This document shows positions 1 through 64,000 of a stretch of 64,000 bases of DNA, one piece after another. Under the pieces are notes generated by a model. The model was not told the DNA's origin and ran no database searches. It was given only the letters and a program-made list of their open reading frames with translations. Location: assembly GCA_049971295.1 (NCBI GenBank), contig JBMFLH010000002.1, positions 15,240 to 79,239 of the forward strand, written 5' to 3'. Source of the DNA: Candidatus Ratteibacteria bacterium (GTDB lineage: Bacteria > Ratteibacteria > UBA8468 > B48-G9 > DTJG01). Numbering within the stretch: position 1 is the first letter of the stretch; each line of letters opens with the position of its first letter. Position numbers and translations under genes: made by a program.

Positions 1-896
1 TTTCGTTAAGAGCACAGGATTATCTGTTACTCAAAAGAGCAAATCCTGCGGGGGTGAAATTTTATAATGTGGGACCATCATTAGGTTCAGAGTTTCTTGT
101 TTTCAATCAAAATTTGGACAGTAACATTCCTGAGTACAAAAAAGAATGGTTCAGAAATATAAATTTTAGAAGAGCTGTTTCCTGCGCGATTGACAGACAG
201 GCAATCATTAACAATATTTTTGCAGGTCTGGGATATCCTCTTTACGGACCAGTGAATGAATCTATTCAGGAGTTTTACAATCCCCGGATAAAAAAATTTC
301 CATATAACCTTGATGTGGCAAAAAAATATCTTGTTGAAGGTGGATTCAAAACAGGCAAAGATGGGCTTCTTTATGATTCAAAAGGGAATCAGGTTTCTTT
401 TTCACTCATTACCAACAGTAATAATTCTGAGAGGATTGAGCAGGCAAATTTGATAAGAAACGATCTTGAAAAACTTGGTATGAAGGTAAATTTTCTTCCG
501 GTTGATTTTAATTCTCTTGTTACCAGAATTAATGCAACGAAAGATTGGGAATCCGTCATCATTGGGTTGACAGGTGGCATTGATCCTCATTTCGGGAAGA
601 ATGTGTGGGTAACAACAGGGCATTTGCATTTATGGAATTTGGGTTCGTCAAGGTCTGTTTATGATTGGGAAAAGGAAGTTGATAGAATTTTTGAGGATGC
701 AGCAAGAGAGATGGACCAGAAAAAGCGGAAACTTCTTTATGACAGATGGCAGGAGTTGATATGCGAAAATCAGGTAATGATTTTTACTGCCACACAGGCA
801 GTTTTATATGCAGTAAAGGATCGATTTGGTAATTTGAAACCCACAGTCTATGGTGGACTGTTCCATAATATAGAAGAAATCTACATAAAAAACTGA
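1..896 (+). CDS. ABC transporter substrate-binding protein, family 5 (OppA/DppA-like), C-terminal portion; 5' end lies outside the window
   Basis: The frame is open from nt 3 through the stop at 894-896. The C-terminal SBP_bac_5-type sequence (FRRAVSCAIDRQAI, YNLDVAKKYL, periplasmic-binding-like composition) supports the call. The track start at 54 is a GTG inside a longer open frame. Confidence 0.65.
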   Translation, partial: SLRAQDYLLLKRANPAGVKFYNVGPSLGSEFLVFNQNLDSNIPEYKKEWFRNINFRRAVSCAIDRQAIINNIFAGLGYPLYGPVNESIQEFYNPRIKKFPYNLDVAKKYLVEGGFKTGKDGLLYDSKGNQVSFSLITNSNNSERIEQANLIRNDLEKLGMKVNFLPVDFNSLVTRINATKDWESVIIGLTGGIDPHFGKNVWVTTGHLHLWNLGSSRSVYDWEKEVDRIFEDAAREMDQKKRKLLYDRWQELICENQVMIFTATQAVLYAVKDRFGNLKPTVYGGLFHNIEEIYIKN

Positions 897-1411
897 TGCC
901 AGTATTGAGAATTATTTATGAAAGACAGGGTGTTGCCAGGTTTATATCCGTCAATTACATTGGTAAAATTTTTGAAAGAGCAATGAGAAGATTACAGATA
1001 AATTTGGAATTTTCTTATGGATATAGCCGCAGGGTTAGGATGACTCTTGGTCCGCCTGTTGCGGTTGGTATTTCTGGTGTTAACGAGGTGATTGACATAC
1101 ATGTGAAAGATAAAAATATTTCTCCTGATTTTATCAAAAACAGTTTGAATGAGATTCTACCTGAAGGTTTGAAGATTACAGGATGTCGTTATCTCATGGA
1201 TGGCGAAAAGTCACCACCTGAAATCAAGAAAGCACGATATGTGATTAGAGGATTTGCTGATATTACGGGCAATATCCCGGAGTCATGGAATGTCATCGGT
1301 AAAAATTCAGACATGATTGAAATTGAGATCTGGATTGAAAAATTTAGACACAGGGACCTTTTTGATATTTTTGGCACATCCTGCCTGATAGAAAGAAAAT
1401 TGATTTTTTGA
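896..1411 (+). CDS. DUF2344 / TIGR03936-like radical-SAM-linked protein
   Basis: Motif pattern ARFISVNYIGKIFERAMRRLQINLEFSYGYSRRVRMTLGPPVAVG matches the conserved core of the DUF2344 family. The start overlaps the upstream stop (TGATG). Confidence 0.45.
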   Translation: MPVLRIIYERQGVARFISVNYIGKIFERAMRRLQINLEFSYGYSRRVRMTLGPPVAVGISGVNEVIDIHVKDKNISPDFIKNSLNEILPEGLKITGCRYLMDGEKSPPEIKKARYVIRGFADITGNIPESWNVIGKNSDMIEIEIWIEKFRHRDLFDIFGTSCLIERKLIF

Positions 1412-1428
1412 GTAAATTCAGTATAATT
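1400..1428 (+). promoter_or_regulatory. Sigma70-like promoter TTGATT-17nt-TATAAT upstream of the sugar-acid operon
   Basis: TTGATT at 1400-1405, a 17-nt spacer and TATAAT at 1423-1428. An AGGAG RBS and the ATG at 1470 follow about 40 nt downstream. Confidence 0.4.
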
Positions 1429-1469
1429 TACTTAGATGTTTCCTGTTGCACGCTAATCCAGGAGCAATA

Positions 1470-2249
1470 ATGTCAATGAGATTTTCAATTTCAAAGAAGC
1501 ATGGCTTTGAAAAAAAGATCGTTTCACCGGGAAATTCTGACCTTAAATTCCTTTCGTTTAGTTATTTGTTTTCTGTATCTTCGCTCGAGTTTGAACAAAA
1601 CACTGAAGACGAAGAATGGTTATGGCTTATTATATCAGGAAAAATTAATGTTATGATAGGAGAGAATTGTTTCTGTATGGAAAGAAAGGAAGTGTTTAAT
1701 GACAAACCAGTTTCTTTATATATCCCTGCAGGAACGAAATATGCCATGAAATCTGAGGGGTTTTCAGAAGCAGTGGCAGTCTCTGCACCATCTGAAAGAA
1801 CATTTTCTCCTGTTTTTATTTCATCTGACGATATAAAAGTTCAAAGGGCAGGAAAATTGAATTATCAACGTTCAATTTTTAATATCGTGCCCCAGAATTT
1901 CCCTGCTTCCAAAATTATCGCAGGCGAGACAATTCATGATACTGGGCACTGGTCCTGTTTTCCGCCGCATAAGCATGATGAAGATAAAATGCCAGAAGAA
2001 AGCAAACATGAGGAACTATATTTCTTCAAATGTGAACCTGAAAAAACAGGCTTTGGAATGATGCGTGTTTACGACGACACACAGGATATTGCATTTCCAA
2101 TTCTTTCCAACGATGTCATTACTATTCCAAAAGGTTATCACCCAGTAAGTGTGATACCCGGTCATAAACTTTATTATTTCTGGGCGCTTGCTGGTGAAAA
2201 ACGGGCATTTCAAAGACACACACATCCGGATTACCTTGAGTATGAATAA
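1470..2249 (+). CDS. iolB: KduI/IolB-family cupin sugar isomerase, closest to 5-deoxy-glucuronate isomerase IolB
   Basis: Motifs SCFPPHKHDEDKMPEESKHEELYFF and IPKGYHPV resemble the IolB YPPHKHD...PEES...VP.GYHPV signature recalled from memory. Start assigned to the ATG at 1470, 7 nt after an AGGAG RBS; the track ORF begins at an upstream TTG at 1446. Confidence 0.6.
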   Translation: MSMRFSISKKHGFEKKIVSPGNSDLKFLSFSYLFSVSSLEFEQNTEDEEWLWLIISGKINVMIGENCFCMERKEVFNDKPVSLYIPAGTKYAMKSEGFSEAVAVSAPSERTFSPVFISSDDIKVQRAGKLNYQRSIFNIVPQNFPASKIIAGETIHDTGHWSCFPPHKHDEDKMPEESKHEELYFFKCEPEKTGFGMMRVYDDTQDIAFPILSNDVITIPKGYHPVSVIPGHKLYYFWALAGEKRAFQRHTHPDYLEYE

Positions 2250-2258
2250 AGGGGGCAT

Positions 2259-3086
2259 ATGAACAGGGAAAATATAGATTTATTTAATCTTAACGGAATG
2301 AGTGCTGTTGTAACTGGAGGAGCAGGAGTACTTGGATTCAGCATATGTACAGGACTGGCAGGTGCAGGAGCGTCTGTTGCCATCGCAGACATGAGAAATT
2401 TTAAAGAAGCAGCAGAACAATTAAAGAAAAAAGATCTTGATGCAGAAGGATTTTACATTGATGTACTGAAAAAAGACAAAATTATTGAGTGTGCGGAAGA
2501 GATTATGCAGAAATATAAAAAAATCGATATTCTTGTTAACTGTGCTGGAGGAAACTTAAAGGAAGCAACAACCTCTCCTGAACTAAGTTTTTTTGATCTT
2601 CCTCTTGAAGGTCTTGAAAAGGTTGTAGCGCTGAATTTATTCGGGGGAGCGATACTTCCATCTCAAGTATTTGGAAGGGAAATGGTAAAAAATCCTGATG
2701 GGGGGTCCATTATCAATATATCCTCCATGAATGCTTTCAGACCGCTGACGAGAATTCCTGGTTATTCTGCAGCAAAAGCAGCAGTAAGTAATTTTACCCA
2801 ATGGCTCGCAGTGCATTTTGCTATGGAATACAACAAACTGTTAAGGGTTAATGCAATAGCGCCTGGTTTTTTTCTTACTCAACAAAATCGGTATCTTCTT
2901 ACAGATGAAAACAATAATCTCACACCAAGGGGCCAGTCAATTATTAACCACACTCCAATGGGAAGATTTGGTGAACCTGATGATTTAATTGGTACCTGCA
3001 TATGGCTTGCATCAAGAGCATCAAGGTTTGTTACAGGAGTCGTAATTCCAGTTGATGGTGGCTTTAACGCATATTCGGGTGTTTGA
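2259..3086 (+). CDS. SDR-family NAD(P)-dependent oxidoreductase (sugar or sugar-acid dehydrogenase-like)
   Basis: Gly-rich TGGAGVLG cofactor motif and a catalytic S...YSAAK SDR region. RBS AAGGGGG lies before the ATG. Confidence 0.75.
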   Translation: MNRENIDLFNLNGMSAVVTGGAGVLGFSICTGLAGAGASVAIADMRNFKEAAEQLKKKDLDAEGFYIDVLKKDKIIECAEEIMQKYKKIDILVNCAGGNLKEATTSPELSFFDLPLEGLEKVVALNLFGGAILPSQVFGREMVKNPDGGSIINISSMNAFRPLTRIPGYSAAKAAVSNFTQWLAVHFAMEYNKLLRVNAIAPGFFLTQQNRYLLTDENNNLTPRGQSIINHTPMGRFGEPDDLIGTCIWLASRASRFVTGVVIPVDGGFNAYSGV

Positions 3087-3109
3087 TTTTTAACAGAAAG
3101 GAGCAGAAA

Positions 3110-4597
3110 ATGAAAAAAGCAAATATTGCGATTATTGGAATGGAAGTAATGGGAAGAAGCCTTGCACTTAATATGGAAAGCAAAGGTTATGTTGTGGCGG
3201 TTTATAACAGAACAGCAGAAAAAACAAAGGCGTTTGTAGAAGGTCCTGCCAGAGGTAAGAATATTATCCCTGCATATGAATTGAAAGACCTGGTTGATTC
3301 TCTTGAAAGTCCAAAAAAGATTATGCTAATGGTAAAAGAAGGCCAGCCAGTGGATAACTTTATAGAAACGCTTCTCCCTTACCTGAAGCCAGGAGATCTT
3401 ATTATTGATGGGGGTAATTCATTCTTTAAGGACACAATCAGAAGAAACAAAATGCTGTCAGAAAAAGGGATTCTTTTTATTGGAACAGGCGTTTCAGGAG
3501 GAGAAGAGGGTGCACTGAAAGGACCTGCTATTATGCCTGGAGGACAGAAGGAAGCATATGACCTTGTAGAGAAAATATTCAGGGATATTGCGGCAAAGGC
3601 ATATGACGGTGAGCCGTGTGTTGATTACATAGGCCCTGATGGAGCAGGGCACTTTGTGAAAACCATTCATAATGGAATTGAGTACGGTGATATGCAGTTG
3701 ATTGGCGAGGTCGTTTGGTTTTTTAAAAACATTGGAATGAAAGCAGATGAAATTGCTGACATTATGGCAAAATGGAATGATAAGGACGATAGTTTGAGGT
3801 CATACCTGATAGAAATCACTGCTGACAGTATGAAACAGAAACATCAGGGGTCTGACGAATTTCTTGTTGACAGGGTTGCTGACATTACGAGAATGAAAGG
3901 GACTGGTACATGGACTGTTCATAGCGCACTGGAACTATTGGTGCCGATTCCAACGATTGCTGCAGCAGTATTTTCAAGGGAAATGTCTCAGGATAAAGAT
4001 TTGCGACTTGCGATGGCAAAAAAATTAATAATACCATTCGGCAAATTCAATGGTGACAGAAAAGAAATTATTGAAACAGCTCACGATGCACTGTACATAG
4101 CCAAGATTTCGTCGTATGCTCAGGGAATTGCTCTGCTTCAAGCTGCTTCTAAAGAATACAATTTTCAATTGAATATTGGCAGAATTGCAAAGATATGGCG
4201 TGCAGGATGCATCATCAGGGCTCAATTTCTTGATGAGATTACCAAAGCGTATGAATCTGACCCTGACCTTCCCAATCTTATTGCTGCGCCAAAATTTGCC
4301 AGTTTCGTCGAAGCCAACGCATGGAAACTTGCAAAATTCATTGATGTGGCGCACCAGTGTGGAGTGCCTGTTCTGGCTATGAGCGGTTCGCTTGATTACA
4401 TTATGCAGCTTACATCACCTGTGATGCCATCTGCTCAGGTTTCTGCTCTTCAAAGAGATTACTTCGGTGCCCATGGTTATTTCAAAATTGGTGGGCCGAA
4501 TGACCCTGAACTTGTTGTAAATGAACAGGGAAAGGTGCGTGAATTCCATACCGAATGGTTGCTCCCAGGAAGACCAGAAAGAGAAATTACAAAGTAA
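3110..4597 (+). CDS. gnd: 6-phosphogluconate dehydrogenase, decarboxylating
   Basis: N-terminal IAIIGMEVMGRSLALN Rossmann motif, GTGVSGGEEGA, and the full-length C-terminal 6PGD domain. Start placed at the ATG at 3110, after an AAAGGAG RBS. Confidence 0.85.
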   Translation: MKKANIAIIGMEVMGRSLALNMESKGYVVAVYNRTAEKTKAFVEGPARGKNIIPAYELKDLVDSLESPKKIMLMVKEGQPVDNFIETLLPYLKPGDLIIDGGNSFFKDTIRRNKMLSEKGILFIGTGVSGGEEGALKGPAIMPGGQKEAYDLVEKIFRDIAAKAYDGEPCVDYIGPDGAGHFVKTIHNGIEYGDMQLIGEVVWFFKNIGMKADEIADIMAKWNDKDDSLRSYLIEITADSMKQKHQGSDEFLVDRVADITRMKGTGTWTVHSALELLVPIPTIAAAVFSREMSQDKDLRLAMAKKLIIPFGKFNGDRKEIIETAHDALYIAKISSYAQGIALLQAASKEYNFQLNIGRIAKIWRAGCIIRAQFLDEITKAYESDPDLPNLIAAPKFASFVEANAWKLAKFIDVAHQCGVPVLAMSGSLDYIMQLTSPVMPSAQVSALQRDYFGAHGYFKIGGPNDPELVVNEQGKVREFHTEWLLPGRPEREITK

Positions 4598-4650
4598 ATA
4601 AGGAACAAGGTCTTAATTTTGGAAGCAATTTACCGGTTTTATCATTGCAT

Positions 4651-5691
4651 ATGTTTGAAAAACTTGTAAAACATAAATTGCAGGAAGATCCGCAAGAATA
4701 TTTAAAAACGTTTAAAAGAACAAGAGATTTTCTTGTGGCAATTGATACGGATGGATGTATTGCTGATAACATGAATGCTAAACAGATGTTAATATTCCAT
4801 CCGTTATACATGGAATTTTATCAACTGTGGGAAATTGAGTCCTACTTCAGAGAGGTTGCAGAATTTTACAATCTTTTTTCTGTTCACAGGGGTAGCAACA
4901 GGTTTATTGCTGTCAGATTAACATTGATTGCTTTAAGCAACCGGCAGGATGTGCGGACTGAAGTAAACAAACTGAATGTGACTCTGCCAGAAGCTGAATC
5001 TGTTGACCAATATATTGAATTCTGCAGAAAGAGACACTGTGGCATGGGAAATGTTTCTCTGGACCAATTTCTCTCAACACGACCTTTTGATTTCGAACTT
5101 TATAAACTATCAGGATGGAGTCAGGCGGTTAATAAGGCACTTGGCTGTATTGTTGATAAAATTCAACCTTTTGAAAATGTGAGGGAGTGTCTTGAAATAA
5201 TTTACAATCACGCAGACATTGCTGTGATTTCTCAAACTCCTCATGAAGATTTATTTAATTACTGGAATACTCACGGTCTTTTGAAATATGTAAAAATGAT
5301 CTGTGGCCAGGAGATGGGGAGCAAAGCGCATCATATAGAGATGTTAAAAAAGATCGGTAAATACTCTGATGATGCAGTGCTAATGATTGGCGATGCTCCT
5401 GGAGATTTTGAGGCGATTAAGAAAAATCACGGACTTTTTTATCCTGTTACGCCTGGAAGTGAAAATGAATCATGGAAAAAATTTCCAGAGGCGTTCGAAC
5501 TGTTTTTGATGGGTAAGTATCAGGTGGAATTGGAGAAACAATTGATTAATGAATTTTCAAGAAAATTACCTGATACGCCACCGTGGCAAAAACAGGATTA
5601 TGACCATATCGCTTCTTACAGAAAAAATCAGGAAATCAGGAAATCTCTTTATAAACAATTTAATCCTGATGGGAGGTTACTTATTTTATGA
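4651..5691 (+). CDS. HAD-superfamily hydrolase (putative sugar-phosphate phosphatase)
   Basis: HAD motif I-like AIDTDGCI and motif IV MIGDAPGD. The start could instead be the ATG at 4555, which overlaps gnd by 43 nt. Confidence 0.45.
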   Translation: MFEKLVKHKLQEDPQEYLKTFKRTRDFLVAIDTDGCIADNMNAKQMLIFHPLYMEFYQLWEIESYFREVAEFYNLFSVHRGSNRFIAVRLTLIALSNRQDVRTEVNKLNVTLPEAESVDQYIEFCRKRHCGMGNVSLDQFLSTRPFDFELYKLSGWSQAVNKALGCIVDKIQPFENVRECLEIIYNHADIAVISQTPHEDLFNYWNTHGLLKYVKMICGQEMGSKAHHIEMLKKIGKYSDDAVLMIGDAPGDFEAIKKNHGLFYPVTPGSENESWKKFPEAFELFLMGKYQVELEKQLINEFSRKLPDTPPWQKQDYDHIASYRKNQEIRKSLYKQFNPDGRLLIL

Positions 5692-6974
5692 AAATAGGCA
5701 CAGGCAATAGGAATGAGGTTCTGTCTGAACAAAAATTTATCTCTATTTTGCAGGATATCGTGATTTCTCTTGGACTGGAGAAAAAGCAAAAGGTTCTGGC
5801 CATTATACCTGATGGTACACGTTCAGGTCCAACTGGAACTGTTTTCAGAACCATTGTTGACACTCTTTACCAGCGGGTCAAAAAGCTGGATTTTATGATC
5901 GCTCTTGGAACTCATCCAGTAATGGTGCGGGAAAACATTGAAAAATTACTTGGTATTAACTGTGAGAAGTTCCAGGAAAAATATCCGCATACGCAGATAT
6001 TTCAACATTGCTGGGATGATGAGAAAACAATAGTGGAAATTGGCACCATTACAGCCAGCGAAATTTTGAAAATTTCTCATGGCCTTTTGAACGAAGATAT
6101 TCCTGTGACAATTAACAGAGCTATACTTGATTATGACCACATAATCCTTGCAGGACCTGTTTTTCCTCACGAGGTTGTTGGATTTTCTGGCGGATATAAG
6201 TATCTTTTTCCTGGAGTTTCGGGCCCTCATTTTCTTCACAAGTTTCACTGGCTTGGCGCTTTGATTACAAATCCTAAAATCAATGGCGTGAAAAATACTC
6301 CTGTAAGAGAAGCAATAAACAGAGCAGTTTCTTTTATAAGAAAGCCAATCACACAGATATGTTACGTCGTTAAGGAAAAAAAGGTCTATGGAATATTTGC
6401 AGGAGACAACGAGGCATGGTCTGCTGCCGCAGATCTATCATCACAGTTGAATATTGAATATGTTGACAGGAATTATAAAGAGGTGCTTTCAATAGCGCCA
6501 GTGATGTATGATGACATATGGACTGCTGGCAAATGTATGTATAAACTTGAACCGATTGTTTCTGATGGAGGAAACTTAATTATCTACGCTCCAAATATTA
6601 CAGAGGTTTCTTATACCCACGGAAAGTATATCAGGCAGGTCGGATATCATACGCGTGATTATTTTCTCAAACAATGGGAAAAATTTAAGAATTTTCCGGG
6701 TGGAATTCTCGCTCATTCCACTCATGTCAAGGGTATCGGTACTTTTATCAATGGAATTGAAACTCCAAGAATCAATGTTTATCTTGCAACTGGCATCAGT
6801 AAGGAGGTGTGCCAGCAGATTAACCTTGGCTACATCAATCCCATTGAAATCAATATTGATGATTTCCGAAAAAAACAGGATACTCTTGTTGTGGAAAATG
6901 CAGGAGAGGTGCTATTCAGGTTGAAAAGTGGCCAGATTCCTGACATCGACAAACTTTACGAGAAACAAAAATGA
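5688..6974 (+). CDS. LarA-family (DUF2088) nickel-pincer-nucleotide-dependent racemase/epimerase homolog
   Basis: IIPDGTRSGP, ALGTHPVM and VFPHEVVGFSGGYKYLFPGVSGPHFLHKFH align with the LarA PD.TRP / GSH / PHFFAGFSGGRKS active-site motifs, and the catalytic Lys and His are retained. ATGA overlap with the upstream gene and a GGGAGG RBS. Confidence 0.65.
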   Translation: MKIGTGNRNEVLSEQKFISILQDIVISLGLEKKQKVLAIIPDGTRSGPTGTVFRTIVDTLYQRVKKLDFMIALGTHPVMVRENIEKLLGINCEKFQEKYPHTQIFQHCWDDEKTIVEIGTITASEILKISHGLLNEDIPVTINRAILDYDHIILAGPVFPHEVVGFSGGYKYLFPGVSGPHFLHKFHWLGALITNPKINGVKNTPVREAINRAVSFIRKPITQICYVVKEKKVYGIFAGDNEAWSAAADLSSQLNIEYVDRNYKEVLSIAPVMYDDIWTAGKCMYKLEPIVSDGGNLIIYAPNITEVSYTHGKYIRQVGYHTRDYFLKQWEKFKNFPGGILAHSTHVKGIGTFINGIETPRINVYLATGISKEVCQQINLGYINPIEINIDDFRKKQDTLVVENAGEVLFRLKSGQIPDIDKLYEKQK

Positions 6975-8341
6975 GTTATTTATTCAAAAAACAATATCCG
7001 GATTTTAGATTTTTTGAAAGTTCATTAAGAAAATATGGTGACGATTATTATTTTGTTGCTGAAAAAAATGGAAAAATGTATCTGGTTGTGGGAAACAAAT
7101 CCTTTCAGTTTATTGAATATGAGAAATCATCTGAAATATTAAGGAAAACATTTTCATTTCTCACGCCGGTCTGTGCGGGCATGAAGAATTCTTTTGGTTT
7201 TGGAGACAGGACGGGTTTTGCAACTCCAGGGCACATCCGTGCGGTAAAGGGAAGTGAGTTTTTCCCGATTTTTGCACAGCAATCAGCAAGAGAACTTGAA
7301 AGAACAGGAAGAACATTCAAACAGGTTCTTGACGATGTGATATTTTGGTGTTTTGCCTTCGGCTGGACAGATGGTTTTGGAGCAGATGCTGACCATGCGA
7401 AAAGTTTTGATGTTTTACAACAGGCGATTTCTGCTGGTTACACATTTTTCACCATTGACCCTTCTGATAAAATCAAAAACCCATCAGATACATCATCATG
7501 TGAAAGGCATGGTATTGACAGATACATCAAGGAATACTCTGGTAAGAATTTTGCATGTAGTGGCTTTTCTTTTGTTTTCACTGAAGAAATGGTTTCTGAC
7601 CTCGCCATTACATATGGGAGAGCTATTGATTTTATCGAGGAGTGTTATTCATTTATTTCTGACAAAAAAAAGAATTTTGATTTTGAAATTTCGGTCGATG
7701 AAACAAAAGTTCCAACAACTCCTTATGCTCATGCGTTTATTGTTATGGAACTCCAAAAGAGAAATGTTGAATTTAATGGTTTGGCTTTGCGTTTTCCTGG
7801 AAGGTTTGAAAAAGGGATCGACTACATTGGAAATATGAATGAACTTGCCAGAGAACTTGAAATTCATAACGAGATACGGAATCATCTTGGACCGTATAAG
7901 ATTTCACTTCACTCTGGAAGCGACAAATTCAGTATTTATGGTACATTCAAAAAAATACTTGGAAGCATGTTTCATGTGAAAACATCAGGGACATCATGGA
8001 TTCAGTCAATGAAAACCGTTGCAGCAGTTGACAGAGAATTTTTTATAAAGTGTTTGGAAGTGGCGCTGAAGGATTTTGAAAAAAATTCAAAGTCATATGA
8101 AATTTCGGCAGACATTTCAAAATTGAATTTAGAAAAAATAAGAAATGAAAATCTTGATGAAATATTTTCCGATCATCATATCAGGCAGTTAATTCATATC
8201 AGTTATGGAAGTATTATTGGAAGCGCGCCTGAAAGTCAAAAAATGAAACAACACTACTACACCCTGATTGAAAAAAACTATGAACTTTATTTTCGTTTTG
8301 TTGAAGAACACCTGAAAAAACATATTCAACTGCTTATATGA
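6971..8341 (+). CDS. Putative sugar epimerase resembling the tagaturonate/fructuronate epimerase (UxaE) family
   Basis: Motifs SFGFGDRTGFATPGH and LHSGSDKFS are reminiscent of the UxaE family, recalled rather than searched. 456 aa, translationally coupled (ATGA) to the LarA homolog. Confidence 0.35.
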   Translation: MSYLFKKQYPDFRFFESSLRKYGDDYYFVAEKNGKMYLVVGNKSFQFIEYEKSSEILRKTFSFLTPVCAGMKNSFGFGDRTGFATPGHIRAVKGSEFFPIFAQQSARELERTGRTFKQVLDDVIFWCFAFGWTDGFGADADHAKSFDVLQQAISAGYTFFTIDPSDKIKNPSDTSSCERHGIDRYIKEYSGKNFACSGFSFVFTEEMVSDLAITYGRAIDFIEECYSFISDKKKNFDFEISVDETKVPTTPYAHAFIVMELQKRNVEFNGLALRFPGRFEKGIDYIGNMNELARELEIHNEIRNHLGPYKISLHSGSDKFSIYGTFKKILGSMFHVKTSGTSWIQSMKTVAAVDREFFIKCLEVALKDFEKNSKSYEISADISKLNLEKIRNENLDEIFSDHHIRQLIHISYGSIIGSAPESQKMKQHYYTLIEKNYELYFRFVEEHLKKHIQLLI

Positions 8342-8351
8342 AAGGAGAAAT

Positions 8352-10274
8352 ATGAACAAAAAGAGATTTCCTTATAGCCAGTTGCCTGAAAGTGAAATTA
8401 AAAGACTTCAGGAATTTAGTAATCTCTGTCGAAGGGATGTGCTTACAATGACAACCCTTGCAAAGTCAGGACATCCAGGTGGTTCAATGTCTGCTATGGA
8501 AATTTACAATGTTGTTTTTCATTATGCAGCAGTCAACCCTGACGCAGTAGATGACCCTGAGAGAGATAAAATCATTATCAGTTTTGGTCATACTTCTCCT
8601 GGTGTATATGCTGTGTTAGGAAGGATTGGTTTTTTTGATCTTGATACAGCCATTGCCTCTTTCAGACAAACAGGTAGTATTTTTGAAGGGCACATTGTAA
8701 GAAAAGTGCCGGGAATTGAATGGGGTACAGGTAATCTGGGACAGGGCCTATCTGCTGGTTGTGGTTTTGCTCTGATTGATAAAATAAAAAATCGTGATGC
8801 TTTTACATTTGTGTTGATGAGTGATGGTGAACAGACAAAGGGCCAGGTGGGCGAGGCTCGTCGTTTTGCAATCAAATACAAACTTAATAATCTCAGAGTC
8901 ATAATTGATTATAACAGAATCCAGATCAGCGGTTGCATTTTTGACATTATGCCCAACAACATTAAAGAAAACTATCTTGCTGATGGATGGGAAGTAATGG
9001 AGACCGATGGTCATGATATAGCAGGTCTTTATGACACGGTGAGGAGAAGTTTAGAAATTGATAAACCTGTTTGTATCATTGCCAGCACAGTGATTGGAAA
9101 AGGTGTTTCTTTTATGGAAGGTAAATGTGCTTATCATGGCAAGACCCTTGGAGAGGAAGAATATGATAAGGCAGTTAAAGAATTGGGTTTAGAAGGAGAA
9201 CTGGAAAAATATAAAGAAATGAGAAAGAAAAAAAAGTATTCATTTCCTGAAAGAAAATTTGATATACCAATTTCGATCAACATGGGTGCCCCGCGTACAT
9301 ATGAATCAGGTACAAAAATCGATAACAGGACCGCATTTGGAAATGCGCTTCTGGACCTTGGTATCGTGAACGAAGATAACAAGGAAAATCCTATTATTGT
9401 CTTTGATTGCGACCTTGCGAGTTCCGTAAAAACAGATTTATTCGCAAAGCGATTTCCTGAAAGATTTTTTCAATGCGGTGTTCAGGAGCATCACGCAGCG
9501 ACTGTATCCGGAGCTGCTTCTGTTGAGGGCGCTATCAGTTTTTTTGCAGATTTTGGAGTTTTCGGAGTGGATGAAACCTACAATCAGCACAGATTGAATG
9601 ACCAGAATTATACAAACTTAAAGATCGTGTGTACACATCTTGGGCTTGACGTGGGAGAAGATGGAAAAACTCATCAGTGTATTGATTATGTGGGACTATT
9701 CAGAAATGTTTTTGGAATAAAACTTATTATACCTGCAGATGCCAATCAGACCGATAGAGTGATAAGGTATGTTGCGGTAAAGTCCGGGAATTATTTTGTT
9801 GGGATGGGCCGGTCCCATACGCCGGTTATAACAACCCCTGACGGAAAACCATTTTTTGGAGAAAACTACATATTTGAATACGGCAAAGCAGATGTATTAA
9901 GAGATGGGAAAGATGGTTTCATTTATACAATGGGCGCTCTGGTACCAAGAGCAGTTACAATTTCTGACCGGCTCAGGCAGGATGGAATCAGTATTGGTGT
10001 TATAAATTGTTCATGTCCTGTTGAAATTGATAAGGACGCATTGGAACTCGGCATCAAAACAGGTTTGATAATATCATACGAAGACCATGTAGTTGATTCA
10101 GGACTTGGTATGACAATTGCGGCATATATCGCTGAAAAACAAATTGGCGTGAAATTCCACAGGTTTGGTATCAGAAAATATGGTAGTTCAGGAACACCTG
10201 ATGAACTTTATGCAGAACATGGACTTGACCCTGAAACAATGATATCGTTTATCAAAAACATTATTAAAAGATAA
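8352..10274 (+). CDS. tkt: Transketolase, full-length single polypeptide
   Basis: Motifs SGHPGGSMS, ISFGHTSPGVYAVLG, GNLGQGLSAGCGFA and MSDGEQTKGQ correspond to TktA ThDP-binding motifs. RBS AAAGGAG. Confidence 0.8.
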   Translation: MNKKRFPYSQLPESEIKRLQEFSNLCRRDVLTMTTLAKSGHPGGSMSAMEIYNVVFHYAAVNPDAVDDPERDKIIISFGHTSPGVYAVLGRIGFFDLDTAIASFRQTGSIFEGHIVRKVPGIEWGTGNLGQGLSAGCGFALIDKIKNRDAFTFVLMSDGEQTKGQVGEARRFAIKYKLNNLRVIIDYNRIQISGCIFDIMPNNIKENYLADGWEVMETDGHDIAGLYDTVRRSLEIDKPVCIIASTVIGKGVSFMEGKCAYHGKTLGEEEYDKAVKELGLEGELEKYKEMRKKKKYSFPERKFDIPISINMGAPRTYESGTKIDNRTAFGNALLDLGIVNEDNKENPIIVFDCDLASSVKTDLFAKRFPERFFQCGVQEHHAATVSGAASVEGAISFFADFGVFGVDETYNQHRLNDQNYTNLKIVCTHLGLDVGEDGKTHQCIDYVGLFRNVFGIKLIIPADANQTDRVIRYVAVKSGNYFVGMGRSHTPVITTPDGKPFFGENYIFEYGKADVLRDGKDGFIYTMGALVPRAVTISDRLRQDGISIGVINCSCPVEIDKDALELGIKTGLIISYEDHVVDSGLGMTIAAYIAEKQIGVKFHRFGIRKYGSSGTPDELYAEHGLDPETMISFIKNIIKR

Positions 10275-10286
10275 CAGGGGGTTAAA

Positions 10287-10490
10287 ATGAAATGTATTAA
10301 TAAAGACACCAATCTAAAAAATTGCAGTTGCACATATGTTTCATGTGGCAAACGTGGTATGTGTTGTGAATGCGTTGCCTATCACAGAGACAATGGTGAA
10401 ATTCCGGGTTGTTTTTTTCCGCCTGAAGCAGAAAGAGGTTATGATAGGTCAATAAAAAATTTTATCAATGCATGGAATAGAAAAGTGTAA
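10287..10490 (+). CDS. Small (67 aa) cysteine-rich protein of unknown function; 9 Cys, likely metal-binding
   Basis: Strong AGGGGG RBS 8 nt before the ATG, placed directly after tkt in the same operon. Cys pattern CSCTYVSCGKRGMCCECVAYH...GC. Confidence 0.5.
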   Translation: MKCINKDTNLKNCSCTYVSCGKRGMCCECVAYHRDNGEIPGCFFPPEAERGYDRSIKNFINAWNRKV

Positions 10491-10497
10491 ATCATTG

Positions 10498-11424
10498 CTA
10501 ATACCATAGCCAGAGGTATCTCCATCGTTTGCTATAGAGTGTTGCGACATCTGGTTTTCTTATAATTATGAGTGTTTCGATATTTCTCCTTGCTGATTCT
10601 GTGTAATTGAACGAGCCAGTTAACACAATTTTCTCATCAATAATCGTGAACTTATCATGAATATTTTCCACGAAACAATCTTTTTTTATATGGAAAAAGT
10701 GAAATCTTTTCAGAAAATCGTATTCGTTTGATGCTGGATTTTGGGAACCTTCAAAAATTCCATAGACCTGGGTACCTTTCAGTCCCACTTTGCAAATTTC
10801 TTCTGCAATTGAATCAGAGGTAAATGAAAACATTGCGAATTTTACATTTTTTTCAGCCCTGCCTATTTCATTTCTTATAATTTGAGCACAATCAGTCGCA
10901 GGGGAAAAATATATTTCAACAGTTTGATCTTTATAAGTTTTGCAATCCATTGAACCATTCCACAAAAGCAAAAAATTTTTCGTAAAAAACTTTCCTATAT
11001 TTTCATTATCAAAAAATACAATATTATTTGAGTCCCACATCAGGGACGATTCACTAAAATTGGCAGAACCAGCAAATACATATCTTTCATCAATCACGAT
11101 GAATTTTGCGTGCAAATGGCAGGATTTTTTATCCCATCGTTTTATTTTTGTTTGTAATGATTTGAAAGAAGCATTTGCCGGTGGAAATTGCAACAGTATT
11201 TTTACGTCAATCCCTCTTTTAGAAAGTTTTTCAAGGATTTCAAGACCTTCGCTCCATCCGAATGTATAAGTCGAGACATAAACTAATTTTTTTGCCTGCA
11301 ATAATCTATTTATGATTAATCTATCAACTTTTTGGGAAGGAGAAAAATATACTTTCACATCTGAAAAACAGGCGATGGTATGCAATAACAACAGGAGAAG
11401 GGAAAATTGACTGAATTTTTTCAT
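10498..11424 (-). CDS. Secreted phospholipase D-family protein with two HKD motifs (PLD/Nuc-like)
   Basis: N-terminal signal peptide MKKFSQFSLLLLLLHTIACFS. HKD motifs HAKFIVIDERYVFAGSANFS and HDKFTIIDEKIVLTGSFNYT. Confidence 0.7.
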   Translation of the reverse strand: MKKFSQFSLLLLLLHTIACFSDVKVYFSPSQKVDRLIINRLLQAKKLVYVSTYTFGWSEGLEILEKLSKRGIDVKILLQFPPANASFKSLQTKIKRWDKKSCHLHAKFIVIDERYVFAGSANFSESSLMWDSNNIVFFDNENIGKFFTKNFLLLWNGSMDCKTYKDQTVEIYFSPATDCAQIIRNEIGRAEKNVKFAMFSFTSDSIAEEICKVGLKGTQVYGIFEGSQNPASNEYDFLKRFHFFHIKKDCFVENIHDKFTIIDEKIVLTGSFNYTESARRNIETLIIIRKPDVATLYSKRWRYLWLWY

Positions 11425-11501
11425 GAAGAAATTTTAATGTTTCCGTGATATTTTTTCAATACATACGATTTCCATAAATTGACAAACTGAAGTAAAATAT
11501 A

Positions 11502-12578
11502 ATGAAACTTATCAACTGGGAGGAAATTTTGAAAGCCGCTATATTCCATGGTCCAGAAAAAATTACTGTAGAAAATTGGGAATCGCCAGTGTGCGCCGAG
11601 GATGAGATTTTGATGAAAGTAAATTATTGCGCAATATGCGGTACTGATGTTAGAACCTTTTTCCACGGACACAAGAAGGTGATTCCTCCTGCTATTATCG
11701 GGCATGAAATCACAGGAGAGGTTGTTGAAATCGGGAAAGATGTAAAAACAAATTTGAAAATTGGTGATAGAATCACGCCAGTTACTTCCATTGGTTGCGG
11801 TGCGTGCCGATTATGTCAGAAAGGACTTTATAATTTGTGTCCTGATACAAAGGCGCTTGGTTATTACTGGGCTGGAGGATTTGCTGAATATATGATTATT
11901 CCAGCGCCTGCTGTAAAACAGAGTGCCTGGGTACTTTTGCCTGAAAATGTTTCTCTGCTTGAAGGAGCACTTGTTGAACCTCTTTCCTGTGTCATCAATG
12001 CTCAAAATTATCTGAACATACAGGATGGAGATACAGTTGTGATTTATGGTGGAGGCCCCATTGGATTCATGCATGCCGTTATGGCTCAGGCGTCAGGAGC
12101 AGAAACTCTTATTATGATTGACCCTGCCTTTGATCGTCTTAAAAAATTTGCAACGAACTTTAACAATATGATTTTGATAGATCCAAATACTGAAAATACT
12201 GTTTCAAAAATCAAAGATATTACCAGAAATTTTGGTGCGGATGTGATTATTACAGCCTGTCCTGCAAAGAAGGCGCAGATTGAGGCGTTTTCTATCGCGG
12301 CGCCGCATAGTAGAATCAGCTTTTTTGGAGGGCTTCCAAAAGATGATTCAATGATTACAATTGACAGCAATCTGATTCATTATTTGGAAATTTCAGTTTT
12401 TGGTGCATTTGCATCAAATAGAAAGGATTATCAGAAGGCAGTGGATTTAATATCTTTGAGGAAAATAGACCCATCAAAATTTATTACTGAAGTTATTTCT
12501 CTTGAAGAGATTGAAAAAGGGATTCGTCTTGTGAAAAGTGGCAGTGTATTAAAGGTTGTTGTGAAGGTACAGGAGTAA
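11502..12578 (+). CDS. Zinc-dependent alcohol/polyol dehydrogenase (MDR family, sorbitol/threonine dehydrogenase-like)
   Basis: CAICGTDV and GHEITGEVVEIG zinc-binding motifs, a structural-zinc Cys cluster CGACRLCQKGLYNLC, and a GGGPIG NAD motif. Confidence 0.8.
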   Translation: MKLINWEEILKAAIFHGPEKITVENWESPVCAEDEILMKVNYCAICGTDVRTFFHGHKKVIPPAIIGHEITGEVVEIGKDVKTNLKIGDRITPVTSIGCGACRLCQKGLYNLCPDTKALGYYWAGGFAEYMIIPAPAVKQSAWVLLPENVSLLEGALVEPLSCVINAQNYLNIQDGDTVVIYGGGPIGFMHAVMAQASGAETLIMIDPAFDRLKKFATNFNNMILIDPNTENTVSKIKDITRNFGADVIITACPAKKAQIEAFSIAAPHSRISFFGGLPKDDSMITIDSNLIHYLEISVFGAFASNRKDYQKAVDLISLRKIDPSKFITEVISLEEIEKGIRLVKSGSVLKVVVKVQE

Positions 12579-12581
12579 ATT

Positions 12582-13373
12582 ATGAAATCAGAGGTTTTGA
12601 AAGACAGAATTACGATTATCACAGGAGCTGGAAGGGGTCTTGGAGAGGCATTGAGTTATGGATTTGCAGAAGAGGGCGCAATCATATGCCCATGGGACAT
12701 TGACGAAAACAATCTTGACAGGGTTGCAGAGGAATTGAAAAAACTTAACAGGTATGGAAAAAAGGCAAAACTTGATATTACTGACGAAGGTCAAGTGAGA
12801 AAGGAAATCGAAGCGATTGAATCAGAATTCGGGAAAATTGATATTTTAATCGCAAATGCAGGCATTCTGAGATCTTATGAAATTACAGATTTTCCGGAAG
12901 ACGACTGGAGAAAAATCATTGAGGTAAATCTAACCGGATATTTTATCTGCGCAAAATATGTCGCAAGGGTGATGAAGAAACAACGCAGCGGAGTGATTAT
13001 TCAAATTAACTCAAAGTCAGGTAAAAAAGGAAGTTACTGGAATTGCGCGTATGCAGCAAGCAAATTTGGTGGTATTGGTCTTACACAGAGTATCGCTCTT
13101 GACCTTGCGCCGTTTAATATCAGAGTTAATGCGATATGTCCGGGAAATATTCTTGAAAGCCCTTTGTGGCAGACAAGTTTGTTCCAGCAGTATGCAAAAA
13201 AGTGGGGCATTTCAATAGAGGAAGTTAAGAAGAAATATATTGATCAGGTACCTCTCGGTAGACCGTGCACATACAGAGATGTTATTAATGTAGCTGTTTT
13301 TCTTGCGAGTGATTATGCCAGTTACATGACAGGTCAGGCAATTAATGTGACTGGTGGCCAGGAAATGAGATGA
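12582..13373 (+). CDS. SDR-family dehydrogenase, sorbitol-6-phosphate 2-dehydrogenase (SrlD)-like
   Basis: TGAGRGLG motif. The C-terminal half (IQINSKSGKKGS...YAASKFGGIGLTQSIALDLAP...YIDQVPLGR...INVTGGQ) closely resembles E. coli SrlD as recalled from memory. Confidence 0.6.
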   Translation: MKSEVLKDRITIITGAGRGLGEALSYGFAEEGAIICPWDIDENNLDRVAEELKKLNRYGKKAKLDITDEGQVRKEIEAIESEFGKIDILIANAGILRSYEITDFPEDDWRKIIEVNLTGYFICAKYVARVMKKQRSGVIIQINSKSGKKGSYWNCAYAASKFGGIGLTQSIALDLAPFNIRVNAICPGNILESPLWQTSLFQQYAKKWGISIEEVKKKYIDQVPLGRPCTYRDVINVAVFLASDYASYMTGQAINVTGGQEMR

Positions 13374-14488
13374 AACCATCCAGGGATGAGATTTTCCTGA
13401 AAAAATGTCTTTCTCTTGCAAAAAATGGGCTGGGTCTGGTCAGCCCAAATCCAATGGTTGGCGCTGTTGTTGTAAGAGGAAATCATATCGTTGGACAGGG
13501 CTGGCACAAAGCATATGGGCTACCTCATGCAGAAGTGGAAGCATTGAAAATGGCAGGTTCAAGGGCAAAAAATGCTACAATTTATGTAAATCTTGAACCT
13601 TGCTGTCATTATGGAAAAACCCCTCCTTGTACTGAGGCAATCATCAAGTCAGGTATAAAAAAGGTTGTTTTCTGCACCATTGACCCTAATCCTTTTGTAA
13701 ACGGGAAAAGTGTTGTCGTGCTGAAAAATCATGGAATTGAAGTGAGACATGGATTACTGGAAAGTCAGGCCATGCAATTAAACGAAGCGTATTTTACATA
13801 TATGAAAATGAAAAGACCTTTTATTGCCCTGAAGTGGGCAATGAGTATCGATGGCAAGATCGCAGATGCATCTGGTAATTCAAAATGGATTACACGTGAA
13901 GATGCAAGAACATTTAATAAAAATCTGAGATTTGAATATGATGCAATAATGGTTGGAGTAGAAACTGTTATCAAGGATGACCCTGGACTTAATTATTCTG
14001 TTCCCTATGGAGTGGGAAAATCTCTTTTGAAAAACAAACGTTATACAAAGGTTATTCTTGACACATCTGTTAGATGTCCAAGCGATGCGAAAGTTTTCTT
14101 AAACGCTTCTGACAGGGTGATTGTTTTTACGGCCAGAGATACAAAACCATCACGGATAAAATACCCGGAAAATGTTGAATTTGTTGAAGTTGATAAAAAT
14201 TCTGCCGGATTTCTTGATATTCAGCAAGTAATTCAAAATTTGTATGAAAGGGGCATTGGAAAATTATTTGTTGAGGGCGGTACAAAGGTTTTGACATCCT
14301 TTTATGATTACGAACTCTTTGATAAAATTTATGTATTCGTTGGGGGGAAAATCATTGGTGGAGATGCTGTATATGTTCCGCTGAAAGGCAAAATCATACC
14401 GATGACAATGTCAAACATTGAACTTAAAGAGGTCGTTAGGTTTTCTAACGATGTATTGATTGTTCTGGAAAAATGTTCTCAGGAATAG
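13370..14488 (+). CDS. ribD: Bifunctional riboflavin-biosynthesis deaminase/reductase RibD
   Basis: CMP/dCMP deaminase motif HAEVEAL...EPCCHYGKTPPC plus a C-terminal RibD reductase domain. ATGA overlap with the upstream gene. Confidence 0.85.
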   Translation: MKPSRDEIFLKKCLSLAKNGLGLVSPNPMVGAVVVRGNHIVGQGWHKAYGLPHAEVEALKMAGSRAKNATIYVNLEPCCHYGKTPPCTEAIIKSGIKKVVFCTIDPNPFVNGKSVVVLKNHGIEVRHGLLESQAMQLNEAYFTYMKMKRPFIALKWAMSIDGKIADASGNSKWITREDARTFNKNLRFEYDAIMVGVETVIKDDPGLNYSVPYGVGKSLLKNKRYTKVILDTSVRCPSDAKVFLNASDRVIVFTARDTKPSRIKYPENVEFVEVDKNSAGFLDIQQVIQNLYERGIGKLFVEGGTKVLTSFYDYELFDKIYVFVGGKIIGGDAVYVPLKGKIIPMTMSNIELKEVVRFSNDVLIVLEKCSQE

Positions 14489-15096
14489 TTGAAGAAACAG
14501 GTGTTGTTATTGAAAAAAAACCGCTTGGACAGTCATCTGTTATTGGTATCAGTGCCATAAAAGTTTTTGATGATTTGCAACAAGGAGACAGTATCAGTGT
14601 GGATGGCGTGTGTTTGACTGTTGAAAAAATCACTCAACGTATATTTTATGCAACAATCTCCTATGAAACAATGAAATTGACAACCCTCGGGCACATCAGA
14701 ACCGGAGCAAGAGTTAATCTTGAACGGGCATTGAAATACGGTGGCAGGGTAGGGGGACATTTTCTTTCAGGACATATTGATTTTACTGGCACGCTTTCAG
14801 AAAAAAAAGTTGAAAAAGACCACTGTGTTATCAGGATACAGATACCTGCTTCTTTTATAAAATACTTTGTTCGAAAATGTTCTGTGGGAATTGATGGGAT
14901 TTCTCTCACTGTGGCAGATATCGCGGGCAATCAAATTATCGTATGGCTAATTCCATACACAGTTGAGAATACCACAATTAGGGATAAACGTGTGGGAGAT
15001 AAGGTGAATGTAGAAACGGATATTATTGTGAAATCTGCAATGGAAGACAGAACATACAGGGAAAAATATGAAATCAGCAAGGAAGCAATTTTCTGA
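14473..15096 (+). CDS. ribE: Riboflavin synthase alpha subunit
   Basis: N-terminus MFSGIVEETG and a duplicated lumazine-binding repeat. Confidence 0.85.
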   Translation: MFSGIVEETGVVIEKKPLGQSSVIGISAIKVFDDLQQGDSISVDGVCLTVEKITQRIFYATISYETMKLTTLGHIRTGARVNLERALKYGGRVGGHFLSGHIDFTGTLSEKKVEKDHCVIRIQIPASFIKYFVRKCSVGIDGISLTVADIAGNQIIVWLIPYTVENTTIRDKRVGDKVNVETDIIVKSAMEDRTYREKYEISKEAIF

Positions 15097-16324
15097 AATC
15101 AGCACTGTGGAAAAGGCAATAGAGGATTTGAAAAATGGAAAATTTATCATTGTTGTTGATGATGCAAAAAGAGAAAATGAAGGAGATTTGATCTGTTCTG
15201 CTCAAAAGGTCACCCCTCAGCACATTAATTTTATGGCTAAACATGCCAGGGGATTGATATGTGTGGCATTAACCCAGGAAAGAATAAGAGAGTTAGACCT
15301 ATCTCCGATGGTTGAGGATAATACAGCGCTTCATCAAACCGGTTTTACAGTTTCTGTTGATGCAAAAAAAGGAGTGACAACAGGAATTTCGGCGTATGAT
15401 AGAGCCAGGACGATAAAACTTTTGATCAATCCTGCCACAAAGCCAGAAGACCTTGCAAGACCAGGGCATGTGTTTCCCATTCAGGCAAAACAGGGAGGCG
15501 TACTTGTTCGTGCCGGGCATACTGAAGCAGCAGTTGATCTTGCAAGAATGGCAGGACACTATCCTGCAGGTGTAATATGCGAAATCATGGCAGACGATGG
15601 TTCCATGGCACGAATGCCAGAACTGATGAAATTCGCGAAAAAACATAATCTGAAAATCATTACGATTGCGGATTTAATAAAGTTCAGGAAGATGAGGGAA
15701 AAACTCATTGAAAGGGTTTTATCTGTTGAGTTGCCAACAAAATTTGGAACTTTTGACCTTTATCTTTACAGAGATAAAATTGAAAACAATAATCACCTGG
15801 CTCTGGTAAAGAAACTGCCTGATAATAAAAAATTACCTCTGGTCAGGGTTCACTCCCAGTGCCTCACTGGAGACATTTTTCATTCTTTTCGATGTGATTG
15901 TGGGGAGCAATTGCACAAAAGTCTTGAAATGATTTCCCAGCAGGGAGGTGCGCTGATATATTTGCCCCAGGAAGGCAGGGGAATAGGACTTGCAGATAAA
16001 CTGAGGGCGTATAAACTTCAGTCAGAGAAAAATCTTGATACTGTTGAGGCAAATCTTTATCTTGGTTACCCGGATGATTTGAGGGATTATGGCATTGGCG
16101 CTCAGATTCTTCTTGATTTGGGATTGACCAACATTCGGCTCCTGACCAATAATCCCAGAAAAATCATTGGTCTTGAGGGTTATGGAATACGTATCATTGA
16201 ACGGGTGCCCATCGAGGTGCCGCCAAATCCTCATTCTGCTAAATATCTTGAAACAAAAAAATTGAAAATGAAACATTTGATTGGAAATATAAGTTTATTT
16301 CACAACAAAGGGAGGAAAAAATGA
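15068..16324 (+). CDS. ribBA: Bifunctional 3,4-dihydroxy-2-butanone-4-phosphate synthase / GTP cyclohydrolase II
   Basis: DHBP synthase N-domain ([13 protein letters not shown]) and GTP cyclohydrolase II C-domain (CDCG...QEGRGIGL). Confidence 0.9.
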
Positions 16325-16785
16325 AAATTTTTGAAGGACATCTTTCTGCAGAAGGAAAACGTTTTGGAATCGTGGTAAGCAGGTTTAATGAATTTTTGAC
16401 AAAAAATCTTCTCGATGGTGCGCTGGATTGTCTTAAAAGACACGGTGCATCAGAAGAAAGTATTGATATTGTATGGGTACCGGGTTCTTTTGAGATTGGT
16501 TTTGCAGCAAGAAAAATGGCATCTTTGAAAAAGTATCATGCTTTGATATGTCTTGGAGTGATTATTCGTGGAGCAACACCGCATTTTGAATATGTGGCAG
16601 GACAGGTAACAAGAATATTAGGTCAGATTAATAGTGAGGGAATTGTCCCAGTCACTTATGGGATTATCATCGCAGACAGTCTTGAACAGGCGACAGAAAG
16701 AGTCGGAACAAAAATGGGAAATAAGGGCTGGCACGCTGCACTTTCAGCCATTGAAATGGCAAATGTTAATGATTTACTGAAATGA
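16321..16785 (+). CDS. ribH: 6,7-dimethyl-8-ribityllumazine synthase
   Basis: RFGIVVSRFNEF, VWVPGSFEIGFAARK and ICLGVIIRGATPHFEYV. Confidence 0.9.
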   Translation: MKIFEGHLSAEGKRFGIVVSRFNEFLTKNLLDGALDCLKRHGASEESIDIVWVPGSFEIGFAARKMASLKKYHALICLGVIIRGATPHFEYVAGQVTRILGQINSEGIVPVTYGIIIADSLEQATERVGTKMGNKGWHAALSAIEMANVNDLLK

Positions 16786-17216
16786 AAAAGACACTTCGGA
16801 GTGCAAGAGTTGCTGCCTTAAAGGCCTGTTATCAACTTGATATTCAAAATTCAATGGTTGAAGAAAAGGTTGCTGATGTGCTGAAAGATGAAGAAACAAA
16901 CCAGCAAATTTATCGACTTGCCAGGGCGATTGTAGTGGGAGTGATAAAAAATTTGCGATTCATTGATGGATTGCTTGCAAAATACTGTAGAAACTGGGAT
17001 ATTTCGAGGTTGAGTTATATTGACCGTAACATTTTAAGAATTGCTGTGTATGAAATAGCTTTTGTTCCTGAAGTCCCTGATGTTGTAGCAATCAATGAGG
17101 CGATTGAAATTTCTAAAATTTATAGTTCTCCGGAGGCCGGGAAATTTATCAATGGAGTCCTTGATAGTATAAGAAAGGAACTTGTTTCCATCAGAACCCA
17201 ACAAAGCGCTGGTTGA
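16782..17216 (+). CDS. nusB: Transcription antitermination factor NusB
   Basis: NusB-like ARVAALKACYQLD...NWDISRLSYIDRNILRIAVYE pattern and the conserved ribH-nusB arrangement. Confidence 0.8.
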   Translation: MKKTLRSARVAALKACYQLDIQNSMVEEKVADVLKDEETNQQIYRLARAIVVGVIKNLRFIDGLLAKYCRNWDISRLSYIDRNILRIAVYEIAFVPEVPDVVAINEAIEISKIYSSPEAGKFINGVLDSIRKELVSIRTQQSAG

Positions 17217-18169
17217 TACTGAAAATGAAACGGTTGATAAGCATTTTCATTAAAGTATTCGTGAGTGGTTTTTTTATATTCCTTATTACCAGAAAAATTG
17301 ATATTTCACAGATGCTTGAAATTTTGCGAAATGTGAATATCCCATTTTTCATAATCATCATTCTGATTAATTATGCGGTGACTTTTTTTATGGCTCTTAG
17401 ATGGTACTTTATTCTGGATGAGTTCAGAAAAAAAATGCCGTTTGTTAAAGTGTGGCAATTATCTCTTATCGGAATGTATTTTAATATTATTTTACCAACT
17501 GGAGCAGGTGGAGATGCCGTCAAAATTTTTTATATTACCAGAAATCAGGAAGAAAAATTGAAACTTGGTACATCTGTCATTTTTGACCGATTTATTGGCT
17601 CGTCGTCTATAATTTTTATGGCGATACTCAGTTTGTTATATTATCAAGGGCACCTGCCTCAAAAATTGAAAATTACCCTTGTATTTCTTTTTATTCTTGC
17701 GTTGTTTATATGGCTTTTGATCGTATGGGATAAACTTGCAATTTTGACGGGCAAGATTTTTCCTCGCAGAATCAGAGAAAAATTAAAGGCATTTTATAAT
17801 CATCTCAGGGATTATGGGATTAATCGCAGGGTTTTTACCAGCGCTTTTCTGGCAAGCATGGCTGTCCAGGTACTTTCTATCTATGTTCAGTATTTATGTG
17901 TAATGCTCATTTCTCACGTGGATAAATCACCTGTTCCTTTTCCTTTGTTCTTTATATTCATTCCTATTATATGGCTTTCAGCGATGGTTCCTTCACTCGG
18001 CGGCCTTGGAATAAGGGAATATGGGTATCTCTTTTTCTTTAAAGTTTATATCGGGCAGGAAGCAGCAATTGCAATGGCGCTGATTAATCTGTTTCTGATC
18101 TTTTCTCAGGCATTTCTCGGGGGATTGATTTTTTTGTTTCTTCGTCCAGGTCGCCAAGATCACAAATAA
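17213..18169 (+). CDS. Integral membrane protein of the flippase-like / lysylphosphatidylglycerol-synthase TM-domain family (UPF0104)
   Basis: Multi-pass hydrophobic profile with PTGAGGDAVKIFYI and LGGLGIREYGYLFFF motifs. Confidence 0.5.
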   Translation: MILKMKRLISIFIKVFVSGFFIFLITRKIDISQMLEILRNVNIPFFIIIILINYAVTFFMALRWYFILDEFRKKMPFVKVWQLSLIGMYFNIILPTGAGGDAVKIFYITRNQEEKLKLGTSVIFDRFIGSSSIIFMAILSLLYYQGHLPQKLKITLVFLFILALFIWLLIVWDKLAILTGKIFPRRIREKLKAFYNHLRDYGINRRVFTSAFLASMAVQVLSIYVQYLCVMLISHVDKSPVPFPLFFIFIPIIWLSAMVPSLGGLGIREYGYLFFFKVYIGQEAAIAMALINLFLIFSQAFLGGLIFLFLRPGRQDHK

Positions 18170-19102
18170 ATGTTTTTCCCAGAATTTTGTTTACTTCATC
18201 AGGACATGGAAAATCTGTAAACGATCTTGCTGCTTTTGCTGTTGCTGATGCAACCGCAAATCTTAAGGATTCTTTGAAATTACCTGTTTTTGAAAAATAC
18301 AAAACGAATCCAGCAAGAAGTACATCACCGCATCCCACAGAGCCAGGGTTATTGACGATAGGTCCTTTTGCGTAGAAAAAACCATCTTTTGAAAATCCAA
18401 TAGCTCCTTTGTTTCCCATTGTGACGATAATAAATGAAATCCCTGATTTTAGCAACTTTTCCCCTATTTGACATAAATGTTCAAAATTTAGAATTTGTTT
18501 TGATATCAGTCGTTCAAGTTCCCAGATATTGGGCTTTATTAAATCAGGTTTTTCGCCGACGCCATAACGAAGAAATTCTCCATCTGTGTCAAGCCCAATA
18601 AACGTATTTTTTCCTCTTCGACGGATTTCTCTTATTATTCTAGCATATAAATTTTCAGGCATTCCGGGAGGTAAACTACCAGAAATAAGAATCCATTTTG
18701 CACTGTTAAAATCGATGCTGAATATTAATTCAAGTATTTTTTCCAAGGACTGTTCTTTTACGATGGGACCAGGTTCATTGAATCGTAAAACTGTACCGTT
18801 TTCAAAAAAAAATTGTAGTTTTCTCTGGTTTCTCCGTCTATATCAATTATAAAGTCAGTAGAAATGCGTGAGTTCTTTAGTAGATTCTTGAAGCGGATTC
18901 CATTAAAACCCCCTGCAATGCCAATTGATTGTACACTTACATTAAACTGGCCAAGAAATTTTGCAATATTAATCGCCTTACCACCGGCAGACACAACCTT
19001 TTTACTGATTCTATTAATATCGTCTGATTTGAATTCCTTAACATAACAATTAACGTCAAGACAAGGATTCAAACCAATTGTAATAACATGATTGTGTTGC
19101 AT
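18084..19102 (-). pseudogene. PfkB-family sugar kinase (1-phosphofructokinase/tagatose-6-P kinase-like), reading frame interrupted at a homopolymer
   Basis: The N-terminal 114-aa ORF (18758..19102: ITIGLNPCLDVN, SAGGKAINIA) and the C-terminal ORF (18084..18746: GNKGAIGF, VGCGDVLLAGF GAGD-type motif) lie in different frames. The frames switch at the A9 run at 18804-18812. Splicing the two gives a continuous PfkB sequence ...GETRENYNFF(F)ENGTVLRFNEPGPIVKEQSLEKILEL... Confidence 0.6.
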
Positions 19103-19111
19103 AGAACTTTT

Positions 19112-19279
19112 TTACACAGATTGAGTTCGGTATTTTTTAATTTTTTTGCGACGTCTCAACTGGCTGGGTTTTTCATAGAACTCACGTTTTTTGATTTCCC
19201 TGATGATTCCTTCTTTTTCAACCTCGCGTTTAAATTGTTTGAAAATTTTTTCAAAGTGTTCGTGGTGTTGTCTTTCCAC
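19112..19279 (-). CDS. rpsU: 30S ribosomal protein S21
   Basis: [39 protein letters not shown] matches the S21 core (ALRRFKR...REFYEKPS). This ORF is not in the six-frame track. The only canonical start after the upstream TAG is GTG at 19279, and the conserved N-terminal residues (DSISV) lie upstream of that GTG. Confidence 0.75.
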
Positions 19280-19300
19280 AGAGATACTGTCACCCCCTCC

Positions 19301-19465
19301 CTAATACCTGTCTATTTCAAACAGACGGGCACCGCAATGTTTGCATTTCTTTTCGTGGGGATAATATCCATCAACGATAAAACAAACTCTGCAGCGAATG
19401 TTAACTCTTTCGACAAACAACTGAGTTGTTTTTGCTTCTGTTCTGGATTTTTCTTTTTCGCTCAT
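19301..19465 (-). CDS. 54-aa zinc-ribbon protein (CxxC...CxxC) in frame with, and immediately upstream of, rpsU
   Basis: Sequence MSEKEKSRTEAKTTQLFVERVNIRCRVCFIVDGYYPHEKKCKHCGARLFEIDRY ending in TAG at 19303..19301. It is in the same frame as S21 and followed by a GGGDS linker-like peptide. Not in the six-frame track. Confidence 0.45.
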   Translation of the reverse strand: MSEKEKSRTEAKTTQLFVERVNIRCRVCFIVDGYYPHEKKCKHCGARLFEIDRY

Positions 19466-19479
19466 CTGTTACCCATTGT

Positions 19480-20298
19480 TTAAAGTCTTATTATAATGCT
19501 TTCAAAAAGATCTGTCAAGAAAGGTTCTGCGGCTTCAGCTGTTGCCAGGATTTCTTCAAATGTTGTGACCTTTAAGGCATCAGGCAGGCACATATCACTG
19601 ATTACAGAGGCACCGAAAACTTTTAAACCCGCATGCACTGCTGCAATCACTTCAATTACTGTAGACATGCAAACCATATCTGCGCCGATTGCCCTAAGGA
19701 ATCTGTATTCTGCTTTTGTTTCAAGATTTGGGCCGGTTAATCCTACAAGAACGCCCTTTTTGACTGGAATTTTTTTCTCAAGGGCGATATTTTCGGCAAG
19801 TTCAATAATTTCAATATCATACACATTTGACATATCAGGAAATCTTACACCAATTTCTTCATAATTGGGTCCTATCAATGGATTATGCCCGGTAAGATTA
19901 ATATGGTCAGTAATAATCACAATGTTTCCGGGTTTAAACATGGGGTTCATGCCGCCTGCGGCATTGGATTCAAGAAGAATTTTAACTCCAAGAAACTTTA
20001 AAACTCTGATGGGAAGAGCGATTTCCTGTGCTGTATAGCCTTCATAAAGGTGAAATCTCCCCTGGAAGGCAACAATGCTTTTATTTCCGATTGCTCCAAA
20101 GATGAGATTCCCTGCATGACCTTCAACAGTAGAAACAGGAAAATTGGGGATAGAATCGTATGGAACGATTTTCTCTATGTTGATTCTATTTGTGAATTTA
20201 CCAAGTCCTGATCCAAGAATAATCCCTATTTCTGGCTTTGTCTGTGTGATTGTTTTCAGAAATGCGACAGTTTCTTTAATCCTGGATAGTTCATTCAT
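19480..20298 (-). CDS. Purine nucleoside phosphorylase / 5'-methylthioadenosine phosphorylase family (PNP family 2)
   Basis: GRFHLYEGY, GGMNP and phosphate-binding motifs, with an AGGAGGGA RBS. Confidence 0.8.
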   Translation of the reverse strand: MNELSRIKETVAFLKTITQTKPEIGIILGSGLGKFTNRINIEKIVPYDSIPNFPVSTVEGHAGNLIFGAIGNKSIVAFQGRFHLYEGYTAQEIALPIRVLKFLGVKILLESNAAGGMNPMFKPGNIVIITDHINLTGHNPLIGPNYEEIGVRFPDMSNVYDIEIIELAENIALEKKIPVKKGVLVGLTGPNLETKAEYRFLRAIGADMVCMSTVIEVIAAVHAGLKVFGASVISDMCLPDALKVTTFEEILATAEAAEPFLTDLFESIIIRL

Positions 20299-20316
20299 AT
20301 TCCCTCCTGATATGTG

Positions 20317-21123
20317 TTATTTTGACAACTCGATTGCTCTTTTTTCAGCTGCTTCAAAAGCCGCTTCCAGAGTTTTATCAAGACGATTTTCCGTTAATTT
20401 GGCAATTCCCGATATGGTTGTCCCTGCTGGAGAACACACTCGTTCCTTTAGAACCGATGGTTTTTCCTTAGATTTTGAAAGCATCGTTCCTGTACCTTCA
20501 AAAAGGGTGGCAACAACATTTCTTGAAATGTCTTCAGGAAGATTTTTCTTTATTAGAAATTCGTATATCAGTTCAGCAACATAAAAGAGAAATCCCGGTC
20601 CGCTACCAGCAACTGCCGTTACAAGAAACATTTCATTTTCCCTGACAGGAAAACAAAATGAAATTTTTGAAAAAATCTCCACAACTTCTTTTATGACGAA
20701 ATCCGGTGCATTTTCAAAACAGTAGCCAATAATTCCTTTTCCATATTCAACTGCAAGATTTGGCATCATTCTAAAAATGGGTATCTTTTTCCCAAGACTT
20801 TTATACAATGACTCTATTGTGATACCTGCAGCAACGCTTATGAGCACTGAAGAATCATCGAGAAATGGAGAAATACTGAGGCATAATTCAGAAATGTCTT
20901 TTGGTTTGACAGCAATTATGATAAACCGCGATTCTTTCACAAGGGTATCGGACGGCAGAGTCTGAATATGCAGTTGCTCCTGACATCTATTTGTTTTTGA
21001 TACATCTATATCGTGAGCACAGATCAATGCAGCAGGAATATTTCCATACTTTATTAGCCCGTTGATAAGCGCATAACCAATATTACCACATCCAATGATT
21101 CCAAAAGTATATTTTTTGCACAT
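20317..21123 (-). CDS. proC: Pyrroline-5-carboxylate reductase
   Basis: N-terminal GIIGCGNIG Rossmann motif and a C-terminal P5CR dimerization domain ([10 protein letters not shown]). Start at the ATG at 21123; the track M at 21126 is a TTG. Confidence 0.8.
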
Positions 21124-21863
21124 CAACCTGCTTCCTCACCCTCCACTTCTCCCACTTTAATTTGCAGGTTCTCTCGGTCTTCAATTCTTTCAATCATGCC
21201 ATCTCTAATCCATATCACTCGATCCGACACATCAAGCATTTTCAAATCATGTGTTGCTGTGATAATACTTACTTCTTTATTTTTGTTCATTTCCTTCAAA
21301 AGGTGGATAATTTCCTTACCTGTTTTCAGGTCAAGATTGCCTGTTGGTTCATCAGCGAGAATAATTGCTGGATCATTCGCAAGCGCTCTCGCGATTGCCA
21401 CACGTTGCTGCTGTCCACCTGACAATTCAAATGGCTTGTGATGCAATCGTGCGCCAAGCCCAACTGTTTCAAGTAAGCCCTTTGCTTTGTTCATTGCTTC
21501 ATCATTTTCCATTCCACCAAAAATCATTGGAAGCATCACATTTTCGAGAGCTGTCATGACCGGTATCAAATTAAATGTTTGAAAAATGTACCCAATTTTT
21601 CTGCATCTTAACCATGCCAGTTCATACGCGTCCAGTTGGGCGATATCAACCTCATCAATATAAACCTTTCCTTCTGTTGGCTTATCAAGACCACCTATCA
21701 TGTTGAATAGTGTTGTTTTTCCGCTTCCAGAAGGTCCCATGATTGATATGTATTCGCCTCTATAAATTTCAATGTCAATACCCTTCAAAACATGGAGCGG
21801 AATTTTCCCGAGTAAAAATGTCTTTTTCAATCCTATCGTCCTCACAATTGCTTCTTTTGGCAT
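21123..21863 (-). CDS. ABC transporter ATP-binding protein (LolD/MacB/FtsE-type ATPase)
   Basis: Walker [11 protein letters not shown], signature [15 protein letters not shown], Walker [12 protein letters not shown]. Start at MPKEAIV (21863) after an AAAGGAG RBS. The upstream extension in the track overlaps the permease. Confidence 0.85.
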
Positions 21864-21876
21864 AGTAGTCTCCTTT

Positions 21877-22530
21877 TTAAACCTCCCTGCGGATTGCTTC
21901 AGCTGGTTCCATTTTTGCCGAAACATAGGCAGGGTAGATGGCTCCAATAACAGATATCGCAATCCCCAGAATGATACTGAAGACAGAATATTTTAGCAAT
22001 AAGCCAGCAGGGAATATACTCCATATCAGTCCTTTATATCTTAAAATATACATGATGAATGTGGCAGTACCACCAAATATCACTCCTATTATTGAACCTA
22101 CCAATCCCTGCATTGATGACTCAAGAAGAAAAAGTTCGACGATAAATTTATCCAGGGCACCAAGACACTTCATTGTTCCAATTTCTTTGGACCTTTCAGT
22201 TACAGCCATGAGCATTGCATTAACAATCCCAACGACACAGACGAGCAGTGAAAGAGAAACCAACCATATCTGACGAGTTCTCATTTCTTCCAGATTCTGC
22301 TGAAGAGCGATTTTTATATTTTCTGGTCCTTTTTCCAGAATTCCTGTTACAAATGCATTACTACTCAATATGGACATCAGAAATGCTATACCGAGCACAA
22401 TGGACATTGTCACTATGATGGACCTGCCAAATCTGATTCTTATGCTACGAATACTCATATGAAACGCATGGCTGAGTGGTAATGTAAGCTGTCTATGAAT
22501 TTTTTTTGTTTCCGGGACCTCTGTTGCCAT
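21877..22530 (-). CDS. Minimal FtsX-like ABC transporter permease (217 aa, lacking the large periplasmic domain)
   Basis: Four predicted TM segments with the FtsX-like C-terminal motif region. AGGAGAGA RBS, directly upstream of the ATPase gene. Confidence 0.55.
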   Translation of the reverse strand: MATEVPETKKIHRQLTLPLSHAFHMSIRSIRIRFGRSIIVTMSIVLGIAFLMSILSSNAFVTGILEKGPENIKIALQQNLEEMRTRQIWLVSLSLLVCVVGIVNAMLMAVTERSKEIGTMKCLGALDKFIVELFLLESSMQGLVGSIIGVIFGGTATFIMYILRYKGLIWSIFPAGLLLKYSVFSIILGIAISVIGAIYPAYVSAKMEPAEAIRREV

Positions 22531-22566
22531 TTTCTCTCCTTTTTATTAATTTTAACTTAATTTATT

Positions 22567-23475
22567 TTATTCGTAAAGAAAACACATCACAAGATGGTCA
22601 TTTTCTTTCTCTTTTAATTCAGGAGATTGATGAAAACATTTTTCCATCCTGAATATACATCTATGAAGGAAGGGACATCCATAGTCGTACTTCTGTTCTT
22701 CCTCAACAATTTTTGCAGATTCTGGATTCCACAGTAATTGCGTGTATGGATGGAGTGGATTATTTACTATCTGTTCTACCGAACCCTGTTCGACGATGTG
22801 GCCCCTGTACATCACCACAATCCTATCACAAAATTCTGCTATAACCTTAAGATTATGTGAAATTAAAACATAGGTGATGCCAAAACTTTTTTTTAATTCC
22901 TCAAGTAATGTCAGAATATGAATTTCAGTCATTGCATCAAGACTCCCTGTTGGTTCATCGGCAATGATACATTCAGGATTTCCTACCAGCGCCCTTGCAA
23001 TTGCTAACCTTTGTCTCTCTCCCCCACTCATCTGATGAGGATATTTATCTTTGTATTCAGGTGATAGTCCAACATGCGAAAGTATGTCATCAACTTTTCC
23101 AGGAATTTTTGTTTCAGTCAGCATGGCTTCTTTTATCACCCTTTCAACAGTTGACCGTGGATTCAAAGATTTGTACGGGTTCTGAAAAATTATTCTTACA
23201 CGATTTCTGAAAAAGCGAAGTTTTCTATCAGGCAATTTTGTGATTTCATTGCCTCTATAATAAATAAGGCCTGAGTCAGGTTTGACCAGCAGTGTCAGTG
23301 TTTTTGCCAGTGTTGTTTTCCCTGATCCTGATTCTCCAACGATACCAATATTTACATTGTGATTTATAATCAGAGAGATGTGATTGATAGCCGTAAGTTT
23401 TCTCTTGTTTATACCAAGAGAGTCCTTGATTATAAAATTTTTACTGATTTTTTCACACCTGAGAATTTCTTCCAT
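22567..23475 (-). CDS. oppF: Oligopeptide/dipeptide ABC transporter ATP-binding protein
   Basis: Walker [18 protein letters not shown], and the C-terminal oligopeptide_F extension (HPYT). Confidence 0.8.
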   Translation of the reverse strand: MEEILRCEKISKNFIIKDSLGINKRKLTAINHISLIINHNVNIGIVGESGSGKTTLAKTLTLLVKPDSGLIYYRGNEITKLPDRKLRFFRNRVRIIFQNPYKSLNPRSTVERVIKEAMLTETKIPGKVDDILSHVGLSPEYKDKYPHQMSGGERQRLAIARALVGNPECIIADEPTGSLDAMTEIHILTLLEELKKSFGITYVLISHNLKVIAEFCDRIVVMYRGHIVEQGSVEQIVNNPLHPYTQLLWNPESAKIVEEEQKYDYGCPFLHRCIFRMEKCFHQSPELKEKENDHLVMCFLYE

Positions 23476-24376
23476 GTTTTATACACCTGATTCCTGTCAT
23501 ATCTTGACACCAGGTAAAAACAATCTTCTTTTGACATTCAGTGCCTCTTTCAGGACATTTTTCAAAAAACGGACACATATCAGATTGTCGGGATAATGCT
23601 GTTTCAGATATCTTAGGACATTTGTGTTCAGTCCCCATCAGAATATTGGAATATGGATGAGATGGTCTCGTTTTGCCTGGAATAAAAATTTCCACGATGT
23701 GTCCGTTATACATGATTCCTATACGGGTTCCCACTTTTGTGGCAAGCTTCAGATCATGGGTAATGAAAAGCATACATGGATGATACTTTTTGCGTATGGC
23801 GTCTAAGAGATTGATAATCTGATAAGTTGTTAAAATGTCAAGAGCAGTTGTTGGTTCATCTGCTATGATAAGTGATGGTTTATTGATCAGCGCCATGGCG
23901 ATCATTACCCTTTGTTGCTGTCCACCACTTAACTGGTGAGGGTAATTATGCAATATATAAGGTTCAAGCCCCACCTCTTTTAATGCCTCTATCATTAATG
24001 CTTGTTGTTCTTTTGTTTCTCCATGAAATGCTTCTTTCATATGCACTCCAATTGTAAAGAGTGGGTCAAGGTATGCTCCTGGGTCCTGAAAAATGATACT
24101 CATTTCTCTGCCCCTTATGTTTCTTATTGATTGTTCATCCATTGTCAGAATGTTTTTTCCATTGACGAAAATTTCGCCTGACTTTACCGTGAAGCTTTTT
24201 GGGAGAAGTTTCATTATAGATAGGGCAATGCTTGTTTTACCACAGCCAGATTCGCCAACAAGACAGAACAACTCATCTTTTTTAATAGAGAAATTGATAT
24301 CGTTCAATACTGGTATGAGTTTTTCTTTCTGCTTTCTGACAACCGACAGATTTTTGATTTCAAGAATTTTTTCCAT
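23453..24376 (-). CDS. oppD: Oligopeptide/dipeptide ABC transporter ATP-binding protein
   Basis: Walker [25 protein letters not shown], and a C-terminal OppD-type extension. Confidence 0.8.
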   Translation of the reverse strand: MEKILEIKNLSVVRKQKEKLIPVLNDINFSIKKDELFCLVGESGCGKTSIALSIMKLLPKSFTVKSGEIFVNGKNILTMDEQSIRNIRGREMSIIFQDPGAYLDPLFTIGVHMKEAFHGETKEQQALMIEALKEVGLEPYILHNYPHQLSGGQQQRVMIAMALINKPSLIIADEPTTALDILTTYQIINLLDAIRKKYHPCMLFITHDLKLATKVGTRIGIMYNGHIVEIFIPGKTRPSHPYSNILMGTEHKCPKISETALSRQSDMCPFFEKCPERGTECQKKIVFTWCQDMTGIRCIKHGRNSQV

Positions 24377-24378
24377 CT

Positions 24379-25437
24379 TTACCAGTTTTTTGGGTCAAGA
24401 ACATTCCTGAGAGCATCTCCAAGAAGGTTGAAATTAATTAACACTGCAAATATAAATACTCCAGCAAGTAAAAGCCACGGTGCGTCTCCGACAACTTTCA
24501 GATTTCCGATTGTTGAAGATAGGATATTACCCCAGCTTGGATACGGTTCCTGTATACCAAGACCGAGAAGACTCAATGCAGCCTCTCCGATAATATATCC
24601 TGGTACACTGATGGTTAATGCGGTGATTGTGTAAGAAAAAGTGTTTGGAAATATGTGGAAAAATAAAATTCTCCAGTGGGAAAGACCGAGGGATTTTGCA
24701 GCCAGTACATAGTCTTCTTCTTTGATAGAAAGTACCATGCCCCTGATAATTCTTGCAAGGCCCGCCCAGCCAATCAAACTGAGAATAAATACGATGAGAA
24801 AATACACCTGGATACTTGAAAGATCGAGTGGAAACATTGCCCTGAGAGAAAGCATAAGATAAAAAGAAGGAAAAACCATAAGAATTTCCACAAATCTCAT
24901 GAGAATCTGGTCAATTAATCCACCAAAATAACCTGCAATGCCTCCTGTAATCATACCGAGCGTGAAAGAAATCAATACTCCCACCATACTGATGGATAAA
25001 GAAATTCTTCCTCCGTACAGTAATCTTGAAAATATATCTCTGCCATAGGTATCTGTTCCGAACAGGAAAATACCAGCTGGTTCATCAACTCCAAAAAGAT
25101 ATTTGCTTGTTTTGAAAACGAAAAATATTTTTCTTTCAGGACCATTGACGAAAAATTTGACAGGGTATCTGGTGGATTTATCCTCTCGATATGTTCTGAA
25201 AACAGGGTCATCTATGACCATGTTGTAAACAAATGGTCTGATGTGAAAATGGCCGTTTTCGTCAATAAAATGAATTTTTGTTGGTGGTTGATATGGTTTG
25301 TTTCTGAATTGATGATCAAAGTGATAGGGTGCAAGAACATCCGCAAAAAACGAAATAATGTAAAAGAAAAGAAGAAACCAGAAGCTGAAATACGCCAGTT
25401 TGCTATGGTTTTTTAATCTGTGGAAAAAGCTTTTCAT
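24379..25437 (-). CDS. oppC: Oligopeptide ABC transporter permease
   Basis: BPD_transp_1 permease with an N-terminal OppC-type extension. Confidence 0.8.
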   Translation of the reverse strand: MKSFFHRLKNHSKLAYFSFWFLLFFYIISFFADVLAPYHFDHQFRNKPYQPPTKIHFIDENGHFHIRPFVYNMVIDDPVFRTYREDKSTRYPVKFFVNGPERKIFFVFKTSKYLFGVDEPAGIFLFGTDTYGRDIFSRLLYGGRISLSISMVGVLISFTLGMITGGIAGYFGGLIDQILMRFVEILMVFPSFYLMLSLRAMFPLDLSSIQVYFLIVFILSLIGWAGLARIIRGMVLSIKEEDYVLAAKSLGLSHWRILFFHIFPNTFSYTITALTISVPGYIIGEAALSLLGLGIQEPYPSWGNILSSTIGNLKVVGDAPWLLLAGVFIFAVLINFNLLGDALRNVLDPKNW

Positions 25438-26399
25438 GTTAATCTGATTCTCGGGTCGAAAATGGTTAACAAAATATCGCCAATAAGGTTTCCAATAATC
25501 AAAAGAAATCCGCTGATGACAAGTGCACCCATCACAAGATACAGGTCATGTGAAAGTACTGCTTCAAGTATCAAACTTCCCATTCCTGGCCATCCGCATA
25601 TGATTTCTGTAAGTGCCGCGCCATTAAGGATACTTCCTATTTCCATGCCGAGAATTGTAAACATGGGATTCAGCGCATTTCGTAATGTATGCTTGAATAT
25701 AACAGAACTTGCAGGAAGCCCTCTTGCCCAGGCAGCCAGTATATACGGAGTATTAAATACTTCAACAAAGTTATTCTTCATAAGTCGAAAAAGCCATCCA
25801 ATATTCACAAAACACAATACCAGTCCTGGTACGAGCAGGTGCTTCATGTAATCCTTAAAAATTAAGAAGTGGCTCGCGTTGATATCAAAAATACTTCTCG
25901 TACCTCCAAGGGGTAAAACACCTGTTTTGCTAATGAAATAGACAAAGAGCAATGCGACAAAAAACGATGGCAAAGATATTGAAAGATATGCAAATATGGA
26001 CAGAACTTTGTCGATATTTGACCCTTCCTTATATCCTGCAAAAACTGCCAGTGGAACTGCTATTACCCAGCTGAGAAAGAGAGAAAAGATAGCCAGGCAT
26101 AGCGTGTTTTTCAATCGGAATTTAATTAATGTTGTTACTGGAATGTGATACGCAAAGGAAATCCCGAAATCCATCCTACACATATTTTTCAGCCAGAGTA
26201 AATACTGAACAAGTACCGGTTTGTCAAGTCCGAAGGTGGTTTTCATCATTTCTATTGTTTCGGGAGATATTTCTGGATTCATTTTCATCTGCGCAAAATA
26301 ATCTCCAGGTGAAGATTGTATGATAATGAAGGAAATAAAACTCATTCCTATTAGCATCGGAATCAGTTGAAGCAACCGTTTTAGTATAAATGTTTTCAT
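25434..26399 (-). CDS. oppB: Oligopeptide ABC transporter permease
   Basis: DppB/OppB-type permease with an N-terminal MKTFILKRLLQLIPMLIGMSFISF. Confidence 0.8.
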   Translation of the reverse strand: MKTFILKRLLQLIPMLIGMSFISFIIIQSSPGDYFAQMKMNPEISPETIEMMKTTFGLDKPVLVQYLLWLKNMCRMDFGISFAYHIPVTTLIKFRLKNTLCLAIFSLFLSWVIAVPLAVFAGYKEGSNIDKVLSIFAYLSISLPSFFVALLFVYFISKTGVLPLGGTRSIFDINASHFLIFKDYMKHLLVPGLVLCFVNIGWLFRLMKNNFVEVFNTPYILAAWARGLPASSVIFKHTLRNALNPMFTILGMEIGSILNGAALTEIICGWPGMGSLILEAVLSHDLYLVMGALVISGFLLIIGNLIGDILLTIFDPRIRLT

Positions 26400-26809
26400 G
26401 GAAGTACAACAGTGATTTTTCTGCGTTTCAAATTGATAAAATTCATGATCACTTTTAATGCATTTTCTGGGATTTTTTCAAAAGCGGATTCTGGCCATTC
26501 AATAAGCAGCAATCCCTTTTCATATTCTTTGAATCCAAAGCTTTCAAGCTCGATAGGGCTTTTTATTCTGTAAAAATCGCAGTGAAACACTGGGAATTCA
26601 CCTTCTGTGTATTCACATACCAGAGTGAACGATGGACTGACAACGTGATTTTTACCTGTAATTTTTTTTATAATACCTCTAATAATTGTTGTCTTTCCTG
26701 AGCCAAAAGGACCTGTAAAAACTGCACAACGAATGCCATATTTTTTTATCATATCTGCAATTTTGAAACCCAGTTTTTCTGTTTCTTCTGGAGAGGTTGT
26801 TTCAAACAT
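26396..26809 (-). CDS. tsaE: tRNA threonylcarbamoyladenosine biosynthesis ATPase TsaE
   Basis: N-terminal SPEETEKLG motif and P-loop GPFGSGKTT. Start placed at the internal ATG (MFETTSPEE), which avoids overlap with thiL. The track ORF extends to 26872. Confidence 0.65.
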   Translation of the reverse strand: MFETTSPEETEKLGFKIADMIKKYGIRCAVFTGPFGSGKTTIIRGIIKKITGKNHVVSPSFTLVCEYTEGEFPVFHCDFYRIKSPIELESFGFKEYEKGLLLIEWPESAFEKIPENALKVIMNFINLKRRKITVVLP

Positions 26810-26822
26810 AAAAATCTTGCTA

Positions 26823-27719
26823 TTATTCAAAGTGTCTGAATTTTTCTTTTGATATTTTGCTCGTGCTTCCATTTGTATGTTTCAGTATAAAGGTTTTCTT
26901 TTTTGTTAATTTACCTATTGCTGTCAATGGTACACCGTCAATGCTGGCAGGTACAAATTTTAAAGATTCAGGCGAAATTGTCAGTAATAATTCATAGTCC
27001 TCTCCATCGTATAGAGCAGAGGCAATTTTATTTTCTTCTGAAGCATTCCGCGATACAGGTATTTTTGAGATTTCTATTTCAAGACCACATCCAGATGCTT
27101 CGGCAAGTTTTTTTGCATCGGCAGCCAATCCGTCAGAAAGATCAATCATTGCGGTTGGTTTTACCTGATTAATGATTGTCTGTGCTTCCCGAACTCTTGG
27201 AATAAATTCGAATTGCTTTCTTTTCTGGGAACCGCCTAAGTGCCCTGTGACAAAAAGAATATCTCCTGGATTTGCAGTACTGCGCAGGACAAGATTTTTC
27301 TTTTTTACAGTTCCTGCAAGAAAAACGTCCACAAATAATATTTCTGAACGGGACAGATTCCCACCGATGATATCGACATTGAACAATTTCGCCATATCAT
27401 GAATTCCTCTGTAAATTTCCTTATATTTCGAAACAATTCTTTTGGATATACCAAGAGAAACAAGTGCCCATCGTGGTGTACCTCCCATCGCTGCAATATC
27501 ACTGATATTGACTCCCAGAGCTTTCCATCCAATTTGGTAGAAACTTGCTTCATCAATTTTGAAATGTACATTTTCCACGATGGCATCTGTTGTTAGCAGC
27601 AGATAATGGGTCTTGTTAAAGTTGATCACAGCTGTGTCGTCACCAATACCAATTTTCACTTCTTTTCTTTTTGGTAAACAGTGGGATTTTAACCAATTTA
27701 TAATTTTTCCTTCTTCCAT
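26823..27719 (-). CDS. thiL: Thiamine-monophosphate kinase
   Basis: GDDTAVINF...LLLTTDAIVENVHF AIR-synthase-related fold. Start taken at the ATG at 27719, abutting the argG stop. Confidence 0.75.
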   Translation of the reverse strand: MEEGKIINWLKSHCLPKRKEVKIGIGDDTAVINFNKTHYLLLTTDAIVENVHFKIDEASFYQIGWKALGVNISDIAAMGGTPRWALVSLGISKRIVSKYKEIYRGIHDMAKLFNVDIIGGNLSRSEILFVDVFLAGTVKKKNLVLRSTANPGDILFVTGHLGGSQKRKQFEFIPRVREAQTIINQVKPTAMIDLSDGLAADAKKLAEASGCGLEIEISKIPVSRNASEENKIASALYDGEDYELLLTISPESLKFVPASIDGVPLTAIGKLTKKKTFILKHTNGSTSKISKEKFRHFE

Positions 27720-27720
27720 A

Positions 27721-28923
27721 TTACTTCTCTTTTTTTCTGCTTCTTTTTCCTTCAAGAATTAATGGGAGTCCATAAATATCAATGAAACCTTTTGATGCTC
27801 TGTGGTCAAAAATGTCTTTTTCAGTGTATGTGGAAAGTTTTTCTTCATATAAAGAAAAAGGTGATTTCCTGCCGACCACTGTGCATTGTCCTTTGAACAG
27901 TTTTACTCTTACAGTGCCAGTCACATATTTCTGTGTTTCGTTGATAAACTTTTCAAGACAGATTCTGAAATCGCTGAACCAGTATCCATAATAGATAAGT
28001 TCTGAATACTTCTGGCTGATTATTGTTTTGAAGTGTAATAGATTCCTTTCAAGAACCAGTTTTTCAAGTTCTGAATGCGCAGTATGAAGGATTACTGCAG
28101 CAGGCGCTTCATAAATTTCTCTCGACTTGATGCCAACAAGACGATTCTCCACCATATCAATTCTCCCCACACCATGTTTACCACCGACTTCATTAAGCAT
28201 AGAAATAAGTTTTAAACCATTAGCATGCCTGCCATTAATTCCTGTTGGAATTCCTTCGCAGAATTCTATTTCCATGTATTCTGGCTTTGACGGTGCTTTT
28301 TCAGGATTCTGCGTGATTTGATAAGCATCTTCAGGAGGTTCGTGCCATGGGTCTTCAAGGACGCCGCATTCAATGGAAATTCCCCACAGGTTCCAGTCGA
28401 TACTGTAGGGTTTTTTCTTCGTCACACTGACAGGGATGTTGTGTTTTTTTGCATACGCAATTTCTTCTTCCCTTGATTTAAATTCCCATTCTCTGACAGG
28501 AGCAATAATTTCCTTTTCAGGCGCGAGATTTTTAAAGGCAAGTTCAAATCTTACCTGGTCATTGCCCTTACCTGTACATCCGTGTGCAAAAGCATCCGCA
28601 TTTTCTTTTTTTGCGACCTCGACCATGTTTTTAGCAATCAAAGGCCGAGAAAGAGCAGTTGCCAGAGGATATTTACCTTCATATAGCGCAGAACCTTTTA
28701 ACGAGGGAAATATGTAATCATTGATAAATTCATCCTTAAGATCCACAAAATAAAATTTTTTTGCGCCTGTCTGAAGCGCTTTTTTTTCAAGCAGCGCTGG
28801 ATTTTCTTTCTGTCCGATGTCTGCCGTGAATGCAATAATTTCTGCATGATACTTTGTTTGCAACCATTTGATAATAACAGAAGTATCAAGGCCTCCAGAA
28901 TATGCTACAACGATTTTTTTCAT
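27721..28923 (-). CDS. argG: Argininosuccinate synthase
   Basis: N-terminal [15 protein letters not shown]-loop and a full-length ArgG. Confidence 0.9.
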
Positions 28924-28935
28924 TTTGCTCCTATG

Positions 28936-30027
28936 TTATATAAGATTTTGTTTTCTCAATGTCAAAAACATTCGAATTCTACCTACGGCAAATCCACCAA
29001 ATCCAAAAATCAAAAATGGTAATTGACCAATCACGCCTGCCTTTGGTATTGCAGTGATAAGAACAAAAACGCCGGTTCCAACAAATATGGCAAGAAGCAT
29101 CTTCATTTTGCTTTCTTTCATTTTGAAAAGAATGATTCTCCCCAGTGCAATGCAAGTGAATCCACGACACAAATATAGCAGAGATATATAAAACGTCAAC
29201 AATATCAATCCAACCGGGGCGCCAATTACTGTGATCATTAAGAGTATCATGATTAATGGAGTGATCAACAGTAGTAGTACACCGCTAAAAAAAATCCAGA
29301 CAGGTTTTTTTTCTATCATTTCAATTGTTTCCTGAAGGATTCTTGGTGTAATGAGTGTCATCAAGAGAAAAGGAAAACACAAACTCAAAAACGAATATAT
29401 CTTTCTGAATTTAGACGAAAAAAAGATCTGTGCCTTTTGGGGAACGGGTGGTTCATATGTGAAGTTGCAGTGTTTAAGTACATTTATTGGAAGAGATGGC
29501 TTCATCTGACTCTGTACAAACAGGTCTTTGACATCGATATTTTTTGTAAAAATGACATCTCTGGTTTTTATGTAAACTGTTTTATATTGTCCTCCCATCT
29601 GGATATTTCTTGACCATATTTTGGTAATATTTTTGCATTTTACGCTGTCAGTTATCAGTATTTCAGGTGAAAGGATATTGACATTGCCGTCAACTTCACA
29701 ATTTTCTACTATTAGATTTCTTGCCATCACCTTTAGATTTCCTTTAATTCTTCCAGACATTCTCACCGTGTCACCTGCAATATATATGTCTTTATCTGAA
29801 GTTCCTTTAAAGTTAATGGTGATGCCGAATAAAATCACATCTTCATATGAAGTGCCTGAAAATTCCAGATTTTTGCCAATAGCAATCATATTATTCATAA
29901 AACTCCGTTGCATTTTCAAATCCTTGCCTGACAGGAAATCTTCAAGTCCCTGGTGGGCGGCACCATCCGCTATTGCATGAACCTGAAATTCACACAAAAA
30001 CAACGCGATTAACAAAAATTTTTTCAT
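28936..30027 (-). CDS. Hypothetical exported/membrane protein: signal peptide, bactofilin-like beta-helical repeat region, C-terminal multi-TM domain
   Basis: N-terminal MKKFLLIALFLCEFQVHA signal peptide. A repetitive G/V/I-rich segment (residues ~50-130) resembles polymer-forming cytoskeletal (bactofilin/DUF583) repeats. About 4 hydrophobic helices follow after residue ~200. Confidence 0.4.
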   Translation of the reverse strand: MKKFLLIALFLCEFQVHAIADGAAHQGLEDFLSGKDLKMQRSFMNNMIAIGKNLEFSGTSYEDVILFGITINFKGTSDKDIYIAGDTVRMSGRIKGNLKVMARNLIVENCEVDGNVNILSPEILITDSVKCKNITKIWSRNIQMGGQYKTVYIKTRDVIFTKNIDVKDLFVQSQMKPSLPINVLKHCNFTYEPPVPQKAQIFFSSKFRKIYSFLSLCFPFLLMTLITPRILQETIEMIEKKPVWIFFSGVLLLLITPLIMILLMITVIGAPVGLILLTFYISLLYLCRGFTCIALGRIILFKMKESKMKMLLAIFVGTGVFVLITAIPKAGVIGQLPFLIFGFGGFAVGRIRMFLTLRKQNLI

Positions 30028-30491
30028 AATTTTTTTAGCATTGGTATTTCGTCACATCTTGGAAATTTCGGACAGTTAATACAATCAATCCAAATTTTGT
30101 GTGGAAGTTTTGTCTTTTCTATTCGAACAAAACCAAACTTTTCAAAAAATTCGGGAACATATGTAAGCACAAAAATTTTCTTAATACCAATTTTTTCTGC
30201 CTCTTTTATCAGCGTTTCGACCAATAGCGAACCATATCCCTTTTTTTGCTTTGAATTTTTAATGGCAAGGGATCTGATTTCACCCAGATCTTTCCATACA
30301 ATTTTTAATGCAGCACAGCCAATGACATTTCTTCTGGCATCGCTGATGACCCAGAAATTTCTCAAGTTTTCAAATATCTGATTGATTGAAACAGGCAGCA
30401 TTTTTCCTTTTTTCGCCTGAACGTTTATGAGATTTTTTATGGAATACGCGTCGTCGATTACAGCTGGTCTAATGTCAATCTTCATATACAA
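30024..30491 (-). CDS. GNAT-family N-acetyltransferase (possibly an amino-acid N-acetyltransferase)
   Basis: Acetyl-CoA-binding motif KQKKGYGSLLVETLIKEA, about 150 aa, in the arginine-biosynthesis neighbourhood. Confidence 0.6.
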   Translation of the reverse strand: MYMKIDIRPAVIDDAYSIKNLINVQAKKGKMLPVSINQIFENLRNFWVISDARRNVIGCAALKIVWKDLGEIRSLAIKNSKQKKGYGSLLVETLIKEAEKIGIKKIFVLTYVPEFFEKFGFVRIEKTKLPHKIWIDCINCPKFPRCDEIPMLKKL

Positions 30492-31089
30492 TCACTCTCC
30501 TTCCTTCAACAACAACTTTATTTTCAGAAATGAGTTTTATCGCTATGGGATAAATAATATGTTCTTTTTCCTGAATTCTTTTATGCAAACTTTCTGGAGT
30601 ATCATTACTGAGTACTGGAACAACCGCCTGAAGTATGATAGGACCGGTATCAATATCTTCTTCAACAAAGTGGACAGTACATCCAGTAAATTTCACTCCA
30701 TAGTCAAGAGCTTGTTTCCACGCCTCAAGCCCGCGAAAAGAAGGCAGTAAAGATGGATGAATATTAATAATTTTCCCCTGATATGCATTGAAAAATTCTT
30801 TTTTAATGACCCTCATAAAACCAGCCAGGCAAACCAGTTCCACGTGGTGTTCTTTCAAACATTCAACATATTTTTTTTCCTGGGCCTGGGCAAGGAAAGT
30901 TTTGTATTTTCCTGGTTCTATGTATGTGGCAGGGATTTTTTCAGTCCGTGCGATTTCCAGAGCGTATGCCTGTGGATTATCGCTAATGACCACTCCTATT
31001 TTAACATTCAAAAAACCCGTTTTAACCTGTTCTATAATCGCTTGAAGATTGCTTCCTTTCCCTGAGGCGAGAACACCTATGGTAAACAT
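30475..31089 (-). CDS. purN: Phosphoribosylglycinamide formyltransferase
   Basis: IGVLASGKGSNLQAI and formyl-transferase motifs HPSLLPSFRG. Confidence 0.85.
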   Translation of the reverse strand: MFTIGVLASGKGSNLQAIIEQVKTGFLNVKIGVVISDNPQAYALEIARTEKIPATYIEPGKYKTFLAQAQEKKYVECLKEHHVELVCLAGFMRVIKKEFFNAYQGKIINIHPSLLPSFRGLEAWKQALDYGVKFTGCTVHFVEEDIDTGPIILQAVVPVLSNDTPESLHKRIQEKEHIIYPIAIKLISENKVVVEGRRVIVYED

Positions 31090-31403
31090 TTTTCAATCTC
31101 CTTTAAGTATCGCAGAATTTTCTTTAACAACACTGATGAATTCTGTTTATCCTTTTTCTGTGTATGATAGATATCATGGAATTTTTTTTTAACACCCAAA
31201 ATTTTGTATCCGTTCTGATACAGCAGTTTTTGGATTTGTTTGATTTTTTCAACATCCTTTGCAGAATATATTCTTCTTCCAGCAGGATCCCTCTGAATTT
31301 TCAAAAAAGAAAACTGCTTCTCCCAGTATCTTAAAATATGCGTGCCGACCCCTGTAATTTCAGAAACTTCGCTGATACTATAATAACGATTATGTTCATT
31401 CAT
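31077..31403 (-). CDS. MerR-family helix-turn-helix transcriptional regulator (short)
   Basis: YSISEVSEITGVGTHILRYWEKQ HTH segment typical of MerR-type regulators. Confidence 0.55.
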   Translation of the reverse strand: MNEHNRYYSISEVSEITGVGTHILRYWEKQFSFLKIQRDPAGRRIYSAKDVEKIKQIQKLLYQNGYKILGVKKKFHDIYHTQKKDKQNSSVLLKKILRYLKEIEKCLP

Positions 31404-32373
31404 TTTTCAATTCTCTTGTCATAAGTTTTTCAATCTCATCAGATGGTTTTGCATTTTCATGTACAATTCGATATATGGCTCCAGCAATAGGAATTTCTAT
31501 ATTATGTGTTTTAGCCATTATCAGGATGGCTTTTGATGCAGATATTCCTTCAACAACCATCCTGGTTTGAGCAAGAAACTGCTGTTTCTTATTCAGCGCT
31601 ATTGCCTGACCAAATCTGCGATTTCTGCTGCTGGGGCTGAATGATGTTGTGATCAGGTCCCCAATTCCGGCAAGGCCCAGAAATGTTTTTTCTTTAGCAC
31701 CAAAAATTCTTCCAAATCTTTTCATTTCTTCTACACTTCTTGTTAGATAAGATGCCTTTGCGTTATCACCCAATTTGAGCCCATCAATAATTCCCGAGCC
31801 AATCGCGATAACATTTTTATAGCCGCCACATATTTCAACGCCACAAACGTCGTCACTTGTATATAATCTCAAAACCTTTGAGGAAAACATATTTTGTATC
31901 TCTCTTGCCATATTCATATCATCAGAAGCCACCACTGCCGCAGTTGGCTTTCCGGCAGCAACCTCAGAAGCAATTGTTGGCCCTGAAATAACCGCAAATT
32001 TACACATGCCTATTTCATTATACAATATTTCCGACATTCTCATTCCTGTTTCTGGTTCAAGTCCCTTGGTGGCAATCAGAATTTTCTGCCTTTTATAAAA
32101 TGGTTTTAAGTTTCTGAGTGTTTCTCTGAAATATTGAGAAGGTACAACAATTATGAGTAAACTATTATTGCATACAGTTTGAGTGTTACTTGTAACTGTC
32201 ACATGGTCTGGTATCTTGAACCCAGGAAGAAATTCAATATTTTCTTTCATAGATGAAAGCACAGTAGCGTATTCAGGAAACTTTTCCCAGAGTGTTACCT
32301 CAAATTTAGTAGAAAGTATTATTGATAGGGCAGTACCCCAGCCACCTGCGCCGACAATGCCTATTTTTTCCAT
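31396..32373 (-). CDS. gpsA: NAD(P)H-dependent glycerol-3-phosphate dehydrogenase
   Basis: KIGIVGAGGWGTAL Rossmann motif and a GpsA C-terminal domain. Confidence 0.85.
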   Translation of the reverse strand: MEKIGIVGAGGWGTALSIILSTKFEVTLWEKFPEYATVLSSMKENIEFLPGFKIPDHVTVTSNTQTVCNNSLLIIVVPSQYFRETLRNLKPFYKRQKILIATKGLEPETGMRMSEILYNEIGMCKFAVISGPTIASEVAAGKPTAAVVASDDMNMAREIQNMFSSKVLRLYTSDDVCGVEICGGYKNVIAIGSGIIDGLKLGDNAKASYLTRSVEEMKRFGRIFGAKEKTFLGLAGIGDLITTSFSPSSRNRRFGQAIALNKKQQFLAQTRMVVEGISASKAILIMAKTHNIEIPIAGAIYRIVHENAKPSDEIEKLMTRELKNE

Positions 32374-32972
32374 ATGCTGAACCTGTTCTCCTTTCCATCA
32401 ATTAACCTTTTTATGTTATCTTTATGAGCAAAAATCACAACAAAAGAGATAACAATTCCTACGAAGAGAAAATGGATATTTTTTTGCAAAATGAAGATAA
32501 GAAAAGGCAATGCTATTGCTGCAGTTATGGATGCCAGCGAAACATATCCTGTGAGAGAAAACATTACTAACCAAACACACAAACTGAATATTGCTTCAAC
32601 AGGCATCATGGCAAGGATAACACCAAAACTGCAATTTACTGATTTCCCGCCTTTACCCCTGAGGAACAAAGAAAACTTACTACCAATAATTGCTGCAACT
32701 CCCACGGCAACCAATATGATTTGGTTGATGTCTTTCCCATAAACACTTTTCATCAGGATTATGGGAAGAGCACCCTTTAATACATCAAGTATAAAAGTGC
32801 AAATTCCGGGTACTGGCCCCAGCACCCGGAATACATTTGTTGCGCCTATATTACCGCTGCCTTTGTTTCTCAGGTCGATATTATAGAAGTACTTTCCTAT
32901 CCAGTAACCCCATGCCAGACTACCTGAAAAATAGCCCAGTAAAATCCAGATTATCGTGGAGAAAAAAGACAC
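32361..32972 (-). CDS. plsY: Glycerol-3-phosphate acyltransferase PlsY
   Basis: GSGNIGATNVFR motif and 5-6 TM helices. Confidence 0.9.
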   Translation of the reverse strand: MSFFSTIIWILLGYFSGSLAWGYWIGKYFYNIDLRNKGSGNIGATNVFRVLGPVPGICTFILDVLKGALPIILMKSVYGKDINQIILVAVGVAAIIGSKFSLFLRGKGGKSVNCSFGVILAMMPVEAIFSLCVWLVMFSLTGYVSLASITAAIALPFLIFILQKNIHFLFVGIVISFVVIFAHKDNIKRLIDGKENRFSIWKK

Positions 32973-32988
32973 GGTTCATATGCCTGTA

Positions 32989-33618
32989 TTACTGAAGCCC
33001 GAGCAGTTCTTTTGCTTTGTCAACAGCAGAGCCTGCATCAGGCGCGTATCCATCAGCACCAATTTCGTCTGCATAAGATTGTGTTACAGGAGCTCCTCCT
33101 ATAATGACCTTTACCTTATCTCTGATTCCTTCTGCTTTTAATTTTTCAATCACATCTTTCATTGCTGGCATTGTGGTTGTCAGAAGGGCTGAAAGTCCGA
33201 TCAACTGCGCACCATTTTTTGCTGCCTCTACAAATTTTTCTTCAGGAACATCAATACCAAGGTCCATGACCTCAAATCCTGCTCCTTTCCACATCATGGA
33301 GACAAGATTTTTACCAATATCGTGGAGATCGCCTTTTACTGTTCCTATAGCCACTTTTCCCTGAGATTTTATGCCTGCTTTGGCAATTTCTGGTTGCAGG
33401 ATCGCCATTGCCTGATTCATGGTTCTGGCAGCGATTAATACTTCAGGAACATAAAATTCATTGTTTTTGAATTTCACTCCGACGACATTCATTCCAGCAA
33501 TTAGCCCTTCATTCAGAATCTTTTCCACGCTGATGTTTTCAGCCAGAGCTTTAGAAACGAGCTCTGTGGCTTTCTTCGCATCTCCTCTAATTATTGCTTG
33601 TTTGATTTCCTCTAACAT
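32989..33618 (-). CDS. Cobalamin (B12)-binding corrinoid protein (methyltransferase-associated corrinoid protein-like)
   Basis: An N-terminal helical cap plus a B12-binding Rossmann domain with the DxHxxG motif (GDLHDIGKN). Confidence 0.8.
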   Translation of the reverse strand: MLEEIKQAIIRGDAKKATELVSKALAENISVEKILNEGLIAGMNVVGVKFKNNEFYVPEVLIAARTMNQAMAILQPEIAKAGIKSQGKVAIGTVKGDLHDIGKNLVSMMWKGAGFEVMDLGIDVPEEKFVEAAKNGAQLIGLSALLTTTMPAMKDVIEKLKAEGIRDKVKVIIGGAPVTQSYADEIGADGYAPDAGSAVDKAKELLGLQ

Positions 33619-33659
33619 TTTGTCCCCTTGGTCTGGTTAGAAAAATTTACTTGAAACAT

Positions 33660-33688
33660 TTTATACAGCAAATTTAAAGGCTTGTCAA
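33660..33688 (-). promoter_or_regulatory. Sigma70-like promoter (TTGACA-17-TATAAA) for the corrinoid-protein gene
   Basis: On the minus strand: TTGACA (complement of 33683-33688), a 17-nt spacer, TATAAA (complement of 33660-33665). An AAGGGGA RBS sits before the ATG at 33618. Confidence 0.45.
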
Positions 33689-33709
33689 GTTTTATTATCA
33701 GTGTAAAAT
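33682..33709 (+). promoter_or_regulatory. Sigma70-like promoter (TTGTCA-16-TAAAAT) for tRNA-Val
   Basis: TTGTCA at 33682-33687, a 16-nt spacer and TAAAAT at 33704-33709, 14 nt upstream of the tRNA 5' end. Its -35 overlaps the divergent promoter's -35 within the palindrome CTTGTCAAG. Confidence 0.4.
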
Positions 33710-33723
33710 AATATAAAAACTTA

Positions 33724-33797
33724 AGGCGGTTAGCTCAGTCGGCAAGAGCGCTTCCCTTACAAGGAAGAGGTCGTGGGTTCGATTCCCTCACCGCCTA
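33724..33797 (+). tRNA. tRNA-Val (anticodon TAC)
   Basis: Cloverleaf folded by hand: acceptor AGGCGGT/ACCGCCT, D-stem GCTC/GAGC, anticodon stem CTTCC/GGAAG with loop CTTACAA, T-arm GTGGG-TTCGATT-CCCTC (one U-U mismatch), discriminator A, no encoded CCA. Confidence 0.8.
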
Positions 33798-33917
33798 TTG
33801 ATTACCTCTTTAATTATCCAGCTGTCTTGATTTTTGTAGATGCATAAAAAATGAAACTTCACGCGACAAAAATTCATCTAAAAGTATGAAATGTAAAAAT
33901 TACAAAAGGAGAAACAC

Positions 33918-35792
33918 ATGGAAAAAATTATTGGTATAGACCTTGGAACAAGTAATTCTGCAGCTGCGATCATGGAAGGCGGTAAAATTGTTGTGATACC
34001 GAGTGCAGAAGGCACAACCATTGTCGGTGGAAAGGCATTTCCTTCTTATGTTGCATTTACAAAAGATGGTCAGATCCTTGTGGGTGAACCAGCAAGAAGA
34101 CAGGCAGCTGTAAACCCCGATCGAACAATTTTCGGTGCAAAAAGGAAAATGGGGACAGATTTTAAGTACACAATTGATGGCAAAACATATACCCCCCAGC
34201 AAATTTCGGCTTTTATTCTTCAGAAGATCAAAAAAGATGCAGAAAGTTTTCTTGGCTATCCAATTCACAAGGCAGTAATTACTGTACCGGCATATTTTAA
34301 CGATAATCAAAGACAGGCCACTAAAGATGCTGGAACGATTGCGGGTCTTGAAGTTGTAAGATTAATCAATGAACCTACAGCAGCAGCATTTGCCTACGGC
34401 CTGGATAAGTTGAATCAGGAATTAAAAATCATGGTATTTGATCTTGGCGCAGGAACCCTTGATGTTACCATTATGGAAATGATGGGAGGTGGAGTTTTTA
34501 AGGTCCTTTCTACCAGCGGTGATACACAACTTGGTGGAACAGATATGGACCAGGACCTTGTCGATTTTATAGTGAAGGACTTTAAAATGCAAACCGGTAT
34601 TGATTTGACAAATGACAGAATGGCAATGCAAAGAATCAGAGAAGCAGCTGAAAAGGCAAAGATAGAGCTTTCTTCTACACTTGAGACAGAAATCAACCTT
34701 CCATTTATTACTGCAAATGACAAAGGGCCGCAGCATCTTTCTATGAAAATAAGACGGGCTCAACTTGAAGAGCTTGTCAGGGCAAGAGTGGAAAAATGTC
34801 GCGGTCCAATGGAACAGGCACTTGCAGACGCAAAACTTACTCCTTCACAGATTGACAAAATTATTCTTGTTGGTGGTCCGACAAGAATGCCAATTATACA
34901 GAAATTTATCGAAGATTTTATGGGCAAAAAACCTGAAAGAGGAGTCGACCCTATGGAATGTGTTGCTACAGGAGCAGCGATTCAGGGTGCAATTCTCGCA
35001 GGAGACCTGAAGGATAAAGATATTTTATTGCTCGATGTCACCCCTCTGTCTCTCGGAGTTGAAACACTGGGTGGAGTGTTTACCAAAATTATAGAAAGAA
35101 ATACAACCATTCCAACAAGAAAGAGCCAGATATTCACTACTGCCACAGATAATCAGACATCAGTGGAAATTCATGTGTTGCAGGGCGAACGGCCGATGGC
35201 AGCGCATAATACCAGTCTTGGAAGATTTCATTTGGACGACATTCCACCTGCTCCACGGGGAGTGCCGCAAATTGAAGTAACATTTGATATTGACTCGAAT
35301 GGAATTTTGTCAGTGACTGCAAAAGACCTTGCAACGAAAAAAGAACAATCAATCCGCATTACTGCTTCAAAAAAATTAACTAAAGAAGAAATAGACAGAA
35401 TGATTAAGGAAGCAGAACAATTTGCAGAACAGGACAGAAAACAGAAGGAGCTGGTCGAACTATGCAATCAAGCTGATGCACTTGCCTATAGCGTTGAGAA
35501 AACCTTGAAAGAGCATGAAAGCAAAATTCCTGAAACAGAAAGAAATACAGCCAAAGAAAAAATTTCTGCTTTGAGAAAAGCCATAGAAACAAAAAATGAG
35601 TCCGAAATAAGGGCGCTTATGCAGGAACTGGAACAAAGTTCTCATCGTATAGCCGAAATTCTTTACAAACAGGCAGCCCAGACCGGTCAAACACAACAGC
35701 AAACAACATCACAATCATCTGAACCACAGACCGAACAAAGCGATAAGAAAGTTGTGGATGCCGATTATCGAGAAGTTGATGGGAATAAATAA
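33918..35792 (+). CDS. dnaK: Molecular chaperone DnaK (Hsp70)
   Basis: [19 protein letters not shown] and a full-length Hsp70, with an AAAGGAG RBS. Confidence 0.95.
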
Positions 35793-35815
35793 TTTTAGAA
35801 AAACCGGGATTGCCA

Positions 35816-35844
35816 CGGGCGGGATCACATCCGCCCGTTTTTTA
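35816..35844 (+). terminator. Rho-independent terminator after dnaK
   Basis: An 8-bp GC-rich stem CGGGCGGG / CCGCCCG around an ATCACA loop, followed by TTTTTTATT. Confidence 0.7.
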
Positions 35845-35862
35845 TTGGTTTTACGTGATAAA

Positions 35863-35871
35863 TGGTATAAT
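35863..35871 (+). promoter_or_regulatory. Extended -10 promoter element (TGgTATAAT) upstream of purM
   Basis: TGGTATAAT at 35863-35871, between the dnaK terminator and the purM ATG at 35900. Confidence 0.4.
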
Positions 35872-35899
35872 TATTTCAGTACACTTACAAAGGTCAATC

Positions 35900-36946
35900 A
35901 TGATAACCTATAAAAAGTCCGGTGTGGATGATGAAAAGGCAGAAATGCTTGTTGCGCTTATCAGGCAGCAGGTGAAGCAGGCATCATTTCCCAGAAGAAT
36001 GTCTCCGGACATTGGTTTTTTTGGGGGATTCATACCTGTCTCAACCGGGAATAAGAAAAGATATCTTGTTGCTTCGTGTGATGGTGTGGGAACAAAAATT
36101 CTTATTGCAAAAACTCTTGAAAAATATGATACGATTGGCATTGACCTGGTAGCAATGAATTGCAATGATGTGGCTGTCTGTGGAGCAAAGCCACTATTTT
36201 TTCTTGACTATATCGCAGTTGGCAAACTGAAGATAGAGAGAGAACAGAAGATTATTGAAGGAATCATCAAAGGTTGTGAAATTGCACAATGTGTTCTTGC
36301 AGGCGGTGAAACGGCGCAGATGCCAGATGTATATTCTGAAGATGACCTTGATCTGGCAGGTTTTTGTACTGGTATAGTGGAAACAGATAAAATACTTGGG
36401 CCACTCAAAGTGAAAAAGGATGATGTGTTACTTGGAGTTGCTTCAAATGGGCTTCATTCAAATGGTTTTTCGCTTGTGAGAAAGGTTCTTCTGTCAGGTA
36501 GAGGCGTGAAAAGGATGCTCAGAGCATACCAGATACCCCTGGGAAGATCTCTGGGAGAAGAATTACTCCGTCCCACATACATTTATTCAGCAGTACTTTC
36601 TCATCTTGCTGAAAACAGATTGATTCATGCAGCTGCCCATATTACTGGCGGTGGCATTCCTGGTAATCTGGTGAGGATTTTACCTGAACAAATGGACGCT
36701 GAAATTTATCTTAATTCCTGGCAGATACCTCAGATATTTCATATGATACAGCATAGTGGAAAAGTTGTGCAAAAAGAAATGTTCAATGTTTTTAATATGG
36801 GAATAGGATTAATTATGGCGCTTCCAGAACGCAATGTTGACAGGGTGCAGTTAATTGTCCGGAAACACGGTTTCAGGTCTTTTCTGATTGGTTGCATGTG
36901 TCCAGGTAAAGGGAGAGTAAGATTTCTCAAAAAGCCGGTAGGTTAA
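35900..36946 (+). CDS. purM: Phosphoribosylformylglycinamidine cyclo-ligase (AIR synthetase)
   Basis: MITYKKSGVDDEKAE N-terminus and the PurM-family DGVGTK motif. The track ORF starts further upstream, at 35810. Confidence 0.85.
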   Translation: MITYKKSGVDDEKAEMLVALIRQQVKQASFPRRMSPDIGFFGGFIPVSTGNKKRYLVASCDGVGTKILIAKTLEKYDTIGIDLVAMNCNDVAVCGAKPLFFLDYIAVGKLKIEREQKIIEGIIKGCEIAQCVLAGGETAQMPDVYSEDDLDLAGFCTGIVETDKILGPLKVKKDDVLLGVASNGLHSNGFSLVRKVLLSGRGVKRMLRAYQIPLGRSLGEELLRPTYIYSAVLSHLAENRLIHAAAHITGGGIPGNLVRILPEQMDAEIYLNSWQIPQIFHMIQHSGKVVQKEMFNVFNMGIGLIMALPERNVDRVQLIVRKHGFRSFLIGCMCPGKGRVRFLKKPVG

Positions 36947-36973
36947 ATTAACTTTTTTAAAACGGGAGGTAAT

Positions 36974-37261
36974 ATGGATGAAAAAAAGAATATGCTATAC
37001 AAAGCGCTTGCTCTCGGGATTGCTTCCCTTTCCCTCGTCGGGAAAAAGGGAAAAGAAATTTTGGAAGACCTCGAGAAAGAAGTAAAAGAAAAAAATCTTG
37101 AAGAAAAAATCGAGAAAAAGTTTTCTCGGATGCTGGAAAAAATGGAAAGAATAAAAGAAATAAAAAAAGAGAAAATTGCTGAAGTTTTTGGCGTCGCGAC
37201 AAAAGAAGAAATAGAAAACCTGAAGAAGGAGTTAGAGAATCTCAAGCATGGTAACCAATGA
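36974..37261 (+). CDS. Small Lys/Glu-rich coiled-coil protein (phasin-like or UbiK-like accessory-factor candidate), translationally coupled to ubiB
   Basis: GGGAGG RBS and an ATGA overlap with the ubiB start. The sequence is heptad-rich and 95 aa long. Confidence 0.5.
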   Translation: MDEKKNMLYKALALGIASLSLVGKKGKEILEDLEKEVKEKNLEEKIEKKFSRMLEKMERIKEIKKEKIAEVFGVATKEEIENLKKELENLKHGNQ

Positions 37262-38898
37262 ATATCCTTGGAGTCAGAAGAAAATATCGTCTTGCCAGTC
37301 GTGTCAGTTTTGTTCTGCGAACCATTATCAAACATGGGCTTGGTTATTTTATTGACAGAATTTTCAGAGAACCCCATTTCAGAATTCTTCATTTTCATAA
37401 AGCAACGGTACCGAAAAGAAAACAGTTATTAAGCACAGCAGAACGATTGCGTTGCGTTATTGAAGAACTTGGCCCTACATATATAAAAATTGGACAATTT
37501 TTCAGCACACGAGCTGATATTCTACCTGAGGATTTTCTTAAAGAATTGTCCAAACTGCAGGACAGTGTATCTCCTTTTTCTTTTGATGAAGTGAGAAAAA
37601 TAGTTGTTGAAGATTTCGGGAAACAGGTGGAAGAAATTTTTGTTGAATTTTCAAAACAACCGCAATTTTCTGCTTCAATTGGGCAGGTGCATTTTGCCAG
37701 ACTTTCTTCCGGGCAGGAGTGTGTTGTCAAGGTGCAAAGACCGGGTATTGAAGAAGTTGTCGCAGCAGATATTGAAGTATTAAAGGAAATACTCCGACTT
37801 GCTTCAAAGCATATTCCTGAATTGAAACAGTGGAATGTAGCAGATATGCTGGAAGAAGTGGGAGAACATTTGAGGAGACAGATGGACTTTATTTACGAAG
37901 CAGGAATGATGGAGAAATTAAAGGCATTTTATGCGAAGGTGGATATCCGGGTACCACGCGTATTATGGGAATACACGTCCAGAAGAGTTCTTACGATGGA
38001 ACAGATACACGGAATTAAAATTTTTGATGTTGCTAATCCAGATCAAAACATTCCACAGCGTCTCGTGAAAGGATTGTTTCAAACACTTTTTGAAACAGGT
38101 TATTTCCATGGAGATATTCACCCTGGAAATATCATGTTGACCGACGATGGAAACATTGCACTTGTTGACTTTGGTATTGTTGGGTATCTGTCTTTTGAAA
38201 AAAGAAAACAAATGGCTGGTATCATTTCTGGTGTGTTAAATGGCAATCTTTCAGAAGCTCTTCCACATCTGAAAAAGTTTTTTGGTGTGTCGTACCATGT
38301 GCCAGAAAACTTCGAAAAAGATGTAAGTTTTATCGTTGACAAGTATGGATCCCTTCCTCTAAAAAAAGTGCATCTGTCAGATATTGTCTATGATTTAATG
38401 AAACTGGCAAGAAGAATGAATATGAGACTTGATTCTGAAATAGGAATGCTCGCAAGAAACCTTATGAGTCTGGAAGCAATATGCGCCAGGATTAATCCAG
38501 GCGAAAGTTTGCTGAATCTTAGCAGAGTGTACTGGCAACCAGTACTGGAAACAGGAGTTTTTCAACGTTTTTGGATAGAGGATATAAAAAATTTATTTAT
38601 TTCTTACAGAAACCTTTTTGCAGAATTTCCTGAAAACTGGGAAGAGTTTTTAAAACTCAATAGAGAAAGAGTGGAGACCGAGCAGAAAATTGTCAGTCGT
38701 ATTGAGAGATATAACAGAAGTCTTGAGCACGCAAGTATAAACATTGGTTTTGCTATCTTACTATTACCTGTTCTCAGTGTTTTTTTGTTGATGGGTATTC
38801 GAATTATGCCTGTGGGGCTATTGATTCTTTCGGTTGCAATATTTATACTCTTTGTAATCCTTGTTTTTAAGTTGACTGCCGGGAAATACAATGATTGA
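37258..38898 (+). CDS. ubiB: ABC1/UbiB-family atypical protein kinase (ubiquinone-biosynthesis protein UbiB/AarF-like)
   Basis: ABC1 domain motifs (SIGQVHFARL, VKVQRPGI, HGDIHPGNIM, DFGIVG) and a C-terminal TM segment. Confidence 0.75.
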   Translation: MNILGVRRKYRLASRVSFVLRTIIKHGLGYFIDRIFREPHFRILHFHKATVPKRKQLLSTAERLRCVIEELGPTYIKIGQFFSTRADILPEDFLKELSKLQDSVSPFSFDEVRKIVVEDFGKQVEEIFVEFSKQPQFSASIGQVHFARLSSGQECVVKVQRPGIEEVVAADIEVLKEILRLASKHIPELKQWNVADMLEEVGEHLRRQMDFIYEAGMMEKLKAFYAKVDIRVPRVLWEYTSRRVLTMEQIHGIKIFDVANPDQNIPQRLVKGLFQTLFETGYFHGDIHPGNIMLTDDGNIALVDFGIVGYLSFEKRKQMAGIISGVLNGNLSEALPHLKKFFGVSYHVPENFEKDVSFIVDKYGSLPLKKVHLSDIVYDLMKLARRMNMRLDSEIGMLARNLMSLEAICARINPGESLLNLSRVYWQPVLETGVFQRFWIEDIKNLFISYRNLFAEFPENWEEFLKLNRERVETEQKIVSRIERYNRSLEHASINIGFAILLLPVLSVFLLMGIRIMPVGLLILSVAIFILFVILVFKLTAGKYND

Positions 38899-39886
38899 TT
38901 TTGTTGATGAAGCAAGAATATGGATAAAAGCTGGTGACGGAGGTCCTGGTTGCATTGCTTTCAGAAGAGAAAAATTTGTGCCAAAGGGCGGACCATCTGG
39001 TGGAGATGGTGGGAAAGGTGGGTCTGTGTATTTCAGAGCATGTAACAACGTGAAAACGCTGAGAGAGTATTATTATCACAGACATTTTAAAGCTGAAAGT
39101 GGCAAACCAGGCGAAGGCAATAATCGTACTGGAGCTGATGGCAAAGACATTATTCTGAAAGTTCCTCCTGGGACAGTTGTGATTGAAATCAGAGAGGGAG
39201 AAAAAGAGGTCATACTCGCGGATCTTGACAGAGATGGCGCTCAAGTACTTGCAGCCAGAGGTGGAAGAGGTGGAAAAGGTAATGCGAGTTTTAAAAGTTC
39301 AATAAATCAAGCGCCGAGAATAGCCACCCCCGGGGAATACGGTGAAGAAAAATTCATCAAACTTGAGTTAAAGCTAATTGCAGAAGTTGGTATTATTGGA
39401 TATCCCAATGCCGGTAAATCCACGTTTCTTTCAAAAATTTCAAATGCCAGACCAAAAATTGCAGATTATCCATTTACAACATTAAACCCAAATCTCGGGG
39501 TTGTTGTTCTGGACAATGAAAGGCAATTTGTTGCTGCTGATATACCAGGTCTCATTGAAGGAGCGTCTTCTGGAGCAGGACTCGGGATGAAATTTTTGCG
39601 TCATATTGAAAGGACAAAGGTTCTGGTTCATCTTGTTGACCTTTCTCAACCGGATGCAGCAAAAAGATATTATGACATCAGAAACGAAATTGGTTGTTAC
39701 GATGTAACATTGCTTGAAAAACCAGAAATTATAGTAGGTACAAAAATAGATTTACCGGTGTCTCACAATAACATCCGGGAATTAGAAAAAATTACTGATA
39801 GATATTTTCTTATTTCCAGTGTGACCAACCAAGGTATCAAACCATTATTGGAGGAAATCTGGAGGGTTCTTACACGGAAACTTTAA
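38891..39886 (+). CDS. obg: GTPase Obg/CgtA
   Basis: Obg fold with glycine-rich [10 protein letters not shown], followed by the GTPase motifs GYPNAGKST and DIPGLIEGA. Confidence 0.9.
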
Positions 39887-39888
39887 CT

Positions 39889-40998
39889 ATGGAACAGACA
39901 TTAAAAACAAGAAGCGAGCATCTGCTTGCCACATTTGAGGATATCAAGAAAAGAATAAAATGGGATCAGCTGGAACAAAGAGTTTTATCTCTTGAAAATG
40001 AAAAAAATGAAAAGGGATATTGGGATCCTAAGACAGATGGAGAGAAAATGAAGGAATGGAATCAACTTGTTGAAAAACGTATGAAATTTGATAAAATCAC
40101 CAAGTTATTTGAAAATTTTAATGCAAGTGTTGAACTTCTTGAAGAAAACCCGGATCCTGAACTGGAAAAAGAAGCATCCGGGATTCTTGAGGTAATTGCA
40201 AGGGAAATTGAAAATCTCAAAATAGAAATTTATTTCTCTGACCCGGTTGATAGAAACAATGCAATTCTTACACTTCATGCAGGAGCCGGTGGCACAGAGG
40301 CATGTGATTGGGTGGGTATGCTCTTTAGAATGTATTCGAAGTGGGCAGCGCGAAAAAATATAAGGGTTGAAGTGGTTGATTTTTTACCAGGAGAGGAGGC
40401 AGGTTTGAAAAGGATTACAGCAGTGTTTGCTGGTAATTATGCCTATGGATATTTAAAGGGTGAAACAGGAGTTCATCGGCTCGTGAGAATATCTCCTTTT
40501 GACGCCAACAAGCGTCGTCACACCAGTTTTGCCGCTGTGAATGTGATTCCAGAAGTGGACAGGGACATCAAGATAGAAATCAAAGAGGAAGATATTGAAC
40601 TTGAGACATTTCGTTCTGGTGGCAAAGGCGGTCAGAATGTGAATAAAGTTGAAACAGCGGTCAGAATAAAACATATACCAACAGGAATTGTTGTACAATG
40701 CCAGAACGAAAGAAGTCAGTTTAAGAATCGTGAAATGGCGATGAAAATTTTGCGAAGTCGACTGTATCAAATGCAGATTGAGAAAGAAAAGAAAAAAGAG
40801 GCACAACAGTGGGATGCTCAAAAAGAAATTGCCTGGGGAAGTCAAATTAGATCCTATGTGTTCTGTCCCTATACAATGGTAAAAGATCACCGTACACAGG
40901 TTGAAACAGGCAATGTTGAGGCAGTCATGGATGGGGAAATAGACCAGTTTATTCAGACGGAGATTGAATATCTTGCTCTTGAAAAAATGGAAAAATGA
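39889..40998 (+). CDS. prfB: Peptide chain release factor 2, encoded without the programmed +1 frameshift
   Basis: SPF tripeptide (RISPFDAN) and GGQ motif ([10 protein letters not shown]). The ORF is contiguous, with no CTT-TGA-C frameshift site. Confidence 0.9.
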
Positions 40999-41633
40999 AA
41001 ATACTTGTCACAGCGGGACCAACAAGAGAATATATTGACCCGGTTAGATTTATCAGCAATCCTTCCACAGGAACTCTTGGTTATTTAATTGCGAAAAAAG
41101 CAAAGGAAAAAGGTCATCAAGTGGTAATTGTTTCAGGCCCCTGTGACCTGCCAGAACTTAAGGGGGTTGAAAAAATTCAGGTAGAATCAGCCTTGCAGAT
41201 GAAACATGAGGTAGAGAAAATATTTCCAGAAATGGATGTCCTGGTGATGACTGCAGCAGTTTCTGATTGGAGGCCAGCAAAGAAGTTTCCTGAAAAATTG
41301 AAACTCAAAAGATCCTGGACATTAAAACTTGTGCCAAATCCGGATATTTTAAAAGGTGTTTCAAAGAAAAAGAAAAAGGAACAAATTATTGTCGGTTTTG
41401 CTCTGGAAAGCAATAATGTGCTGGAAAATGCAAAAAGGAAATTAATTGATAAGAAACTTGACATACTGGTTGCAAACACAGTAGAAAATTTTGGGAAATT
41501 TCCAGGACATGGTGAAATCTTTGTTATTTATTCTGATGGTAGAATAAAGAACTGCACTGGTTTTTCCAAGAAGGTTCTTGCCTCTTTTCTTTTAAAAGAA
41601 ATTGAACAGTTTCAGCAAAGGAAATTACGATGA
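40995..41633 (+). CDS. coaB: Phosphopantothenate-cysteine ligase (standalone CoaB domain)
   Basis: [22 protein letters not shown] matches the CoaB (DFP C-terminal domain) signature. 212 aa, with no CoaC domain. Confidence 0.75.
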
Positions 41634-42370
41634 GAGCAACGATACGACAGATATTGTTTATCATATTACTTACCACCCAGGTTTTGAATTGTCAGGAGGA
41701 ATCAAAGTCATCTGTAGTTGCATGCAATCGGGCACAGACAGCAATCGTCATTGACGGGAATCTTGATGAAAAAGAATGGAAAAATGCAGTGGCGCTTGAA
41801 CTTGTCAGGATTATTTCTCTCGAACAACCTGTTTCAAAAACCATTGCCTACTGTTTATATGATGGCCAGTATCTTTATTTCGCTTTTAAGTGCTATGACA
41901 TGGATATATGGGCAACATATGAAAAGCGCGATGCGCCATTATATGAAGAAGATGTTGTTGAGGTATTTTTCAAGCCAGACTGCTCAAAGAATTCGTATTA
42001 CGAATTTGAAGTTTCACCAAAAAATGTAATACTGGATGCATTGATCGGGGAACGAACTCTTACAGGTAATATGTTCTTCAGATTTGCAAAATGGAATTGC
42101 TCTGGATTGAAATCAGCAGTGAAAATAAAAGGAACTTTGAATCGGTGGGATGATATCGACCAGTACTGGACTGTTGAGATTGCGATCCCTTTTAAGTCAT
42201 TGCCCACAGTAAAAAAATCGCCTGTACCAGGTGATGAGTGGTTGTTTAATGTCTGTAGATACGATTATTCAATCTACCTTGAAAAAGGTGTTGAAACATT
42301 GACATACAGCCCGATTACAAAATTTGATTTTCACAGATATGAAGAATGGAGAATTTTGAAATTTCAATGA
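41630..42370 (+). CDS. Secreted protein with a CBM9-like (DOMON-like) carbohydrate-binding domain
   Basis: Signal peptide [22 protein letters not shown]. Motifs IDGNLDEKEWKNA, YLYFAFKCYD and EDVVEVFF resemble the family-9 carbohydrate-binding fold. Confidence 0.45.
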   Translation: MRATIRQILFIILLTTQVLNCQEESKSSVVACNRAQTAIVIDGNLDEKEWKNAVALELVRIISLEQPVSKTIAYCLYDGQYLYFAFKCYDMDIWATYEKRDAPLYEEDVVEVFFKPDCSKNSYYEFEVSPKNVILDALIGERTLTGNMFFRFAKWNCSGLKSAVKIKGTLNRWDDIDQYWTVEIAIPFKSLPTVKKSPVPGDEWLFNVCRYDYSIYLEKGVETLTYSPITKFDFHRYEEWRILKFQ

Positions 42371-42380
42371 AAGGAAAAAG

Positions 42381-44735
42381 ATGAGAATTTACGATTTTTC
42401 TTCGTCAGTGGAAGATATTGCGATAAAACAATCTGAATTTAGGCCACAGTATTTTCCTGAGGAAAAAATCAGAATTCTTGAGGTTGTTGATTTTCCATCT
42501 CTGGGTAAAATTACAGCGTTGAGATTTATTGAGTGGTGCCAGAAAAATCCATCGGGAGTGATATCGCTGCCAACAGGCAAAACCCCTGAACATTTCATCC
42601 ACTGGACCTGGTTTATTTTGAATAACTGGAACAGTAAGGATATGAAAGAACTCCTGGGAAAATATGGAATAGATACTTCATCAAAACCAGATATGTCTTC
42701 CTTGATTTTCGTTCAGATCGATGAATTTTTTCCGATGAATCCTGAACAGGAAAATAGTTTTATATGGTACATAAAAAACTTTTATGTAAAAAAATTTGGC
42801 CTGGACGAAAACAAGGCAATTTTGATTAATGCATGGACAACGGGATGTAAACAGGGAGAAAATCTCGGTAAACTTTTTCCTGACGGAAAAATCGATTTAT
42901 CTTTGAGGTACAGGCATCCGGCTAATCAGTTGGAACAACTTCAACAGAAAGCAATTTTTTCAGCCGACCAGTATGCAATGGAGTATGAGCAAAAAATCAG
43001 GGATCTTGGTGGAATTGGGTTTTTTCTCGGAGGAATAGGTCCGGATGGTCACATTGGTTTCAATATCAAAGGTTCAGACCATTTTAGCACGACGCGGCTT
43101 GCACCGATTAATTATGAAACTGCAGCAGCAGCAGCCACGGATCTGGGAGGCATAGAACTTGCGAGGGGGAAAGTTGTCATGACCATAGGTCTTCAGACAA
43201 TTACATTTAACCCTTCTGCCACAGCCATTATTATAGCAGCAGGGGAAAGCAAGGCGCCTGTTGTAAGAGATGCCATTGTCAATGAATCTTCATCCGAATA
43301 TCCTGCAACAGTTCTCAGAAAACTGAAGGGTTCGTGTTTCTATTTAACATCCGGAGCAACAAAACTTCTTGAGGAGAGAACCATCAGAAAGCTTGAAAAA
43401 AAATCACAGTTATCTTCCATTGATATTAATCGCATCATTATTGATATCGCAGTAAAAAATGGTAAAAATCTGGAATCCTTGATTGAATCTGATTTCTGCC
43501 AGAACAAAAAGGGGACCTTTCTTTTTAATAAAGAGAGGGATATTGTGTCCTTGAGTAAATCTGTTGCTTCGCTTTTGAAAGAAAGAATAGACAGAGGTAC
43601 CAGAACTATTGAAAATTGCATATTTTTGCATACAGAACCACATCATGACGATATCATGCTTGGTTATATGCCTTATATCATCCATCTTGTGAGAACTCCT
43701 TCGAACAAACACTATTTTGCCACACTGACAAGCGGTTTTACTTCAGTGACCAACAATTATGTTGTTTTACAGTTGAAAAATCTTGAAAACTTTATTGAAA
43801 CAAAGCAGTTCAAGCAGTTATTTGAGTCAGAATATTTTAATCCTGATGACATTGTTTCAAGAATCAGGGATGTTTATCATTACCTCGATGGGATCGCATC
43901 TGATAGCCCTGACATTCAAAAAGAAGCAACGGCACGAAGAATGTTAAGAAATCTTGTTGCTATCGTTAATTCGTATAACACCCAGGCAATAAAACGAAAA
44001 ATTTCGTGGTTTTTCCGATATTTTGAAAACTCGTATCCAGGAAAGAAAGATATTTCAGATGTGCAACTCCTAAAGGGAATGATTAGAGAATGGGAGGAAG
44101 AACTGTTATGGGGACATTTAGGATTTAACTGCGAAAATATTTTTCATCTAAGATTGCCTTTTTATACCGGAGATATTTTTACCAGGAAACCACAGTTGAA
44201 GGAAGATATTGTCCCGGTACTGTCTTTGATTGAAAAAGTTAAACCAGATATTATCACAGTGGCAATGGACCCAGAGGCAAGCGGACCCGATACGCATTAC
44301 AAGGTTTTTCAGGCAATTGCTGAAGCACTGGCGCTGTATTTGAAAAAATATCCTGATAGGTCTGTACGGGTGTGGGGATACAGGAATATCTGGTACAGAT
44401 TTCACCCTGCAGAGGCAGACATTATTGTACCTGTATCAATGAATTCGTTTGCAATTATGAAAAGTGCTTTTCACATCTGTTTTGGATCTCAAACAAGTGC
44501 GTCATTCCCGAGCTATGAATATGATGGACCGTTTTGTGACCTTGCTCAGAGAATCATGGCACAGCAATATGCTGCTCTGAAAATTTGTTTGGGGCGGGAT
44601 TTTTTCTATTCAAATGAAATTCCAAGGTTAAGGGCAACAAGAGGGCTGGTGTTTTTAAGAGACATGAGCCCTGATGAATTTTTTGCTGAAGCGCGATATA
44701 TGAAACAGGTAACTGAAAACTTGCAGGACATGTAA
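42381..44735 (+). CDS. Fusion protein: N-terminal NagB-like glucosamine-6-phosphate deaminase/isomerase domain plus C-terminal PIG-L/LmbE-like N-deacetylase domain
   Basis: N-domain: ISLPTGKTPEHF and GIGPDGHIGFN (NagB PTG.TP / G.G.DGH motifs). C-domain: LHTEPHHDDIMLG (PIG-L HPDD motif) and AMDPEASGPDTHYKV (HxDH-like). 784 aa. Confidence 0.5.
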   Translation: MRIYDFSSSVEDIAIKQSEFRPQYFPEEKIRILEVVDFPSLGKITALRFIEWCQKNPSGVISLPTGKTPEHFIHWTWFILNNWNSKDMKELLGKYGIDTSSKPDMSSLIFVQIDEFFPMNPEQENSFIWYIKNFYVKKFGLDENKAILINAWTTGCKQGENLGKLFPDGKIDLSLRYRHPANQLEQLQQKAIFSADQYAMEYEQKIRDLGGIGFFLGGIGPDGHIGFNIKGSDHFSTTRLAPINYETAAAAATDLGGIELARGKVVMTIGLQTITFNPSATAIIIAAGESKAPVVRDAIVNESSSEYPATVLRKLKGSCFYLTSGATKLLEERTIRKLEKKSQLSSIDINRIIIDIAVKNGKNLESLIESDFCQNKKGTFLFNKERDIVSLSKSVASLLKERIDRGTRTIENCIFLHTEPHHDDIMLGYMPYIIHLVRTPSNKHYFATLTSGFTSVTNNYVVLQLKNLENFIETKQFKQLFESEYFNPDDIVSRIRDVYHYLDGIASDSPDIQKEATARRMLRNLVAIVNSYNTQAIKRKISWFFRYFENSYPGKKDISDVQLLKGMIREWEEELLWGHLGFNCENIFHLRLPFYTGDIFTRKPQLKEDIVPVLSLIEKVKPDIITVAMDPEASGPDTHYKVFQAIAEALALYLKKYPDRSVRVWGYRNIWYRFHPAEADIIVPVSMNSFAIMKSAFHICFGSQTSASFPSYEYDGPFCDLAQRIMAQQYAALKICLGRDFFYSNEIPRLRATRGLVFLRDMSPDEFFAEARYMKQVTENLQDM

Positions 44736-44748
44736 ACAGAGGTGTGTC

Positions 44749-46140
44749 ATGAAGAGAAAGCCCAGAATCGGCATGCTCGGTGTTACCGCGCATCTGTACA
44801 AAAAGAAACTACCGGAGTTTGTGAATCATCTTTCCAAACATTTCAAATTTCTTGTTCAACAATGTTCTACTTTTGCACATATTGTTCCTTCAGAAATATC
44901 TTACACAACACACCTCGTAGAAAAAGCGTTCGCGAAAATGAGCCAATCTGATGTGGACGGGATTATTATTATATTTCTCTCCTACAGTCCCAGTTTTATT
45001 ATTGGACCTGTTATCAAATCCAGAAAGTTTCCGGTTCTCATGTGGAATACCCAGCAACTGTTTGAAATAACAAAAAATTTCTCGTCGTCTGACATGATGA
45101 ATAATCATGGTATGCACGGTGTTCAAGACCTTGCGAGTGTTTTGTTGAGGAATAATGTGCCATTTACTATTATCACAGGACATTATTCCCAGGAAGATAC
45201 CATTAAGGAGGTTGAGCGCTGGTGTAAATGTGCTGCAATTTGTCATGATTTGAAAAAATTGAATATAGGTCGGATTGGAGGAAGATTCAAGGATATGGGA
45301 GATTTTTCAATTCCTGATAGTCAGATTACAGATCTGATGGGTCCAAAAATTATTGAAATTAAAATGCATCAGTTGCATGAGATAGCAAATAGTATTTCAC
45401 CAGACGAGATATATAGAGTTATTGAGGATGAAAATAAAAAGTTTTATGTTAGCAATGACCTTGATATTGAAACGAGAAAAAAATCGGTTCGTCTGGAACT
45501 TGCCTTAAGAACATTGATTGACCAGCATCACCTCCAAGCGCTGGCAATTAATTTTATGGGCTTTGAAGGTAAAAATTATTCTATGCCGTTTGCTGCGATT
45601 TCAAAGTTTATTTCTGAAGGTATGGGCTATGGAGGGGAAGGTGATGTTGTTTGTTCGACAGGAGTTTGGATACTTCAACAGATTTCGGCACCTGCCTCAT
45701 TCACAGAGATGTTCACAACTGATTATAAAAACAACAGGATTCTTATGTCGCACATGGGTGAGTCAAACTTAAAAATGGCGAAAAATCCTCTGAAGATAAA
45801 ACTGGTTAAAAAAGATATGGGCATTCTTGAAAAGGGAGCTGCCACAAGCATGTTTTTATTTCAAATGAGACCTGGTTATGTGACATTATTCAATCTTGCC
45901 CCAGGTAGAAACAAGAGCTTTCGGATGATTGCAAGTACCGGATACATTGAAGATGCAGAACTTTTTCATGATATCATATCTCCACATTTTCTTCTTAAGA
46001 TTGAAACAGATGTAAGAGAGTTTTTGACCAGATATAGTAATATTGGAGGAACTCATCATCTTGCAATGGCTTATGGGGATGTTACAGAACAAATTAGAAC
46101 ACTTGCCGGTATCATGGGATTTGAGTTTTTCAAAATATAA
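44749..46140 (+). CDS. L-arabinose isomerase (AraA) family sugar isomerase
   Basis: GMGYGGEGDVV, MSHMGESN and GGTHHLAMAYGD align with AraA metal/substrate motifs (GYGFAGEGD, GSHMLE, GGAHH), recalled from memory. Confidence 0.6.
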   Translation: MKRKPRIGMLGVTAHLYKKKLPEFVNHLSKHFKFLVQQCSTFAHIVPSEISYTTHLVEKAFAKMSQSDVDGIIIIFLSYSPSFIIGPVIKSRKFPVLMWNTQQLFEITKNFSSSDMMNNHGMHGVQDLASVLLRNNVPFTIITGHYSQEDTIKEVERWCKCAAICHDLKKLNIGRIGGRFKDMGDFSIPDSQITDLMGPKIIEIKMHQLHEIANSISPDEIYRVIEDENKKFYVSNDLDIETRKKSVRLELALRTLIDQHHLQALAINFMGFEGKNYSMPFAAISKFISEGMGYGGEGDVVCSTGVWILQQISAPASFTEMFTTDYKNNRILMSHMGESNLKMAKNPLKIKLVKKDMGILEKGAATSMFLFQMRPGYVTLFNLAPGRNKSFRMIASTGYIEDAELFHDIISPHFLLKIETDVREFLTRYSNIGGTHHLAMAYGDVTEQIRTLAGIMGFEFFKI

Positions 46141-46148
46141 CTTCAGTC

Positions 46149-47531
46149 ATGGACAGAATCCTTTCTTTTGATAGTGGCACGACAAATACAAAGGTTTTTA
46201 TTTATTATCTGAATGGCGCTCTTATCAATAGTGCCTCCAGACGGGTTGATATCACATTTCCCTATCCCCTGTTTGCTGAGCAAAACTGTGATGACTGGGT
46301 TGATGCATTAATCCGGGCGATCATGAAGATAGAAAAGAAAAAAAACATCAGTGGTATCAGTGGAAGTTTTCAGGGTGGAACTTTTGTTTTGCTTGACCAG
46401 CATCTTTCACCTTTGAGACCCGCAATCACATGGCTTGATAACAGGGCAAGGGACATTGCAAAAAATTTCGTGTCAAAATTTGGCAAAAAGTTTTTTTATA
46501 ATAAAACAGGGTATATGCCGGGTGGATGGTCCTGTATTACTCTTCTCAGATGGTTGAAAGAAAATGAACCGGATGTGTTTAATAAAACAGCTCGCATTTC
46601 ATTTGTTGCGGACTACATAAATTATTTTCTAACCGGGAATTTTGTGCTTGACCATACAAATGCAGCAATTACGACACTGTATAATATTAAGAAACGATGC
46701 TGGGATGATGACCTTATTGAACTGGCAGGAATCAATAAACGGATGCTTCCTGAAATTGTTGATGCTACCAGTGTGATTGGAAAATTAAGAAAAAGTTTTG
46801 CACGGAGATCTGAATTAAAGGAAGGCATTGTTGTGCTGGCTGGCGGACATGACCAGTATTGTGCAAGTCTGGGAGCAGGTGCTGCGAAAATAGGAAAAAT
46901 ACTTGTTTCATGCGGAACTGCCTGGGTTTTGCTTATTACCACTCAGGATATTGTTTTTGATCGCTTGATGCAATTTGCTCCTGGTCCACATGTGGTACCA
47001 GGTGTTTATGGATTGATGGCAGCTTTGAGCAATGGGGGCGTAATTTATGCATGGGGAAAAAATATTTTGCGAAAGCATCAGGTTTATTTTAACAAGCCCT
47101 CTGATGTGATTGTTTTACCTGATTTTAATGCTGCCAGGGGTGCTATTTGCAATCTCAGTCTTTCCACAAAACCCCTAAAGATACTTCAGGCAATTATTGA
47201 ATCCCTGTGTTATCAGGTTAGAGAAAACCTCGAGAGAATTGAAAAAACTTTGCCTCATAGAGAAAAGGTTACTCATCTGGTAATGATAGGCGGAGCGTCC
47301 AGAAATATTCATGTGGCAAATTTTTTAGCCACTATTACAAAAAAACAGATTTTTTTGCCAGAAATTAAAGAAGCCGCTGGTTGTGGCGCCATGAATCTTT
47401 TTAACCTGCATCATGGATGCAAAATGAACCTTTCTGGCATGACTGTTGATGGAAACAAAAATTTATATCATGATTACGATGAAAAGTACAAACATTATAT
47501 TGACTTAAGAAGAAACTTCCTGAAGAGATGA
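46149..47531 (+). CDS. FGGY-family carbohydrate kinase (xylulokinase/ribulokinase-like)
   Basis: N-terminal SFDSGTTNTK and ITWLDNRA motifs, with a C-terminal FGGY domain GGASRN. Confidence 0.7.
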   Translation: MDRILSFDSGTTNTKVFIYYLNGALINSASRRVDITFPYPLFAEQNCDDWVDALIRAIMKIEKKKNISGISGSFQGGTFVLLDQHLSPLRPAITWLDNRARDIAKNFVSKFGKKFFYNKTGYMPGGWSCITLLRWLKENEPDVFNKTARISFVADYINYFLTGNFVLDHTNAAITTLYNIKKRCWDDDLIELAGINKRMLPEIVDATSVIGKLRKSFARRSELKEGIVVLAGGHDQYCASLGAGAAKIGKILVSCGTAWVLLITTQDIVFDRLMQFAPGPHVVPGVYGLMAALSNGGVIYAWGKNILRKHQVYFNKPSDVIVLPDFNAARGAICNLSLSTKPLKILQAIIESLCYQVRENLERIEKTLPHREKVTHLVMIGGASRNIHVANFLATITKKQIFLPEIKEAAGCGAMNLFNLHHGCKMNLSGMTVDGNKNLYHDYDEKYKHYIDLRRNFLKR

Positions 47532-48653
47532 TTCTTTGATTTTTGTCAGTGCAACCTGAACAACTGAAAATATTATTCCAACAATCATTGATACCATATA
47601 TGGAGCCCTTTTTCCAAGCCACAAAGTAAGTACTCCACCAACCAGAGAACCACTACCAACTCCTATTCCAATGATTGCTTCAAAAATACCAACAGCTAAT
47701 GCACGGTGCTTGTTTATTGTAAATGCTGTATGAAGTGCGTAAGCATAATAGATTCCGCACAAAGTGCCTCCAAGAAGTATGAAATTTAATGAAAAGAGAA
47801 ATATTGAATTTGTGAATATCAGTCCTGAAAGAGAAAAATAAGCAAAAAAACCAAACACAGTAAACAAAAAAGGTTTTTGATAAAGTTTTTCTCTCTGACT
47901 GAAAACAAAAAATGTTATGGTTCTGAATGCATCCATGATGGAAAACAACAATCCGATCATATATGGCTGTAAGCTAATGTCAACAGCAAGTTTCGGAAAA
48001 AGATTTCTCACAGCACCAAAGGAAAAATAAACAGCAAAAGTTCCTATGTACGCTGCAATGAGAATTTTTGTGTTTGAAACAGGCGCATCTTTCTTATCGT
48101 TCTGTATAACCTTTTTTTCAACTGGTGGAATGGATTTTACAATACTCAAAGCAAATACAATTATGAGAAAAAGAAGTGCGGATACCATTAAAGGAGCAAC
48201 AAAAAATTTTTGATATAGAAACCCCGCTATTATTGGTCCAAGTACTGTTCCAGTACTCCAGGCAACACTGAATTTCCCCACAACTTCACCTATGTGTCTT
48301 CCTTCGGTTTCCTGATTCATTCTCACCATCAGAGGCGGCCAGAATCCAGCAAAAGAGATACCGGCGCCAGCTGCTATGAAGTATAGATGTTGTATTGAAT
48401 TGCTTATCATTGTTATTATGATAAATAGAAAAATTACTGCAGCTGACACCAGTGGTAAATTGACTTTCAGTTGTTTGCCTGAAAGAACTCCAAATAAAAC
48501 GGAAAATGGGATATAAAACAAAGATGTAATGCTACCAAGAATGCCGAGTTGTTGAGCAGTGGCACCATATTTTATTGCAATGAGAGGTAGTGTGAAAAAA
48601 AATAACTGTCCTGAAAATTCTGTCAAAAAAGAAATTATAAAAAATTTTTTCAT
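47505..48653 (-). CDS. MFS-family transporter
   Basis: Twelve predicted TM segments. Start placed at MKKFFIISF (48653), which avoids overlap with ogt. Confidence 0.7.
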   Translation of the reverse strand: MKKFFIISFLTEFSGQLFFFTLPLIAIKYGATAQQLGILGSITSLFYIPFSVLFGVLSGKQLKVNLPLVSAAVIFLFIIITMISNSIQHLYFIAAGAGISFAGFWPPLMVRMNQETEGRHIGEVVGKFSVAWSTGTVLGPIIAGFLYQKFFVAPLMVSALLFLIIVFALSIVKSIPPVEKKVIQNDKKDAPVSNTKILIAAYIGTFAVYFSFGAVRNLFPKLAVDISLQPYMIGLLFSIMDAFRTITFFVFSQREKLYQKPFLFTVFGFFAYFSLSGLIFTNSIFLFSLNFILLGGTLCGIYYAYALHTAFTINKHRALAVGIFEAIIGIGVGSGSLVGGVLTLWLGKRAPYMVSMIVGIIFSVVQVALTKIKESSLQEVSS

Positions 48654-48663
48654 TTTAGTTGTT

Positions 48664-48942
48664 TTAGAGGACGATTTTTTTCTCCCATTCCAGTATGAAT
48701 TTTTTAAATTCCTTGCCAAGTTTATATCCACCAGAGTCTCCATTTGAACATATAATTCTGTGGCAGGGAATCGCAATGAGATCATGGTTTTGGCCTAATA
48801 TTTTTCCGACAGTCCTCGGGCTGATTCTCCCGCATTTCATGGCAATATATTTATATGTTGATGTGCCGCCAAATTTGACACGATTGACCTGAGCAAATAC
48901 CATTTTTTTGAGATGGGCTTTGTTAATATTTGCCATATTCAA
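48664..48942 (-). CDS. ogt: Methylated-DNA-[protein]-cysteine S-methyltransferase, short single-domain form
   Basis: Active-site IPCHRII motif and an HTH DNA-binding region. 92 aa. Confidence 0.75.
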
Positions 48943-48996
48943 CCACTTATGATAATATTACTTATTGCTTTATCAGAAAGTGTGGAATATTTTAAC

Positions 48997-49371
48997 ATGA
49001 GTGCGATAGATAAACTCAAATTTGACAGGAATGGGTTAATACCTGCTATTATACAGGATACCAGCGGCAGGGTGTTGATGCTTGGCTATATGAACAGGGA
49101 AAGTATTGAAAAATGTTTTGAAACAGGTTTGGTTCACTTCTGGAGTAGAAGCAGGAACAAACTATGGAAAAAAGGAGAGTCATCCGGGCATGTCCAAAAG
49201 ATACTCGAGATACGCGTTGACTGTGATATGGATACGCTTCTTTTTATTGTCAAACAGGAATGTGCATGCTGTCATGAGGGATATTACTCCTGTTTCTGGC
49301 GAAAACTTGAGGGCGAAAACTGGAAAATCGTGGAAGAGAAACTTTTCAACCCTGAGAGGGTTTACAAATGA
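48997..49371 (+). CDS. hisI: Phosphoribosyl-AMP cyclohydrolase
   Basis: LIPAIIQD...[14 protein letters not shown] and [10 protein letters not shown]...[12 protein letters not shown] zinc-binding motifs. Start at MSAIDKL (48997). Confidence 0.8.
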
Positions 49372-50693
49372 TGCGCAATCATTTCATTAAGGTCGGTTTT
49401 ATCGTAGCGGTCATTGCATATTGCCTGTGGCAGATTTATCCTCCTGCAAGGAAGATACGAAAGGGACTTGATTTGCAGGGAGGAGTTCATATTGTTCTTG
49501 AAGTTGAGCAGCCGCCAGCAGAAGAAAAATCAATGTCAGATGTGACACAGCGTGCGCTTGAAATAATCAGAAACCGTGTAGACGGACTGGGAGTTAGTGA
49601 ACCGGTGATTCAAAAGGAAGGAACAAACCGAATTATCGTGGACCTTCCTGGCATTAAGGATACTCAACGCGCTGTTGAAATTATCGGTAAGACCGCGCTT
49701 CTTGAATTCCGTCTTGTTGAGGAAGATTCAAAAAAATTGAGTGATGCTCTGAAAGGTGATAGTGAGGTGTTAAAAGACTATGAGGTTTTGTATATGCAGC
49801 GAAAGGACGAGCGCGGCATTACAAGGGAAACAAGTCCTATTCTCGTGAAAAGACAACCAGAGCTTACAGGTGCAGGACTTGTGGATGCGTTTGTTGGATA
49901 TGGAGCCAGTGGTTTTCCAGAAGTGAACTTTGTTTTGAATAAGGAAGGTGCGGCAAAGTTTGCTGCTGTGACAGGCGAAAATATAGGCAGACGTCTTGCC
50001 ATTGTTCTTGACGGAGTCGTAAAATCCGCTCCTGTAATCAGAGATAGGATTCCTGATGGCAGGGGTCAGATTTCAGGTGATTTTACGATGGAGGAAGCAA
50101 AGGAACTTGCTGTGGTATTGCGCGCTGGAGCATTGCCGGCAAAGGTCAATATCATATACCAGCAAATTGTCGGTCCCACACTTGGAAAAGAATACATTGA
50201 AAAATCTTTGAGAGCGTCACTGTATGGTGTGATTGTGGTTGTGGCATTCATGGTCGTTTATTACTATGCTTTTGGACTTCTGGCAGATCTGGCAATGGCT
50301 GTGAACCTTCTGATTCTTCTTGCCTTCATGGCGTTGTTCAAGGGAGTGCTCACGCTTCCTGGTATTGCGGGCATTGCCCTGACCTGCGGCATGGCTGTTG
50401 ACGCAAATATCTTAATTTTTGAAAGAATAAGAGAAGAACTCAGGTCCGGTAAATCTGCAAAAAGCGCGATAGAATCTGGCTATCATCGTGCATGGTCAGC
50501 GATATTGGATTCAAATATTACGACAATTATTACAGGTGCTATTCTTTTTTTTCTCGGGGAGGGGTCTGTTAAGGGTTTTGGTTTGACCCTCTCGATTGGT
50601 ATTATCGCAAATCTTTTTACTGCTGTTTTTGCAACAAAGGCAATTGTGGATTTTGTCGTTGCAAACCGCAGAATAGAGACATTGAGGATATAA
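49368..50693 (+). CDS. secD: Protein translocase subunit SecD (short form)
   Basis: SecD/SecF C-terminal 6-TM domain with LGVSEP and [25 protein letters not shown]. Confidence 0.85.
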
Positions 50694-51584
50694 ATGGAAC
50701 TGATAAAGAATACCCGTATCGACTTTATTGGAAGAAGGAAATGGGCTTATCTTTTTTCTTTGGTAATTATTGTCATTGGTATGACGATGTTTGGTTTGAA
50801 AGGGAAGGCGAATTTTGGCATTGATTTTATCGGAGGAGATATTGTTCAAATACGGCTCAGTCAACCAGGTTCTGTTGCGGTTGTGAGAAAGGAAATAGAG
50901 AATCTTAATATTCCTGAAATCACAGTTCAGGAAGTTGGAACAGAGCATAATGAATTTATTATCAAGTCGCCACCTGCCACTTCTGATAGAATTCTTGCAA
51001 CCCTTGAGACAAAATTTGGAAAGGAGAACATCCAGACACTTGCAAAATCTGTGATTTCGCCTTCAATGAGTGTTACTTTAAGAAAACGGGCATTGACTGC
51101 ATTTTTTGCAGGACTGGTTGGAATTCTTTTGTATCTTACAATCAGGTTTGAGTTCCATTTCGCGGTATGTGCCACAATTGCAATTTTTCATGATCTTTTA
51201 ATTGTCATTGCAATACTGGCGCTTTCAAACAAAATTATTGATGGAACAATAATCGCTGCGTTACTCACCATTGCAGGATATTCTGTTAATGATACGATTG
51301 TGATTTTTGATAGAGTCAGGGAGAACTTGAGAAAGACTCGCTCAAAAAATTATGTTGAGATTTTCAATCTATCAATCAATGAAACATTGAGCAGAACGGT
51401 ATTAACTGTTTTAACCGTAATTTTTGTGGACATCATGCTTTTTATTTTTGGTGGTGAGCCGTTGAAAAATTTTGCTTATACACTTCTTTTTGGATTTTTC
51501 TTTGGGGCGTATTCCTCAATATTCATTGCTTCCGCAATTTTGATTGACTGGCAGAGAAAATCTGCTTTCAGATTCAAATTATGA
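50694..51584 (+). CDS. secF: Protein translocase subunit SecF
   Basis: GIDFIGG and the SecF TM domain with IFDRVRENL. Confidence 0.85.
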   Translation: MELIKNTRIDFIGRRKWAYLFSLVIIVIGMTMFGLKGKANFGIDFIGGDIVQIRLSQPGSVAVVRKEIENLNIPEITVQEVGTEHNEFIIKSPPATSDRILATLETKFGKENIQTLAKSVISPSMSVTLRKRALTAFFAGLVGILLYLTIRFEFHFAVCATIAIFHDLLIVIAILALSNKIIDGTIIAALLTIAGYSVNDTIVIFDRVRENLRKTRSKNYVEIFNLSINETLSRTVLTVLTVIFVDIMLFIFGGEPLKNFAYTLLFGFFFGAYSSIFIASAILIDWQRKSAFRFKL

Positions 51585-52168
51585 GGATTATGGGTGGCTA
51601 TTTTAAAGGCAGGGTCTTACTTTACAATAAAAAACCTGAATTGAGACCGACCCGTAGTATTGTAAAAGAAGCGATTTTTGATATGCTGGCACCATATATA
51701 AATCACAGTCGGGTCCTGGAACTGTTTGCTGGCACAGGAGCCATTGGGTTTGAAGCTTTAAGTCGTGGAGCTGAAAGTGTTGTCTTTGTAGACAATAGCA
51801 TCAGAGCCATAAAATTGCTTGAAAAAAATTGCAGATTTCTTGATGTAAAAGAACAGGTGATGATTTTAAAAACTGATGCAGAACGTGCATTAAAGAAATT
51901 TAAGAACGAACAAGTTGAATTTGATTTGATTTTTGCGGATCCTCCCTATCGTATGAGCTTTCAAGAAATTTGCAGGATTATTTCATCTGTGGCTTATGTA
52001 CTGGCAGATCATGGACTTTTTATCCTGGAAAGTGCAAAAATCAAGAAACATTTTGAAGAATTGCAGATTGAAGGCTTTGCAAAGATAAAGGAAAAAATCT
52101 ATGGTTCAACAAGAGTCCAGATTTATCAAAAAAGGACAGCTGGTTGCTGTATATCCGGGGAGTTTTGA
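51581..52168 (+). CDS. rsmD: 16S rRNA (guanine966-N2)-methyltransferase RsmD
   Basis: RPT.S.VKEA.F, LELFAGTGA and IFADPPY motifs. Confidence 0.8.
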   Translation: MRIMGGYFKGRVLLYNKKPELRPTRSIVKEAIFDMLAPYINHSRVLELFAGTGAIGFEALSRGAESVVFVDNSIRAIKLLEKNCRFLDVKEQVMILKTDAERALKKFKNEQVEFDLIFADPPYRMSFQEICRIISSVAYVLADHGLFILESAKIKKHFEELQIEGFAKIKEKIYGSTRVQIYQKRTAGCCISGEF

Positions 52169-52625
52169 CCCGATTACCAATGGACATATTGACATCATCG
52201 AAAGAAGTTTGAGGTTTGTTGATAGATTGGTGATCAGTGTAACGCATCACCCGGTGAAAAAACCTCTCTTTTCTTTTAGGGAGAGAATGGAAATGTTGCG
52301 GGAAGTTTTTTCAGGCAGACAGGAAATAGAAATTGATTATTTTGATGGGCTGCTTGTCGATTATCTTGAAAAAAAACGAATATATCTGGTAATTCGTGGT
52401 TTAAGAGCTGTCTCTGATTTTGATTATGAGTTTCAGATGGTTCTGACAAACAGAAAAATGTTACCACGCATAGAGACCATTTTTTTGACTCCAAAGGAGG
52501 AATATCTATACCTGAGTTCTTCCGCTGTAAAAGAAATTGCGAGATTGCATGGACCTATTGAGAAATTTGTCCCGCAAATTGTCGCAAAAAAACTGAAGGA
52601 AAAATTTTCTGCTACCAATTTATAA
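52101..52625 (+). CDS. coaD: Phosphopantetheine adenylyltransferase
   Basis: AVYPGSFDPITNGHIDII nucleotidyltransferase motif. The only in-frame ATG is at 52101, giving a 68-nt overlap with rsmD. Confidence 0.8.
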   Translation: MVQQESRFIKKGQLVAVYPGSFDPITNGHIDIIERSLRFVDRLVISVTHHPVKKPLFSFRERMEMLREVFSGRQEIEIDYFDGLLVDYLEKKRIYLVIRGLRAVSDFDYEFQMVLTNRKMLPRIETIFLTPKEEYLYLSSSAVKEIARLHGPIEKFVPQIVAKKLKEKFSATNL

Positions 52626-52637
52626 CAGGGGGAATTT

Positions 52638-52838
52638 ATGACGACTTCACGACGTCACAGTAACAGTAGAAGGGATGCTAGACGAAAAAATAATAGGAAA
52701 ATATTACCTCCACATCTCGTTCAATGTAGCAATTGCGGAACGATGACACTGCCACACAGGGTATGCACGAATTGCGGGTATTATGATGGAAAACTTGTGA
52801 TTTCCAGAAAAGTTAAAGAGAAACAACCTGCAAAATAA
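52638..52838 (+). CDS. rpmF: 50S ribosomal protein L32
   Basis: SRRDARRKNN basic N-terminus and a CSNCG...HRVCTNCGYY zinc ribbon. Confidence 0.85.
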   Translation: MTTSRRHSNSRRDARRKNNRKILPPHLVQCSNCGTMTLPHRVCTNCGYYDGKLVISRKVKEKQPAK

Positions 52839-53845
52839 TGGTCAGAATTGCTGTTGACGGTATGGGTGGAGATCACGCACCGGCTGCTGTTATTAAGGGT
52901 ATTAGAATGTTTCTTGAAAAAGGTACGTCTGATACGAACATCATTTGTGTATGCCCAGAAGAAAAATTCAAACGGGAAATAACTGAATTTGATTCACGCT
53001 TGATACCTGTCTATTGCGAAGGTTATATTCCAATGGACACAAAACTATCCTTATCAATCATGCGGAATAAAGATACCTCAATACACAGAGTCATTCAGAT
53101 GTTGAAAAACAATGAGGCAGATGTTGCATTCAGTGCTGGCAATACAGCCATATTTGTTTCCATAGCGGTGAGCGAACTTGGGCTTCTGAAAGGTGTGGAC
53201 AGGCCTGGAATATGCGTTCATCTGCCAAATTTAAGAGGCCACCTTACGCTTCTTCTTGATGCAGGCGCGACTATTTCTCCAAAGCCGGTAAATCTTTATC
53301 AGTACGCCATCATGGGGTCTCTTTATGCAAAGACAGTTCTTAATATTGAAAATCCTTCTTTAGGGCTTTTGAATGTCGGATCAGAACCAGGCAAAGGAGA
53401 TGAACTCAGGCAGAATGTATATAAAATGCTTGCTTCAACCACGATGTTAAATTTTATCGGAAATATTGAGGGGCACGAAGTATTTACAGGTAAGGCAGAT
53501 GTGATAGTAACTGATGGTTTTTCAGGTAATATTGTGTTAAAAGTGGGTGAAGGGGTGGGAAGGGCATTTAAGAGCATGATGCTAAGGGAAATCAATCGTT
53601 CAGTATCAGGAAAAATTGGCTTTTTTATGGCAAGAAATTCTATAAAAAATTATGTGAGGAAAACTGATTATGCCGAGTATGGTGGAGGGGTACTTCTTGG
53701 TGTTAATGGGATAGTGATTGTGGGGCATGGAAGATCTTCACCCCGTGCCATTTGCAATGCAATACTTCTGGGCGAAAAAATTGTGTCTAGTTCCTTTTTT
53801 ACAATATTAAAGAAGCATACAGAAAAATGGGCGCCAGTATCATAG
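52838..53845 (+). CDS. plsX: Phosphate acyltransferase PlsX
   Basis: IAVDGMGGDHAP N-terminus, a full-length PlsX, and the conserved rpmF-plsX order. Confidence 0.9.
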   Translation: MVRIAVDGMGGDHAPAAVIKGIRMFLEKGTSDTNIICVCPEEKFKREITEFDSRLIPVYCEGYIPMDTKLSLSIMRNKDTSIHRVIQMLKNNEADVAFSAGNTAIFVSIAVSELGLLKGVDRPGICVHLPNLRGHLTLLLDAGATISPKPVNLYQYAIMGSLYAKTVLNIENPSLGLLNVGSEPGKGDELRQNVYKMLASTTMLNFIGNIEGHEVFTGKADVIVTDGFSGNIVLKVGEGVGRAFKSMMLREINRSVSGKIGFFMARNSIKNYVRKTDYAEYGGGVLLGVNGIVIVGHGRSSPRAICNAILLGEKIVSSSFFTILKKHTEKWAPVS

Positions 53846-54816
53846 GAATCGGTACGCATCTTCCAGAAAAGGTATTGACGAATGCAGACCTCGAAAAGAT
53901 GGTTGATACATCTGACGAATGGATTGTGACAAGGACAGGCATCAGAGAACGAAGAATTTGTCCAGAAGGCATGGCATCTTCTGACCTTGGAACTGAAGCT
54001 GCAAAAAAAGCAATAGCAGATGCTGCAATTTCAGCAAGTGAAATTGATATGATTATTTGTGCAACAATCACTGCTGATATGGTTTTTCCGTCTACGGCAT
54101 GTATTATTCAGAATAAACTTGGACTTAGTAATATTCCATGTTTTGATATCTCTGCTGCATGTTCTGGTTTTATATATGGTCTTGAAATCGCTCGAAATTT
54201 CATTGTTACGGGCACATACGAAAAAATTCTTGTTGTTGCAGCTGAATGTATGAGCAGGGTTACAGATTATACTGACCGCGCCACCTGCGTATTGCTGGGA
54301 GATGGGGCTGCATCTGCTATTGTTGCAAAAACAGACGATCATGTGGGAATTATAGATTCTTATCTCGGCGCCTCCGGGCTGTATGGGAATCTTCTTTATA
54401 TTCCTGCAGGTGGTTCTAAAATGCCGGCAACTCACGAAACAGTTGAAAAACGACTGCACTACATGAAAATGGAGGGTTCGTCTCTTTTTAGAATAGCAGT
54501 CAATGCAATGTCTGAATCAGTAAAGAAAATTCTTGAAAGAAACAATCTCACGGCTGAGGGAATTTCTTTGATTATCCCACATCAGGCAAACATCCGTATT
54601 ATTCAGGGTGTTGCCAAACTCACTGATATACCGATGGAAAAGGTATTTGTCAATATAGAAAAGTATGGAAACATGTCTGCTGCTTCTGTGGGTGTGGCGC
54701 TTGACGAAGCCGTAAAATCAGGAAAGGTGCATAAAGGAGATTTAATATGTATGGTTTCTTTTGGCGCAGGACTTACATGGGCAGCAAATCTTATTAAGTG
54801 GAGCAAAGATGACTGA
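53827..54816 (+). CDS. fabH: 3-oxoacyl-ACP synthase III
   Basis: Active-site region ACSGFIYGL and C-terminal GDLICMVSFGAGLTW. Confidence 0.9.
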   Translation: MGASIIGIGTHLPEKVLTNADLEKMVDTSDEWIVTRTGIRERRICPEGMASSDLGTEAAKKAIADAAISASEIDMIICATITADMVFPSTACIIQNKLGLSNIPCFDISAACSGFIYGLEIARNFIVTGTYEKILVVAAECMSRVTDYTDRATCVLLGDGAASAIVAKTDDHVGIIDSYLGASGLYGNLLYIPAGGSKMPATHETVEKRLHYMKMEGSSLFRIAVNAMSESVKKILERNNLTAEGISLIIPHQANIRIIQGVAKLTDIPMEKVFVNIEKYGNMSAASVGVALDEAVKSGKVHKGDLICMVSFGAGLTWAANLIKWSKDD

Positions 54817-55738
54817 AAAAAGGATAGGAGTGGTATTCCCGGGCCAGGGTTCTCAATATGTAGGTATGGGAAAGGATTTGTATCAGAATTATAGAGTTTT
54901 TGTGGACGTTTTTGATGCTGGAAGCGAAATATGCGGCTTTGATATTGCCCAAGTGTGTTTTGAAGGACCACTGGAAAAACTCACTGAAACCGAAATATGT
55001 CAGGTATGTGTTTTTGCTGCTGGCTATGGTGCATGGAAGGTTCTTCAGCATGAATTGCCTTTTGTCCCTTCGTTTGCAGCAGGACATAGCCTTGGGGAGT
55101 ATACCGCATTTACAGCCAGCGAAGCATTTTCTTTTCAGGATGCCATGGCTCTGGTTTCAAAGAGGGCAAAATTCATGAAGGATGCCACGATGCAGAATCC
55201 TGGAGGAATGATTGCGATACTGGGTAAGTCCTTAGCTGACATCGAAACAGTTGTAAATCTGTTCGATGGTGTTCATATTTCAAATATCAATGCTCCTGGA
55301 CAAATCGTCATGGGTGGAACAAAGCAGGGCATAGAAGCATTGTCAAAATGGTGTGATGAAAACCGCGTTAAATATATTGTTCTAAATGTTTCAGGTGCAT
55401 TTCATACTCCACTGATGGAACCAGCGGTACAGCCACTTGCAAAGGAAATCGATGATACATCAATTTCAATGTGTAAATTCCCAGTGTATGCCAATTTTAG
55501 TGGAGAACCGATTATTAATCCTGAACAAATCAAACATGCATTGAAGAAACAAATTGTGTCACCAGTTCAATGGATAAAAACAATTGAAGCAGTAAAGAAC
55601 AGTGTCGATTGCATTGTAGAACTTGGACCAAAAAAAGTCCTTTCAGGTTTGATAAAAAAGATTGCCCCGGAACTTGGCATTTCGAATGTTGAAGATATAG
55701 ATTCTCTTCGAAAAACAATTGAAGTTCTGAAGTTATGA
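54800..55738 (+). CDS. fabD: Malonyl CoA-ACP transacylase
   Basis: VFPGQGSQYVGMG and the GHSLGEY active site. Start at the ATG at 54800 (MTEKRIGVVF). Confidence 0.9.
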   Translation, partial: GAKMTEKRIGVVFPGQGSQYVGMGKDLYQNYRVFVDVFDAGSEICGFDIAQVCFEGPLEKLTETEICQVCVFAAGYGAWKVLQHELPFVPSFAAGHSLGEYTAFTASEAFSFQDAMALVSKRAKFMKDATMQNPGGMIAILGKSLADIETVVNLFDGVHISNINAPGQIVMGGTKQGIEALSKWCDENRVKYIVLNVSGAFHTPLMEPAVQPLAKEIDDTSISMCKFPVYANFSGEPIINPEQIKHALKKQIVSPVQWIKTIEAVKNSVDCIVELGPKKVLSGLIKKIAPELGISNVEDIDSLRKTIEVLKL

Positions 55739-55759
55739 ACTTAATAATCAGGAGGACCT

Positions 55760-56494
55760 ATGAGAGAATTTGACGGCAGGACCGTTATTATTACCGGTGC
55801 AGCAGGTGGGATAGGTAGGGCAATGGCTGAAAAATTCGGTCATGCTGGAGCCTTTCTTGTTCTCTGGGATATTATAAAACCCGACCAGGTTGCAAAGTCT
55901 TCTGGAGCTTCAGGAAAGATGATTTGTGATCAGGTAGACATAACAAAGGCGGAAAGTATCGAGTTAGCTTTGAAAAGGGTGATGGAAGAATTTGGCAGAG
56001 TGGATGTTCTGGTCAACAATGCTGGTATTACCAGAGATGCTCTGATTCTTCGTATGAAGGAAGAGGACTGGGACCAGGTAATGGAGGTAAATTTGAAGGG
56101 AGCGTTTTTGTGTAGTAAAATTATTGGTCGAGAAATGTGGGCAAAAAAGTCTGGAAGGATTGTAAACATTGCGAGTGTGATAGGACAGATCGGCAACATT
56201 GGACAGGTTAATTATTCAGCATCAAAAGCAGGACTTATTGCAATTACAAAGACCTGTGCACGAGAATTTGCAAAGGCTGGTATTACAGTGAATGCGGTTG
56301 CGCCAGGTTATATTCAAACGCCGATGACAGACAGAATACCGGAAAAGATTAAGAACATGGTGCTTGAAAAGATTCCGCTTGGAAAGTTTGGAACGCCACA
56401 GGATGTGGCTGAACTGGTGCTATTTCTTGCATCTGACCGAGCTTCGTATATTACCGGGCAGGTGTTTCGGGTTGATGGTGGATTGGTAATGTGA
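55760..56494 (+). CDS. fabG: 3-oxoacyl-ACP reductase
   Basis: [15 protein letters not shown] and YSASKAG SDR motifs in fab-operon context. Confidence 0.9.
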
Positions 56495-56522
56495 AATTTT
56501 TACTGAAAACACGGGGGATGAG

Positions 56523-56771
56523 ATGGAAAGAAGCGAAATTGAAAAAAAGGTAAAAGAAATTGTTATGGAGAAATTGCAGGTGGAGGCAAGTGCAGTAGTG
56601 GATAATGCATCATTTGTTGATGACCTTGGAGCAGATTCTCTTGATACAGTCGAACTTGTAATGGATTTTGAAGAAAAATTCGGAGTAGAAATTCCAGATG
56701 AGGATGCAGAGAAAATCAGAACAGTGGGTGATGCAATTAAATATCTTGAGGAGAAGACAAAGACCCAATGA
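56523..56771 (+). CDS. acpP: Acyl carrier protein
   Basis: [13 protein letters not shown] phosphopantetheine-attachment motif. 82 aa. Confidence 0.9.
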
Positions 56772-58015
56772 AAAAGAAACGTGAAGTTGTGATCACAGGG
56801 ATGGGGTTAATTACCCCGGTGGGAAATAATGTTTCCGCTGCGTGGAACAATCTGATCAATGGGAAAAGTGGCATCGGACTCATCAGGGATTTTGATGTTT
56901 CTGAATTTCCGACAAAGATTGCTGCAGAGGTAAAGGATTTCAATTTTGATTTGATTGACAAGAAGGCTGCTCGCAGAATGGACCGCTTTGTACAGTTCGC
57001 ACTTGCAGCAGCTCATGAAGCGATTACTGACAGCGGGCTGAAACTGGAAAACGAAGATAAAGACAAAATAGGTGTCATCATTGGAGCAGGTATAGGAGGA
57101 TTAAGGGTGATTGAACAACAACATTCACAACTATTGAATTCAGGTCCTTCCAGGGTATCACCTCTTTTGATTCCTATGCTTATTCCAGATATGGCAGCTG
57201 GGCAGGTGGCAATAAGTTTTGGTTTGAAGGGCCCTAACTTCGCTACCGTCAGTGCCTGCGCTTCTGGAGCACATGCAATAGCGGTTGCATGTGAAATGAT
57301 TCGTGCAGGGAAAATGGACATTGTGATTACGGGAGGGACAGAGTCCTGTATTACGCCCTTAGGGCTTGCCGGTTTTTGTTCCATGAAGGCATTGTCTGAA
57401 AGGAACGATGATCCTGAAAAAGCAAGCAGGCCATTTGACGCAGAAAGAGACGGTTTTGTGATGGGTGAGGGAAGTGGAATTGTTGTAATGGAATCTCTTG
57501 AGCATGCAAAAGCAAGAGGGAGTCGAATCTATGCAAAGATGCTTGGATACGGAATGAGCTGTGACGCATATCACATTACAGCGCCTGACCCGGCCGGGTC
57601 AGGCCCGTATCTGTGTATAAAATATGCGCTGGAAGATGCCGGGATTACACCTCAACGGGTGGCATATATTAACGCTCATGGCACTTCCACTCCACTTAAT
57701 GATAAAAGTGAGACACTGGCAATAAAAAAGGCGCTGGGTGAATATGCGTATAAGGTTCCCATTAGTTCCAATAAATCAATGATCGGACATCTTCTTGGAG
57801 CAGCAGGAGCAGTGGAATTTATTATTACGATACTGACCATTTATCATGGTATTATTCCGCCGACAATAAATTACCAGACCCCTGATCCTGAATGCGACCT
57901 TGATTATGTTCCAAATTCAGCAAGAAGGGCAGATGTAGAAATTGCGTTGTCAAATTCGTTTGGGTTTGGGGGTCATAATATTTCTCTTTGTGTGCGAAAA
58001 TATAAAGGGGATTAA
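56768..58015 (+). CDS. fabF: 3-oxoacyl-ACP synthase II
   Basis: Active-site [10 protein letters not shown], plus the HGTSTPLND and GHLLGAAG motifs. Confidence 0.9.
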
Positions 58016-58016
58016 A

Positions 58017-59177
58017 ATGGACTATTTTTTAACCGAAGAACAGAAAATGATAAAGGCACTTGCTCGTGAAATTGCAGAGGAAAAAATAAAACCAAAGAGA
58101 GCATATTATGATGAGACAGAAGAATTTCCATGGGAAATCGTGAAAATTCTTGCTCAATCTGATTTATTTGGCGTTTACATTGGAGAAAAATACGGGGGTA
58201 TGGGCTTTGGAATATTTGAACTATGTCTTGTCATTGAAGAATTGAGCAGGGTCTGCGGGGGTATTTCTTTAACACTTGCTGCTTCTGCGCTTGGTACATT
58301 TCCCATACTCCTGTTTGGTAATGAGACGCAAAAACAAAAATATCTACCCATTCTTGCAAAGGGTGAAAAACTTGCTGCATTTGGACTTACTGAATCAGAG
58401 GCAGGCAGCGATGCTGGTTCAATCCGAACGCAGGCAAAAAAAGATGGTGATTATTATATTCTTAATGGAACAAAACAGTGGATTACCAATGGTGGGGAAG
58501 CTGAAATTTACACTGTGATTGCAATGACAGATCCCAGCAAGGGAGCAAGAGGAGCATCCGCCTTCATTGTTGAAAAGGGAACTGAAGGTTTCACTTTTGG
58601 AAAAAAGGAAAAAAAACTTGGAATCAGGGCATCAGCTACAAGAGAATTGATATTTACAAATTGCAGAATTCCAAAGGAGAACCTTCTTGGACGTGAAGGC
58701 ATGGGTTTTGTTGTTGCAATGAAAACATTTGATGCCACAAGACCAGGGGTTGCGGCACAGGCACTCGGTATTGCCCAGGGAGCTTTTGAAGAAGCGCTGG
58801 CATACGCACACAAAAGACACCAGTTTGGGCATCCTATTTCTTCGTTCCAGGCAGTTCAACACATGCTTGCGGACATGGCAACACAGATCGAAGCAGCAAG
58901 AGCTCTTACCTATGCCACTGCCAGGATGATAGATGCGGGTAAATCTTCTGGGTCAAAGGAATCCGCCATGTCAAAATTGCTGGCTTCTGATGTTGCCATG
59001 AAGGTTACAGTTGATGCCGTTCAGATTTTCGGTGGTTACGGCTATATGAGGGATTATCCAGTTGAAAAAATGATGAGGGATGCAAAAATTACCCAGATTT
59101 ATGAAGGAACAAATCAAATTCAGAGAAATATAATTGCCCTTGAATTGATAAAGGAACTCGCCCGCAGGAAAGAATAA
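58017..59177 (+). CDS. Acyl-CoA dehydrogenase (short/medium-chain type)
   Basis: ACAD N-terminal, middle and C-terminal domains ([47 protein letters not shown]). Start at the ATG at 58017 (MDYFLTEEQ). Confidence 0.85.
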
Positions 59178-59178
59178 A

Positions 59179-60078
59179 GTGAAATTGATTTTCCAGCAGG
59201 ATGTTCCAGAAAGAGTTGATAAATTCATTGCACAAAACCTGCCTGATTTTTCAAGAGAATTCTGCAAAAAATTGATAGAAAATCGCTTGATTACTGTGAA
59301 CGGAAAATTTGTTAGACCTTCTCACAAACTTCAGAAAAACGATATCATTGAAATTTCTGACGATATTGAAAAATCTTCCTGCACGCTTCTGCCGGATACT
59401 GGTAATCTTGAAATTCTTTACGAAGATGAACATATTATTGTTGTTAATAAACCAGCTGGTATTTTGACCCATCCTGTGCCAGGGCAGACAAGGAAAACAC
59501 TTGTGAATCTGATACTCGCGCATACGGCACTATCTTCGATTGGTTTACCTCTTCGACCAGGCGTTGTTCACAGACTTGACAGGGATACATCAGGATGTAT
59601 TATTTTTGCAAAAACAGAAAAGGCACATTTGAATTTGGTAGAACAATTTAAAAACAGAACGATAAAAAAAACTTATAGGGCAGTGGTTTCAGGATTATTT
59701 TCTAAAGAGATCAAAGAAATTTCTGTTCCTCTGTATGTTGAAAAAAATGGCTCTGGGAGAGTATCTGTAAAATTTGGTCGTGGTAAAGAGGCAAAAACAG
59801 AAATTTATGTCATTGGTGCAGGGAAAAATGCTACGTATATTGAAGCAAGGCCAATCACAGGAAGAACTCATCAGATCAGGGTTTCCCTCGCTTTTATCGG
59901 TCATCCAGTGCTTGGTGATATAAAATACGGAAGACCCAGCGTCCTTATTGAAAGACAGGCCCTGCATGCCTATTCAATTTCATTTTCACATCCAGAAACA
60001 CGCGAGATAATAACCTGTACTGCAAGAATACCAGAAGATATGGTTGTCTTATTAGAACAACTTGGAATAGCAGATTGA
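59179..60078 (+). CDS. RluA-family 23S rRNA pseudouridine synthase (RluD/RluC-like)
   Basis: N-terminal S4-like domain. Catalytic HRLDRDTSGCIIFAKT motif. Confidence 0.8.
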   Translation: MKLIFQQDVPERVDKFIAQNLPDFSREFCKKLIENRLITVNGKFVRPSHKLQKNDIIEISDDIEKSSCTLLPDTGNLEILYEDEHIIVVNKPAGILTHPVPGQTRKTLVNLILAHTALSSIGLPLRPGVVHRLDRDTSGCIIFAKTEKAHLNLVEQFKNRTIKKTYRAVVSGLFSKEIKEISVPLYVEKNGSGRVSVKFGRGKEAKTEIYVIGAGKNATYIEARPITGRTHQIRVSLAFIGHPVLGDIKYGRPSVLIERQALHAYSISFSHPETREIITCTARIPEDMVVLLEQLGIAD

Positions 60079-60103
60079 CCATTATTTCACACATGTTTAT
60101 AAT
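60075..60103 (+). promoter_or_regulatory. Near-consensus sigma70 promoter TTGACC-17-TATAAT upstream of the glycosyltransferase cluster
   Basis: TTGACC at 60075-60080 (overlapping the rluD-like stop), a 17-nt spacer and TATAAT at 60098-60103, about 40 nt before the GT9 ATG at 60143. Confidence 0.5.
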
Positions 60104-60142
60104 GTTAAGAGAAGAATTTTCAAATCTAATCAATGGGTTGAA

Positions 60143-61255
60143 ATGAGTGCGATAAAACAGACGAAGCAGTCCTGTCGTTTTTTTATGCCAGATGTTCCCT
60201 GTGTTTATCATAAGACGGACGGAAAGAAATGCACTGATTGTGATCAGTACAGTCCTGTAAAAGAGAGAATTCTTATTATAAAATTGGGAGCTTTAGGAGA
60301 TGTTTTGAGAACCACTTCTATATGCGAACCTTTGAAGTCATTACATCCTGAAAGTATGCTATTCTGGCTTACAGAAGACAACCATGCGCCTGTTTTAGAG
60401 AGAAATCATTTTGTAGACAGGATTATTAAGAAGAGCAATGCTATAAATTTTGTTTCTTTCTTCAGTTTTGACCTTGTCATCAATCTTGACCTTGATGAAG
60501 ATGCACTAATTTTTGCAGGTATCACTAAATCAAAAGAAAAAAGAGGCTTCTGGTATGATAGTTCAGGAAACATTCATTGTTCAAATCGATCCGCGGAAAC
60601 TTATTTTTTAATGAGTCATGATGACCAGTTGAAGAAAAGGAATACAAAAACCTATCAGAGATTTATTGCAGAAATCGCAGGTGTGCCAGAGTATGGAAAA
60701 ATTATTGTTCCGATTTCTGAGGCATCGAAAAAAAATGCAGAAGAGTTTGCAAGAAGATATGGTTTGAATGGGAAAAAGGTTTTGGGAGCAGTTGTTGGAA
60801 CAGGAAATAGGTGGATAACCAAAAGATGGCCTGAAAAACATTTTTTGGACTTGTTTTCGCTTCTCGATGATTTTGAAATTCTTGTATTTGGCGGTGCAGA
60901 AGAAAAGGACTTGCTTGAACAGATTGTGAAGAAAAGCAATAACAGGGTTATCAATACAGGGCATTCCAATTCAATAGACCTGTTTTTTGGTTTACTTGAT
61001 TTATGCGACATAGTGGTATGCTGTGATACGTTTGCTCTTCATGCGGCAGTTGGCCTTGGAAAAAAAACTATCGCTCTTTTTGGTCCCACCTCTTCAAGTG
61101 AAATTGAAATGTACAATAGTGGCGTGAAAATTGTCAGTTCTGCTACATGCATCTGTTGTTATAAAAAGACATGCTCAACCAGCCCGATGTGTATGGAATT
61201 GATAACACCGCAACAGGTTGAACACACCATCAGGAGACAGTGTGTTGAAAAATAA
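60143..61255 (+). CDS. Glycosyltransferase family 9 (LPS heptosyltransferase-like) with a Cys-rich N-terminal extension
   Basis: RILIIKLGALGDVL GT9 N-terminal motif, plus a preceding ~40-aa segment with C-x8-C-x9-C-x2-C. A C-terminal CICCYKKTC cluster is also present. Confidence 0.65.
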   Translation: MSAIKQTKQSCRFFMPDVPCVYHKTDGKKCTDCDQYSPVKERILIIKLGALGDVLRTTSICEPLKSLHPESMLFWLTEDNHAPVLERNHFVDRIIKKSNAINFVSFFSFDLVINLDLDEDALIFAGITKSKEKRGFWYDSSGNIHCSNRSAETYFLMSHDDQLKKRNTKTYQRFIAEIAGVPEYGKIIVPISEASKKNAEEFARRYGLNGKKVLGAVVGTGNRWITKRWPEKHFLDLFSLLDDFEILVFGGAEEKDLLEQIVKKSNNRVINTGHSNSIDLFFGLLDLCDIVVCCDTFALHAAVGLGKKTIALFGPTSSSEIEMYNSGVKIVSSATCICCYKKTCSTSPMCMELITPQQVEHTIRRQCVEK

Positions 61256-61955
61256 CATCGCTGTGATTATTCCTACTTATAATGAGAGGGAAAACATCAT
61301 TCCACTTGTGAAAGAAATACTCGGTCTTAATATGAATATCAAAGTCATCATTGTTGATGACAATTCTCCCGATGGCACAGGTATCATTGCCAAAGAATAT
61401 TTTACTAATAATTCAGATGTGAAGGTTTTTATCAGAAAGGATAAAAGAGGAAGAGGATATGCTGGAAGATTTGGTTATGAAATGGCATTACGGGAAAAGT
61501 TCGATATCATCGGAGAAATGGATGGCGACTTTTCGCACTCTCCAGAATTTATTCCACAGATGGTGGCATATCTCCAACACGCAGATATTGTATCAGGGTC
61601 TCGGTTTTTATCAGGAGCAAGAAGCTTACGCAAGAATTTTCTAAGAGAAATGGTAACACGATGCGCAAGGATTTATTTGAGAATGATTCTTGGAATTAAA
61701 CTGACGGATCCAACTTCAGGTTTCAGATTTTTCAAATTTTCTGCTCTTTCTGAAATTTCACAATATCTTAAATCCAGAGATGCTTTTATTGTTACAGAGG
61801 TATTTTACTATGCATTCAAGAAACATCTACCGATAAAAGAATGTCCTATTATTTTTTATGAAAGAAGATACGGGAGATCTAAACTAAAAATTACCACGCT
61901 TGTTGATTATCTTTACAGGGTTTTACTTCTTCGTACTGGTTATTTCAATGGATGA
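61218..61955 (+). CDS. GT2-family polyprenol-phosphate sugar synthase (dolichol-phosphate mannosyltransferase / ArnC-like)
   Basis: IAVIIPTYNERENI and IIVDDNSPDGT (the DxD region), about 245 aa typical of DPM1-like enzymes. Confidence 0.75.
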   Translation: MNTPSGDSVLKNNIAVIIPTYNERENIIPLVKEILGLNMNIKVIIVDDNSPDGTGIIAKEYFTNNSDVKVFIRKDKRGRGYAGRFGYEMALREKFDIIGEMDGDFSHSPEFIPQMVAYLQHADIVSGSRFLSGARSLRKNFLREMVTRCARIYLRMILGIKLTDPTSGFRFFKFSALSEISQYLKSRDAFIVTEVFYYAFKKHLPIKECPIIFYERRYGRSKLKITTLVDYLYRVLLLRTGYFNG

Positions 61956-64000
61956 AAAAAAATATTTGCGTCGTGCTTACTTTTTGATGGGAATCACATT
62001 TATTATCAGATTGTTAATTGCTGCCTTTTATGGTTTGAGTGGCGATGAGGCGCATTATTATCAATATGCCATGCATCCTTCGTTGTCATACTTTGACCAT
62101 CCACCACTTGTAGGTTATGCAATCTTGCCGTTTTTGAAAATTTTCGGGCATACCCCTGTTGCAGTAAGATTTCCTGCTTTGATTTCATCCACATTGTGTA
62201 TGTGGCTTCTTTTGAAATTAGGGAAAGATTTGTATTCAGCTGCGACAGGATTCTGGGCTATTGTGATTTTTTGTTTGATCCCTTTGTTTTCTGTACTCGG
62301 CGGAATCATGACTGTACCAGACACGATTCTTTCTGTTTTCTGGTTGTTATCCGTTATGACAGTGTGGAAAATTTATATCACAGGTAAAGATCAACTCTGG
62401 TATCTTGTTGGAATTCTTACTGGATTGGCGTTACTCACAAAATACTCAGGAATTTTGATATATCCCGGAATTTTTCTTTTCCTGATAATTAATAGAAAAA
62501 TGAGAGGTGTTTTCAGAAAAAAGCAATTGTATTTAGGTTTCATGATCAGTATTTTGATGTTTTCTCCGGTTCTGATATGGAATTACGACAATTACTGGGT
62601 ATCGTTCGCATTTCAATTAAAACACGGTCTTGGTGAGAAAGCCTTTTTTAAGCCAGATGTCTTTGTTCAGAATATTGTTTCACAGATGCTGATGATATCA
62701 CCGCTTCTGTGGTTCCTGATGGTAATTTCATTTTTTAAGATTATAAAAAAAATCATCGTTAATCATGATGGTCCCGCACAGATAATTTTCAGTTTTTCTC
62801 TACCAGTTTTTTTTGTTTTTGGTTATGCGTCTTTTTCAAATGAAATTCTACCACACTGGCCTGCTGTTGGTTATCTTATGCTTATTGCACCCTGTGCCTT
62901 TTTCCTGCGGGAAATTTTTACTGGAACGAACCGCATGAAAAAATATTTTGCAAAATTTTCTTTGTTTACAGGATTTTTGTTCACAATGGTGATTCCAGTC
63001 CAGATCATCTTTCACTGTTTCCCTTTATCTCCTGAAATTGACCCTACAGGCGATCTATATGGATGGGATATTGCTGCACAGGTTGGAAAATATCTTATGT
63101 CAGAAAATCAGAATACTTTTTTATTTACTCATAAATTTTATCTGGCAAGTCAAATGGCTTTTTCTCTTCCAGAGAGTATTGCAAATAATAAAATGTATTG
63201 TTTGAGTAAAAGGGTTGACCAGTATGACTTCTGGCAGAGGGATAAAAATTTGAAAACAGAACTTAACGGGAAAAACGGTGTGTTTTTTACTGATGAACAT
63301 TTTACGGATGACCCTGGGAAAATATTTAAATTTGAAAAAATTGACAAACCTGTAAAAGTTGAAATTTTCTACAGGGGTAAAAAAGTAAAGACATTTTATT
63401 TTTACATGTGTCATAATTTCAAAACCAGTGAGATGGACTCATTGTACTTTAATTCTCTTAATTTTCACCAGAAGAGGAGTTTTTTTAAAAATTTTATTAA
63501 TCTTGACAACCGTGCTTTTCTCACAGTCAACAAATTTGCTTCCCAAAATAAAAGGCTTGCAAATATTTTATTTGCCATCGGTTATCTCGGGTCAACAGAA
63601 GTGGCTTTATTGATTGTCGTCGGCATGCTTTATTTTACCAGACGTAATGAATTTTTAAAATATTTCTGGATTTTTCTTTTTATGTTGATATTCAGTGCAA
63701 TTATTGTTTATATGATCAAGAAAGTTTTTTCTTCTCCGAGACCTGTATCATATTTCAAAGACCGAATGATTCATGTGACCGGCCCAATCTTAAAATCAGG
63801 TTCATTTCCTTCGGGGCACGCCCAAACAATTTTTGCAGTGTCCGCTTTTTTATCATGGATATTTCACAAGTGGTGGCCAGTATTTTTTTCTTTTGCTATC
63901 GTTGTTGCCTTTTCGAGGGTTTTTGCGGGAGTGCACTTTTTCAGGGATATTTTAGCAGGAGCCATGATTGGGTTGATATCATTCTGGATTGTTTTAAAAA
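61948..64000 (+). CDS. GT-C fold glycosyltransferase (ArnT/PMT_2-like, COG1807) fused to a C-terminal PAP2 phosphatase domain; 3' end runs off the window
   Basis: I translated by hand an open frame from the ATG at 61948 (ATGA overlap with the GT2 stop) to nt 64000 with no stop. The track omits it because it is 3'-partial. N-terminal motifs GDEAHYYQYA and YFDHPPL sit in a 10+ TM protein. C-terminal PAP2 motifs are intact: K-x6-RP (KKVFSSPRP), PSGH, SR-x5-H-x3-D (SRVFAGVHFFRD). Confidence 0.7.
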   Translation, partial: MDEKKYLRRAYFLMGITFIIRLLIAAFYGLSGDEAHYYQYAMHPSLSYFDHPPLVGYAILPFLKIFGHTPVAVRFPALISSTLCMWLLLKLGKDLYSAATGFWAIVIFCLIPLFSVLGGIMTVPDTILSVFWLLSVMTVWKIYITGKDQLWYLVGILTGLALLTKYSGILIYPGIFLFLIINRKMRGVFRKKQLYLGFMISILMFSPVLIWNYDNYWVSFAFQLKHGLGEKAFFKPDVFVQNIVSQMLMISPLLWFLMVISFFKIIKKIIVNHDGPAQIIFSFSLPVFFVFGYASFSNEILPHWPAVGYLMLIAPCAFFLREIFTGTNRMKKYFAKFSLFTGFLFTMVIPVQIIFHCFPLSPEIDPTGDLYGWDIAAQVGKYLMSENQNTFLFTHKFYLASQMAFSLPESIANNKMYCLSKRVDQYDFWQRDKNLKTELNGKNGVFFTDEHFTDDPGKIFKFEKIDKPVKVEIFYRGKKVKTFYFYMCHNFKTSEMDSLYFNSLNFHQKRSFFKNFINLDNRAFLTVNKFASQNKRLANILFAIGYLGSTEVALLIVVGMLYFTRRNEFLKYFWIFLFMLIFSAIIVYMIKKVFSSPRPVSYFKDRMIHVTGPILKSGSFPSGHAQTIFAVSAFLSWIFHKWWPVFFSFAIVVAFSRVFAGVHFFRDILAGAMIGLISFWIVLK

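Follow-up and report, generated by a model that had tools for sequence, protein, structure and literature searches.

The classical Ashwell pathway proceeds through the enzyme series UxaC-UxaB-UxaA and UxuB-UxuA-KdgK-KdgA. In Thermotoga maritima, galacturonate is handled by a gnd-uxaR-uxaE-uxaD-gntE-gntK operon (Rodionova et al. 2012; PMC3750489), whose route leads from tagaturonate through fructuronate, mannonate, gluconate and 6-phosphogluconate to ribulose-5-P (PMC3750489). Lactobacillus suebicus uses UxaC, UxaE and a fructuronate reductase to reach mannonate, followed by 6-phosphogluconate and Gnd (PMC6978723). The order there can be mannonate kinase first and 6-phosphomannonate 2-epimerase second, which makes 6-phosphomannonate a genuine intermediate of such routes; the genes for these two enzymes were not identified, the downstream enzyme is a phosphoketolase rather than a transketolase, and no HAD partner was reported (PMC6978723). 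Group 18 of the LarA homologues (LarAH), a 'putative hexonate epimerase', occurs with an SDR, 6-phosphogluconate dehydrogenase, a ribokinase-family kinase, glucuronate isomerase and KduI (PMC7583248 Table S1); the group is uncharacterized, and its published context table lacks a HAD protein.

A locus in the 64-kb window analysed here (the whole stretch of DNA) matches the T. maritima route in carrying UxaE, an SDR assigned as fructuronate reductase, a LarA homologue with the GntE signature, and Gnd in one operon. It differs in lacking UxaC, GntK and UxaR and in the addition of an IolB-like cupin, a HAD-IA protein, a transketolase and a DUF6485 protein; moreover, its proteins are only 33–43% identical to the Thermotoga enzymes, and its LarA falls in a different subgroup. 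A sequence-only reading of this DNA had found no canonical pathway for the gene set, yet UxaE, SDR, LarA and Gnd together are the published T. maritima core (PMC3750489). The novelty therefore shrinks to two points: where UxaC would be expected there is an IolB-like protein, and a conserved HAD protein occupies the place of Thermotoga's GntK. The funnelling logic of that reading, from a hexuronate into the pentose-phosphate pathway by epimerization, oxidative decarboxylation and ketol transfer, agrees with the T. maritima route. We consider the cluster likely to be a variant of this Thermotoga-type hexuronate shunt. It would share with the Ashwell pathway the entry chemistry from uronate to keto-uronate to hexonate, but it has no altronate/mannonate dehydratase, KDG kinase or KDPG aldolase, and its carbon would exit by Gnd decarboxylation instead of aldol cleavage.

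Gene content and junctions of the cluster

Eight tightly packed plus-strand genes occupy positions 1470–10490, and profile and Pfam searches gave each ORF a clear family match (paired scores are given against the model cutoff):

1400–1427, + strand: promoter-like site, TTGATT-16 nt-TATAAT, overlapping the 3' end of the upstream DUF2344 gene
1470–2249, + strand: KduI/IolB cupin, 259 aa, first gene of the cluster (Pfam PF04962, 212 bits)
2259–3086, + strand: SDR (NF006132 D-mannonate oxidoreductase, 344 bits versus 281)
3110–4597, + strand: Gnd, decarboxylating 6-phosphogluconate dehydrogenase (NF006765, 595 versus 413; TIGR00873, 573 versus 427)
4651–5691, + strand: HAD-IA protein, 346 aa (weak HAD_2 match)
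5688–6974, + strand: LarA homologue (Lar_N; best PDB match 4NAR)
6971–8341, + strand: UxaE, tagaturonate/fructuronate epimerase (PF16257, 467 bits; PDB 9LHW at 1e-108)
8352–10274, + strand: transketolase (NF004556, 955 versus 575)
10287–10490, + strand: DUF6485 protein, 67 aa, Cys-rich, last gene of the cluster (PF20095, 34.6 bits)

The genes form a real operon-like sugar-acid cluster, as had been proposed, and all of the protein families had been named correctly. Details of the junctions needed revision. ATGA overlaps join HAD to LarA and LarA to UxaE, the other genes being separated by gaps of 9, 23, 10 and 12 nt and, between Gnd and HAD, 53 nt. Six of the eight genes have a clear Shine-Dalgarno motif in front of the start, with none obvious for HAD and UxaE. 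The HAD start moves from an ATG at 4555, inside gnd, to the ATG at 4651, which an alignment showed to be invariant in four relatives while the preceding spacer varies.

The promoter-like site matches the consensus at 10 of 12 positions, with a spacer of 16 nt and not the 17 nt first given. Such sites were not enriched over shuffled sequence (40 found, 36.9 ± 5.3 expected), and we treat this one as putative, a lead rather than evidence. Transcription may also read through from upstream, because the upstream genes of relatives (gap-pgk-tpi-secG-SBP_bac_5-DUF2344) run in the same direction with small gaps.

Housekeeping genes surround the cluster, which itself encodes neither a transporter nor a regulator, and neither UxaC nor a kinase. 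Across the 64-kb window, we found neither UxaC nor a gluconate kinase, so the gap seen by the earlier reader is real and the missing steps do not lie just outside the cluster.

Recurrence of the cluster in relatives

With the HAD protein as query, we retrieved 80 genome loci (denoted here by L and a number), spanning Omnitrophota, Atribacterota, Thermotogota, Ratteibacteria, Latescibacterota, Aerophobetes, Firestonebacteria, Actinomycetota and others; counts were taken on the 31 that were well covered. LarA was present in all 31, SDR in 30, Gnd in 27, UxaE in 25 and transketolase in 11. The suggestion that the arrangement might recur in related genomes was borne out: the gene order recurs in several independent MAGs at 50–95% protein identity, an arrangement far from chance. 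The full order from IolB to transketolase is kept in eight loci (L006–L008, L020, L028, L041, L065 and L069), DUF6485 follows the transketolase gene in L006, L007, L020, L041 and L065, and two contigs (L073 and L083) carry the IolB-SDR-Gnd-HAD part and end there. The absence of UxaC and kinase also recurs in relatives.

The neighbourhoods of other loci differ at the cluster's edges. Atribacterota clusters begin with UxaC, and L092 is an operon of TRAP transporter-UxaC-UxaE-SDR-Gnd-LarA-HAD. Pectinesterase, GH28, GH88, KduI and KduD adjoin UxaE-SDR-LarA-Gnd-PfkB-HAD in L089 and L091, which are of the LarAH group 18 type (NCBIfam NF052594) and carry a sister HAD family. In L004, L072 and L079, the cluster is bordered by inositol genes of the Thermotoga type, whose pathway yields tagaturonate. 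The Thermotoga operon itself was recovered as L093.

The proposed hexuronate route

In the first step, the IolB-like cupin would convert D-galacturonate (or D-glucuronate) to D-tagaturonate (or D-fructuronate). We give an even chance to its being a uronate aldose-ketose isomerase in place of UxaC. IolB-like genes and UxaC each head their cluster and were never seen side by side in one locus, and the best PDB match of the cupin is an uncharacterized IolB-like protein (2QJV). Its functional link to the cluster is weakened by L086, where an IolB-like gene occupies the same syntenic slot with the rest of the cluster absent, and we know of no IolB-family protein that acts on glucuronate or galacturonate.

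The cupin scores just below the cutoff of the IolB equivalog TIGR04378 (189.7 versus 205), as might be expected if the gene belonged to the inositol (5-deoxy-glucuronate) pathway or acted with the SDR in a KduI/KduD-type unsaturated-uronate pathway. Secondary matches of the SDR to KduD and gluconate 5-dehydrogenase point the same way, as does a Zn-dependent dehydrogenase at 11502–12578 whose best match, albeit weak, is IolM (185 versus 450). We nevertheless find this origin hardly credible. The KduI and KduD models are matched far below cutoff (28.7 versus 250 and 163 versus 339), L089 and L091 encode genuine KduI and KduD as distinct genes beside the same core, and no IolC, IolD, IolE, IolG, IolJ, KdgK or KdgA was found in the cluster or window. 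On chemical grounds, 2-deoxy-5-keto-gluconate also has no 2-OH for LarA to epimerize.

Under the hexuronate route, UxaE would then convert tagaturonate to fructuronate; its family membership is shown by the match to 9LHW, a tagaturonate/fructuronate epimerase, and by 43% identity to Thermotoga UxaE, while the activity is taken from homologues. The SDR would reduce fructuronate to D-mannonate. Its subfamily membership is shown, and it is probably a D-fructuronate reductase/D-mannonate oxidoreductase (UxuB/UxaD function), although its identity to Thermotoga UxaD, only 34%, counts against the proposed route.

The LarA homologue would invert C2 of D-mannonate to give D-gluconate, an activity taken from T. 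maritima GntE2. Its best PDB match, 4NAR, is GntE2 (full length, E = 8e-63), for which mannonate/gluconate 2-epimerase activity was demonstrated experimentally (PMC7583248). Compared against the published catalytic and NPN-binding residues (PMC7583248, PMC11770544), it keeps the equivalents of GntE2 D38, R41, H154, E155, K164 and H180, the catalytic Lys after G286 (GntE2 numbering) and the A-H pair, as well as the Gly-Thr-His motif carrying the other catalytic His; the GntE signature E-V...A-H is conserved together with these residues. No curated NCBIfam model is matched above its cutoff (NF052594, 186 versus 500), which counts against the route; identity is 33% to GntE2 and 25% to a protein of the LarAH18 type. 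Judged by these residues, it is probably a GntE-type, nickel-pincer-dependent D-mannonate/D-gluconate 2-epimerase, with the 6-phosphates of mannonate and gluconate as possible alternative substrates. By inspection, none of the cofactor genes larB, larC and larE was seen in the window, a further point against the route.

The hexonate would next be phosphorylated at C6, a step whose enzyme is absent from the window. Gnd, 41% identical to its counterpart in the Thermotoga operon, would oxidatively decarboxylate 6-phosphogluconate to ribulose-5-P, and we propose that the transketolase ties this product to glycolysis via Rpe/Rpi steps encoded elsewhere.

The most likely substrates are plant-type sugar acids, galacturonate or glucuronate. 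Since housekeeping genes surround the cluster and it includes neither transporter nor regulator, neither UxaC nor kinase, the substrate is read only from homologues and from the contexts of relatives. The lack of transporter and regulator would also suit a constitutive route that draws on an endogenous sugar acid: in anaerobes with small genomes and no glucose-6-phosphate dehydrogenase, it would stand in for the oxidative pentose-phosphate branch as a source of ribulose-5-P and reducing power. In the window's lineage, the cluster follows a gap-pgk-tpi-secG housekeeping block and ends in transketolase, and in other candidate phyla it adjoins ribosomal-protein or other housekeeping genes. We regard such a role as very unlikely, however: no enzyme of the cluster could make a uronate from hexose phosphate, and in relatives the genes lie in clear uptake or pectin loci, accompanied by transporters of the TRAP, MFS or ABC type and by LacI/DeoR regulators.

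The conserved HAD protein and the phosphorylation step

The HAD protein keeps the invariant motifs DxDGC, S/T, K and GDxxxD, and its cap carries invariant K44, R67, R80 and R84. It matched no NCBIfam model and no PDB sequence at E ≤ 1. The AlphaFold2 model (pLDDT 88.7) shows a HAD-IA fold with a large helical cap, close to beta-phosphoglucomutase and the HAD-fold kinase PtkA. Beta-phosphoglucomutase is a HAD enzyme that moves phosphate between sugars. We take it to be a phosphoryl-transfer enzyme that has kept its catalytic residues and serves this pathway specifically.

Our best, tentative guess is a phosphatase specific for aldonate phosphates. Its targets would be sugar-acid phosphates that arise by mis-phosphorylation or act as inhibitors, for example 6-phospho-D-mannonate or 4-phosphoerythronate; unless cleared, these would block Gnd, the sole exit of the route. 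The gnd gene lies directly upstream of the HAD gene in the window, with tkt in the same operon, which supports this guess. A model is offered by the HAD-type phosphatases PGP/Pho13, which clear 4-phosphoerythronate, an inhibitor of 6-phosphogluconate dehydrogenase (PMC6449344, PMC6904873). The likeness would be one of function: no sequence relationship to the window HAD is detectable beyond the HAD motifs, and PGP/Pho13 are stand-alone housekeeping genes, whereas the window HAD is a sugar-acid operon partner. Conservation as strict as that of the HAD protein would also be unusual for a proofreading phosphatase and counts against that role.

One missing reaction beside one orphan conserved gene suggests that the HAD protein might itself be the C6 phosphotransferase, a non-orthologous replacement of GntK that leaves the rest of the pathway unchanged; an aspartyl-phosphate formed from PPi, acetyl-phosphate or a sugar phosphate would be passed to C6 of gluconate or mannonate. 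Operons with all other steps and HAD but no kinase (the window type, L092, L146 and L136, the last an MFS | LacI-SDR-Gnd-LarA-HAD locus) suit a phosphorylating HAD at least as well as a phosphatase. The position of GntK in the Thermotoga operon is taken by PFK-HAD in Pseudothermotoga, HAD never co-occurred with an FGGY or P-loop GntK in a LarA-centred sample, and the fold neighbours point the same way.

We still judge this role unlikely. HAD orthologues with 50–60% identity and the same invariant residues directly follow a PFK-like kinase in 53 of the 80 loci, and HAD directly follows a PfkB kinase in L089–L091. Conversely, in HAD-less clusters the sole phospho-enzyme is PFK-like (L097, L144 and L156) or PfkB (L120, L121, L152, L158, L160 and L172), and these kinases therefore seem to do the phosphorylating. 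The same cluster also occurs without HAD in L087, so HAD is not indispensable. To our knowledge, no HAD-family small-molecule kinase acts on sugar acids. A kinase missing from the operon need not be missing from the genome: the slot is filled in related clusters by unrelated kinases (FGGY or P-loop GntK, KdgK-like PfkB, or a divergent PPi-PFK-like protein), from which we infer that the hexonate kinase is encoded elsewhere in this genome.

Whatever its reaction, the HAD partner is a widespread and well-defined enzymological target, an uncharacterized and highly conserved subfamily of about 347 aa with 50–60% identity across at least eight phyla. The sister family, of about 296 aa, numbers at least 7,900 proteins; five of its loci were inspected, pectin loci among them, and each placed it next to the same pathway genes.

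Operon layout and relation to the Thermotoga galacturonate route

Eight consecutive open reading frames (ORFs) on the + strand, at 1470–10490, each have a clear family match among Pfam and NCBIfam models, and the sequence-only reading, which had called an eight-gene operon here, is borne out.

Genes of the cluster
1470–2249, +, KduI/IolB-family cupin (PF04962, 212 bits)
2259–3086, +, SDR (NF006132 D-mannonate oxidoreductase subfamily, 344 versus cutoff 281)
3110–4597, +, Gnd (NF006765, 595 versus cutoff 413)
4651–5691, +, HAD-like protein (weak HAD_2 match and no other; no NCBIfam family)
5688–6974, +, LarA homologue (Lar_N PF09861, 82.5 bits)
6971–8341, +, UxaE (PF16257, 467 bits)
8352–10274, +, transketolase (955 versus cutoff 575)
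10287–10490, +, DUF6485 Cys-rich protein (67 aa)

The operon is real, and it ends at 10490 because the following PLD-family gene (10498–11424) is convergent. ATGA or short overlaps had been described throughout; two junctions are ATGA overlaps, but the other five are gaps, four of 9–23 nt and one of 53 nt. The proposed promoter at 1400 exists as TTGATT-16-TATAAT (1400–1427), but such matches are equally common in shuffled sequence. An Rfam scan of the whole window returned one tRNA and nothing else, with no riboswitch or leader ahead of the cluster. The HAD gene starts at the ATG at 4651 and not at an ATG within gnd: the 4651 ATG is invariant in four relatives, among which the spacer before it differs in both length and sequence.

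The enzyme set had been thought to match no known pathway. Instead, it fits the galacturonate route of T. maritima, in which a gnd-uxaR-uxaE-uxaD-gntE-gntK operon, together with UxaC, takes galacturonate to ribulose-5-phosphate through tagaturonate, fructuronate, mannonate, gluconate and 6-phosphogluconate (PMC3750489). UxaE, an SDR-type reductase, a GntE-type LarA and Gnd account for four of the six enzymatic steps in that route. The cluster differs in having neither GntK nor UxaC, and in carrying the IolB-like cupin, the HAD protein and DUF6485, all absent from the Thermotoga operon. The transketolase would carry the route on into the non-oxidative branch of the pentose-phosphate pathway. 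In the Pfam/NCBIfam searches, no protein of the eight matched the UxaA/UxuA dehydratase, KdgK or KdgA of the Ashwell pathway. The cluster is a variant of a known pathway, not a new one, and its overall function as a hexuronate shunt is reasonably secure by homology and context.

The LarA-type epimerase of the Thermotoga operon, GntE2 (PDB 4NAR), is a demonstrated nickel-pincer-dependent D-mannonate/D-gluconate 2-epimerase (PMC7583248), and additional GntEs have been characterised (PMC11770544). GntE2 is the closest solved relative of the window LarA (E = 8e-63, full length), which retains all the published catalytic and cofactor-binding residues: equivalents of GntE2 D38, R41, H154, K164, H180 and the catalytic Lys after G286, and the Gly-Thr-His motif carrying the other catalytic His. 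The signature of GntE specificity is retained too, with Glu-Val following the catalytic His and an Ala-His pair in helix 14. In an alignment of 4NAR with seven cluster LarAs, the D, R, GTH, PHE, K, H and GK columns were invariant. The best curated model, NF052594 ‘putative hexonate epimerase’, scored 186 versus a cutoff of 500. By inspection, no larB, larC or larE was recognised among the ORF translations of the 64-kb window. UxaE matched the solved tagaturonate/fructuronate epimerase PDB 9LHW at 1e-108, and at family level the SDR is predicted to be of the fructuronate reductase type (UxaD/UxuB). A LarA-centred metagenome scan recovered the Thermotoga operon itself (L093: gnd, GntR-type regulator, uxaE, SDR, gntE and FGGY gntK), to which the window proteins are 43% (UxaE), 41% (Gnd), 34% (SDR) and 33% (LarA) identical.

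Both galacturonate and glucuronate are important carbon sources of plant and microbial origin. To our knowledge, the Gnd-linked, redox-neutral and CO2-releasing route had previously been described in Thermotoga alone, apart from biochemical evidence for it in one Lactobacillus. The module, made up of an SDR, a LarA-type epimerase and Gnd and in most cases UxaE as well, is now seen in a wide range of uncultured anaerobic phyla, and long metagenomic contigs carry it in pectin loci. The route is also of engineering interest, as a redox-neutral way to exploit pectin-rich waste.

An identical cluster lies on a 15.7-kb contig of GCA_049699515.1. The nearest relatives (84–95% identity) are in unclassified MAGs, and more distant syntenic relatives are labelled Omnitrophota or TA06. 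In the window lineage the cluster stands 3' of gap-pgk-tpi-secG-SBP_bac_5-DUF2344, with neither transporter nor regulator, which leaves a slight possibility of an internal role in place of uronate uptake. In other lineages, however, the same genes occur with TRAP, ABC or MFS transporters, LacI or DeoR regulators and pectinases. Thermotoga-type inositol genes (IolG/M/N/O-like) also flank them there, from a pathway that yields tagaturonate.

The entry and phosphorylation steps

IolB converts the aldehyde end of 5-deoxy-glucuronate to a ketone, just as UxaC does with glucuronate and galacturonate. A tblastn search of the 64 kb with an Atribacterota UxaC found no UxaC. The window cupin scored 189.7 against the IolB equivalog TIGR04378, under the cutoff of 205 (189.1 for relatives in other clusters), and 28.7 versus a cutoff of 250 against the KduI model. 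Neither the window nor the syntenic loci contained iolC, iolD, iolE, iolG or iolJ. The IolB-like gene is the first of the cluster, the position that UxaC holds in Atribacterota clusters, and the two never occurred together among 172 loci. Given the sub-cutoff IolB score, the lack of iol neighbours, the shared slot and the lack of co-occurrence, we propose the cupin as a UxaC analogue, a reading we consider evenly balanced. Counting against it is L086, a related locus where an IolB-like gene occupies the same syntenic slot and the remainder of the cluster is absent, and we know of no documented UxaC-like activity for such IolB-family proteins.

No gluconate kinase GntK was found in the cluster or the 64-kb window. 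The sole FGGY kinase in the window (46149–47531) scored 236 bits against the xylulokinase model and 143 versus a cutoff of 649 against the gluconokinase model; it is XylB-like, adjoins an arabinose-isomerase-like gene and was rejected as a gluconate kinase. A pfkB/1-phosphofructokinase-like gene at 18084–19102 (−) was rejected as a hexonate kinase since it is frameshifted: its N-terminal ORF (18758–19102, 114 aa) and C-terminal ORF (18084–18746, aligning to model positions 125–305) are in different frames, reflecting either a pseudogene or an assembly error. A PPi-PFK-type query had no match in the 64 kb. With the FGGY kinase xylulokinase-like, the pfkB gene frameshifted and no PFK, the window thus offers no adjoining kinase candidate.

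Related loci fill the kinase slot in several ways. In the LarA-centred sample (80 metagenome loci), an FGGY GntK stands beside LarA/Gnd in L093, L137 and L165, and the slot holds a P-loop GntK in L109, a KdgK/IolC-like PfkB kinase in L120, L121, L152, L158, L160 and L172, and a PFK-A-family protein in L097, L144 and L156; the HAD gene is absent from every one of these. This variety suggests that one function, phosphorylation of a hexonate (or keto-hexonate) at C6, has been taken over several times by non-orthologous kinases. PFK-family proteins of HAD clusters pass the PPi-PFK subfamily model (350 versus cutoff 273). Compared with the solved PPi-PFK 3HNO, they carry two conserved insertions (L002 8576–9898 and 52 other loci), of ~10 aa after the TIDND motif and of ~15 aa with G-I-A-R, and an invariant Ser-Asp-Pro where 3HNO has Ser-Thr-Lys. 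As a lead only, we match this Lys-to-Pro position to Arg162 of E. coli PfkA, which binds the 6-phosphate. The PPi-phosphofructokinase label on these proteins is probably wrong, and both the PFK-like and the KdgK-like kinases probably act on sugar acids. More broadly, automatic annotation of genes in these loci as ‘5-deoxy-glucuronate isomerase’, ‘HAD hydrolase’ or ‘PPi-phosphofructokinase’ probably misleads.

Directly 3' of the cluster in L038, L047, L061, L062 and L076, following HAD or LarA, are galactokinase-like GHMP kinases of two families, scoring under the galactokinase cutoffs; these could be yet another occupant of the kinase slot, or could act as uronate 1-kinases.

A HAD protein linked to the pathway

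The 346-aa product of 4651–5691 has the features of the HAD-IA family: it carries motifs I–IV (DxD, S/T, K and GDxxxD), and motif I is followed by an inserted helical C1 cap. Among its homologues, these phosphoryl-transfer motifs (D32-x-D34-G-C36, S194/T196, K225 and G247-D248…D252) and the basic cap residues K44, R67, R80 and R84 are invariant. It had no sequence relative in the PDB at E ≤ 1, no NCBIfam family match and no assignment to a characterised subfamily (PGP, beta-PGM, CbbY or sugar phosphatases). An AlphaFold2 model (pLDDT 88.7) has a HAD-IA core with an unusually large helical cap and additional C-terminal helices; the closest folds, at 10–18% identity, are small-molecule phosphatases, phosphoglycolate phosphatases, beta-phosphoglucomutase and CbbY.

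The homologues are strikingly uniform, at 347 aa and 55–60% identity across MAGs of many phyla, whose labels include Atribacterota, Omnitrophota, Ratteibacteria, Aerophobetes, Firestonebacteria and Thermotogota. Scanning a single genome from each species yielded 80 HAD loci from the same and further phyla, including a cultured Pseudothermotoga. Of these loci, 31 extend at least 6 kb upstream and at least 5 kb downstream of the HAD gene; among them a LarA homologue was nearby in 31/31, SDR in 30/31, Gnd in 27/31, UxaE in 25/31, a PFK-family gene in 20/31, transketolase in 11/31, an IolB-like gene in 9/31 and UxaC in 4/31. A PFK-like gene accompanied HAD in 53 of the 80 loci, in the order PFK-HAD every time. 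Loci of the window type, L092, L136 (MFS | LacI-SDR-Gnd-LarA-HAD) and L146 have HAD without any kinase, and L087, which shares the window's synteny, has IolB-SDR-Gnd-LarA-UxaE and no HAD. No Pfam domain matched the N-terminal extension of the L146 HAD, which was considered as a fused kinase but probably reflects an ORF called too long in GC-rich DNA.

In a profile search of 1.8 billion representatives the 347-aa group fell into a single 50% cluster. A sister family of ~296 aa, with at least 7,900 members, is about 36–43% identical to it and has the invariant motif and cap residues in common. All five sister-family loci examined have the same pathway context: L089 and L091 (Pectinesterase-UxaE-SDR-LarA-Gnd-PfkB-HAD-UxaC-KduD-KduI-MFS-GH28-GH88-LacI, with ORFs in the LarA slot of L091 that have no recorded Lar_N match), L090 (UxaC-UxaE-SDR-Gnd-LarA-PfkB-HAD-Eda), L092 (TRAP-UxaC-UxaE-SDR-Gnd-LarA-HAD) and L088, with a looser order (Gnd…LarA…UxaE-HAD). 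Where a PfkB kinase is present (L089–L091), the order is PfkB-HAD. The L089 LarA is a full member of NCBIfam ‘LarAH18 putative hexonate epimerase’ (625 versus cutoff 500). The published LarAH18 context table lists SDR, 6PGDH, ribokinase-family kinase, UxaC and KduI (PMC7583248) but omits the HAD. Distant HAD relatives have Cof-type phosphatase, GH35-like and CobA-like fusion partners, which gave no clue to its role. We found no mention of a HAD partner of the pathway in the literature. The cluster exposes a very widespread and strictly pathway-linked HAD, the module's constant and unnoticed partner, in two subfamilies that each exceed 50% identity across phyla.

Tentatively, and with slightly less than even confidence, we read this HAD as a specific aldonate-phosphate phosphatase, which would accompany less selective kinases and protect Gnd, the sole exit of the route. 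Mannonate and gluconate differ solely at C2, far from the phosphorylated C6, a point for the phosphatase reading. L. suebicus extracts do form 6-phosphomannonate (PMC6978723); this was the only report we found in a literature search on fructuronate or mannonate kinases and 6-phosphomannonate enzymes. 4-Phosphoerythronate, an aldonate phosphate derived from the transketolase product erythrose-4-phosphate, inhibits 6-phosphogluconate dehydrogenase and is cleared by HAD-type phosphatases (PMC6449344, PMC6904873). In the window, HAD follows gnd, with tkt downstream and gap upstream within the syntenic block.

Alternatively, the HAD could itself carry out the phosphorylation, as a phosphotransferase whose donor would be PPi, an acyl phosphate or a sugar phosphate; we regard this as unlikely. 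Several HAD operons encode everything except a kinase, and HAD and a classical GntK never shared a sampled locus (only 14 LarA-centred loci had at least 4 kb on both sides, too small a set for a statistical test of exclusivity). However, orthologous HADs adjoin kinases that elsewhere work alone, so the phosphatase reading is the more parsimonious. The rest of the probability lies with something not yet conceived. A joint reading, that both HAD subfamilies are aspartyl-phosphate phosphotransferases and that the IolB-like cupin is a UxaC-independent uronate isomerase, is likewise improbable; if true, HAD would make 6-phosphogluconate or 6-phosphomannonate from free hexonate, replacing the ATP-dependent gluconate kinase in a uronate pathway that is widespread among anaerobes.

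Chemical reasoning makes a main-line phosphatase step unlikely, since Gnd requires the phosphate; it also makes a mutase unlikely, since that same terminal carbon is where any of the candidate kinases would already put the phosphate. The idea of a CbbY-like partner of RuBisCO/PRK, with the PFK as ribulose-5-phosphate kinase, was dropped because no RuBisCO-like ORF was present in 83 loci. Transfer of phosphate to HAD from the FBP of an adjoining PPi-PFK is disfavoured by the KdgK-like PfkB that replaces PFK beside HAD in some clusters, by HAD-less clusters in which PFK-like or PfkB is the sole phospho-enzyme, and by the PFK insertions and Lys-to-Pro change relative to 3HNO, the residue numbering being only a lead. 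A sedoheptulose-bisphosphatase or generic pentose-phosphate phosphatase would leave the strict LarA and SDR linkage unexplained. Three targets for enzyme-function work emerge: HAD, the hexonate kinases of PFK-like and KdgK-like type, and the IolB-like isomerase as a putative UxaC substitute.

Neighbouring genes

The SBP_bac_5 gene (54–896, +), which encodes a solute-binding protein upstream of the cluster, is cut by the window start, has no adjoining permease and is kept in all window-type loci; Opp/Dpp-type permease and ATPase genes without a binding protein lie 20 kb off (22567–26399, −). Because the family binds oligopeptides, nickel or, in Thermotogae, oligosaccharides, the protein could, speculatively, supply substrate, or nickel for LarA. 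The PLD-type gene (10498–11424, −) encodes a secreted-looking, PLD/NucT/DrmC-like protein with two HKD motifs and is kept in the same place in L006 and four other loci. Directly after it come two dehydrogenases (11502–13373, +), a Zn-dependent one with a weak best match to IolM/Tdh and an SDR passing the sorbitol-6-phosphate dehydrogenase equivalog (352 versus cutoff 307); a weakly SDR-like ORF (26–27% identity) is at the corresponding position in L006, L007 and L065, and a link of the pair to the uronate cluster is possible.

A second sugar cluster (42381–47531, +), in which every protein is far under curated cutoffs, starts with a 784-aa fusion of a glucosamine-6-phosphate-deaminase-like domain and an LmbE/PIG-L-like C-terminal part, followed by an L-arabinose/sulfoquinovose-isomerase-like protein and the xylulokinase-like FGGY kinase; an MFS gene (47505–48785) is convergent with it. 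Among related loci, the operon is interrupted by small ‘23S rRNA-intervening sequence protein’ genes (PF05635) in L043 (6632–7033), L052 and L146 (11362–11787), between Gnd and LarA in either order and in at least two different collections. In L003, L018, L027 and L031 (Omnitrophota and Ratteibacteria), the genes that come after LarA encode a GlcD-like FAD-linked oxidase and a URO-D-like protein.

Follow-up and report, generated by a model that had tools for sequence, protein, structure and literature searches.

The window, a 64-kb stretch of DNA from Candidatus Ratteibacteria, carries a seven-gene operon whose features all lie on the + strand, in the order IolB/KduI-like isomerase, SDR, Gnd, HAD-like, LarAH (a LarA homologue), UxaE and transketolase, with spacing of −4 to +53 nt. 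The first gene (1446..2249; the gene caller places the start at 1470) encodes a KduI/IolB-family cupin that scores 212 bits with Pfam KduI and 189.5 bits with NCBIfam IolB, the latter against a cut-off of 205. The cupin may be a uronate aldose-ketose isomerase that takes the place of UxaC, which is not found in the window operon. Among related loci, IolB-like genes (5 loci) and UxaC (10 loci) show zero overlap. The second gene encodes an SDR of the D-mannonate oxidoreductase (fructuronate reductase) subfamily (2259..3086; NCBIfam PRK08277, 344 bits, cut-off 281), and the third encodes Gnd, a decarboxylating NADP-dependent 6-phosphogluconate dehydrogenase (3083..4597; NCBIfam NF006765, 595 bits, cut-off 413) that likely starts at the ATG at 3110. 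There follows a gene for a 346-aa HAD-superfamily protein (4651..5691) in which the DxD / S-T / K / GDxxxD catalytic set is intact. The stop of this gene overlaps the start of the LarAH gene (5688..6974, 428 aa, ATG start) by 4 nt, and the LarAH stop is overlapped, again by 4 nt, by the start of the gene for UxaE, a tagaturonate/fructuronate epimerase (6971..8341; Pfam UxaE, 467 bits). The last large gene of the operon encodes a transketolase (8352..10274; NCBIfam NF004556, 955 bits, cut-off 575). A promoter-like TTGATT-16-TATAAT sequence (1400..1427) lies 5′ of the first gene, although the evidence for it is weak; promoter and terminator scans of the region were no richer than shuffled sequence, and an Rfam search around the operon turned up neither riboswitches nor other RNA elements.

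Synteny of LarAH with SDR, Gnd, UxaE and UxaC genes recurs in many phyla. Across 80 related genome loci, the SDR gene adjoins LarAH in 47, Gnd is in the LarAH cluster in 43 and often directly adjoins LarAH, the HAD-like gene occurs in 37, and UxaE occurs in 18. When only well-sampled loci are counted, about half have the HAD-like gene. A second Ratteibacteria MAG has the minimal set KduI-SDR-Gnd-LarAH. In 11 loci, a gene for a PdxB-like dehydrogenase directly adjoins LarAH, upstream in all but one; the 4-phosphoerythronate dehydrogenase model gives this protein 428 bits, against a cut-off of 434. PFK-family, FGGY or PfkB kinases are present in related loci, and Pfam and NCBIfam scans found no gluconate kinase in the window operon. 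The sole FGGY kinase in the window (46149-47531) is xylulokinase-like and belongs to a different locus. Some related loci carry genes of the GFO/IDH/MocA, Zn-ADH, xylose-isomerase-like TIM barrel and creatininase families, a set that presumably resembles the T. maritima inositol route, and so the entry substrates appear to vary.

The predicted product of ORF 5688-6974 is a LarA-superfamily protein (DUF2088 / Lar_N). It matches Pfam Lar_N (PF09861) with 82.5 bits (E 3e-23; gathering score 23.3) and is homologous over its full length, aa 10-414, to PDB 4NAR (E 7.8e-63 for the single sequence, improving to 3.6e-86 in a profile search). Both matches are far above chance level, and the profile search also matches 2YJG, 5HUQ and 6D6Z. 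Public Candidatus Ratteibacteria MAGs include an annotated protein identical to it, in one case on a 15.7-kb contig (GCA_049699515.1). Each of the seven residues that L. plantarum LarA uses for catalysis and cofactor binding has an equivalent in LarAH. In a profile alignment to 5HUQ, the PDGTRSGP motif (aa 41-48, 5808..5831) supplies D42, equivalent to the catalytic D72 of LarA, and R45, equivalent to R75, which binds the NPN phosphate. The GTHP motif (aa 74-77, 5907..5918) supplies H76, the counterpart of the catalytic acid/base H108. The segment FPHEVVGFSGGYK (aa 159-171, 6162..6200) contains H161, which corresponds to the catalytic H174, and K171, which corresponds to the NPN-tethering lysine K184. 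KFHW (aa 185-188, 6240..6251) contributes H187, equivalent to the nickel ligand H200, and WTAGK (aa 278-282, 6519..6533) contributes K282, equivalent to the catalytic K298. Thus, the NPN-binding set of LarA (R75, K184, H200) is present as R45, K171 and H187, and the catalytic set (D72, H108, H174, K298) as D42, H76, H161 and K282. All seven residues are kept in 79 of 79 orthologues, which come from many phyla. The original prediction had described an ORF with three quoted motifs, encoding a member of the LarA family whose nickel-pincer active site is intact, and embedded in a sugar operon. The ORF and its translation, the Lar_N score and the 4NAR homology bear out the gene and its motifs, the aligned and conserved residues bear out the active site, and the Pfam and NCBIfam assignments of the neighbors establish a sugar-acid operon. 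The alignment to L. plantarum LarA that had been proposed as a check identifies H76, H187 and K171 as the equivalents of His108, His200 and Lys184.

By sequence, LarAH belongs to LarAH group 19 of Desguin et al. 2020 (PMC7583248) and is not an orphan. It has the substrate-pocket signature of groups 18-20, comprising an E162-V163 loop within FPHEVVGFSGGYK (the “EV/S” loop of these hexonate-epimerase groups; PMC7583248), the α-11 signature residue W278, and an S344-T345-H346-x-K348 helix. Three group 19 members are 47%, 42% and 37% identical to LarAH, whereas identity falls to 33% for group 20 and to 26-30% for group 18, and in a neighbor-joining tree the window clade is nested inside group 19, beside Truepera Trad_0660, the member with 47% identity. 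The group 19 signature, defined here as 20 logo positions that include the E-V loop, W-T-A-K in α-11 and G/T-L/I-A-S-T-H-R/K in α-14, is found in LarAH as E162, V163, W278, T279, K282, S344, T345, H346 and K348. The sole departure is G281, which replaces the Ala of group 19 at the position of LarA V297; Gly is also found there in group 20, and Ala occurs in 14 of the 79 orthologues. K348 replaces the group 19 Arg, as it does in Truepera. C. glutamicum LarAH19, or GntE1 (“G2E2”), is in the same phylogenetic group (42% identity over 380 aa), matches the window protein in its signature (D, R, H, H, E, V, K, H, W, T, K, S-T-H-x-R/K), and likewise has a uronate-linked gene context. Actinobacterial members of group 19 often adjoin larB, larE and larC (33%, 33% and 19%), whereas the window clade does not; its linked genes are those for Gnd, an SDR and the HAD-like protein. 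LarAH is therefore best seen as a typical representative of a known branch of the LarA family, and it adds a candidate-phylum example, from Ratteibacteria, to a known enzyme group.

Other placements fit less well. Group 20 is characterized by an E-S loop, an A-A-V-I-N-R helix and a neighboring gene for an FGGY gluconate kinase. Its representative T. maritima LarAH20, or GntE2 (TM0442, PDB 4NAR), is a full-length homologue that has all of the catalytic and NPN residues in common with LarAH, but identity is only 33%, V163, H346 and H311 of LarAH are Ser, Asn and Met in GntE2, S344, T345 and H346 are not the V, I and N of group 20, and Pfam and NCBIfam scans found no FGGY kinase in the window operon. 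The best NCBIfam match is the group 18 “putative hexonate epimerase” model (NF052594), but the score of 186.3 bits is far under the cut-off of 500; no group 19 model is among the NCBIfam hits. Group 18 shares the E-V loop and W signature, and its published context (SDR, 6-phosphogluconate dehydrogenase, UxaC, KduI) is much like that of the window, but it has WLGNK in place of the WTAGK of LarAH, and H311, H321 and R323 are absent. Lactate racemase LarA sensu stricto (NF033504) scores 66.9 bits against a cut-off of 460. L. plantarum LarA (5HUQ) shares the superfamily and the seven catalytic and NPN-binding residues, but its pocket residues F175/F176 and Y294/Q295 are replaced by E/V and W/T, and LarAH is not in a lar operon. 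Malate racemase was also rejected, with an NCBIfam score far under the curated cut-off.

The original prediction that larB, larC and larE are missing within 64 kb holds in Pfam scans and in a phmmer search with L. plantarum LarE. In essentially all window ORFs of at least 110 aa, there was no Pfam match to AIRC, DUF111/LarC or a LarE-type PP-loop. A phmmer --max search of all six-frame window ORFs of at least 40 aa with L. plantarum LarE (the query was identical to 5UDQ at 276/276 positions) gave a best E of 0.4. No larE was found within 10 kb of any of 80 LarAH orthologues, and none of the three lar families was found in three Pfam-annotated related contigs (L081-L083); the exclusion of LarB and LarC covers the window and these three loci. 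E. coli PurE (checked against 1QCZ) was tried as a seed for LarB but reaches no LarB-named PDB entry. The absence of larB, larC and larE near LarAH is uninformative on its own, because groups 18 and 20 have no lar genes among their frequent neighbors (three genes on each side; Table S1, PMC7583248) and T. maritima encodes LarE elsewhere in its genome. Even in group 19, lar genes are listed for only about one third of loci (Table S1, PMC7583248). We infer that NPN for LarAH would be supplied by larB, larE and larC located elsewhere in the genome. An Opp/Nik-type ABC transporter with an SBP_bac_5 protein was considered as a candidate nickel importer, but all of its NCBIfam scores are far under the cut-offs and the peptide and nickel models score similarly.

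What is the likely function of the operon? Its gene content parallels that of a published T. maritima route by which hexuronates enter the pentose-phosphate pathway. The T. maritima gnd-uxaR-uxaE-uxaD-gntE-gntK operon holds the same gene set and is induced on pectin (PMC3750489). It has the pathway partners Gnd, UxaE and SDR fructuronate reductase in common with the window operon, and T. maritima GntE2 is a demonstrated D-mannonate/D-gluconate 2-epimerase. Indeed, genes for a tagaturonate epimerase, a fructuronate reductase, LarAH as the probable mannonate/gluconate epimerase and Gnd, as the T. maritima-type route would require, are co-located in one tight operon in the window, whereas a gluconate kinase and UxaC are not at the locus. 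The two operons differ in other ways: a neighboring FGGY gluconate kinase and a GntR regulator are found in T. maritima but not in the window operon, and the window operon has HAD-like, IolB-like and transketolase genes that the T. maritima operon does not. Published neighbors of related LarAH genes are also similar, with SDR, 6-phosphogluconate dehydrogenase, glucuronate isomerase and KduI listed for group 18, and UxaC and SDR for group 19 (Table S1, PMC7583248). The T. maritima parallel and the group 18 and 19 neighbors therefore contradict the original prediction that no characterized LarA homologue has this operon context.

On balance, LarAH is probably a GntE-type NPN-dependent C2-epimerase that interconverts D-mannonate and D-gluconate. 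Three relatives, GntE1, GntE2 and Phytophthora LarAH15, catalyze NPN-dependent epimerization of these acids (PMC7583248, PMC11770544), although the identity of LarAH to any characterized enzyme is only 33-42%. We infer the substrate and the direction of the reaction from the operon. A hexuronate would be isomerized by the IolB/KduI-like cupin, UxaE would convert tagaturonate to fructuronate, and the SDR would reduce fructuronate to D-mannonate. LarAH would then convert D-mannonate to D-gluconate, a kinase encoded elsewhere would phosphorylate D-gluconate to 6-phosphogluconate, and Gnd would release ribulose-5-phosphate and CO2, with transketolase leading into the pentose-phosphate pathway. If LarAH works as LarA does, NPN would be tethered to K171, with its nickel ligated by H187 and its phosphate held by R45. 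The C2 hydride of the 2-hydroxy acid would pass to NPN as H76 or H161 removes the proton of the hydroxyl; a transient 2-keto acid would form, and the hydride would go back to the opposite face. Several observations go against the mannonate/gluconate assignment. No gluconate kinase is encoded in the operon, although Gnd needs the 6-phosphate; the conserved HAD-like neighbor has no explained role; the NF052594 score of 186 bits is far under 500; and neither larB, larC nor larE was found in the window, nor larE in any related locus.

A further point against this assignment comes from GntE1, the closest enzyme to have been characterized and the sole group 19 member with demonstrated D-mannonate/D-gluconate 2-epimerase activity: its Km for D-mannonate is 120 mM, and the authors who studied it question whether mannonate is what it acts on natively (PMC7583248). 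Such poor binding of the free acid would fit an enzyme acting one step later, on phosphorylated acids. LarAH would then be a 6-phospho-D-mannonate/6-phospho-D-gluconate 2-epimerase, with mannonate phosphorylated first and 6-phosphogluconate handed to Gnd. We consider this unlikely. In extracts of Lactobacillus suebicus, mannonate is converted only once ATP has been added, with 6-phosphomannonate as the intermediate, and 6-phosphogluconate and 6-phosphomannonate are interconverted, with no genes assigned (PMC6978723). The L. suebicus activity does the same pathway job, taking mannonate derived from galacturonate to 6-phosphogluconate and Gnd (PMC6978723), but it is known from cell extracts only, on the phosphorylated acid. 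We found no later literature that names genes for it, and if LarAH acts on the 6-phosphates it would be the gene for this orphan activity. The frequent clustering of Gnd with LarAH, often side by side, is consistent with this idea, as is the PdxB-like dehydrogenase beside LarAH in 11 loci, since 4-phosphoerythronate dehydrogenase acts on the 2-hydroxyl of an omega-phospho-aldonate. On the other hand, activity on a phosphorylated substrate has yet to be demonstrated for any LarA homologue, and GntE2 and LarAH15 use free mannonate with kcat values of 197 and 111 s−1 (PMC7583248, PMC11770544). A kinase is equally needed in this order of steps, and none is in the operon. No phosphate-binding subsite was found, and the conserved R323, K/R348 and H311 are merely suggestive. 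A broader proposal, which we also consider unlikely, is that the group-19-like clade as a whole does not epimerize free mannonate but is the missing 6-phosphomannonate 2-epimerase of the redox-neutral galacturonate route of L. suebicus, with the tightly linked HAD-like protein as a partner in phosphoryl transfer because the window operon encodes no kinase. The HAD-like protein has no NCBIfam match, only a weak Pfam HAD_2 match, and no PDB sequence relative below an E of about 1. Its AlphaFold model (pLDDT 81) resembles only generic HAD-IA phosphatases and beta-phosphoglucomutases (query-normalized TM 0.33-0.44), and these predicted-structure matches give no specific function. To see whether the HAD-like gene and FGGY/PfkB kinase genes stand in for one another, 33 well-covered loci were compared: the two occur together once and FGGY/PfkB occurs without HAD three times, which is too few for a conclusion.

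The high Km and the uronate-linked context also led the authors of PMC7583248 to propose that group 19 natively acts on a mannonate isomer, a uronic acid or an aldaric acid. That LarAH is an NPN-dependent epimerase acting on some other sugar acid, for example another hexonate isomer or an aldarate like D-glucarate/D-mannarate, seems improbable. The GFO/IDH/MocA, Zn-ADH, TIM-barrel and creatininase-family genes of some related loci speak for such variety, but in the window the SDR passes the curated D-mannonate oxidoreductase cut-off, UxaE makes the mannonate precursor fructuronate, Gnd consumes the gluconate skeleton, and neither an aldarate dehydratase nor any further aldarate gene is in the operon. 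It is very improbable that LarAH is a non-catalytic or differently cofactored homologue in an organism without NPN biosynthesis. The lack of lar genes in the 64 kb, of larE within 10 kb of the 80 orthologues, and of all three families in the annotated contigs would fit that explanation. Relatives in groups 18 and 20 also have no frequent lar neighbors, T. maritima LarE is encoded elsewhere, and MAGs are incomplete, such that an absence of lar genes cannot be demonstrated from them. Above all, NPN-binding and catalytic residues that are invariant in 79 orthologues from many phyla would be unexpected without the cofactor.

The seven-gene operon bears on the native substrate of group 19, the gene for 6-phosphomannonate 2-epimerase and the role of the HAD-like protein. 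If LarAH is the mannonate/gluconate epimerase that we favor, a GntE-type route from hexuronates to the pentose-phosphate pathway would be very common in uncultured Omnitrophota, Planctomycetota, Atribacterota and other phyla. The group-19-like clade itself is very widespread, mostly in uncultured phyla.

The ORF at 5688-6974 (+) has an ATG start and encodes a 428-aa LarA homologue (LarAH) with the three motifs quoted in the original prediction: PDGTRSGP (aa 41-48), GTHP (aa 74-77) and FPHEVVGFSGGYK (aa 159-171). Pfam detects a Lar_N domain (82.5 bits, E 3e-23, gathering score 23.3). Of the solved relatives, PDB 4NAR matches best (E 7.8e-63 over aa 10-414; E 3.6e-86 with a 17-sequence profile); it is T. 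maritima GntE2 (TM0442), a D-gluconate 2-epimerase dependent on the nickel-pincer nucleotide (NPN) (Desguin et al. 2020, PMC7583248). The same profile aligns LarAH to residues 49-317 of L. plantarum LarA (5HUQ). In that alignment, D42, H76, H161 and K282 correspond to the LarA catalytic residues D72, H108, H174 and K298, R45 to the NPN-binding R75, K171 to K184, which tethers NPN, and H187 to the nickel ligand H200, so that all three predicted equivalences (His108, His200 and Lys184) are found. All seven residues are invariant in the 17-sequence alignment and in 79/79 orthologues from genome contigs; hence, membership of the LarA family with an intact active site was correctly read from the DNA. 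The protein is 100% identical to one annotated in a Candidatus Ratteibacteria MAG, and is also encoded by contig JBNAXE010000007.1 (GCA_049699515.1). The G+C content of the window is ~38%.

LarAH matches no NCBIfam model over its curated cut-off. The top match is the group 18 "putative hexonate epimerase" NF052594, but its 186 bits fall short of the cut-off of 500, and lactate racemase (NF033504) scores only 67 bits against 460. BLASTP comparison with the group reference sequences of Desguin et al. (Dataset S2, PMC7583248, also the source of signature residues) gives the highest identities to group 19: 47% to Truepera Trad_0660, 42% to C. glutamicum GntE1 (LarAH19) and 37% to MODMU_3050, versus 33% to T. 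maritima GntE2 (group 20) and 26-30% to three group 18 members. A neighbor-joining tree places the LarAH clade beside Trad_0660, within group 19. The pocket residues also match that group (E162-V163 loop, W278-T279, S344-T345-H346-x-K348), the sole diagnostic difference being G281, where the group has Ala. Judged by pocket residues, tree and identities, LarAH is a group 19 homologue of the GntE type, a kind already described and with a biochemically characterised representative.

The LarAH gene is the fifth of seven closely packed genes (gaps of -4 to +53 nt), all on the + strand. By Pfam and NCBIfam searches, these encode a KduI/IolB-family cupin (1446-2249), an SDR of the D-mannonate oxidoreductase subfamily (2259-3086; PRK08277, 344 bits, cut-off 281), Gnd (3083-4597; 595 bits, cut-off 413), an uncharacterised HAD-like protein (4651-5691), LarAH, the tagaturonate epimerase UxaE (6971-8341; 467 bits) and a transketolase (8352-10274; 955 bits). 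None of the seven is a kinase. The pectin-induced aldH-pelB-gnd-uxaRED-gntEK operon of T. maritima encodes the same set of enzymes (PMC3750489), and the function of its gntE has been demonstrated in vitro (PMC7583248). Group 18 neighbours include SDR, 6-phosphogluconate dehydrogenase, a ribokinase-family kinase, glucuronate isomerase and KduI, and those of group 19 include UxaC and SDR (Table S1, PMC7583248). The operon is thus a Thermotoga-like hexuronate-to-pentose-phosphate set in a Ratteibacteria MAG, and the original prediction, sound on family and active site, was mistaken that no characterised LarA homologue has such a context. Directly after the transketolase gene lies a Cys-rich 67-aa ORF (10287-10490 +; DUF6485 in the precomputed annotation of a related contig), and opposite the operon end is a two-domain PLD-family protein (10498-11424 -) with sub-threshold NucT-like and DrmC-like matches.

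The NPN biosynthesis genes larB, larC and larE were indeed absent from the 64 kb. Pfam found no AIRC (LarB), DUF111 (LarC) or LarE-like match in essentially all window ORFs, and phmmer with L. plantarum LarE (identical to 5UDQ) found none in the window (best E 0.4) or in ORFs of the best 80 related loci. Similarly, all three families were not found on three Pfam-annotated related contigs (L081-L083). This is normal in this part of the LarA family, since for groups 18 and 20 no lar genes are listed as frequent neighbours (Table S1, PMC7583248), and T. maritima encodes its [4Fe-4S] LarE elsewhere in the genome. A family-5 solute-binding protein (54-896 +) is encoded a little upstream of the operon region, with a DUF2344 gene between, and a separate Opp/Dpp/Nik-type ABC transporter (22567-26399 -) has two permeases and two ATPases; the same observation takes in L081:1093-2736. 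The transport proteins score similarly against nickel and peptide models, all under the cut-offs, so that nickel supply is at most a candidate role.

What reaction might LarAH catalyse? By analogy with LarA and from the conserved residues, K171 would tether NPN and H187 would hold its nickel; NPN would take the hydride from C2, with H76 or H161 taking the hydroxyl proton, and the 2-keto intermediate would regain the hydride on the opposite face. In the operon, this would convert D-mannonate, supplied from hexuronate via the cupin isomerase, UxaE and SDR, to D-gluconate, which would be phosphorylated and passed through Gnd and transketolase to the pentose-phosphate pathway. More than 8000 database proteins match LarAH at E <= 1e-20, and close relatives are encoded in at least 586 species-representative genomes. 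The best 80 loci of these (LarAH identity 47-76%) span Omnitrophota, Planctomycetota, Verrucomicrobiota, Atribacterota, Chloroflexota, Acidobacteriota and other phyla, with SDR as neighbour in 47, Gnd in 43, the HAD-like gene in 37 and UxaE in 18. UxaC occurs in 10 and an IolB-like gene in 5, never together, which fits replacement of UxaC by the operon cupin as uronate isomerase. A second Ratteibacteria MAG has a minimal KduI-SDR-Gnd-LarAH set in the same chromosomal neighbourhood.

A 6-phospho acid as substrate is a live, if rather unlikely, alternative to mannonate because of the close linkage to Gnd and the PdxB-like (4-phosphoerythronate dehydrogenase-like) 2-hydroxyacid dehydrogenases that directly adjoin LarAH in 11/80 loci (L069:11074-12261, L033, L035, L043, L046, L071 and others; 428 bits, cut-off 434). 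A different sugar acid is slightly less probable again, and a cofactor-less homologue is very improbable. Weak points of the mannonate reading are the lack of a kinase gene in the operon and the kinetics of GntE1, the closest characterised enzyme: its Km for mannonate is 120 mM, and the authors who measured it question whether this acid is the natural substrate (PMC7583248). The interest of LarAH lies mainly in its substrate, free (as in the mannonate reading) or 6-phosphorylated, and in its HAD-like partner.

That partner, from a family of ~347 aa, has a generic HAD-IA fold, an enlarged cap domain and a complete, invariant DxD / S-T / K / GDxxxD catalytic set; no database gives a function for the family. 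In relatives, its gene and that of LarAH adjoin a PFK-family kinase gene of the PPi-PFK subfamily PRK14072 (20/80 best loci, e.g. L005:7580-8914, L019, L036 and L038; 361 bits, cut-off 273), which has no counterpart in the window. Where 5 kb or more is available on each side (33 loci), the HAD-like gene accompanies every PFK-like gene (11/11). The PRK14072 protein could phosphorylate a hexonate or keto-uronate; alternatively, it could be a genuine PPi-PFK that works after the pentose-phosphate pathway. Of the best 80 loci, 4 have an FGGY kinase and a different 4 have a PfkB kinase.

In related loci, inositol-type feeder routes are hinted at by genes of the GFO/IDH/MocA, Zn-ADH, TIM-barrel and creatininase families close to LarAH. 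The window itself has a Zn-dependent dehydrogenase (best match IolM, scyllo-inosose 3-dehydrogenase, sub-threshold) followed by an SDR matching the sorbitol-6-phosphate dehydrogenase model (352 bits, cut-off 307) at 11502-13373 (+). Next is a riboflavin operon (13370-17216 +: ribD, riboflavin synthase, ribBA, lumazine synthase, then nusB); Rfam finds no FMN riboswitch at gathering score in the whole window. The 363-aa ORF at 28936-30027 (-), flanked by genes for argininosuccinate synthase and a GNAT acetyltransferase, has no Pfam or NCBIfam match. A second sugar locus (41630-47531 +) encodes a CBM9-like protein, a 784-aa protein with NagB-like and weak PIG-L-like regions, a protein distantly like L-arabinose/sulfoquinovose isomerase, and an FGGY kinase closest to xylulokinase (236 bits, under the cut-off of 380). 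Finally, a pfkB-family sugar kinase is split over adjacent ORFs in different frames, 18084-18746 (-; C-terminal half, profile 126-297) and 18758-19102 (-; N-terminal half, profile 6-94), which reflects either a frameshift in the gene or a misassembly.

Follow-up and report, generated by a model that had tools for sequence, protein, structure and literature searches.

A small zinc-ribbon gene and rpsU share a reading frame across a stop codon in Candidatus Ratteibacteria, very probably as two separate cistrons

Layout of the zinc-ribbon and rpsU locus

The stretch of DNA analysed here (the window) is 64,000 nucleotides long, has a G+C content of 38% and comes from a Candidatus Ratteibacteria MAG. 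On its minus strand, a small gene encoding a zinc-ribbon protein is followed directly by rpsU, the gene for ribosomal protein bS21. The features of the locus are given below from 5' to 3'.

19490..19518, minus strand: putative sigma-70-type promoter, 12/12 match to the consensus
19301..19465, minus strand: small zinc-ribbon gene, 54 aa, from the ATG at 19465 to the stop TAG at 19303..19301 (ORF and translation)
19290..19300, minus strand: extended Shine-Dalgarno (SD) sequence of rpsU, GGAGGGGGTGA, directly 3' of the TAG and previously read as a "GGG linker"
19283..19285, minus strand: ATC, an in-frame non-canonical alternative start, used by NCBI for an identical sequence
19112..19279, minus strand: rpsU, ribosomal protein bS21, 55 aa, from the favoured start GTG at 19279 to the stop TAA at 19114..19112 (PF01165, TIGR00030)

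The 54-aa product is MSEKEKSRTEAKTTQLFVERVNIRCRVCFIVDGYYPHEKKCKHCGARLFEIDRY, with the motif CxxC-x12-CxxC. After its TAG, the same frame continues with the codons GGA GGG GGT GAC AGT ATC TCT GTG GAA AGA, and the S21-like sequence begins seven codons past the TAG and runs in this shared frame to the TAA at 19114..19112. A sequence-only reading of this DNA had described the arrangement accurately: the ORFs and their translations bear out a 54-aa CxxC...CxxC ORF, a TAG and then an in-frame S21 sequence, and confirm that S21 lacks an in-frame ATG, that GTG 19279 is the first canonical start and that this GTG sits 16 nt from the GGAGG at 19300..19296. As its headline, that reading proposed a bS21 extended by a zinc ribbon. 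Such a protein, or readthrough in a ribosomal gene, would be a new ribosomal architecture if true; the evidence shows its absence, and by the sequence comparisons described below the headline is refuted. An out-of-frame GTG at 19293, which would open a 45-aa ORF, was set aside, its product not being S21-like.

The gene order PNP (purine nucleoside phosphorylase), small ORF, rpsU and pfkB is common to the 18 distinct lineages collected, with the zinc-ribbon ORF directly 5' of rpsU in every one of them. In E. coli, rpsU sits in an rpsU-dnaG-rpoD arrangement, unlike the window, where it lies downstream of a small zinc-ribbon gene.

The putative promoter comprises TTGACA (19518..19513), a 17-nt spacer and TATAAT (19495..19490); it is located inside the last PNP codons, and 24 nt separate its -10 element from the ATG of the zinc-ribbon ORF. 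It is the sole 12/12 consensus match within 18000..22600. Thirteen of 15 lineages retain 11-12 of its 12 positions, at a distance of 9-33 nt from the same ATG; because the element falls within coding sequence, this conservation could partly stem from the PNP protein. The -10 element comes to within 12 nt of the ATG in L022 and to within 9 nt in L024, so near that a very short leader, or none, is suggested. The zinc-ribbon ORF has no SD sequence of its own.

Stop codon, spacer and start of rpsU among relatives

The TAG is the same in a second NCBI assembly (GCA_049968895.1, L001), which is 100% identical across 418 aligned nt. The TAG followed by GGAGGGGGTGAC, or by a variant differing in one to two bases, was also found in L003/L014, L005-8/L015, L016, L017, L018 and L019, on JGI, ENA and NCBI contigs from different groups whose zinc-ribbon ORFs share 50-80% identity. 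TAG also terminates the ORF in L009 and L021; the stop is TGA in L010/L023 and L020 and TAA in L011-13, L022, L024 and L025. The zinc-ribbon ORF and S21 are in frame in 9 of the 18 lineages (seven with the 21-nt spacer, plus L022 and L031) and out of frame in the other nine. The offset is +1 in L009, where one extra G lengthens the spacer to 22 nt, as well as in L012 and L020, and +2 in L010, L021, L024 and L025; L027 and L029 are out of frame by gene coordinates. The seven in-frame lineages represent one inherited 21-nt spacer, and spacers of other lengths are in frame in 2 of 11 cases, where chance alone would give a prior of 1 in 3. An in-frame stop occurs 0-3 codons 5' of the S21 start in L010, L017, L020 and L024. 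It is a TAA directly before the GTG in L017 and L020 and a TGA three codons before the GTG in L010, so that S21 in these three lineages can only start at GTG. In none of the 18 loci does a sense codon replace the stop of the zinc-ribbon ORF or a single ORF span both genes. In relatives, the small ORF stands on its own at other spacings and S21 has a canonical start, a finding that the sequence-only reading had itself named as one that would refute its proposal.

Read as peptide, the spacer gives GGGDSIS, GGGDCIS, EGGECTS, EGGDYSS or EGGDST* in the lineages where it is 21 nt long. Codon differences were counted over the 15 pairs of six lineages without an indel: the seven spacer codons show 5 synonymous versus 33 non-synonymous differences, the zinc-ribbon core 161 versus 101 and S21 249 versus 73. 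On these counts, the seven "linker" codons behave in evolution like non-coding DNA. Within the spacer, the mean pairwise nucleotide difference is 0.095 in the first 11 nt versus 0.305 in the remainder, and the GGAGGGGGTGA region agrees with the extended SD GGAGGTGA at 6-8 of 8 positions in 15/15 lineages and at 7-8 in 13 of these. The anti-SD, and with it the extended pairing with GGGGGUGA, was assumed; with the canonical 3' tail of 16S rRNA, which is absent from the window, GGAGGGGGTGA has a predicted duplex energy of -16.7 kcal/mol. The best and median values for the other window ORFs (n=62) are -13.9 and -4.3 kcal/mol, making the SD of rpsU the strongest. The GGGDS peptide, previously taken for an interdomain linker, is actually a Shine-Dalgarno sequence, and the locus provides a clean case of an SD that, translated as GGA GGG GGT (Gly-Gly-Gly), passes for a flexible linker.

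The stop of the zinc-ribbon ORF lies 0-4 nt before the rpsU SD in 11 of 15 lineages; in L021, L022, L024, L025 and L029, 15-77 nt separate it from the SD or the S21 start, and the gap between the two genes is 30-95 nt in some lineages. The SD core precedes the start by 13 nt (GGGGG) or 16 nt (first GGAGG) in the window, by 12-14 nt in most lineages and by 19-23 nt in L021 and L025. The window distance exceeds the 5-8 nt that usually lie between AGGAG or GGAGG and the ATG of its other genes, a point that weighs against the favoured reading of two genes with a GTG start. A hairpin that would sequester the SD or shorten this distance was considered and rejected, as the single-sequence fold, which pairs GGGGGUG with UAUCUCU, has a z-score of only -1.13. 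No conserved RNA structure was found at the junction in an 11-lineage alignment (RNAalifold -1.53 kcal/mol, no covariation or compensatory pairs), and a search of Rfam for known RNA elements gave the tRNA of the window as its sole match. The zinc-ribbon ORF and rpsU are 50-65 nt apart in L021 (1675..1740), L025 (1606..1656) and L022 (1603..1660). The SD in L021 and L025 is GGGGGTGA or GGGGTGA, 19-23 nt before the GTG, and in L022 an inverted repeat, CCTCTTTTT...AAAAAGAGG, is located between the two genes.

The S21 sequence matches PF01165 with an E-value of 7.6e-16 and 58 bits against a cut-off of 27, and the protein starting at GTG passes the equivalog model TIGR00030 with 53 bits against 28.95, so the 55-aa product stands above both curated thresholds. 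It has the conserved FKxFKRxxExxG...REFYEKPS core of bS21, from which it differs in a short N-terminus and a GTG start. The sequence-only reading had held that a GTG start would delete conserved N-terminal residues; the profile matches and the short N-termini of homologues contradict this. The Pfam match begins at the GTG-encoded valine, at profile position 2, and the GTG protein is 2 residues shorter than the TIGR00030 model. The nearest S21 homologues begin MERHESFEKIF, MEKQHEQFEKLF, MSRNPEFEKIF or MSDFDRIF, and those of the clade start 4-8 residues before FEKIFKQF; with N-termini this short, the GTG start loses nothing conserved. The GTG is kept in 13 of 15 lineages, with TTG in L022 and ATG in L024, and S21 has a ribosome-binding site as well as a start of its own, as the extended SD is present in 15/15 lineages.

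The zinc-ribbon protein and its relatives

The zinc-ribbon protein has a Lys-rich, variable N-terminus, in which an in-frame indel occurs, and a conserved core, NIRCRxCFxVDGYxxxExxCxHCGxxLFxID. A profile search gave 70 homologue clusters of 46-105 aa, and their alignment contains 7 invariant columns, including the four Cys, R26, Y34 and D52. Judged by this conservation, the ORF is a real conserved gene. AlphaFold predicts a two-knuckle ribbon with strands at 21-24 and 31-34 and a pLDDT of 80-87 over residues 21-54. The modelled structure places two CxxC knuckles on beta-hairpins, as in the zinc-ribbon fold.

No named family was matched at threshold: the best Pfam hit, with an E-value of 0.0018, was below the gathering score, and NCBIfam gave no match at threshold for the window protein. 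The best E-value was 2.9 in a sequence-profile search of the PDB and 0.35 in a Foldseek search of the PDB with the AlphaFold model, which returned generic ribbons only; the top Foldseek matches, each with an E-value above 0.3, were N-terminal domains of MCM proteins and small ribosomal proteins. The protein resembles small zinc-ribbon proteins such as RpoP/RPABC4 (PF03604), type-Z uS14, eL37e and Nob1 in having a ribbon of about 30 residues with four Cys after a basic tail. These names are used in automatic annotations of homologues and correspond to weak, sub-threshold matches; however, the window protein belongs to none of these families. Membership in RpoP/RPABC4 PF03604 (RPAB4), DUF5817, L37e or type-Z S14 was rejected, all scores being below the curated thresholds. 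The protein represents an unannotated zinc-ribbon family comprising about 70 clusters, whose linkage to rpsU is strict in Ratteibacteria and in candidate lineages related to them.

None of the 70 clusters has an S21-sized tail after the ribbon, and in the 105-aa member the ribbon lies at the C-terminus. A HMMER search run exhaustively over 1.84 billion representatives identified 47 proteins, again none with an S21-sized tail after the ribbon. The zinc-ribbon-extended bS21 of the earlier headline is not supported by any of the 18 loci, the 70 clusters or the 47 representatives. Longer ribbon proteins carry N-terminal extensions instead, in the form of Lys-rich tails or helical, HTH-like domains. 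The ribbon module NI[RE]CRxCxxVDGYxxxExxCRxCG was also observed at the C-terminus of seven proteins of 113-183 aa (P0118, P0120, P0122, P0126, P0128, P0144 and P0147), whose N-terminal parts are helical and are possibly DNA-binding domains. Its occurrence at the end of larger proteins marks the ribbon as a portable module that is not limited to the small rpsU-linked protein.

Because of the linkage with rpsU in 18/18 lineages, a ribosome-related role is our best guess for the zinc-ribbon protein, which makes the family a reasonable candidate for a ribosome-associated factor. A more specific proposal is that it is a previously unrecognised, lineage-specific ribosome-associated protein, either partnering bS21 at the 30S platform or acting as an assembly or regulation factor. 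The linkage, the consensus promoter shared with rpsU and the combination of a basic tail with a zinc ribbon leave room for this proposal, which we regard as tentative and somewhat doubtful. If it is true, the extended SD with its conserved spacing of 12-14 nt could serve a bS21-sensing feedback like that of Bacteroidia.

Readings of the junction and the downstream pfkB gene

The sequence-only reading had offered a fusion gene broken by a sequencing error, stop-codon readthrough or recoding, and two separate genes as explanations. A single fusion gene broken at 19301-19303 by a point error of sequencing or assembly is refuted; only the in-frame arrangement itself speaks for it, and the TAG is identical in the independent second NCBI assembly and recurs in six other lineages on contigs from JGI, ENA and NCBI. 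Orthologues with other stops and frames also argue against it. Programmed readthrough or recoding of the TAG, giving a fusion of zinc ribbon, linker and S21 as at least a minor product in the sub-clade of the window, is extremely unlikely. It would fit an in-frame stop between two coding regions, the TAG and in-frame 21-nt spacer without a second stop in six lineages, and the status of TAG as the rarest stop in the window, where it ends 4 of 62 long ORFs. However, the shared frame is lost in L009 through its extra G and in L020, a second stop blocks L017, and more distant orthologues have TGA or TAA stops and other frames, which refutes readthrough as a conserved feature. Unlike in known programmed readthrough, the identity of the stop, the frame and the spacer all vary here, and the downstream part is equipped with an SD and a start of its own. 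The excess of non-synonymous differences in the spacer gives no coding signature or protein-level constraint, no orthologue has a sense codon at the stop, and no fusion protein was found in two very large protein collections. Moreover, the same TAG codon terminates four other long ORFs in the window, no suppressor tRNA is found there (the sole tRNA being a tRNA-Val), and no conserved RNA structure lies 3' of the stop. None of three marks of programmed readthrough, namely a conserved stop and frame, a coding spacer and a stimulatory RNA structure, was observed. An alternative code with reassigned TAG was likewise rejected on the four TAG-terminated long ORFs among 62 and the single tRNA-Val, within the 64 kb of the window.

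The zinc-ribbon ORF might also be a mere regulatory leader or uORF controlling rpsU, with a peptide that has no function of its own, as it adjoins rpsU upstream in 18/18 lineages and its stop abuts the rpsU SD in 11 of 15. This is very unlikely in view of the invariant columns across 70 clusters (the four Cys, R26, Y34 and D52 among them), the excess of synonymous over non-synonymous changes, the confident AlphaFold prediction of a zinc ribbon, the same ribbon module at the end of larger proteins with other N-terminal domains, and the distance of 15-77 nt between the ORF stop and the SD or S21 start in L021, L022, L024, L025 and L029. A different question is whether S21, within the same two genes, starts at ATC 19285 to give a 57-aa product (MSVERQ...), as annotated by NCBI. 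The ATC lies 7 nt past the GGGGG core, a normal spacing; its product has exactly the length of TIGR00030, of which the GTG product falls 2 residues short; the NCBI gene call for the identical sequence uses it (L001 1694..1696); and it is kept in the window, L003, L005, L009 and L016. However, it is missing from L017 (ACC TAA), L018 (ACT), L019 (TCC), L010 and L012, where GTG is the sole option at 12-14 nt, L024 has an ATG start at 12 nt that is immediately preceded by a stop, and JGI gene calls use GTG (55 aa). In addition, the bacteria studied initiate only very weakly at ATC. We therefore consider an ATC start unlikely and favour GTG 19279, with 55 aa, with good confidence on the comparative evidence; the ATC is probably part of the 5' spacer of rpsU. 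The textbook spacing of the ATC and NCBI's choice mean that the exact start codon is not proven, and conservation resolves the annotation conflict between ATC (57 aa, NCBI) and GTG (55 aa) in favour of the latter. A Logan call (P0005, 81 aa) and a JGI call (P0012, 66 aa) stretch S21 into the other frame of the zinc-ribbon ORF. As NCBI, JGI and Logan start calls differ, public S21 entries of the clade are inconsistent at the N-terminus.

The arrangement that we favour is very probably a two-gene operon, in which the zinc-ribbon gene is followed by rpsU as a separate cistron. It corresponds to the third explanation of the earlier reading, in which the GGAGG past the TAG is the ribosome-binding site for the GTG start, and this explanation is supported. 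Since the "GGG linker" is the ribosome-binding site of S21, the shared frame would be a coincidence between separate genes. The length of the 21-nt spacer in the sub-clade of the window appears to be happenstance that puts two genes in one frame, without a fusion protein. The two genes most likely make up a single bicistronic unit that is strongly transcribed, with transcription most likely starting at the sigma-70 promoter (19518..19490) in the 3' end of the purine nucleoside phosphorylase gene. The first cistron would yield the 54-aa basic zinc-ribbon protein from a short leader without an SD and terminate at the TAG at 19303..19301. The GGAGGGGGTGA past the stop may then recruit or retain ribosomes for the rpsU start at GTG 19279, giving the 55-aa bS21, possibly aided by ribosomes fresh from termination 0-4 nt upstream. 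The two genes resemble translationally coupled cistrons in the placement of the stop 0-4 nt before the next SD in 11 of 15 lineages, in their common strand and in probably having one promoter; however, stop and start in the window do not overlap and are 21 nt apart. We regard them as an adjacent-cistron pair as in an ordinary ribosomal-protein operon, for which promoter use and translational coupling are inferred from the DNA.

A further resemblance is to the rpsU of Bacteroidota. An extended SD on rpsU and autoregulation by bS21 have been described in Flavobacterium johnsoniae, and in Bacteroidia almost no other gene carries an SD, the anti-SD being sequestered by bS21, bS18 and bS6 (PMC9976891, PMC13000453). 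The SD of the window rpsU, GGAGGGGGTGA, is similarly long and strong and has been conserved between lineages, and no other SD in the window is as strong. However, SD cores (GGAG, GAGG or AGGA at -18 to -4) precede at least 22 of the window's 62 long ORFs, and the distance of 12-14 nt from SD to start at rpsU is long. A genome that uses SDs this widely fails a defining feature of the Bacteroidota bS21 system, and the likeness to its autoregulation would be one of resemblance only.

Finally, the pfkB-family sugar kinase gene (18084..19102, minus strand), just 3' of rpsU, is split and may outrank the zinc-ribbon and S21 finding in interest. A TAA at 18760..18758 closes its 0-frame after 114 aa, and the remainder lies in the -1 frame, with the switch point at AAT TTT TTT TTG, a T9 run at 18812..18804. 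The same T9 and -1 change are found in 13 divergent lineages whose flanking sequences differ (...TTTagggat, ...TTTcccgac, ...TTTagcaat); L026 has T10 and an in-frame pfkB, and the gene is uninterrupted (320-336 aa) in L010, L024, L027, L029 and L031. Where other long ORFs of the window contain A/T runs of eight bases, no frameshifts were found. From these comparisons, the T9 looks like a conserved site of programmed -1 frameshifting or transcriptional slippage, not an assembly error. A review of frame transitions in prokaryotes describes Tn runs with n > 8 as slippage-prone, and pfkB is absent from its main text (PMC3711429). The only other 9-base homopolymer in the window is a T9 at 31182..31190, between the long ORFs 30475..31089 and 31396..32373.

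Follow-up and report, generated by a model that had tools for sequence, protein, structure and literature searches.

A NagB–PIG-L fusion protein of Candidatus Ratteibacteria, its probable N-acetylglucosamine-6-phosphate substrate and its AraA-like and FGGY neighbours

The locus described here lies in a 64 000-nucleotide stretch of a Candidatus Ratteibacteria contig (the window), and raises the question of whether a single polypeptide could both deacetylate and deaminate an amino sugar phosphate, and whether the genes packed against it serve the same pathway. All five open reading frames (ORFs) of a preliminary description were recovered at identical positions, and are given here together with an adjacent ogt-like ORF:

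41630–42370, forward strand: CBM9-like ORF, 246 aa
42381–44735, forward strand: fusion ORF, 784 aa
44749–46140, forward strand: AraA-family ORF, 463 aa
46149–47531, forward strand: FGGY kinase ORF, 460 aa
47505–48653, reverse strand: convergent MFS transporter (longest ORF 47505–48785)
48664–48942, reverse strand: ogt-like ORF, 92 aa

The CBM9-like, fusion, AraA-like and FGGY genes are separated by gaps of 8–13 nt, and positions 37258–47531 form a single tightly packed, co-directional gene string, housekeeping genes included. The 3′ ends of the kinase and transporter genes overlap by 27 nt. Met45, at position 48653, is likely the start codon of the transporter rather than the ORF end at 48785, and with this internal start the gene does not overlap the ogt-like ORF.

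The assignment of the four neighbours to the CBM9-like, AraA, FGGY and MFS families was upheld by Pfam. CBM9_1 matches the 246-aa protein over profile positions 1–139 of 185 (E = 7.9e-10; 39.4 bits vs a 23.4-bit cutoff), and by hydropathy its first ~20 residues include a hydrophobic signal-like segment, consistent with a putative secreted binding protein; its gene lies upstream of the fusion in the closest clade only (53–87% identity). AraA_N, AraA_central and Arabinose_Iso_C each score above their Pfam cutoffs on the 463-aa protein, an aldose–ketose isomerase of the AraA family in which E297, E320, H335 and H436/H437 are invariant and align with the GEGD, FMEDY, AHMLE and GGAHH motifs of AraA. 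With these three domains and four metal/catalytic residues the protein resembles L-arabinose isomerase (AraA) and sulfoquinovose isomerase (SftI), but it scores far below the equivalog cutoffs of both (119.7 bits vs 622 for AraA; 88.8 vs 700 for SftI) and the window cluster has no AraD. The 460-aa kinase matches FGGY_N (195.7 bits) and FGGY_C (62.7 bits); xylulokinase models are the nearest, although below cutoff (XylB TIGR01312, 235.7 vs 380.25), and the kinase shares 40% identity with its FGGY counterpart in locus L087 and 34% with that in L085, both of which lie next to or close to an AraA-like gene. The convergent transporter matches MFS_1 (104 bits) and no specific NCBIfam family.

The 784-aa protein had been described as a NagB-type domain joined to a PIG-L/LmbE-type domain, and profiles, an AlphaFold model and Foldseek comparisons all bear this out; its parts, all on the forward strand, are as follows:

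42381–43400: NagB-fold domain, N-terminal, aa 1–340
42573–42587: TGKTP loop of the NagB-fold domain, aa 65–69, conserved
42720–42725: D114-E115 of the NagB-fold domain, conserved
43044–43052: D222-G-H224 of the NagB-fold domain, conserved
43251–43253: K291 of the NagB-fold domain, conserved
43401–43613: helical linker between the domains, aa ~341–411 (AlphaFold helices 346–360, 376–384 and 388–407)
43614–44735: LmbE/PIG-L-fold domain, C-terminal, aa 412–784
43641–43652: metal motif H421-H422-D423-D424 of the LmbE/PIG-L domain, invariant
43752–44120: helical insert of ~120 aa in the deacetylase domain, aa ~458–580
44289–44297: metal motif D637-T638-H639 of the LmbE/PIG-L domain, invariant

Pfam scores for the fusion protein fall just short of the gathering thresholds, at 24.4 bits where Glucosamine_iso requires 27 and 20.2 where PIG-L requires 28.2, and among 52 family members 45 match Glucosamine_iso and 34 match PIG-L. 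The AlphaFold model (pLDDT 86, pTM 0.84) retrieves the NagB structures 3hn6, 2bkv and 1dea at E~1e-14 (TM 0.82–0.89), while its C-terminal half retrieves LmbE-fold deacetylases, namely LnmX (5bmo, 3.6e-5) and the Pyrococcus diacetylchitobiose deacetylases 8bgo, 3wl4, 4xm1 and 3we7 (3–7e-4); this half is PIG-L-like. That the N-terminal domain is instead a 6-phosphogluconolactonase is very improbable. Both activities do occur within one superfamily and one Pfam family (PF01182), and Foldseek also returns 6-phosphogluconolactonase structures (E 5e-7 to 2e-5), but in the fold comparison NagB leads by about seven orders of magnitude (1e-14 against ~1e-6), the family profile finds solved NagB structures in the PDB at 3e-22 against E = 1.6 for its single 6-phosphogluconolactonase match, and the NCBIfam matches are to deaminase-type models only.

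If 'unusual', the word first applied to this fusion, is taken to mean rare, it does not hold. A homologue search yielded 6748 significant matches, of which the best 120 are mostly full-length proteins of ~780 aa (54–91% identity) with a few partial sequences among them; homologues number in the thousands, at 50–60% identity across many phyla, and already carry the NCBI name "glucosamine-6-phosphate deaminase". Such identity between phyla, with a mean column identity of 64% in the family alignment, would fit a constrained central enzyme. A related architecture is modelled by NCBIfam NF002557 (PRK02122, 'glucosamine-6-phosphate deaminase-like protein', ~653 aa), which has the same two domains in the same order: tested separately, the N half scores 100 bits (profile positions 144–326) and the C half 82.7 bits (positions 425–598). 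The total of 180.6 bits is nevertheless far under the 384-bit cutoff, and the ~780-aa family of the window, unlike the ~653-aa form, carries the ~120-aa helical insert in its deacetylase domain; shorter representatives (~640–670 aa) mostly show two separate stretches of match to the C half, and a few show a single one. Our literature search found no experimental function for either the ~780-aa or the NF002557 form, nor any biochemical study or assay of an enzyme of the fusion family.

In the NagB-fold domain the counterparts of D72, D141, H143 and K208 of E. coli NagB, as well as the TGxTP phosphate loop, are invariant in 52 homologues from many phyla. Two further NagB residues are lost, Glu148 being replaced by Ile229 and Arg172 by Thr253, and both positions are substituted throughout the family. 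The phosphate loop has an extra invariant lysine, Lys67, which could substitute for the lost arginine. In the C-terminal domain the HHDD (aa 421–424) and DTH (aa 637–639) motifs noted in the preliminary description are invariant in the same 52 homologues, with the helical insert widening the spacing of the metal ligands to 215 residues. The HxDD...H metal site is that defined for LmbE-like enzymes, all characterised examples of which hydrolyse GlcNAc-containing substrates through it (PMC4101496). This fold and site are shared with the archaeal deacetylase Dac (Pyrococcus/Thermococcus; structures as above), from which the fusion differs in that Dac is a stand-alone protein of ~270 aa acting on unphosphorylated chitobiose or GlcNAc, with ~14% sequence identity. 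The chitin pathway to which Dac belongs has a glucosamine-6-phosphate deaminase as its last enzyme.

Genes next to the fusion in other phyla point to a substrate. In the Calditrichota (L040 and L044) the order is a BadF-type kinase, a GH3+beta-lactamase protein (NagZ-like), two SSF symporters, the fusion and an ORF of 308 aa. The L044 annotation makes this ORF a MurQ-like SIS etherase, and genes for a Na:Ala symporter and alanine racemase come after it in that locus. The product of MurQ is GlcNAc-6-P, a compound that would need a deacetylase, which supports GlcNAc-6-P as the substrate of the fusion and argues for a phosphorylated substrate, unlike that of Dac. In Bacteroidota and Ignavibacteriota the fusion lies among Amidase_3, NlpC/P60, MR_MLE, Beta-lactamase2/S11, GH3, BadF-type kinase and SpoIID genes; these loci, like those of the Calditrichota, are peptidoglycan/chitin (GlcNAc) salvage clusters. 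Among 106 immediate neighbours outside the clade of the window we counted Beta-lactamase2 (7), canonical NagB (4), GH94 (3), GH18 (3) and ROK (2), whereas Amidohydro_1 (NagA) was absent from the recurrent families. Salvage clusters with no adjoining NagA support a role as GlcNAc-6-P deacetylase, probably followed by deamination.

The most likely reading, to which we give a probability of roughly 55%, is that the fusion family acts on N-acetylglucosamine-6-phosphate, and that the AraA-like/FGGY pair is a separate module adjoining it only in this lineage. The analysis establishes the size of the family, its folds and motifs and the gene contexts, whereas substrates and activities are inferred. 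The LmbE/PIG-L-fold domain would be a single-metal (His-Asp-His) hydrolase converting GlcNAc-6-P to glucosamine-6-phosphate, and the NagB-fold domain might, less certainly, convert the latter to fructose-6-phosphate and ammonia. The same two reactions are carried out by NagA and NagB, e.g. in E. coli, as separate proteins, whereas here both putative activities reside on one polypeptide. GlcNAc-6-P deacetylation is normally the task of NagA, an amidohydrolase with a TIM-barrel that is unrelated to the LmbE/PIG-L fold.

The earlier proposal that one polypeptide performs deacetylation and deamination agrees with the homologue context. The deaminase activity is plausible but not assured, because two NagB residues are lost and in four other loci (L009, L023, L057 and L061) the gene directly downstream of the fusion encodes a canonical NagB bearing the FNEPGS motif, making a redundant deaminase domain less obvious. 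It is therefore possible, though distinctly less probable than the reading above, that only the PIG-L domain is catalytic, as a NagA analogue, and that the NagB-like domain is no GlcN-6-P deaminase but binds a sugar phosphate, regulates, scaffolds or isomerizes with another specificity. In L018 and L089, too, a canonical NagB occurs no more than ~5 kb away, and the NagB equivalog models score the fusion at 78.3 against a cutoff of 236.9; yet the invariant catalytic residues and TGxTP loop are hard to square with a non-catalytic domain, Lys67 could stand in for Arg172, and redundancy among deaminases is normal given the several isozymes reported in Bacteroides (PMC13634575). A more improbable alternative is an anabolic or salvage role instead of a catabolic one, with both domains supplying glucosamine-6-phosphate for cell-wall synthesis, the deacetylase by salvaging GlcNAc-6-P and the NagB-like domain by running in reverse from fructose-6-phosphate and ammonia. 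In its favour are the reversibility of the NagB reaction, the strong conservation of the family and the position of the gene, in many phyla, amid unrelated housekeeping genes, often alone (Omnitrophota, Elusimicrobia, Planctomycetota and others), a setting that also weighs against the reading preferred above; but the informative contexts are degradative (amidases, GH3, GH18, GH94, MurQ and symporters).

The five genes had also been taken for a single import and processing pathway, a proposal that fares less well. The order CBM9–fusion–AraA-like–FGGY is confined to the closest clade, whose members have the upstream Obg–PrfB–CoaB-like genes in common as well; in 70 of 80 related genome loci the fusion occurs without AraA/FGGY, and across 87 AraA-like loci it is a partner only in the window's own clade. 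In these 87 loci the AraA-like gene accompanies FGGY (36 loci), Amidohydro_2 (28), GFO_IDH_MocA/GH109-like (27), Aminotran_3 (23), DeoR (11) and DhnA-type aldolase (11) genes, a partner set for which we found no fitting named pathway; given these other partners, a single pathway is unproven. That the CBM9-like, fusion, AraA-like and FGGY proteins, possibly with the MFS transporter, import and degrade one and the same compound, an N-acetylated amino sugar or a glycan unit distinct from plain GlcNAc, is thus unlikely. On this alternative the fusion would strip the acetyl and amino groups, a role that elsewhere would fall to Amidohydro_2 and Aminotran_3 beside AraA-like/FGGY; these amine-handling and deacylating partners, along with a PIG-L protein in L081, seem to link the module to amino-sugar-type substrates. 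The close spacing of the four genes, whose order is kept though the proteins have diverged to 53–74% identity, also favours it, as does the separation of fusion and AraA-like/FGGY pair in other Ratteibacteria (L032, L036 and L081), by which the adjacency here is derived. The Obg–PrfB–CoaB-like genes are, however, equally shared and tightly spaced, so the order may merely reflect relatedness; the PIG-L protein of L081 is secreted and of canonical type, and BLAST shows no similarity between it and the fusion; and the cluster has no aldolase or other downstream enzyme. Nor does any simple reaction order employ all four enzymes, because an aldose–ketose isomerase requires an unphosphorylated sugar with a free 2-OH, while the substrate for NagB chemistry must be a 2-amino sugar phosphate.

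Under the preferred reading, of GlcNAc-6-P as the substrate of the fusion, the AraA-like and FGGY genes would form a two-gene module of their own (aldose to ketose to ketose-phosphate), which in the clade of the window has been brought up against the fusion; this move could also reflect a functional link between the two. The MFS gene varies between loci: of the related loci that extend far enough past the kinase, only L001, L002 and L041 have it there.

All five open reading frames (ORFs) that the preliminary description had placed at 41630-48653 were recovered there by ORF calling, the last of them also in a longer form.

Genes of the cluster (window coordinates, strand, product)
41630-42370, +, CBM9-like protein, 246 aa (Pfam CBM9_1)
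42381-44735, +, fusion protein, 784 aa (NagB and LmbE/PIG-L folds)
44749-46140, +, AraA-like isomerase, 463 aa (three AraA Pfam domains)
46149-47531, +, FGGY kinase, 460 aa (FGGY_N and FGGY_C)
47505-48785, -, convergent MFS ORF, longest form (MFS_1)

The families assigned to the fusion's neighbours were likewise borne out by Pfam, i.e. a CBM9-like protein ahead of the fusion (PF06452, 39.4 bits against a gathering score of 23.4, the match spanning only profile positions 1-139 of 185), an AraA-family isomerase (AraA_N, 39.6 bits; AraA_central, 35; and Arabinose_Iso_C, 54.1; all above cutoff), an FGGY kinase (FGGY_N, 195.7 bits; FGGY_C, 62.7) and an MFS permease facing the cluster (MFS_1, 104 bits). 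The 3' ends of the kinase and MFS genes overlap by 27 nt, and the MFS protein likely starts at Met45 (48653), a start that avoids an overlap with an ogt-like ORF (48664-48942, -). The 92-aa product of this ORF, which overlaps the longest MFS form, consists of the DNA-binding/active-site domain of O6-methylguanine-DNA methyltransferase alone (PF01035, 68.6 bits), with the PCHR motif present and the N-terminal domain absent. The region 37258-47531 is a single co-directional gene string with intergenic gaps of -8 to +13 nt; a promoter and terminator scan of the window gave no usable operon boundaries, and an Rfam search of the window detected no riboswitch, its sole match being one tRNA (33724-33797, +).

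The fusion is 100% identical to an NCBI protein. Its Pfam matches are marginal (Glucosamine_iso, PF01182, 24.4 bits vs. 27; PIG-L, PF02585, 20.2 vs. 28.2), and its score for the NagB model TIGR00502 lies well under the cutoff (78.3 bits vs. 236.9); across the aligned set of 52 homologues Glucosamine_iso matched 45 and PIG-L 34 (PIG-L at E<=0.01). When the halves were searched separately, both matched NCBIfam model NF002557 ('glucosamine-6-phosphate deaminase-like protein'), the N-terminal half at profile positions 144-326 (100.4 bits) and the C-terminal half at positions 425-598 (82.7 bits); the whole protein scored 180.6 bits against a cutoff of 384. It is a sister subfamily of NF002557 and not a member by the NCBI threshold, the ~780-aa form differing by its score below the cutoff, a large insert and an altered NagB site. 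A family profile matched solved NagB structures at 3e-22. In a confident AlphaFold model derived from the alignment (pLDDT 86.1, pTM 0.84), Foldseek matched the N-terminal domain to NagB (3hn6, 2bkv and 1dea; E~1e-14, target TM 0.82-0.89) and the C-terminal domain to LmbE-fold proteins (target TM 0.58-0.65), namely LnmX (5bmo, 3.6e-5) and Pyrococcus diacetylchitobiose deacetylases (8bgo, 3wl4, 4xm1 and 3we7; 3-7e-4). The proposed joining of a NagB domain to a PIG-L domain, including the PIG-L-like nature of the C-terminal region, is therefore upheld by the NF002557 halves, the family profile, the model and the Foldseek matches alike.

The NagB site of the fusion keeps several residues of E. 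coli NagB and has lost two. For comparison we take Asp72, Asp141 and His143 to be catalytic in E. coli NagB, and Lys208 to bind phosphate together with a TGxTP loop (numbering checked against the sequence).

Counterparts of E. coli NagB residues in the fusion (52 homologues)
Asp72: D114, invariant
Asp141: D222, invariant
His143: H224, invariant
Lys208: K291, invariant
TGxTP loop: T65-G-K-T-P69, invariant
Glu148: Ile229 (FNEPGS becomes FNIKGS), lost
Arg172: Thr253, lost

Lys67 of the phosphate loop, a Gly in E. coli, is also invariant and might act as a stand-in for the lost Arg172. In the LmbE superfamily the active site is HxD1D2 plus a distant His, with the two His and D2 binding the metal and D1 acting as general base (PMC4101496). 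The HHDD and PDTH motifs had been noted in the PIG-L domain, and H421-H422-D423-D424 together with H639 are invariant across all 52 sequences. The spacer between metal ligands 2 and 3 measures 97-148 residues in characterised LmbE-like members (PMC4101496) and 215 residues in the fusion, owing to a helical insert at aa ~458-580.

The architecture had been regarded as unusual but is common: the homologue search returned 6748 significant matches. The best 120 of these, with 54-91% identity, were for the most part complete proteins of ~780 aa, a small number being partial. Their sources include Omnitrophota, Latescibacterota, Lentisphaerae, Planctomycetota, Calditrichota, Firestonebacteria and TA06. 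Scanning one genome per GTDB species with patterns that were tuned solely to close relatives yielded 278 relatives. With the C-terminal half alone as query, 547 clusters (50% identity level) were retrieved. Proteins of 740-850 aa that match at their C-terminal end account for many of these; there are also forms of ~640-670 aa, and short matches that could be either fragments or versions standing alone. As the architecture is catalogued in NCBIfam and automatically annotated, the gene is no discovery in itself. Literature searches for a NagB–LmbE/PIG-L fusion, for PRK02122 and for a bifunctional deacetylase/deaminase found no paper on the architecture or its activity; BT_0258, which may or may not have this architecture, is mentioned solely as a 'deaminase isozyme' with induction on mucin/GlcNAc (PMC13634575).

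To survey genomic context, the ORFs of 80 genome loci were clustered and recurrent neighbours annotated. In two Calditrichota loci (L040 and L044) a BadF-type sugar kinase, a GH3+beta-lactamase-like (NagZ-like) protein and two SSF symporters precede the fusion in that order, and an ORF of 308 aa comes after it. In L044 this ORF carries the annotation of a MurQ-like SIS protein, and genes for a Na:Ala symporter and then an alanine racemase lie beyond it. MurQ converts MurNAc-6-P to GlcNAc-6-P, so a deacetylase is needed next, and in these Calditrichota the fusion occupies that place. Bacteroidota and Ignavibacteriota loci surround the fusion with two Amidase_3 proteins, NlpC/P60+SH3, an MR_MLE epimerase-like protein, Beta-lactamase2/S11, a GH3 fusion, a BadF-type kinase and SpoIID. 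Among 106 genes immediately adjoining the fusion outside the window clade, the recurrent families included Beta-lactamase2 (7), PD40 (6), Peptidase_S11 (5), canonical Glucosamine_iso (4), GH94 (3), GH18 (3), Fe-ADH (3), ROK (2) and SSF (2); Amidohydro_1 (NagA) was absent from the recurrent families. These contexts are those of peptidoglycan and chitin salvage with no NagA adjoining, and a NagA-like role for the LmbE domain draws its chief support from them. In Bacteroidota/Ignavibacteriota, the peptidoglycan-type clusters around the fusion at three loci (L039, L058 and L064) open with T9SS-tailed GHL10 and TIG-domain proteins and end with MFS, a GT2 glycosyltransferase and DUF4922 (~18-22 kb, locus coordinates).

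Each of the four canonical NagB genes (~260-280 aa) is the next gene downstream of the fusion; two belong to Latescibacterota genomes and two to genomes of Ignavibacteria type.

Canonical NagB genes 3' of the fusion (locus coordinates, motif)
L009, 4834-5616, FNEPGS
L023, 8135-8977, FNEPGS
L057, 12529-13335, FNEPGS
L061, 12373-13164, FNEPGS

The order CBM9-like–fusion–AraA-like–FGGY was confined to loci L001-L008, L015 (partial), L041 and L091, in all of which the fusion has 70% or more identity to that of the window and which share upstream Obg, PrfB and CoaB-like (DFP) genes. Since these three are co-conserved in the same string, order and tight spacing alone are no proof of shared function. 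An MFS gene follows the kinase in L001, L002 and L041 only, and in L003, L005 and L008 the kinase is directly followed by a HisI-like gene (then SecD in L003 and L008). The AraA-like protein retains the metal/catalytic residues of AraA, its E297, E320, H335 and H436/H437 lining up with GEGD, FMEDY, AHMLE and GGAHH in AraA proteins of solved structure. It scored 119.7 bits against a cutoff of 622 for the AraA equivalog NF002795, too low for assignment of the same substrate, and was also far under the SftI equivalog cutoff; the kinase reached 235.7 bits against 380.25 for XylB (TIGR01312), too little for a substrate assignment, and there is no AraD-type aldolase/epimerase among the five genes. 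The AraA-like family is small (267 matches), and its partners over 87 loci were FGGY (36), Amidohydro_2 (28), GFO_IDH_MocA/GH109-like (27), Aminotran_3 (23), DeoR (11) and DhnA/DeoC-type aldolases (11), none of the partner proteins scoring above cutoff in NCBIfam. The isomerase and kinase appear to form a mobile two-gene module, since the window kinase resembles the FGGY genes of L087 (40% identity) and L085 (34%). Other Ratteibacteria carry the fusion (L032 and L036) and the AraA-like cluster (L081) in separate places. A PIG-L protein near the AraA-like gene of L081, considered as kin of the C-terminal half of the fusion, gave no BLAST match to it and is a secreted canonical PIG-L. The recurrent partner set, seen at L081, L083, L085, L087, L088 and L092-L170, sometimes with URO-D-like proteins, includes a class I DhnA-type aldolase and a class-III aminotransferase. 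As a speculation only, such a set would suit the degradation of an N-acylated amino-deoxy sugar, e.g. a 4-acetamido-4,6-dideoxyhexose, by deacylation, transamination, reduction, isomerisation, phosphorylation and aldol cleavage.

Our preferred reading, to which we assign a probability of about 0.55, is that the fusion carries out deacetylation and deamination of GlcNAc-6-P and has been joined by a separate AraA-like/FGGY module. GlcNAc-6-P would be supplied by a kinase acting on GlcNAc, or by MurQ; the metal-dependent C-terminal domain would deacetylate it, and the N-terminal domain would then probably isomerise and deaminate GlcN-6-P to fructose-6-P. The alternatives overlap with this mechanism and with each other, and their probabilities need not sum to one. 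That the fusion is a deacetylase whose NagB-like domain is a non-deaminase is possible, if rather doubtful: Glu148 and Arg172 are lost and the catalytic Asp and His residues are invariant, and the four downstream NagBs cut both ways, tying the fusion to GlcN-6-P yet lessening the need for a deaminase of its own. A lactonase, with which the N-terminal domain might have been confused, is scarcely credible, as its sole lactonase profile match had E=1.6 (vs. 3e-22 for NagB) and 6-phosphogluconolactonases were matched by Foldseek at ~1e-6 (5e-7 and weaker, vs. 1e-14).

It is unlikely, in our estimation, that the cluster genes form a single pathway for an N-acetylated amino sugar of undefined identity; the four-gene order of the window clade is compatible with this. 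Similarly unlikely is a version in which the fusion was recruited beside an AraA-like/FGGY module marking an undescribed amino-sugar catabolic pathway, the four genes degrading an N-acetylated amino sugar other than GlcNAc; elsewhere such a pathway may use Amidohydro_2, Aminotran_3, GFO_IDH_MocA/GH109-like proteins and a DhnA-type aldolase. An anabolic or salvage role of the fusion seems improbable. In many other phyla the neighbours of its gene are housekeeping genes unrelated to it, those of P0031 and P0050 being uninformative; the CBM9-like gene of L011 is also surrounded by unrelated genes. The informative contexts point to degradation of peptidoglycan or chitin.

Returning to GlcNAc-6-P deacetylation and deamination by the fusion, the LmbE-fold domain may be a widespread non-homologous replacement of NagA that is permanently coupled to a modified NagB in thousands of bacteria, most of them uncultivated. 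The catalogued, automatically annotated architecture is the known part of this, and the replacement of NagA is what we propose. Should the LmbE-type domain prove to deacetylate GlcNAc-6-P, the label 'glucosamine-6-phosphate deaminase' alone misses the NagA step, and metabolic reconstructions would be wrong to score GlcNAc/peptidoglycan salvage as incomplete in Bacteroidota and in many candidate phyla. The LmbE superfamily would also gain a phosphosugar substrate, and two consecutive steps would be fused with a structurally unrelated replacement of NagA. The gene set around the AraA-like isomerase may be a separate lead to an undefined sugar pathway.

A second cluster, of sugar-acid type, occupies 1446-10274 (+) of the window.

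Genes of the sugar-acid type cluster (window coordinates, strand, product)
1446-2249, +, KduI/IolB
2259-3086, +, SDR
3083-4597, +, Gnd-like gene (identified by eye)
4555-5691, +, HAD protein
5688-6974, +, LarA-like Lar_N protein
6971-8341, +, tagaturonate epimerase UxaE (467 bits)
8352-10274, +, transketolase-like gene (by eye)

Obg is one intact 331-aa ORF in the window (38891-39886). In L086, an 8985-bp NCBI contig with an identical fusion gene, it was called as separate pieces of 246 aa and 90 aa (286-1273), so the assemblies seem to differ by a frameshift.
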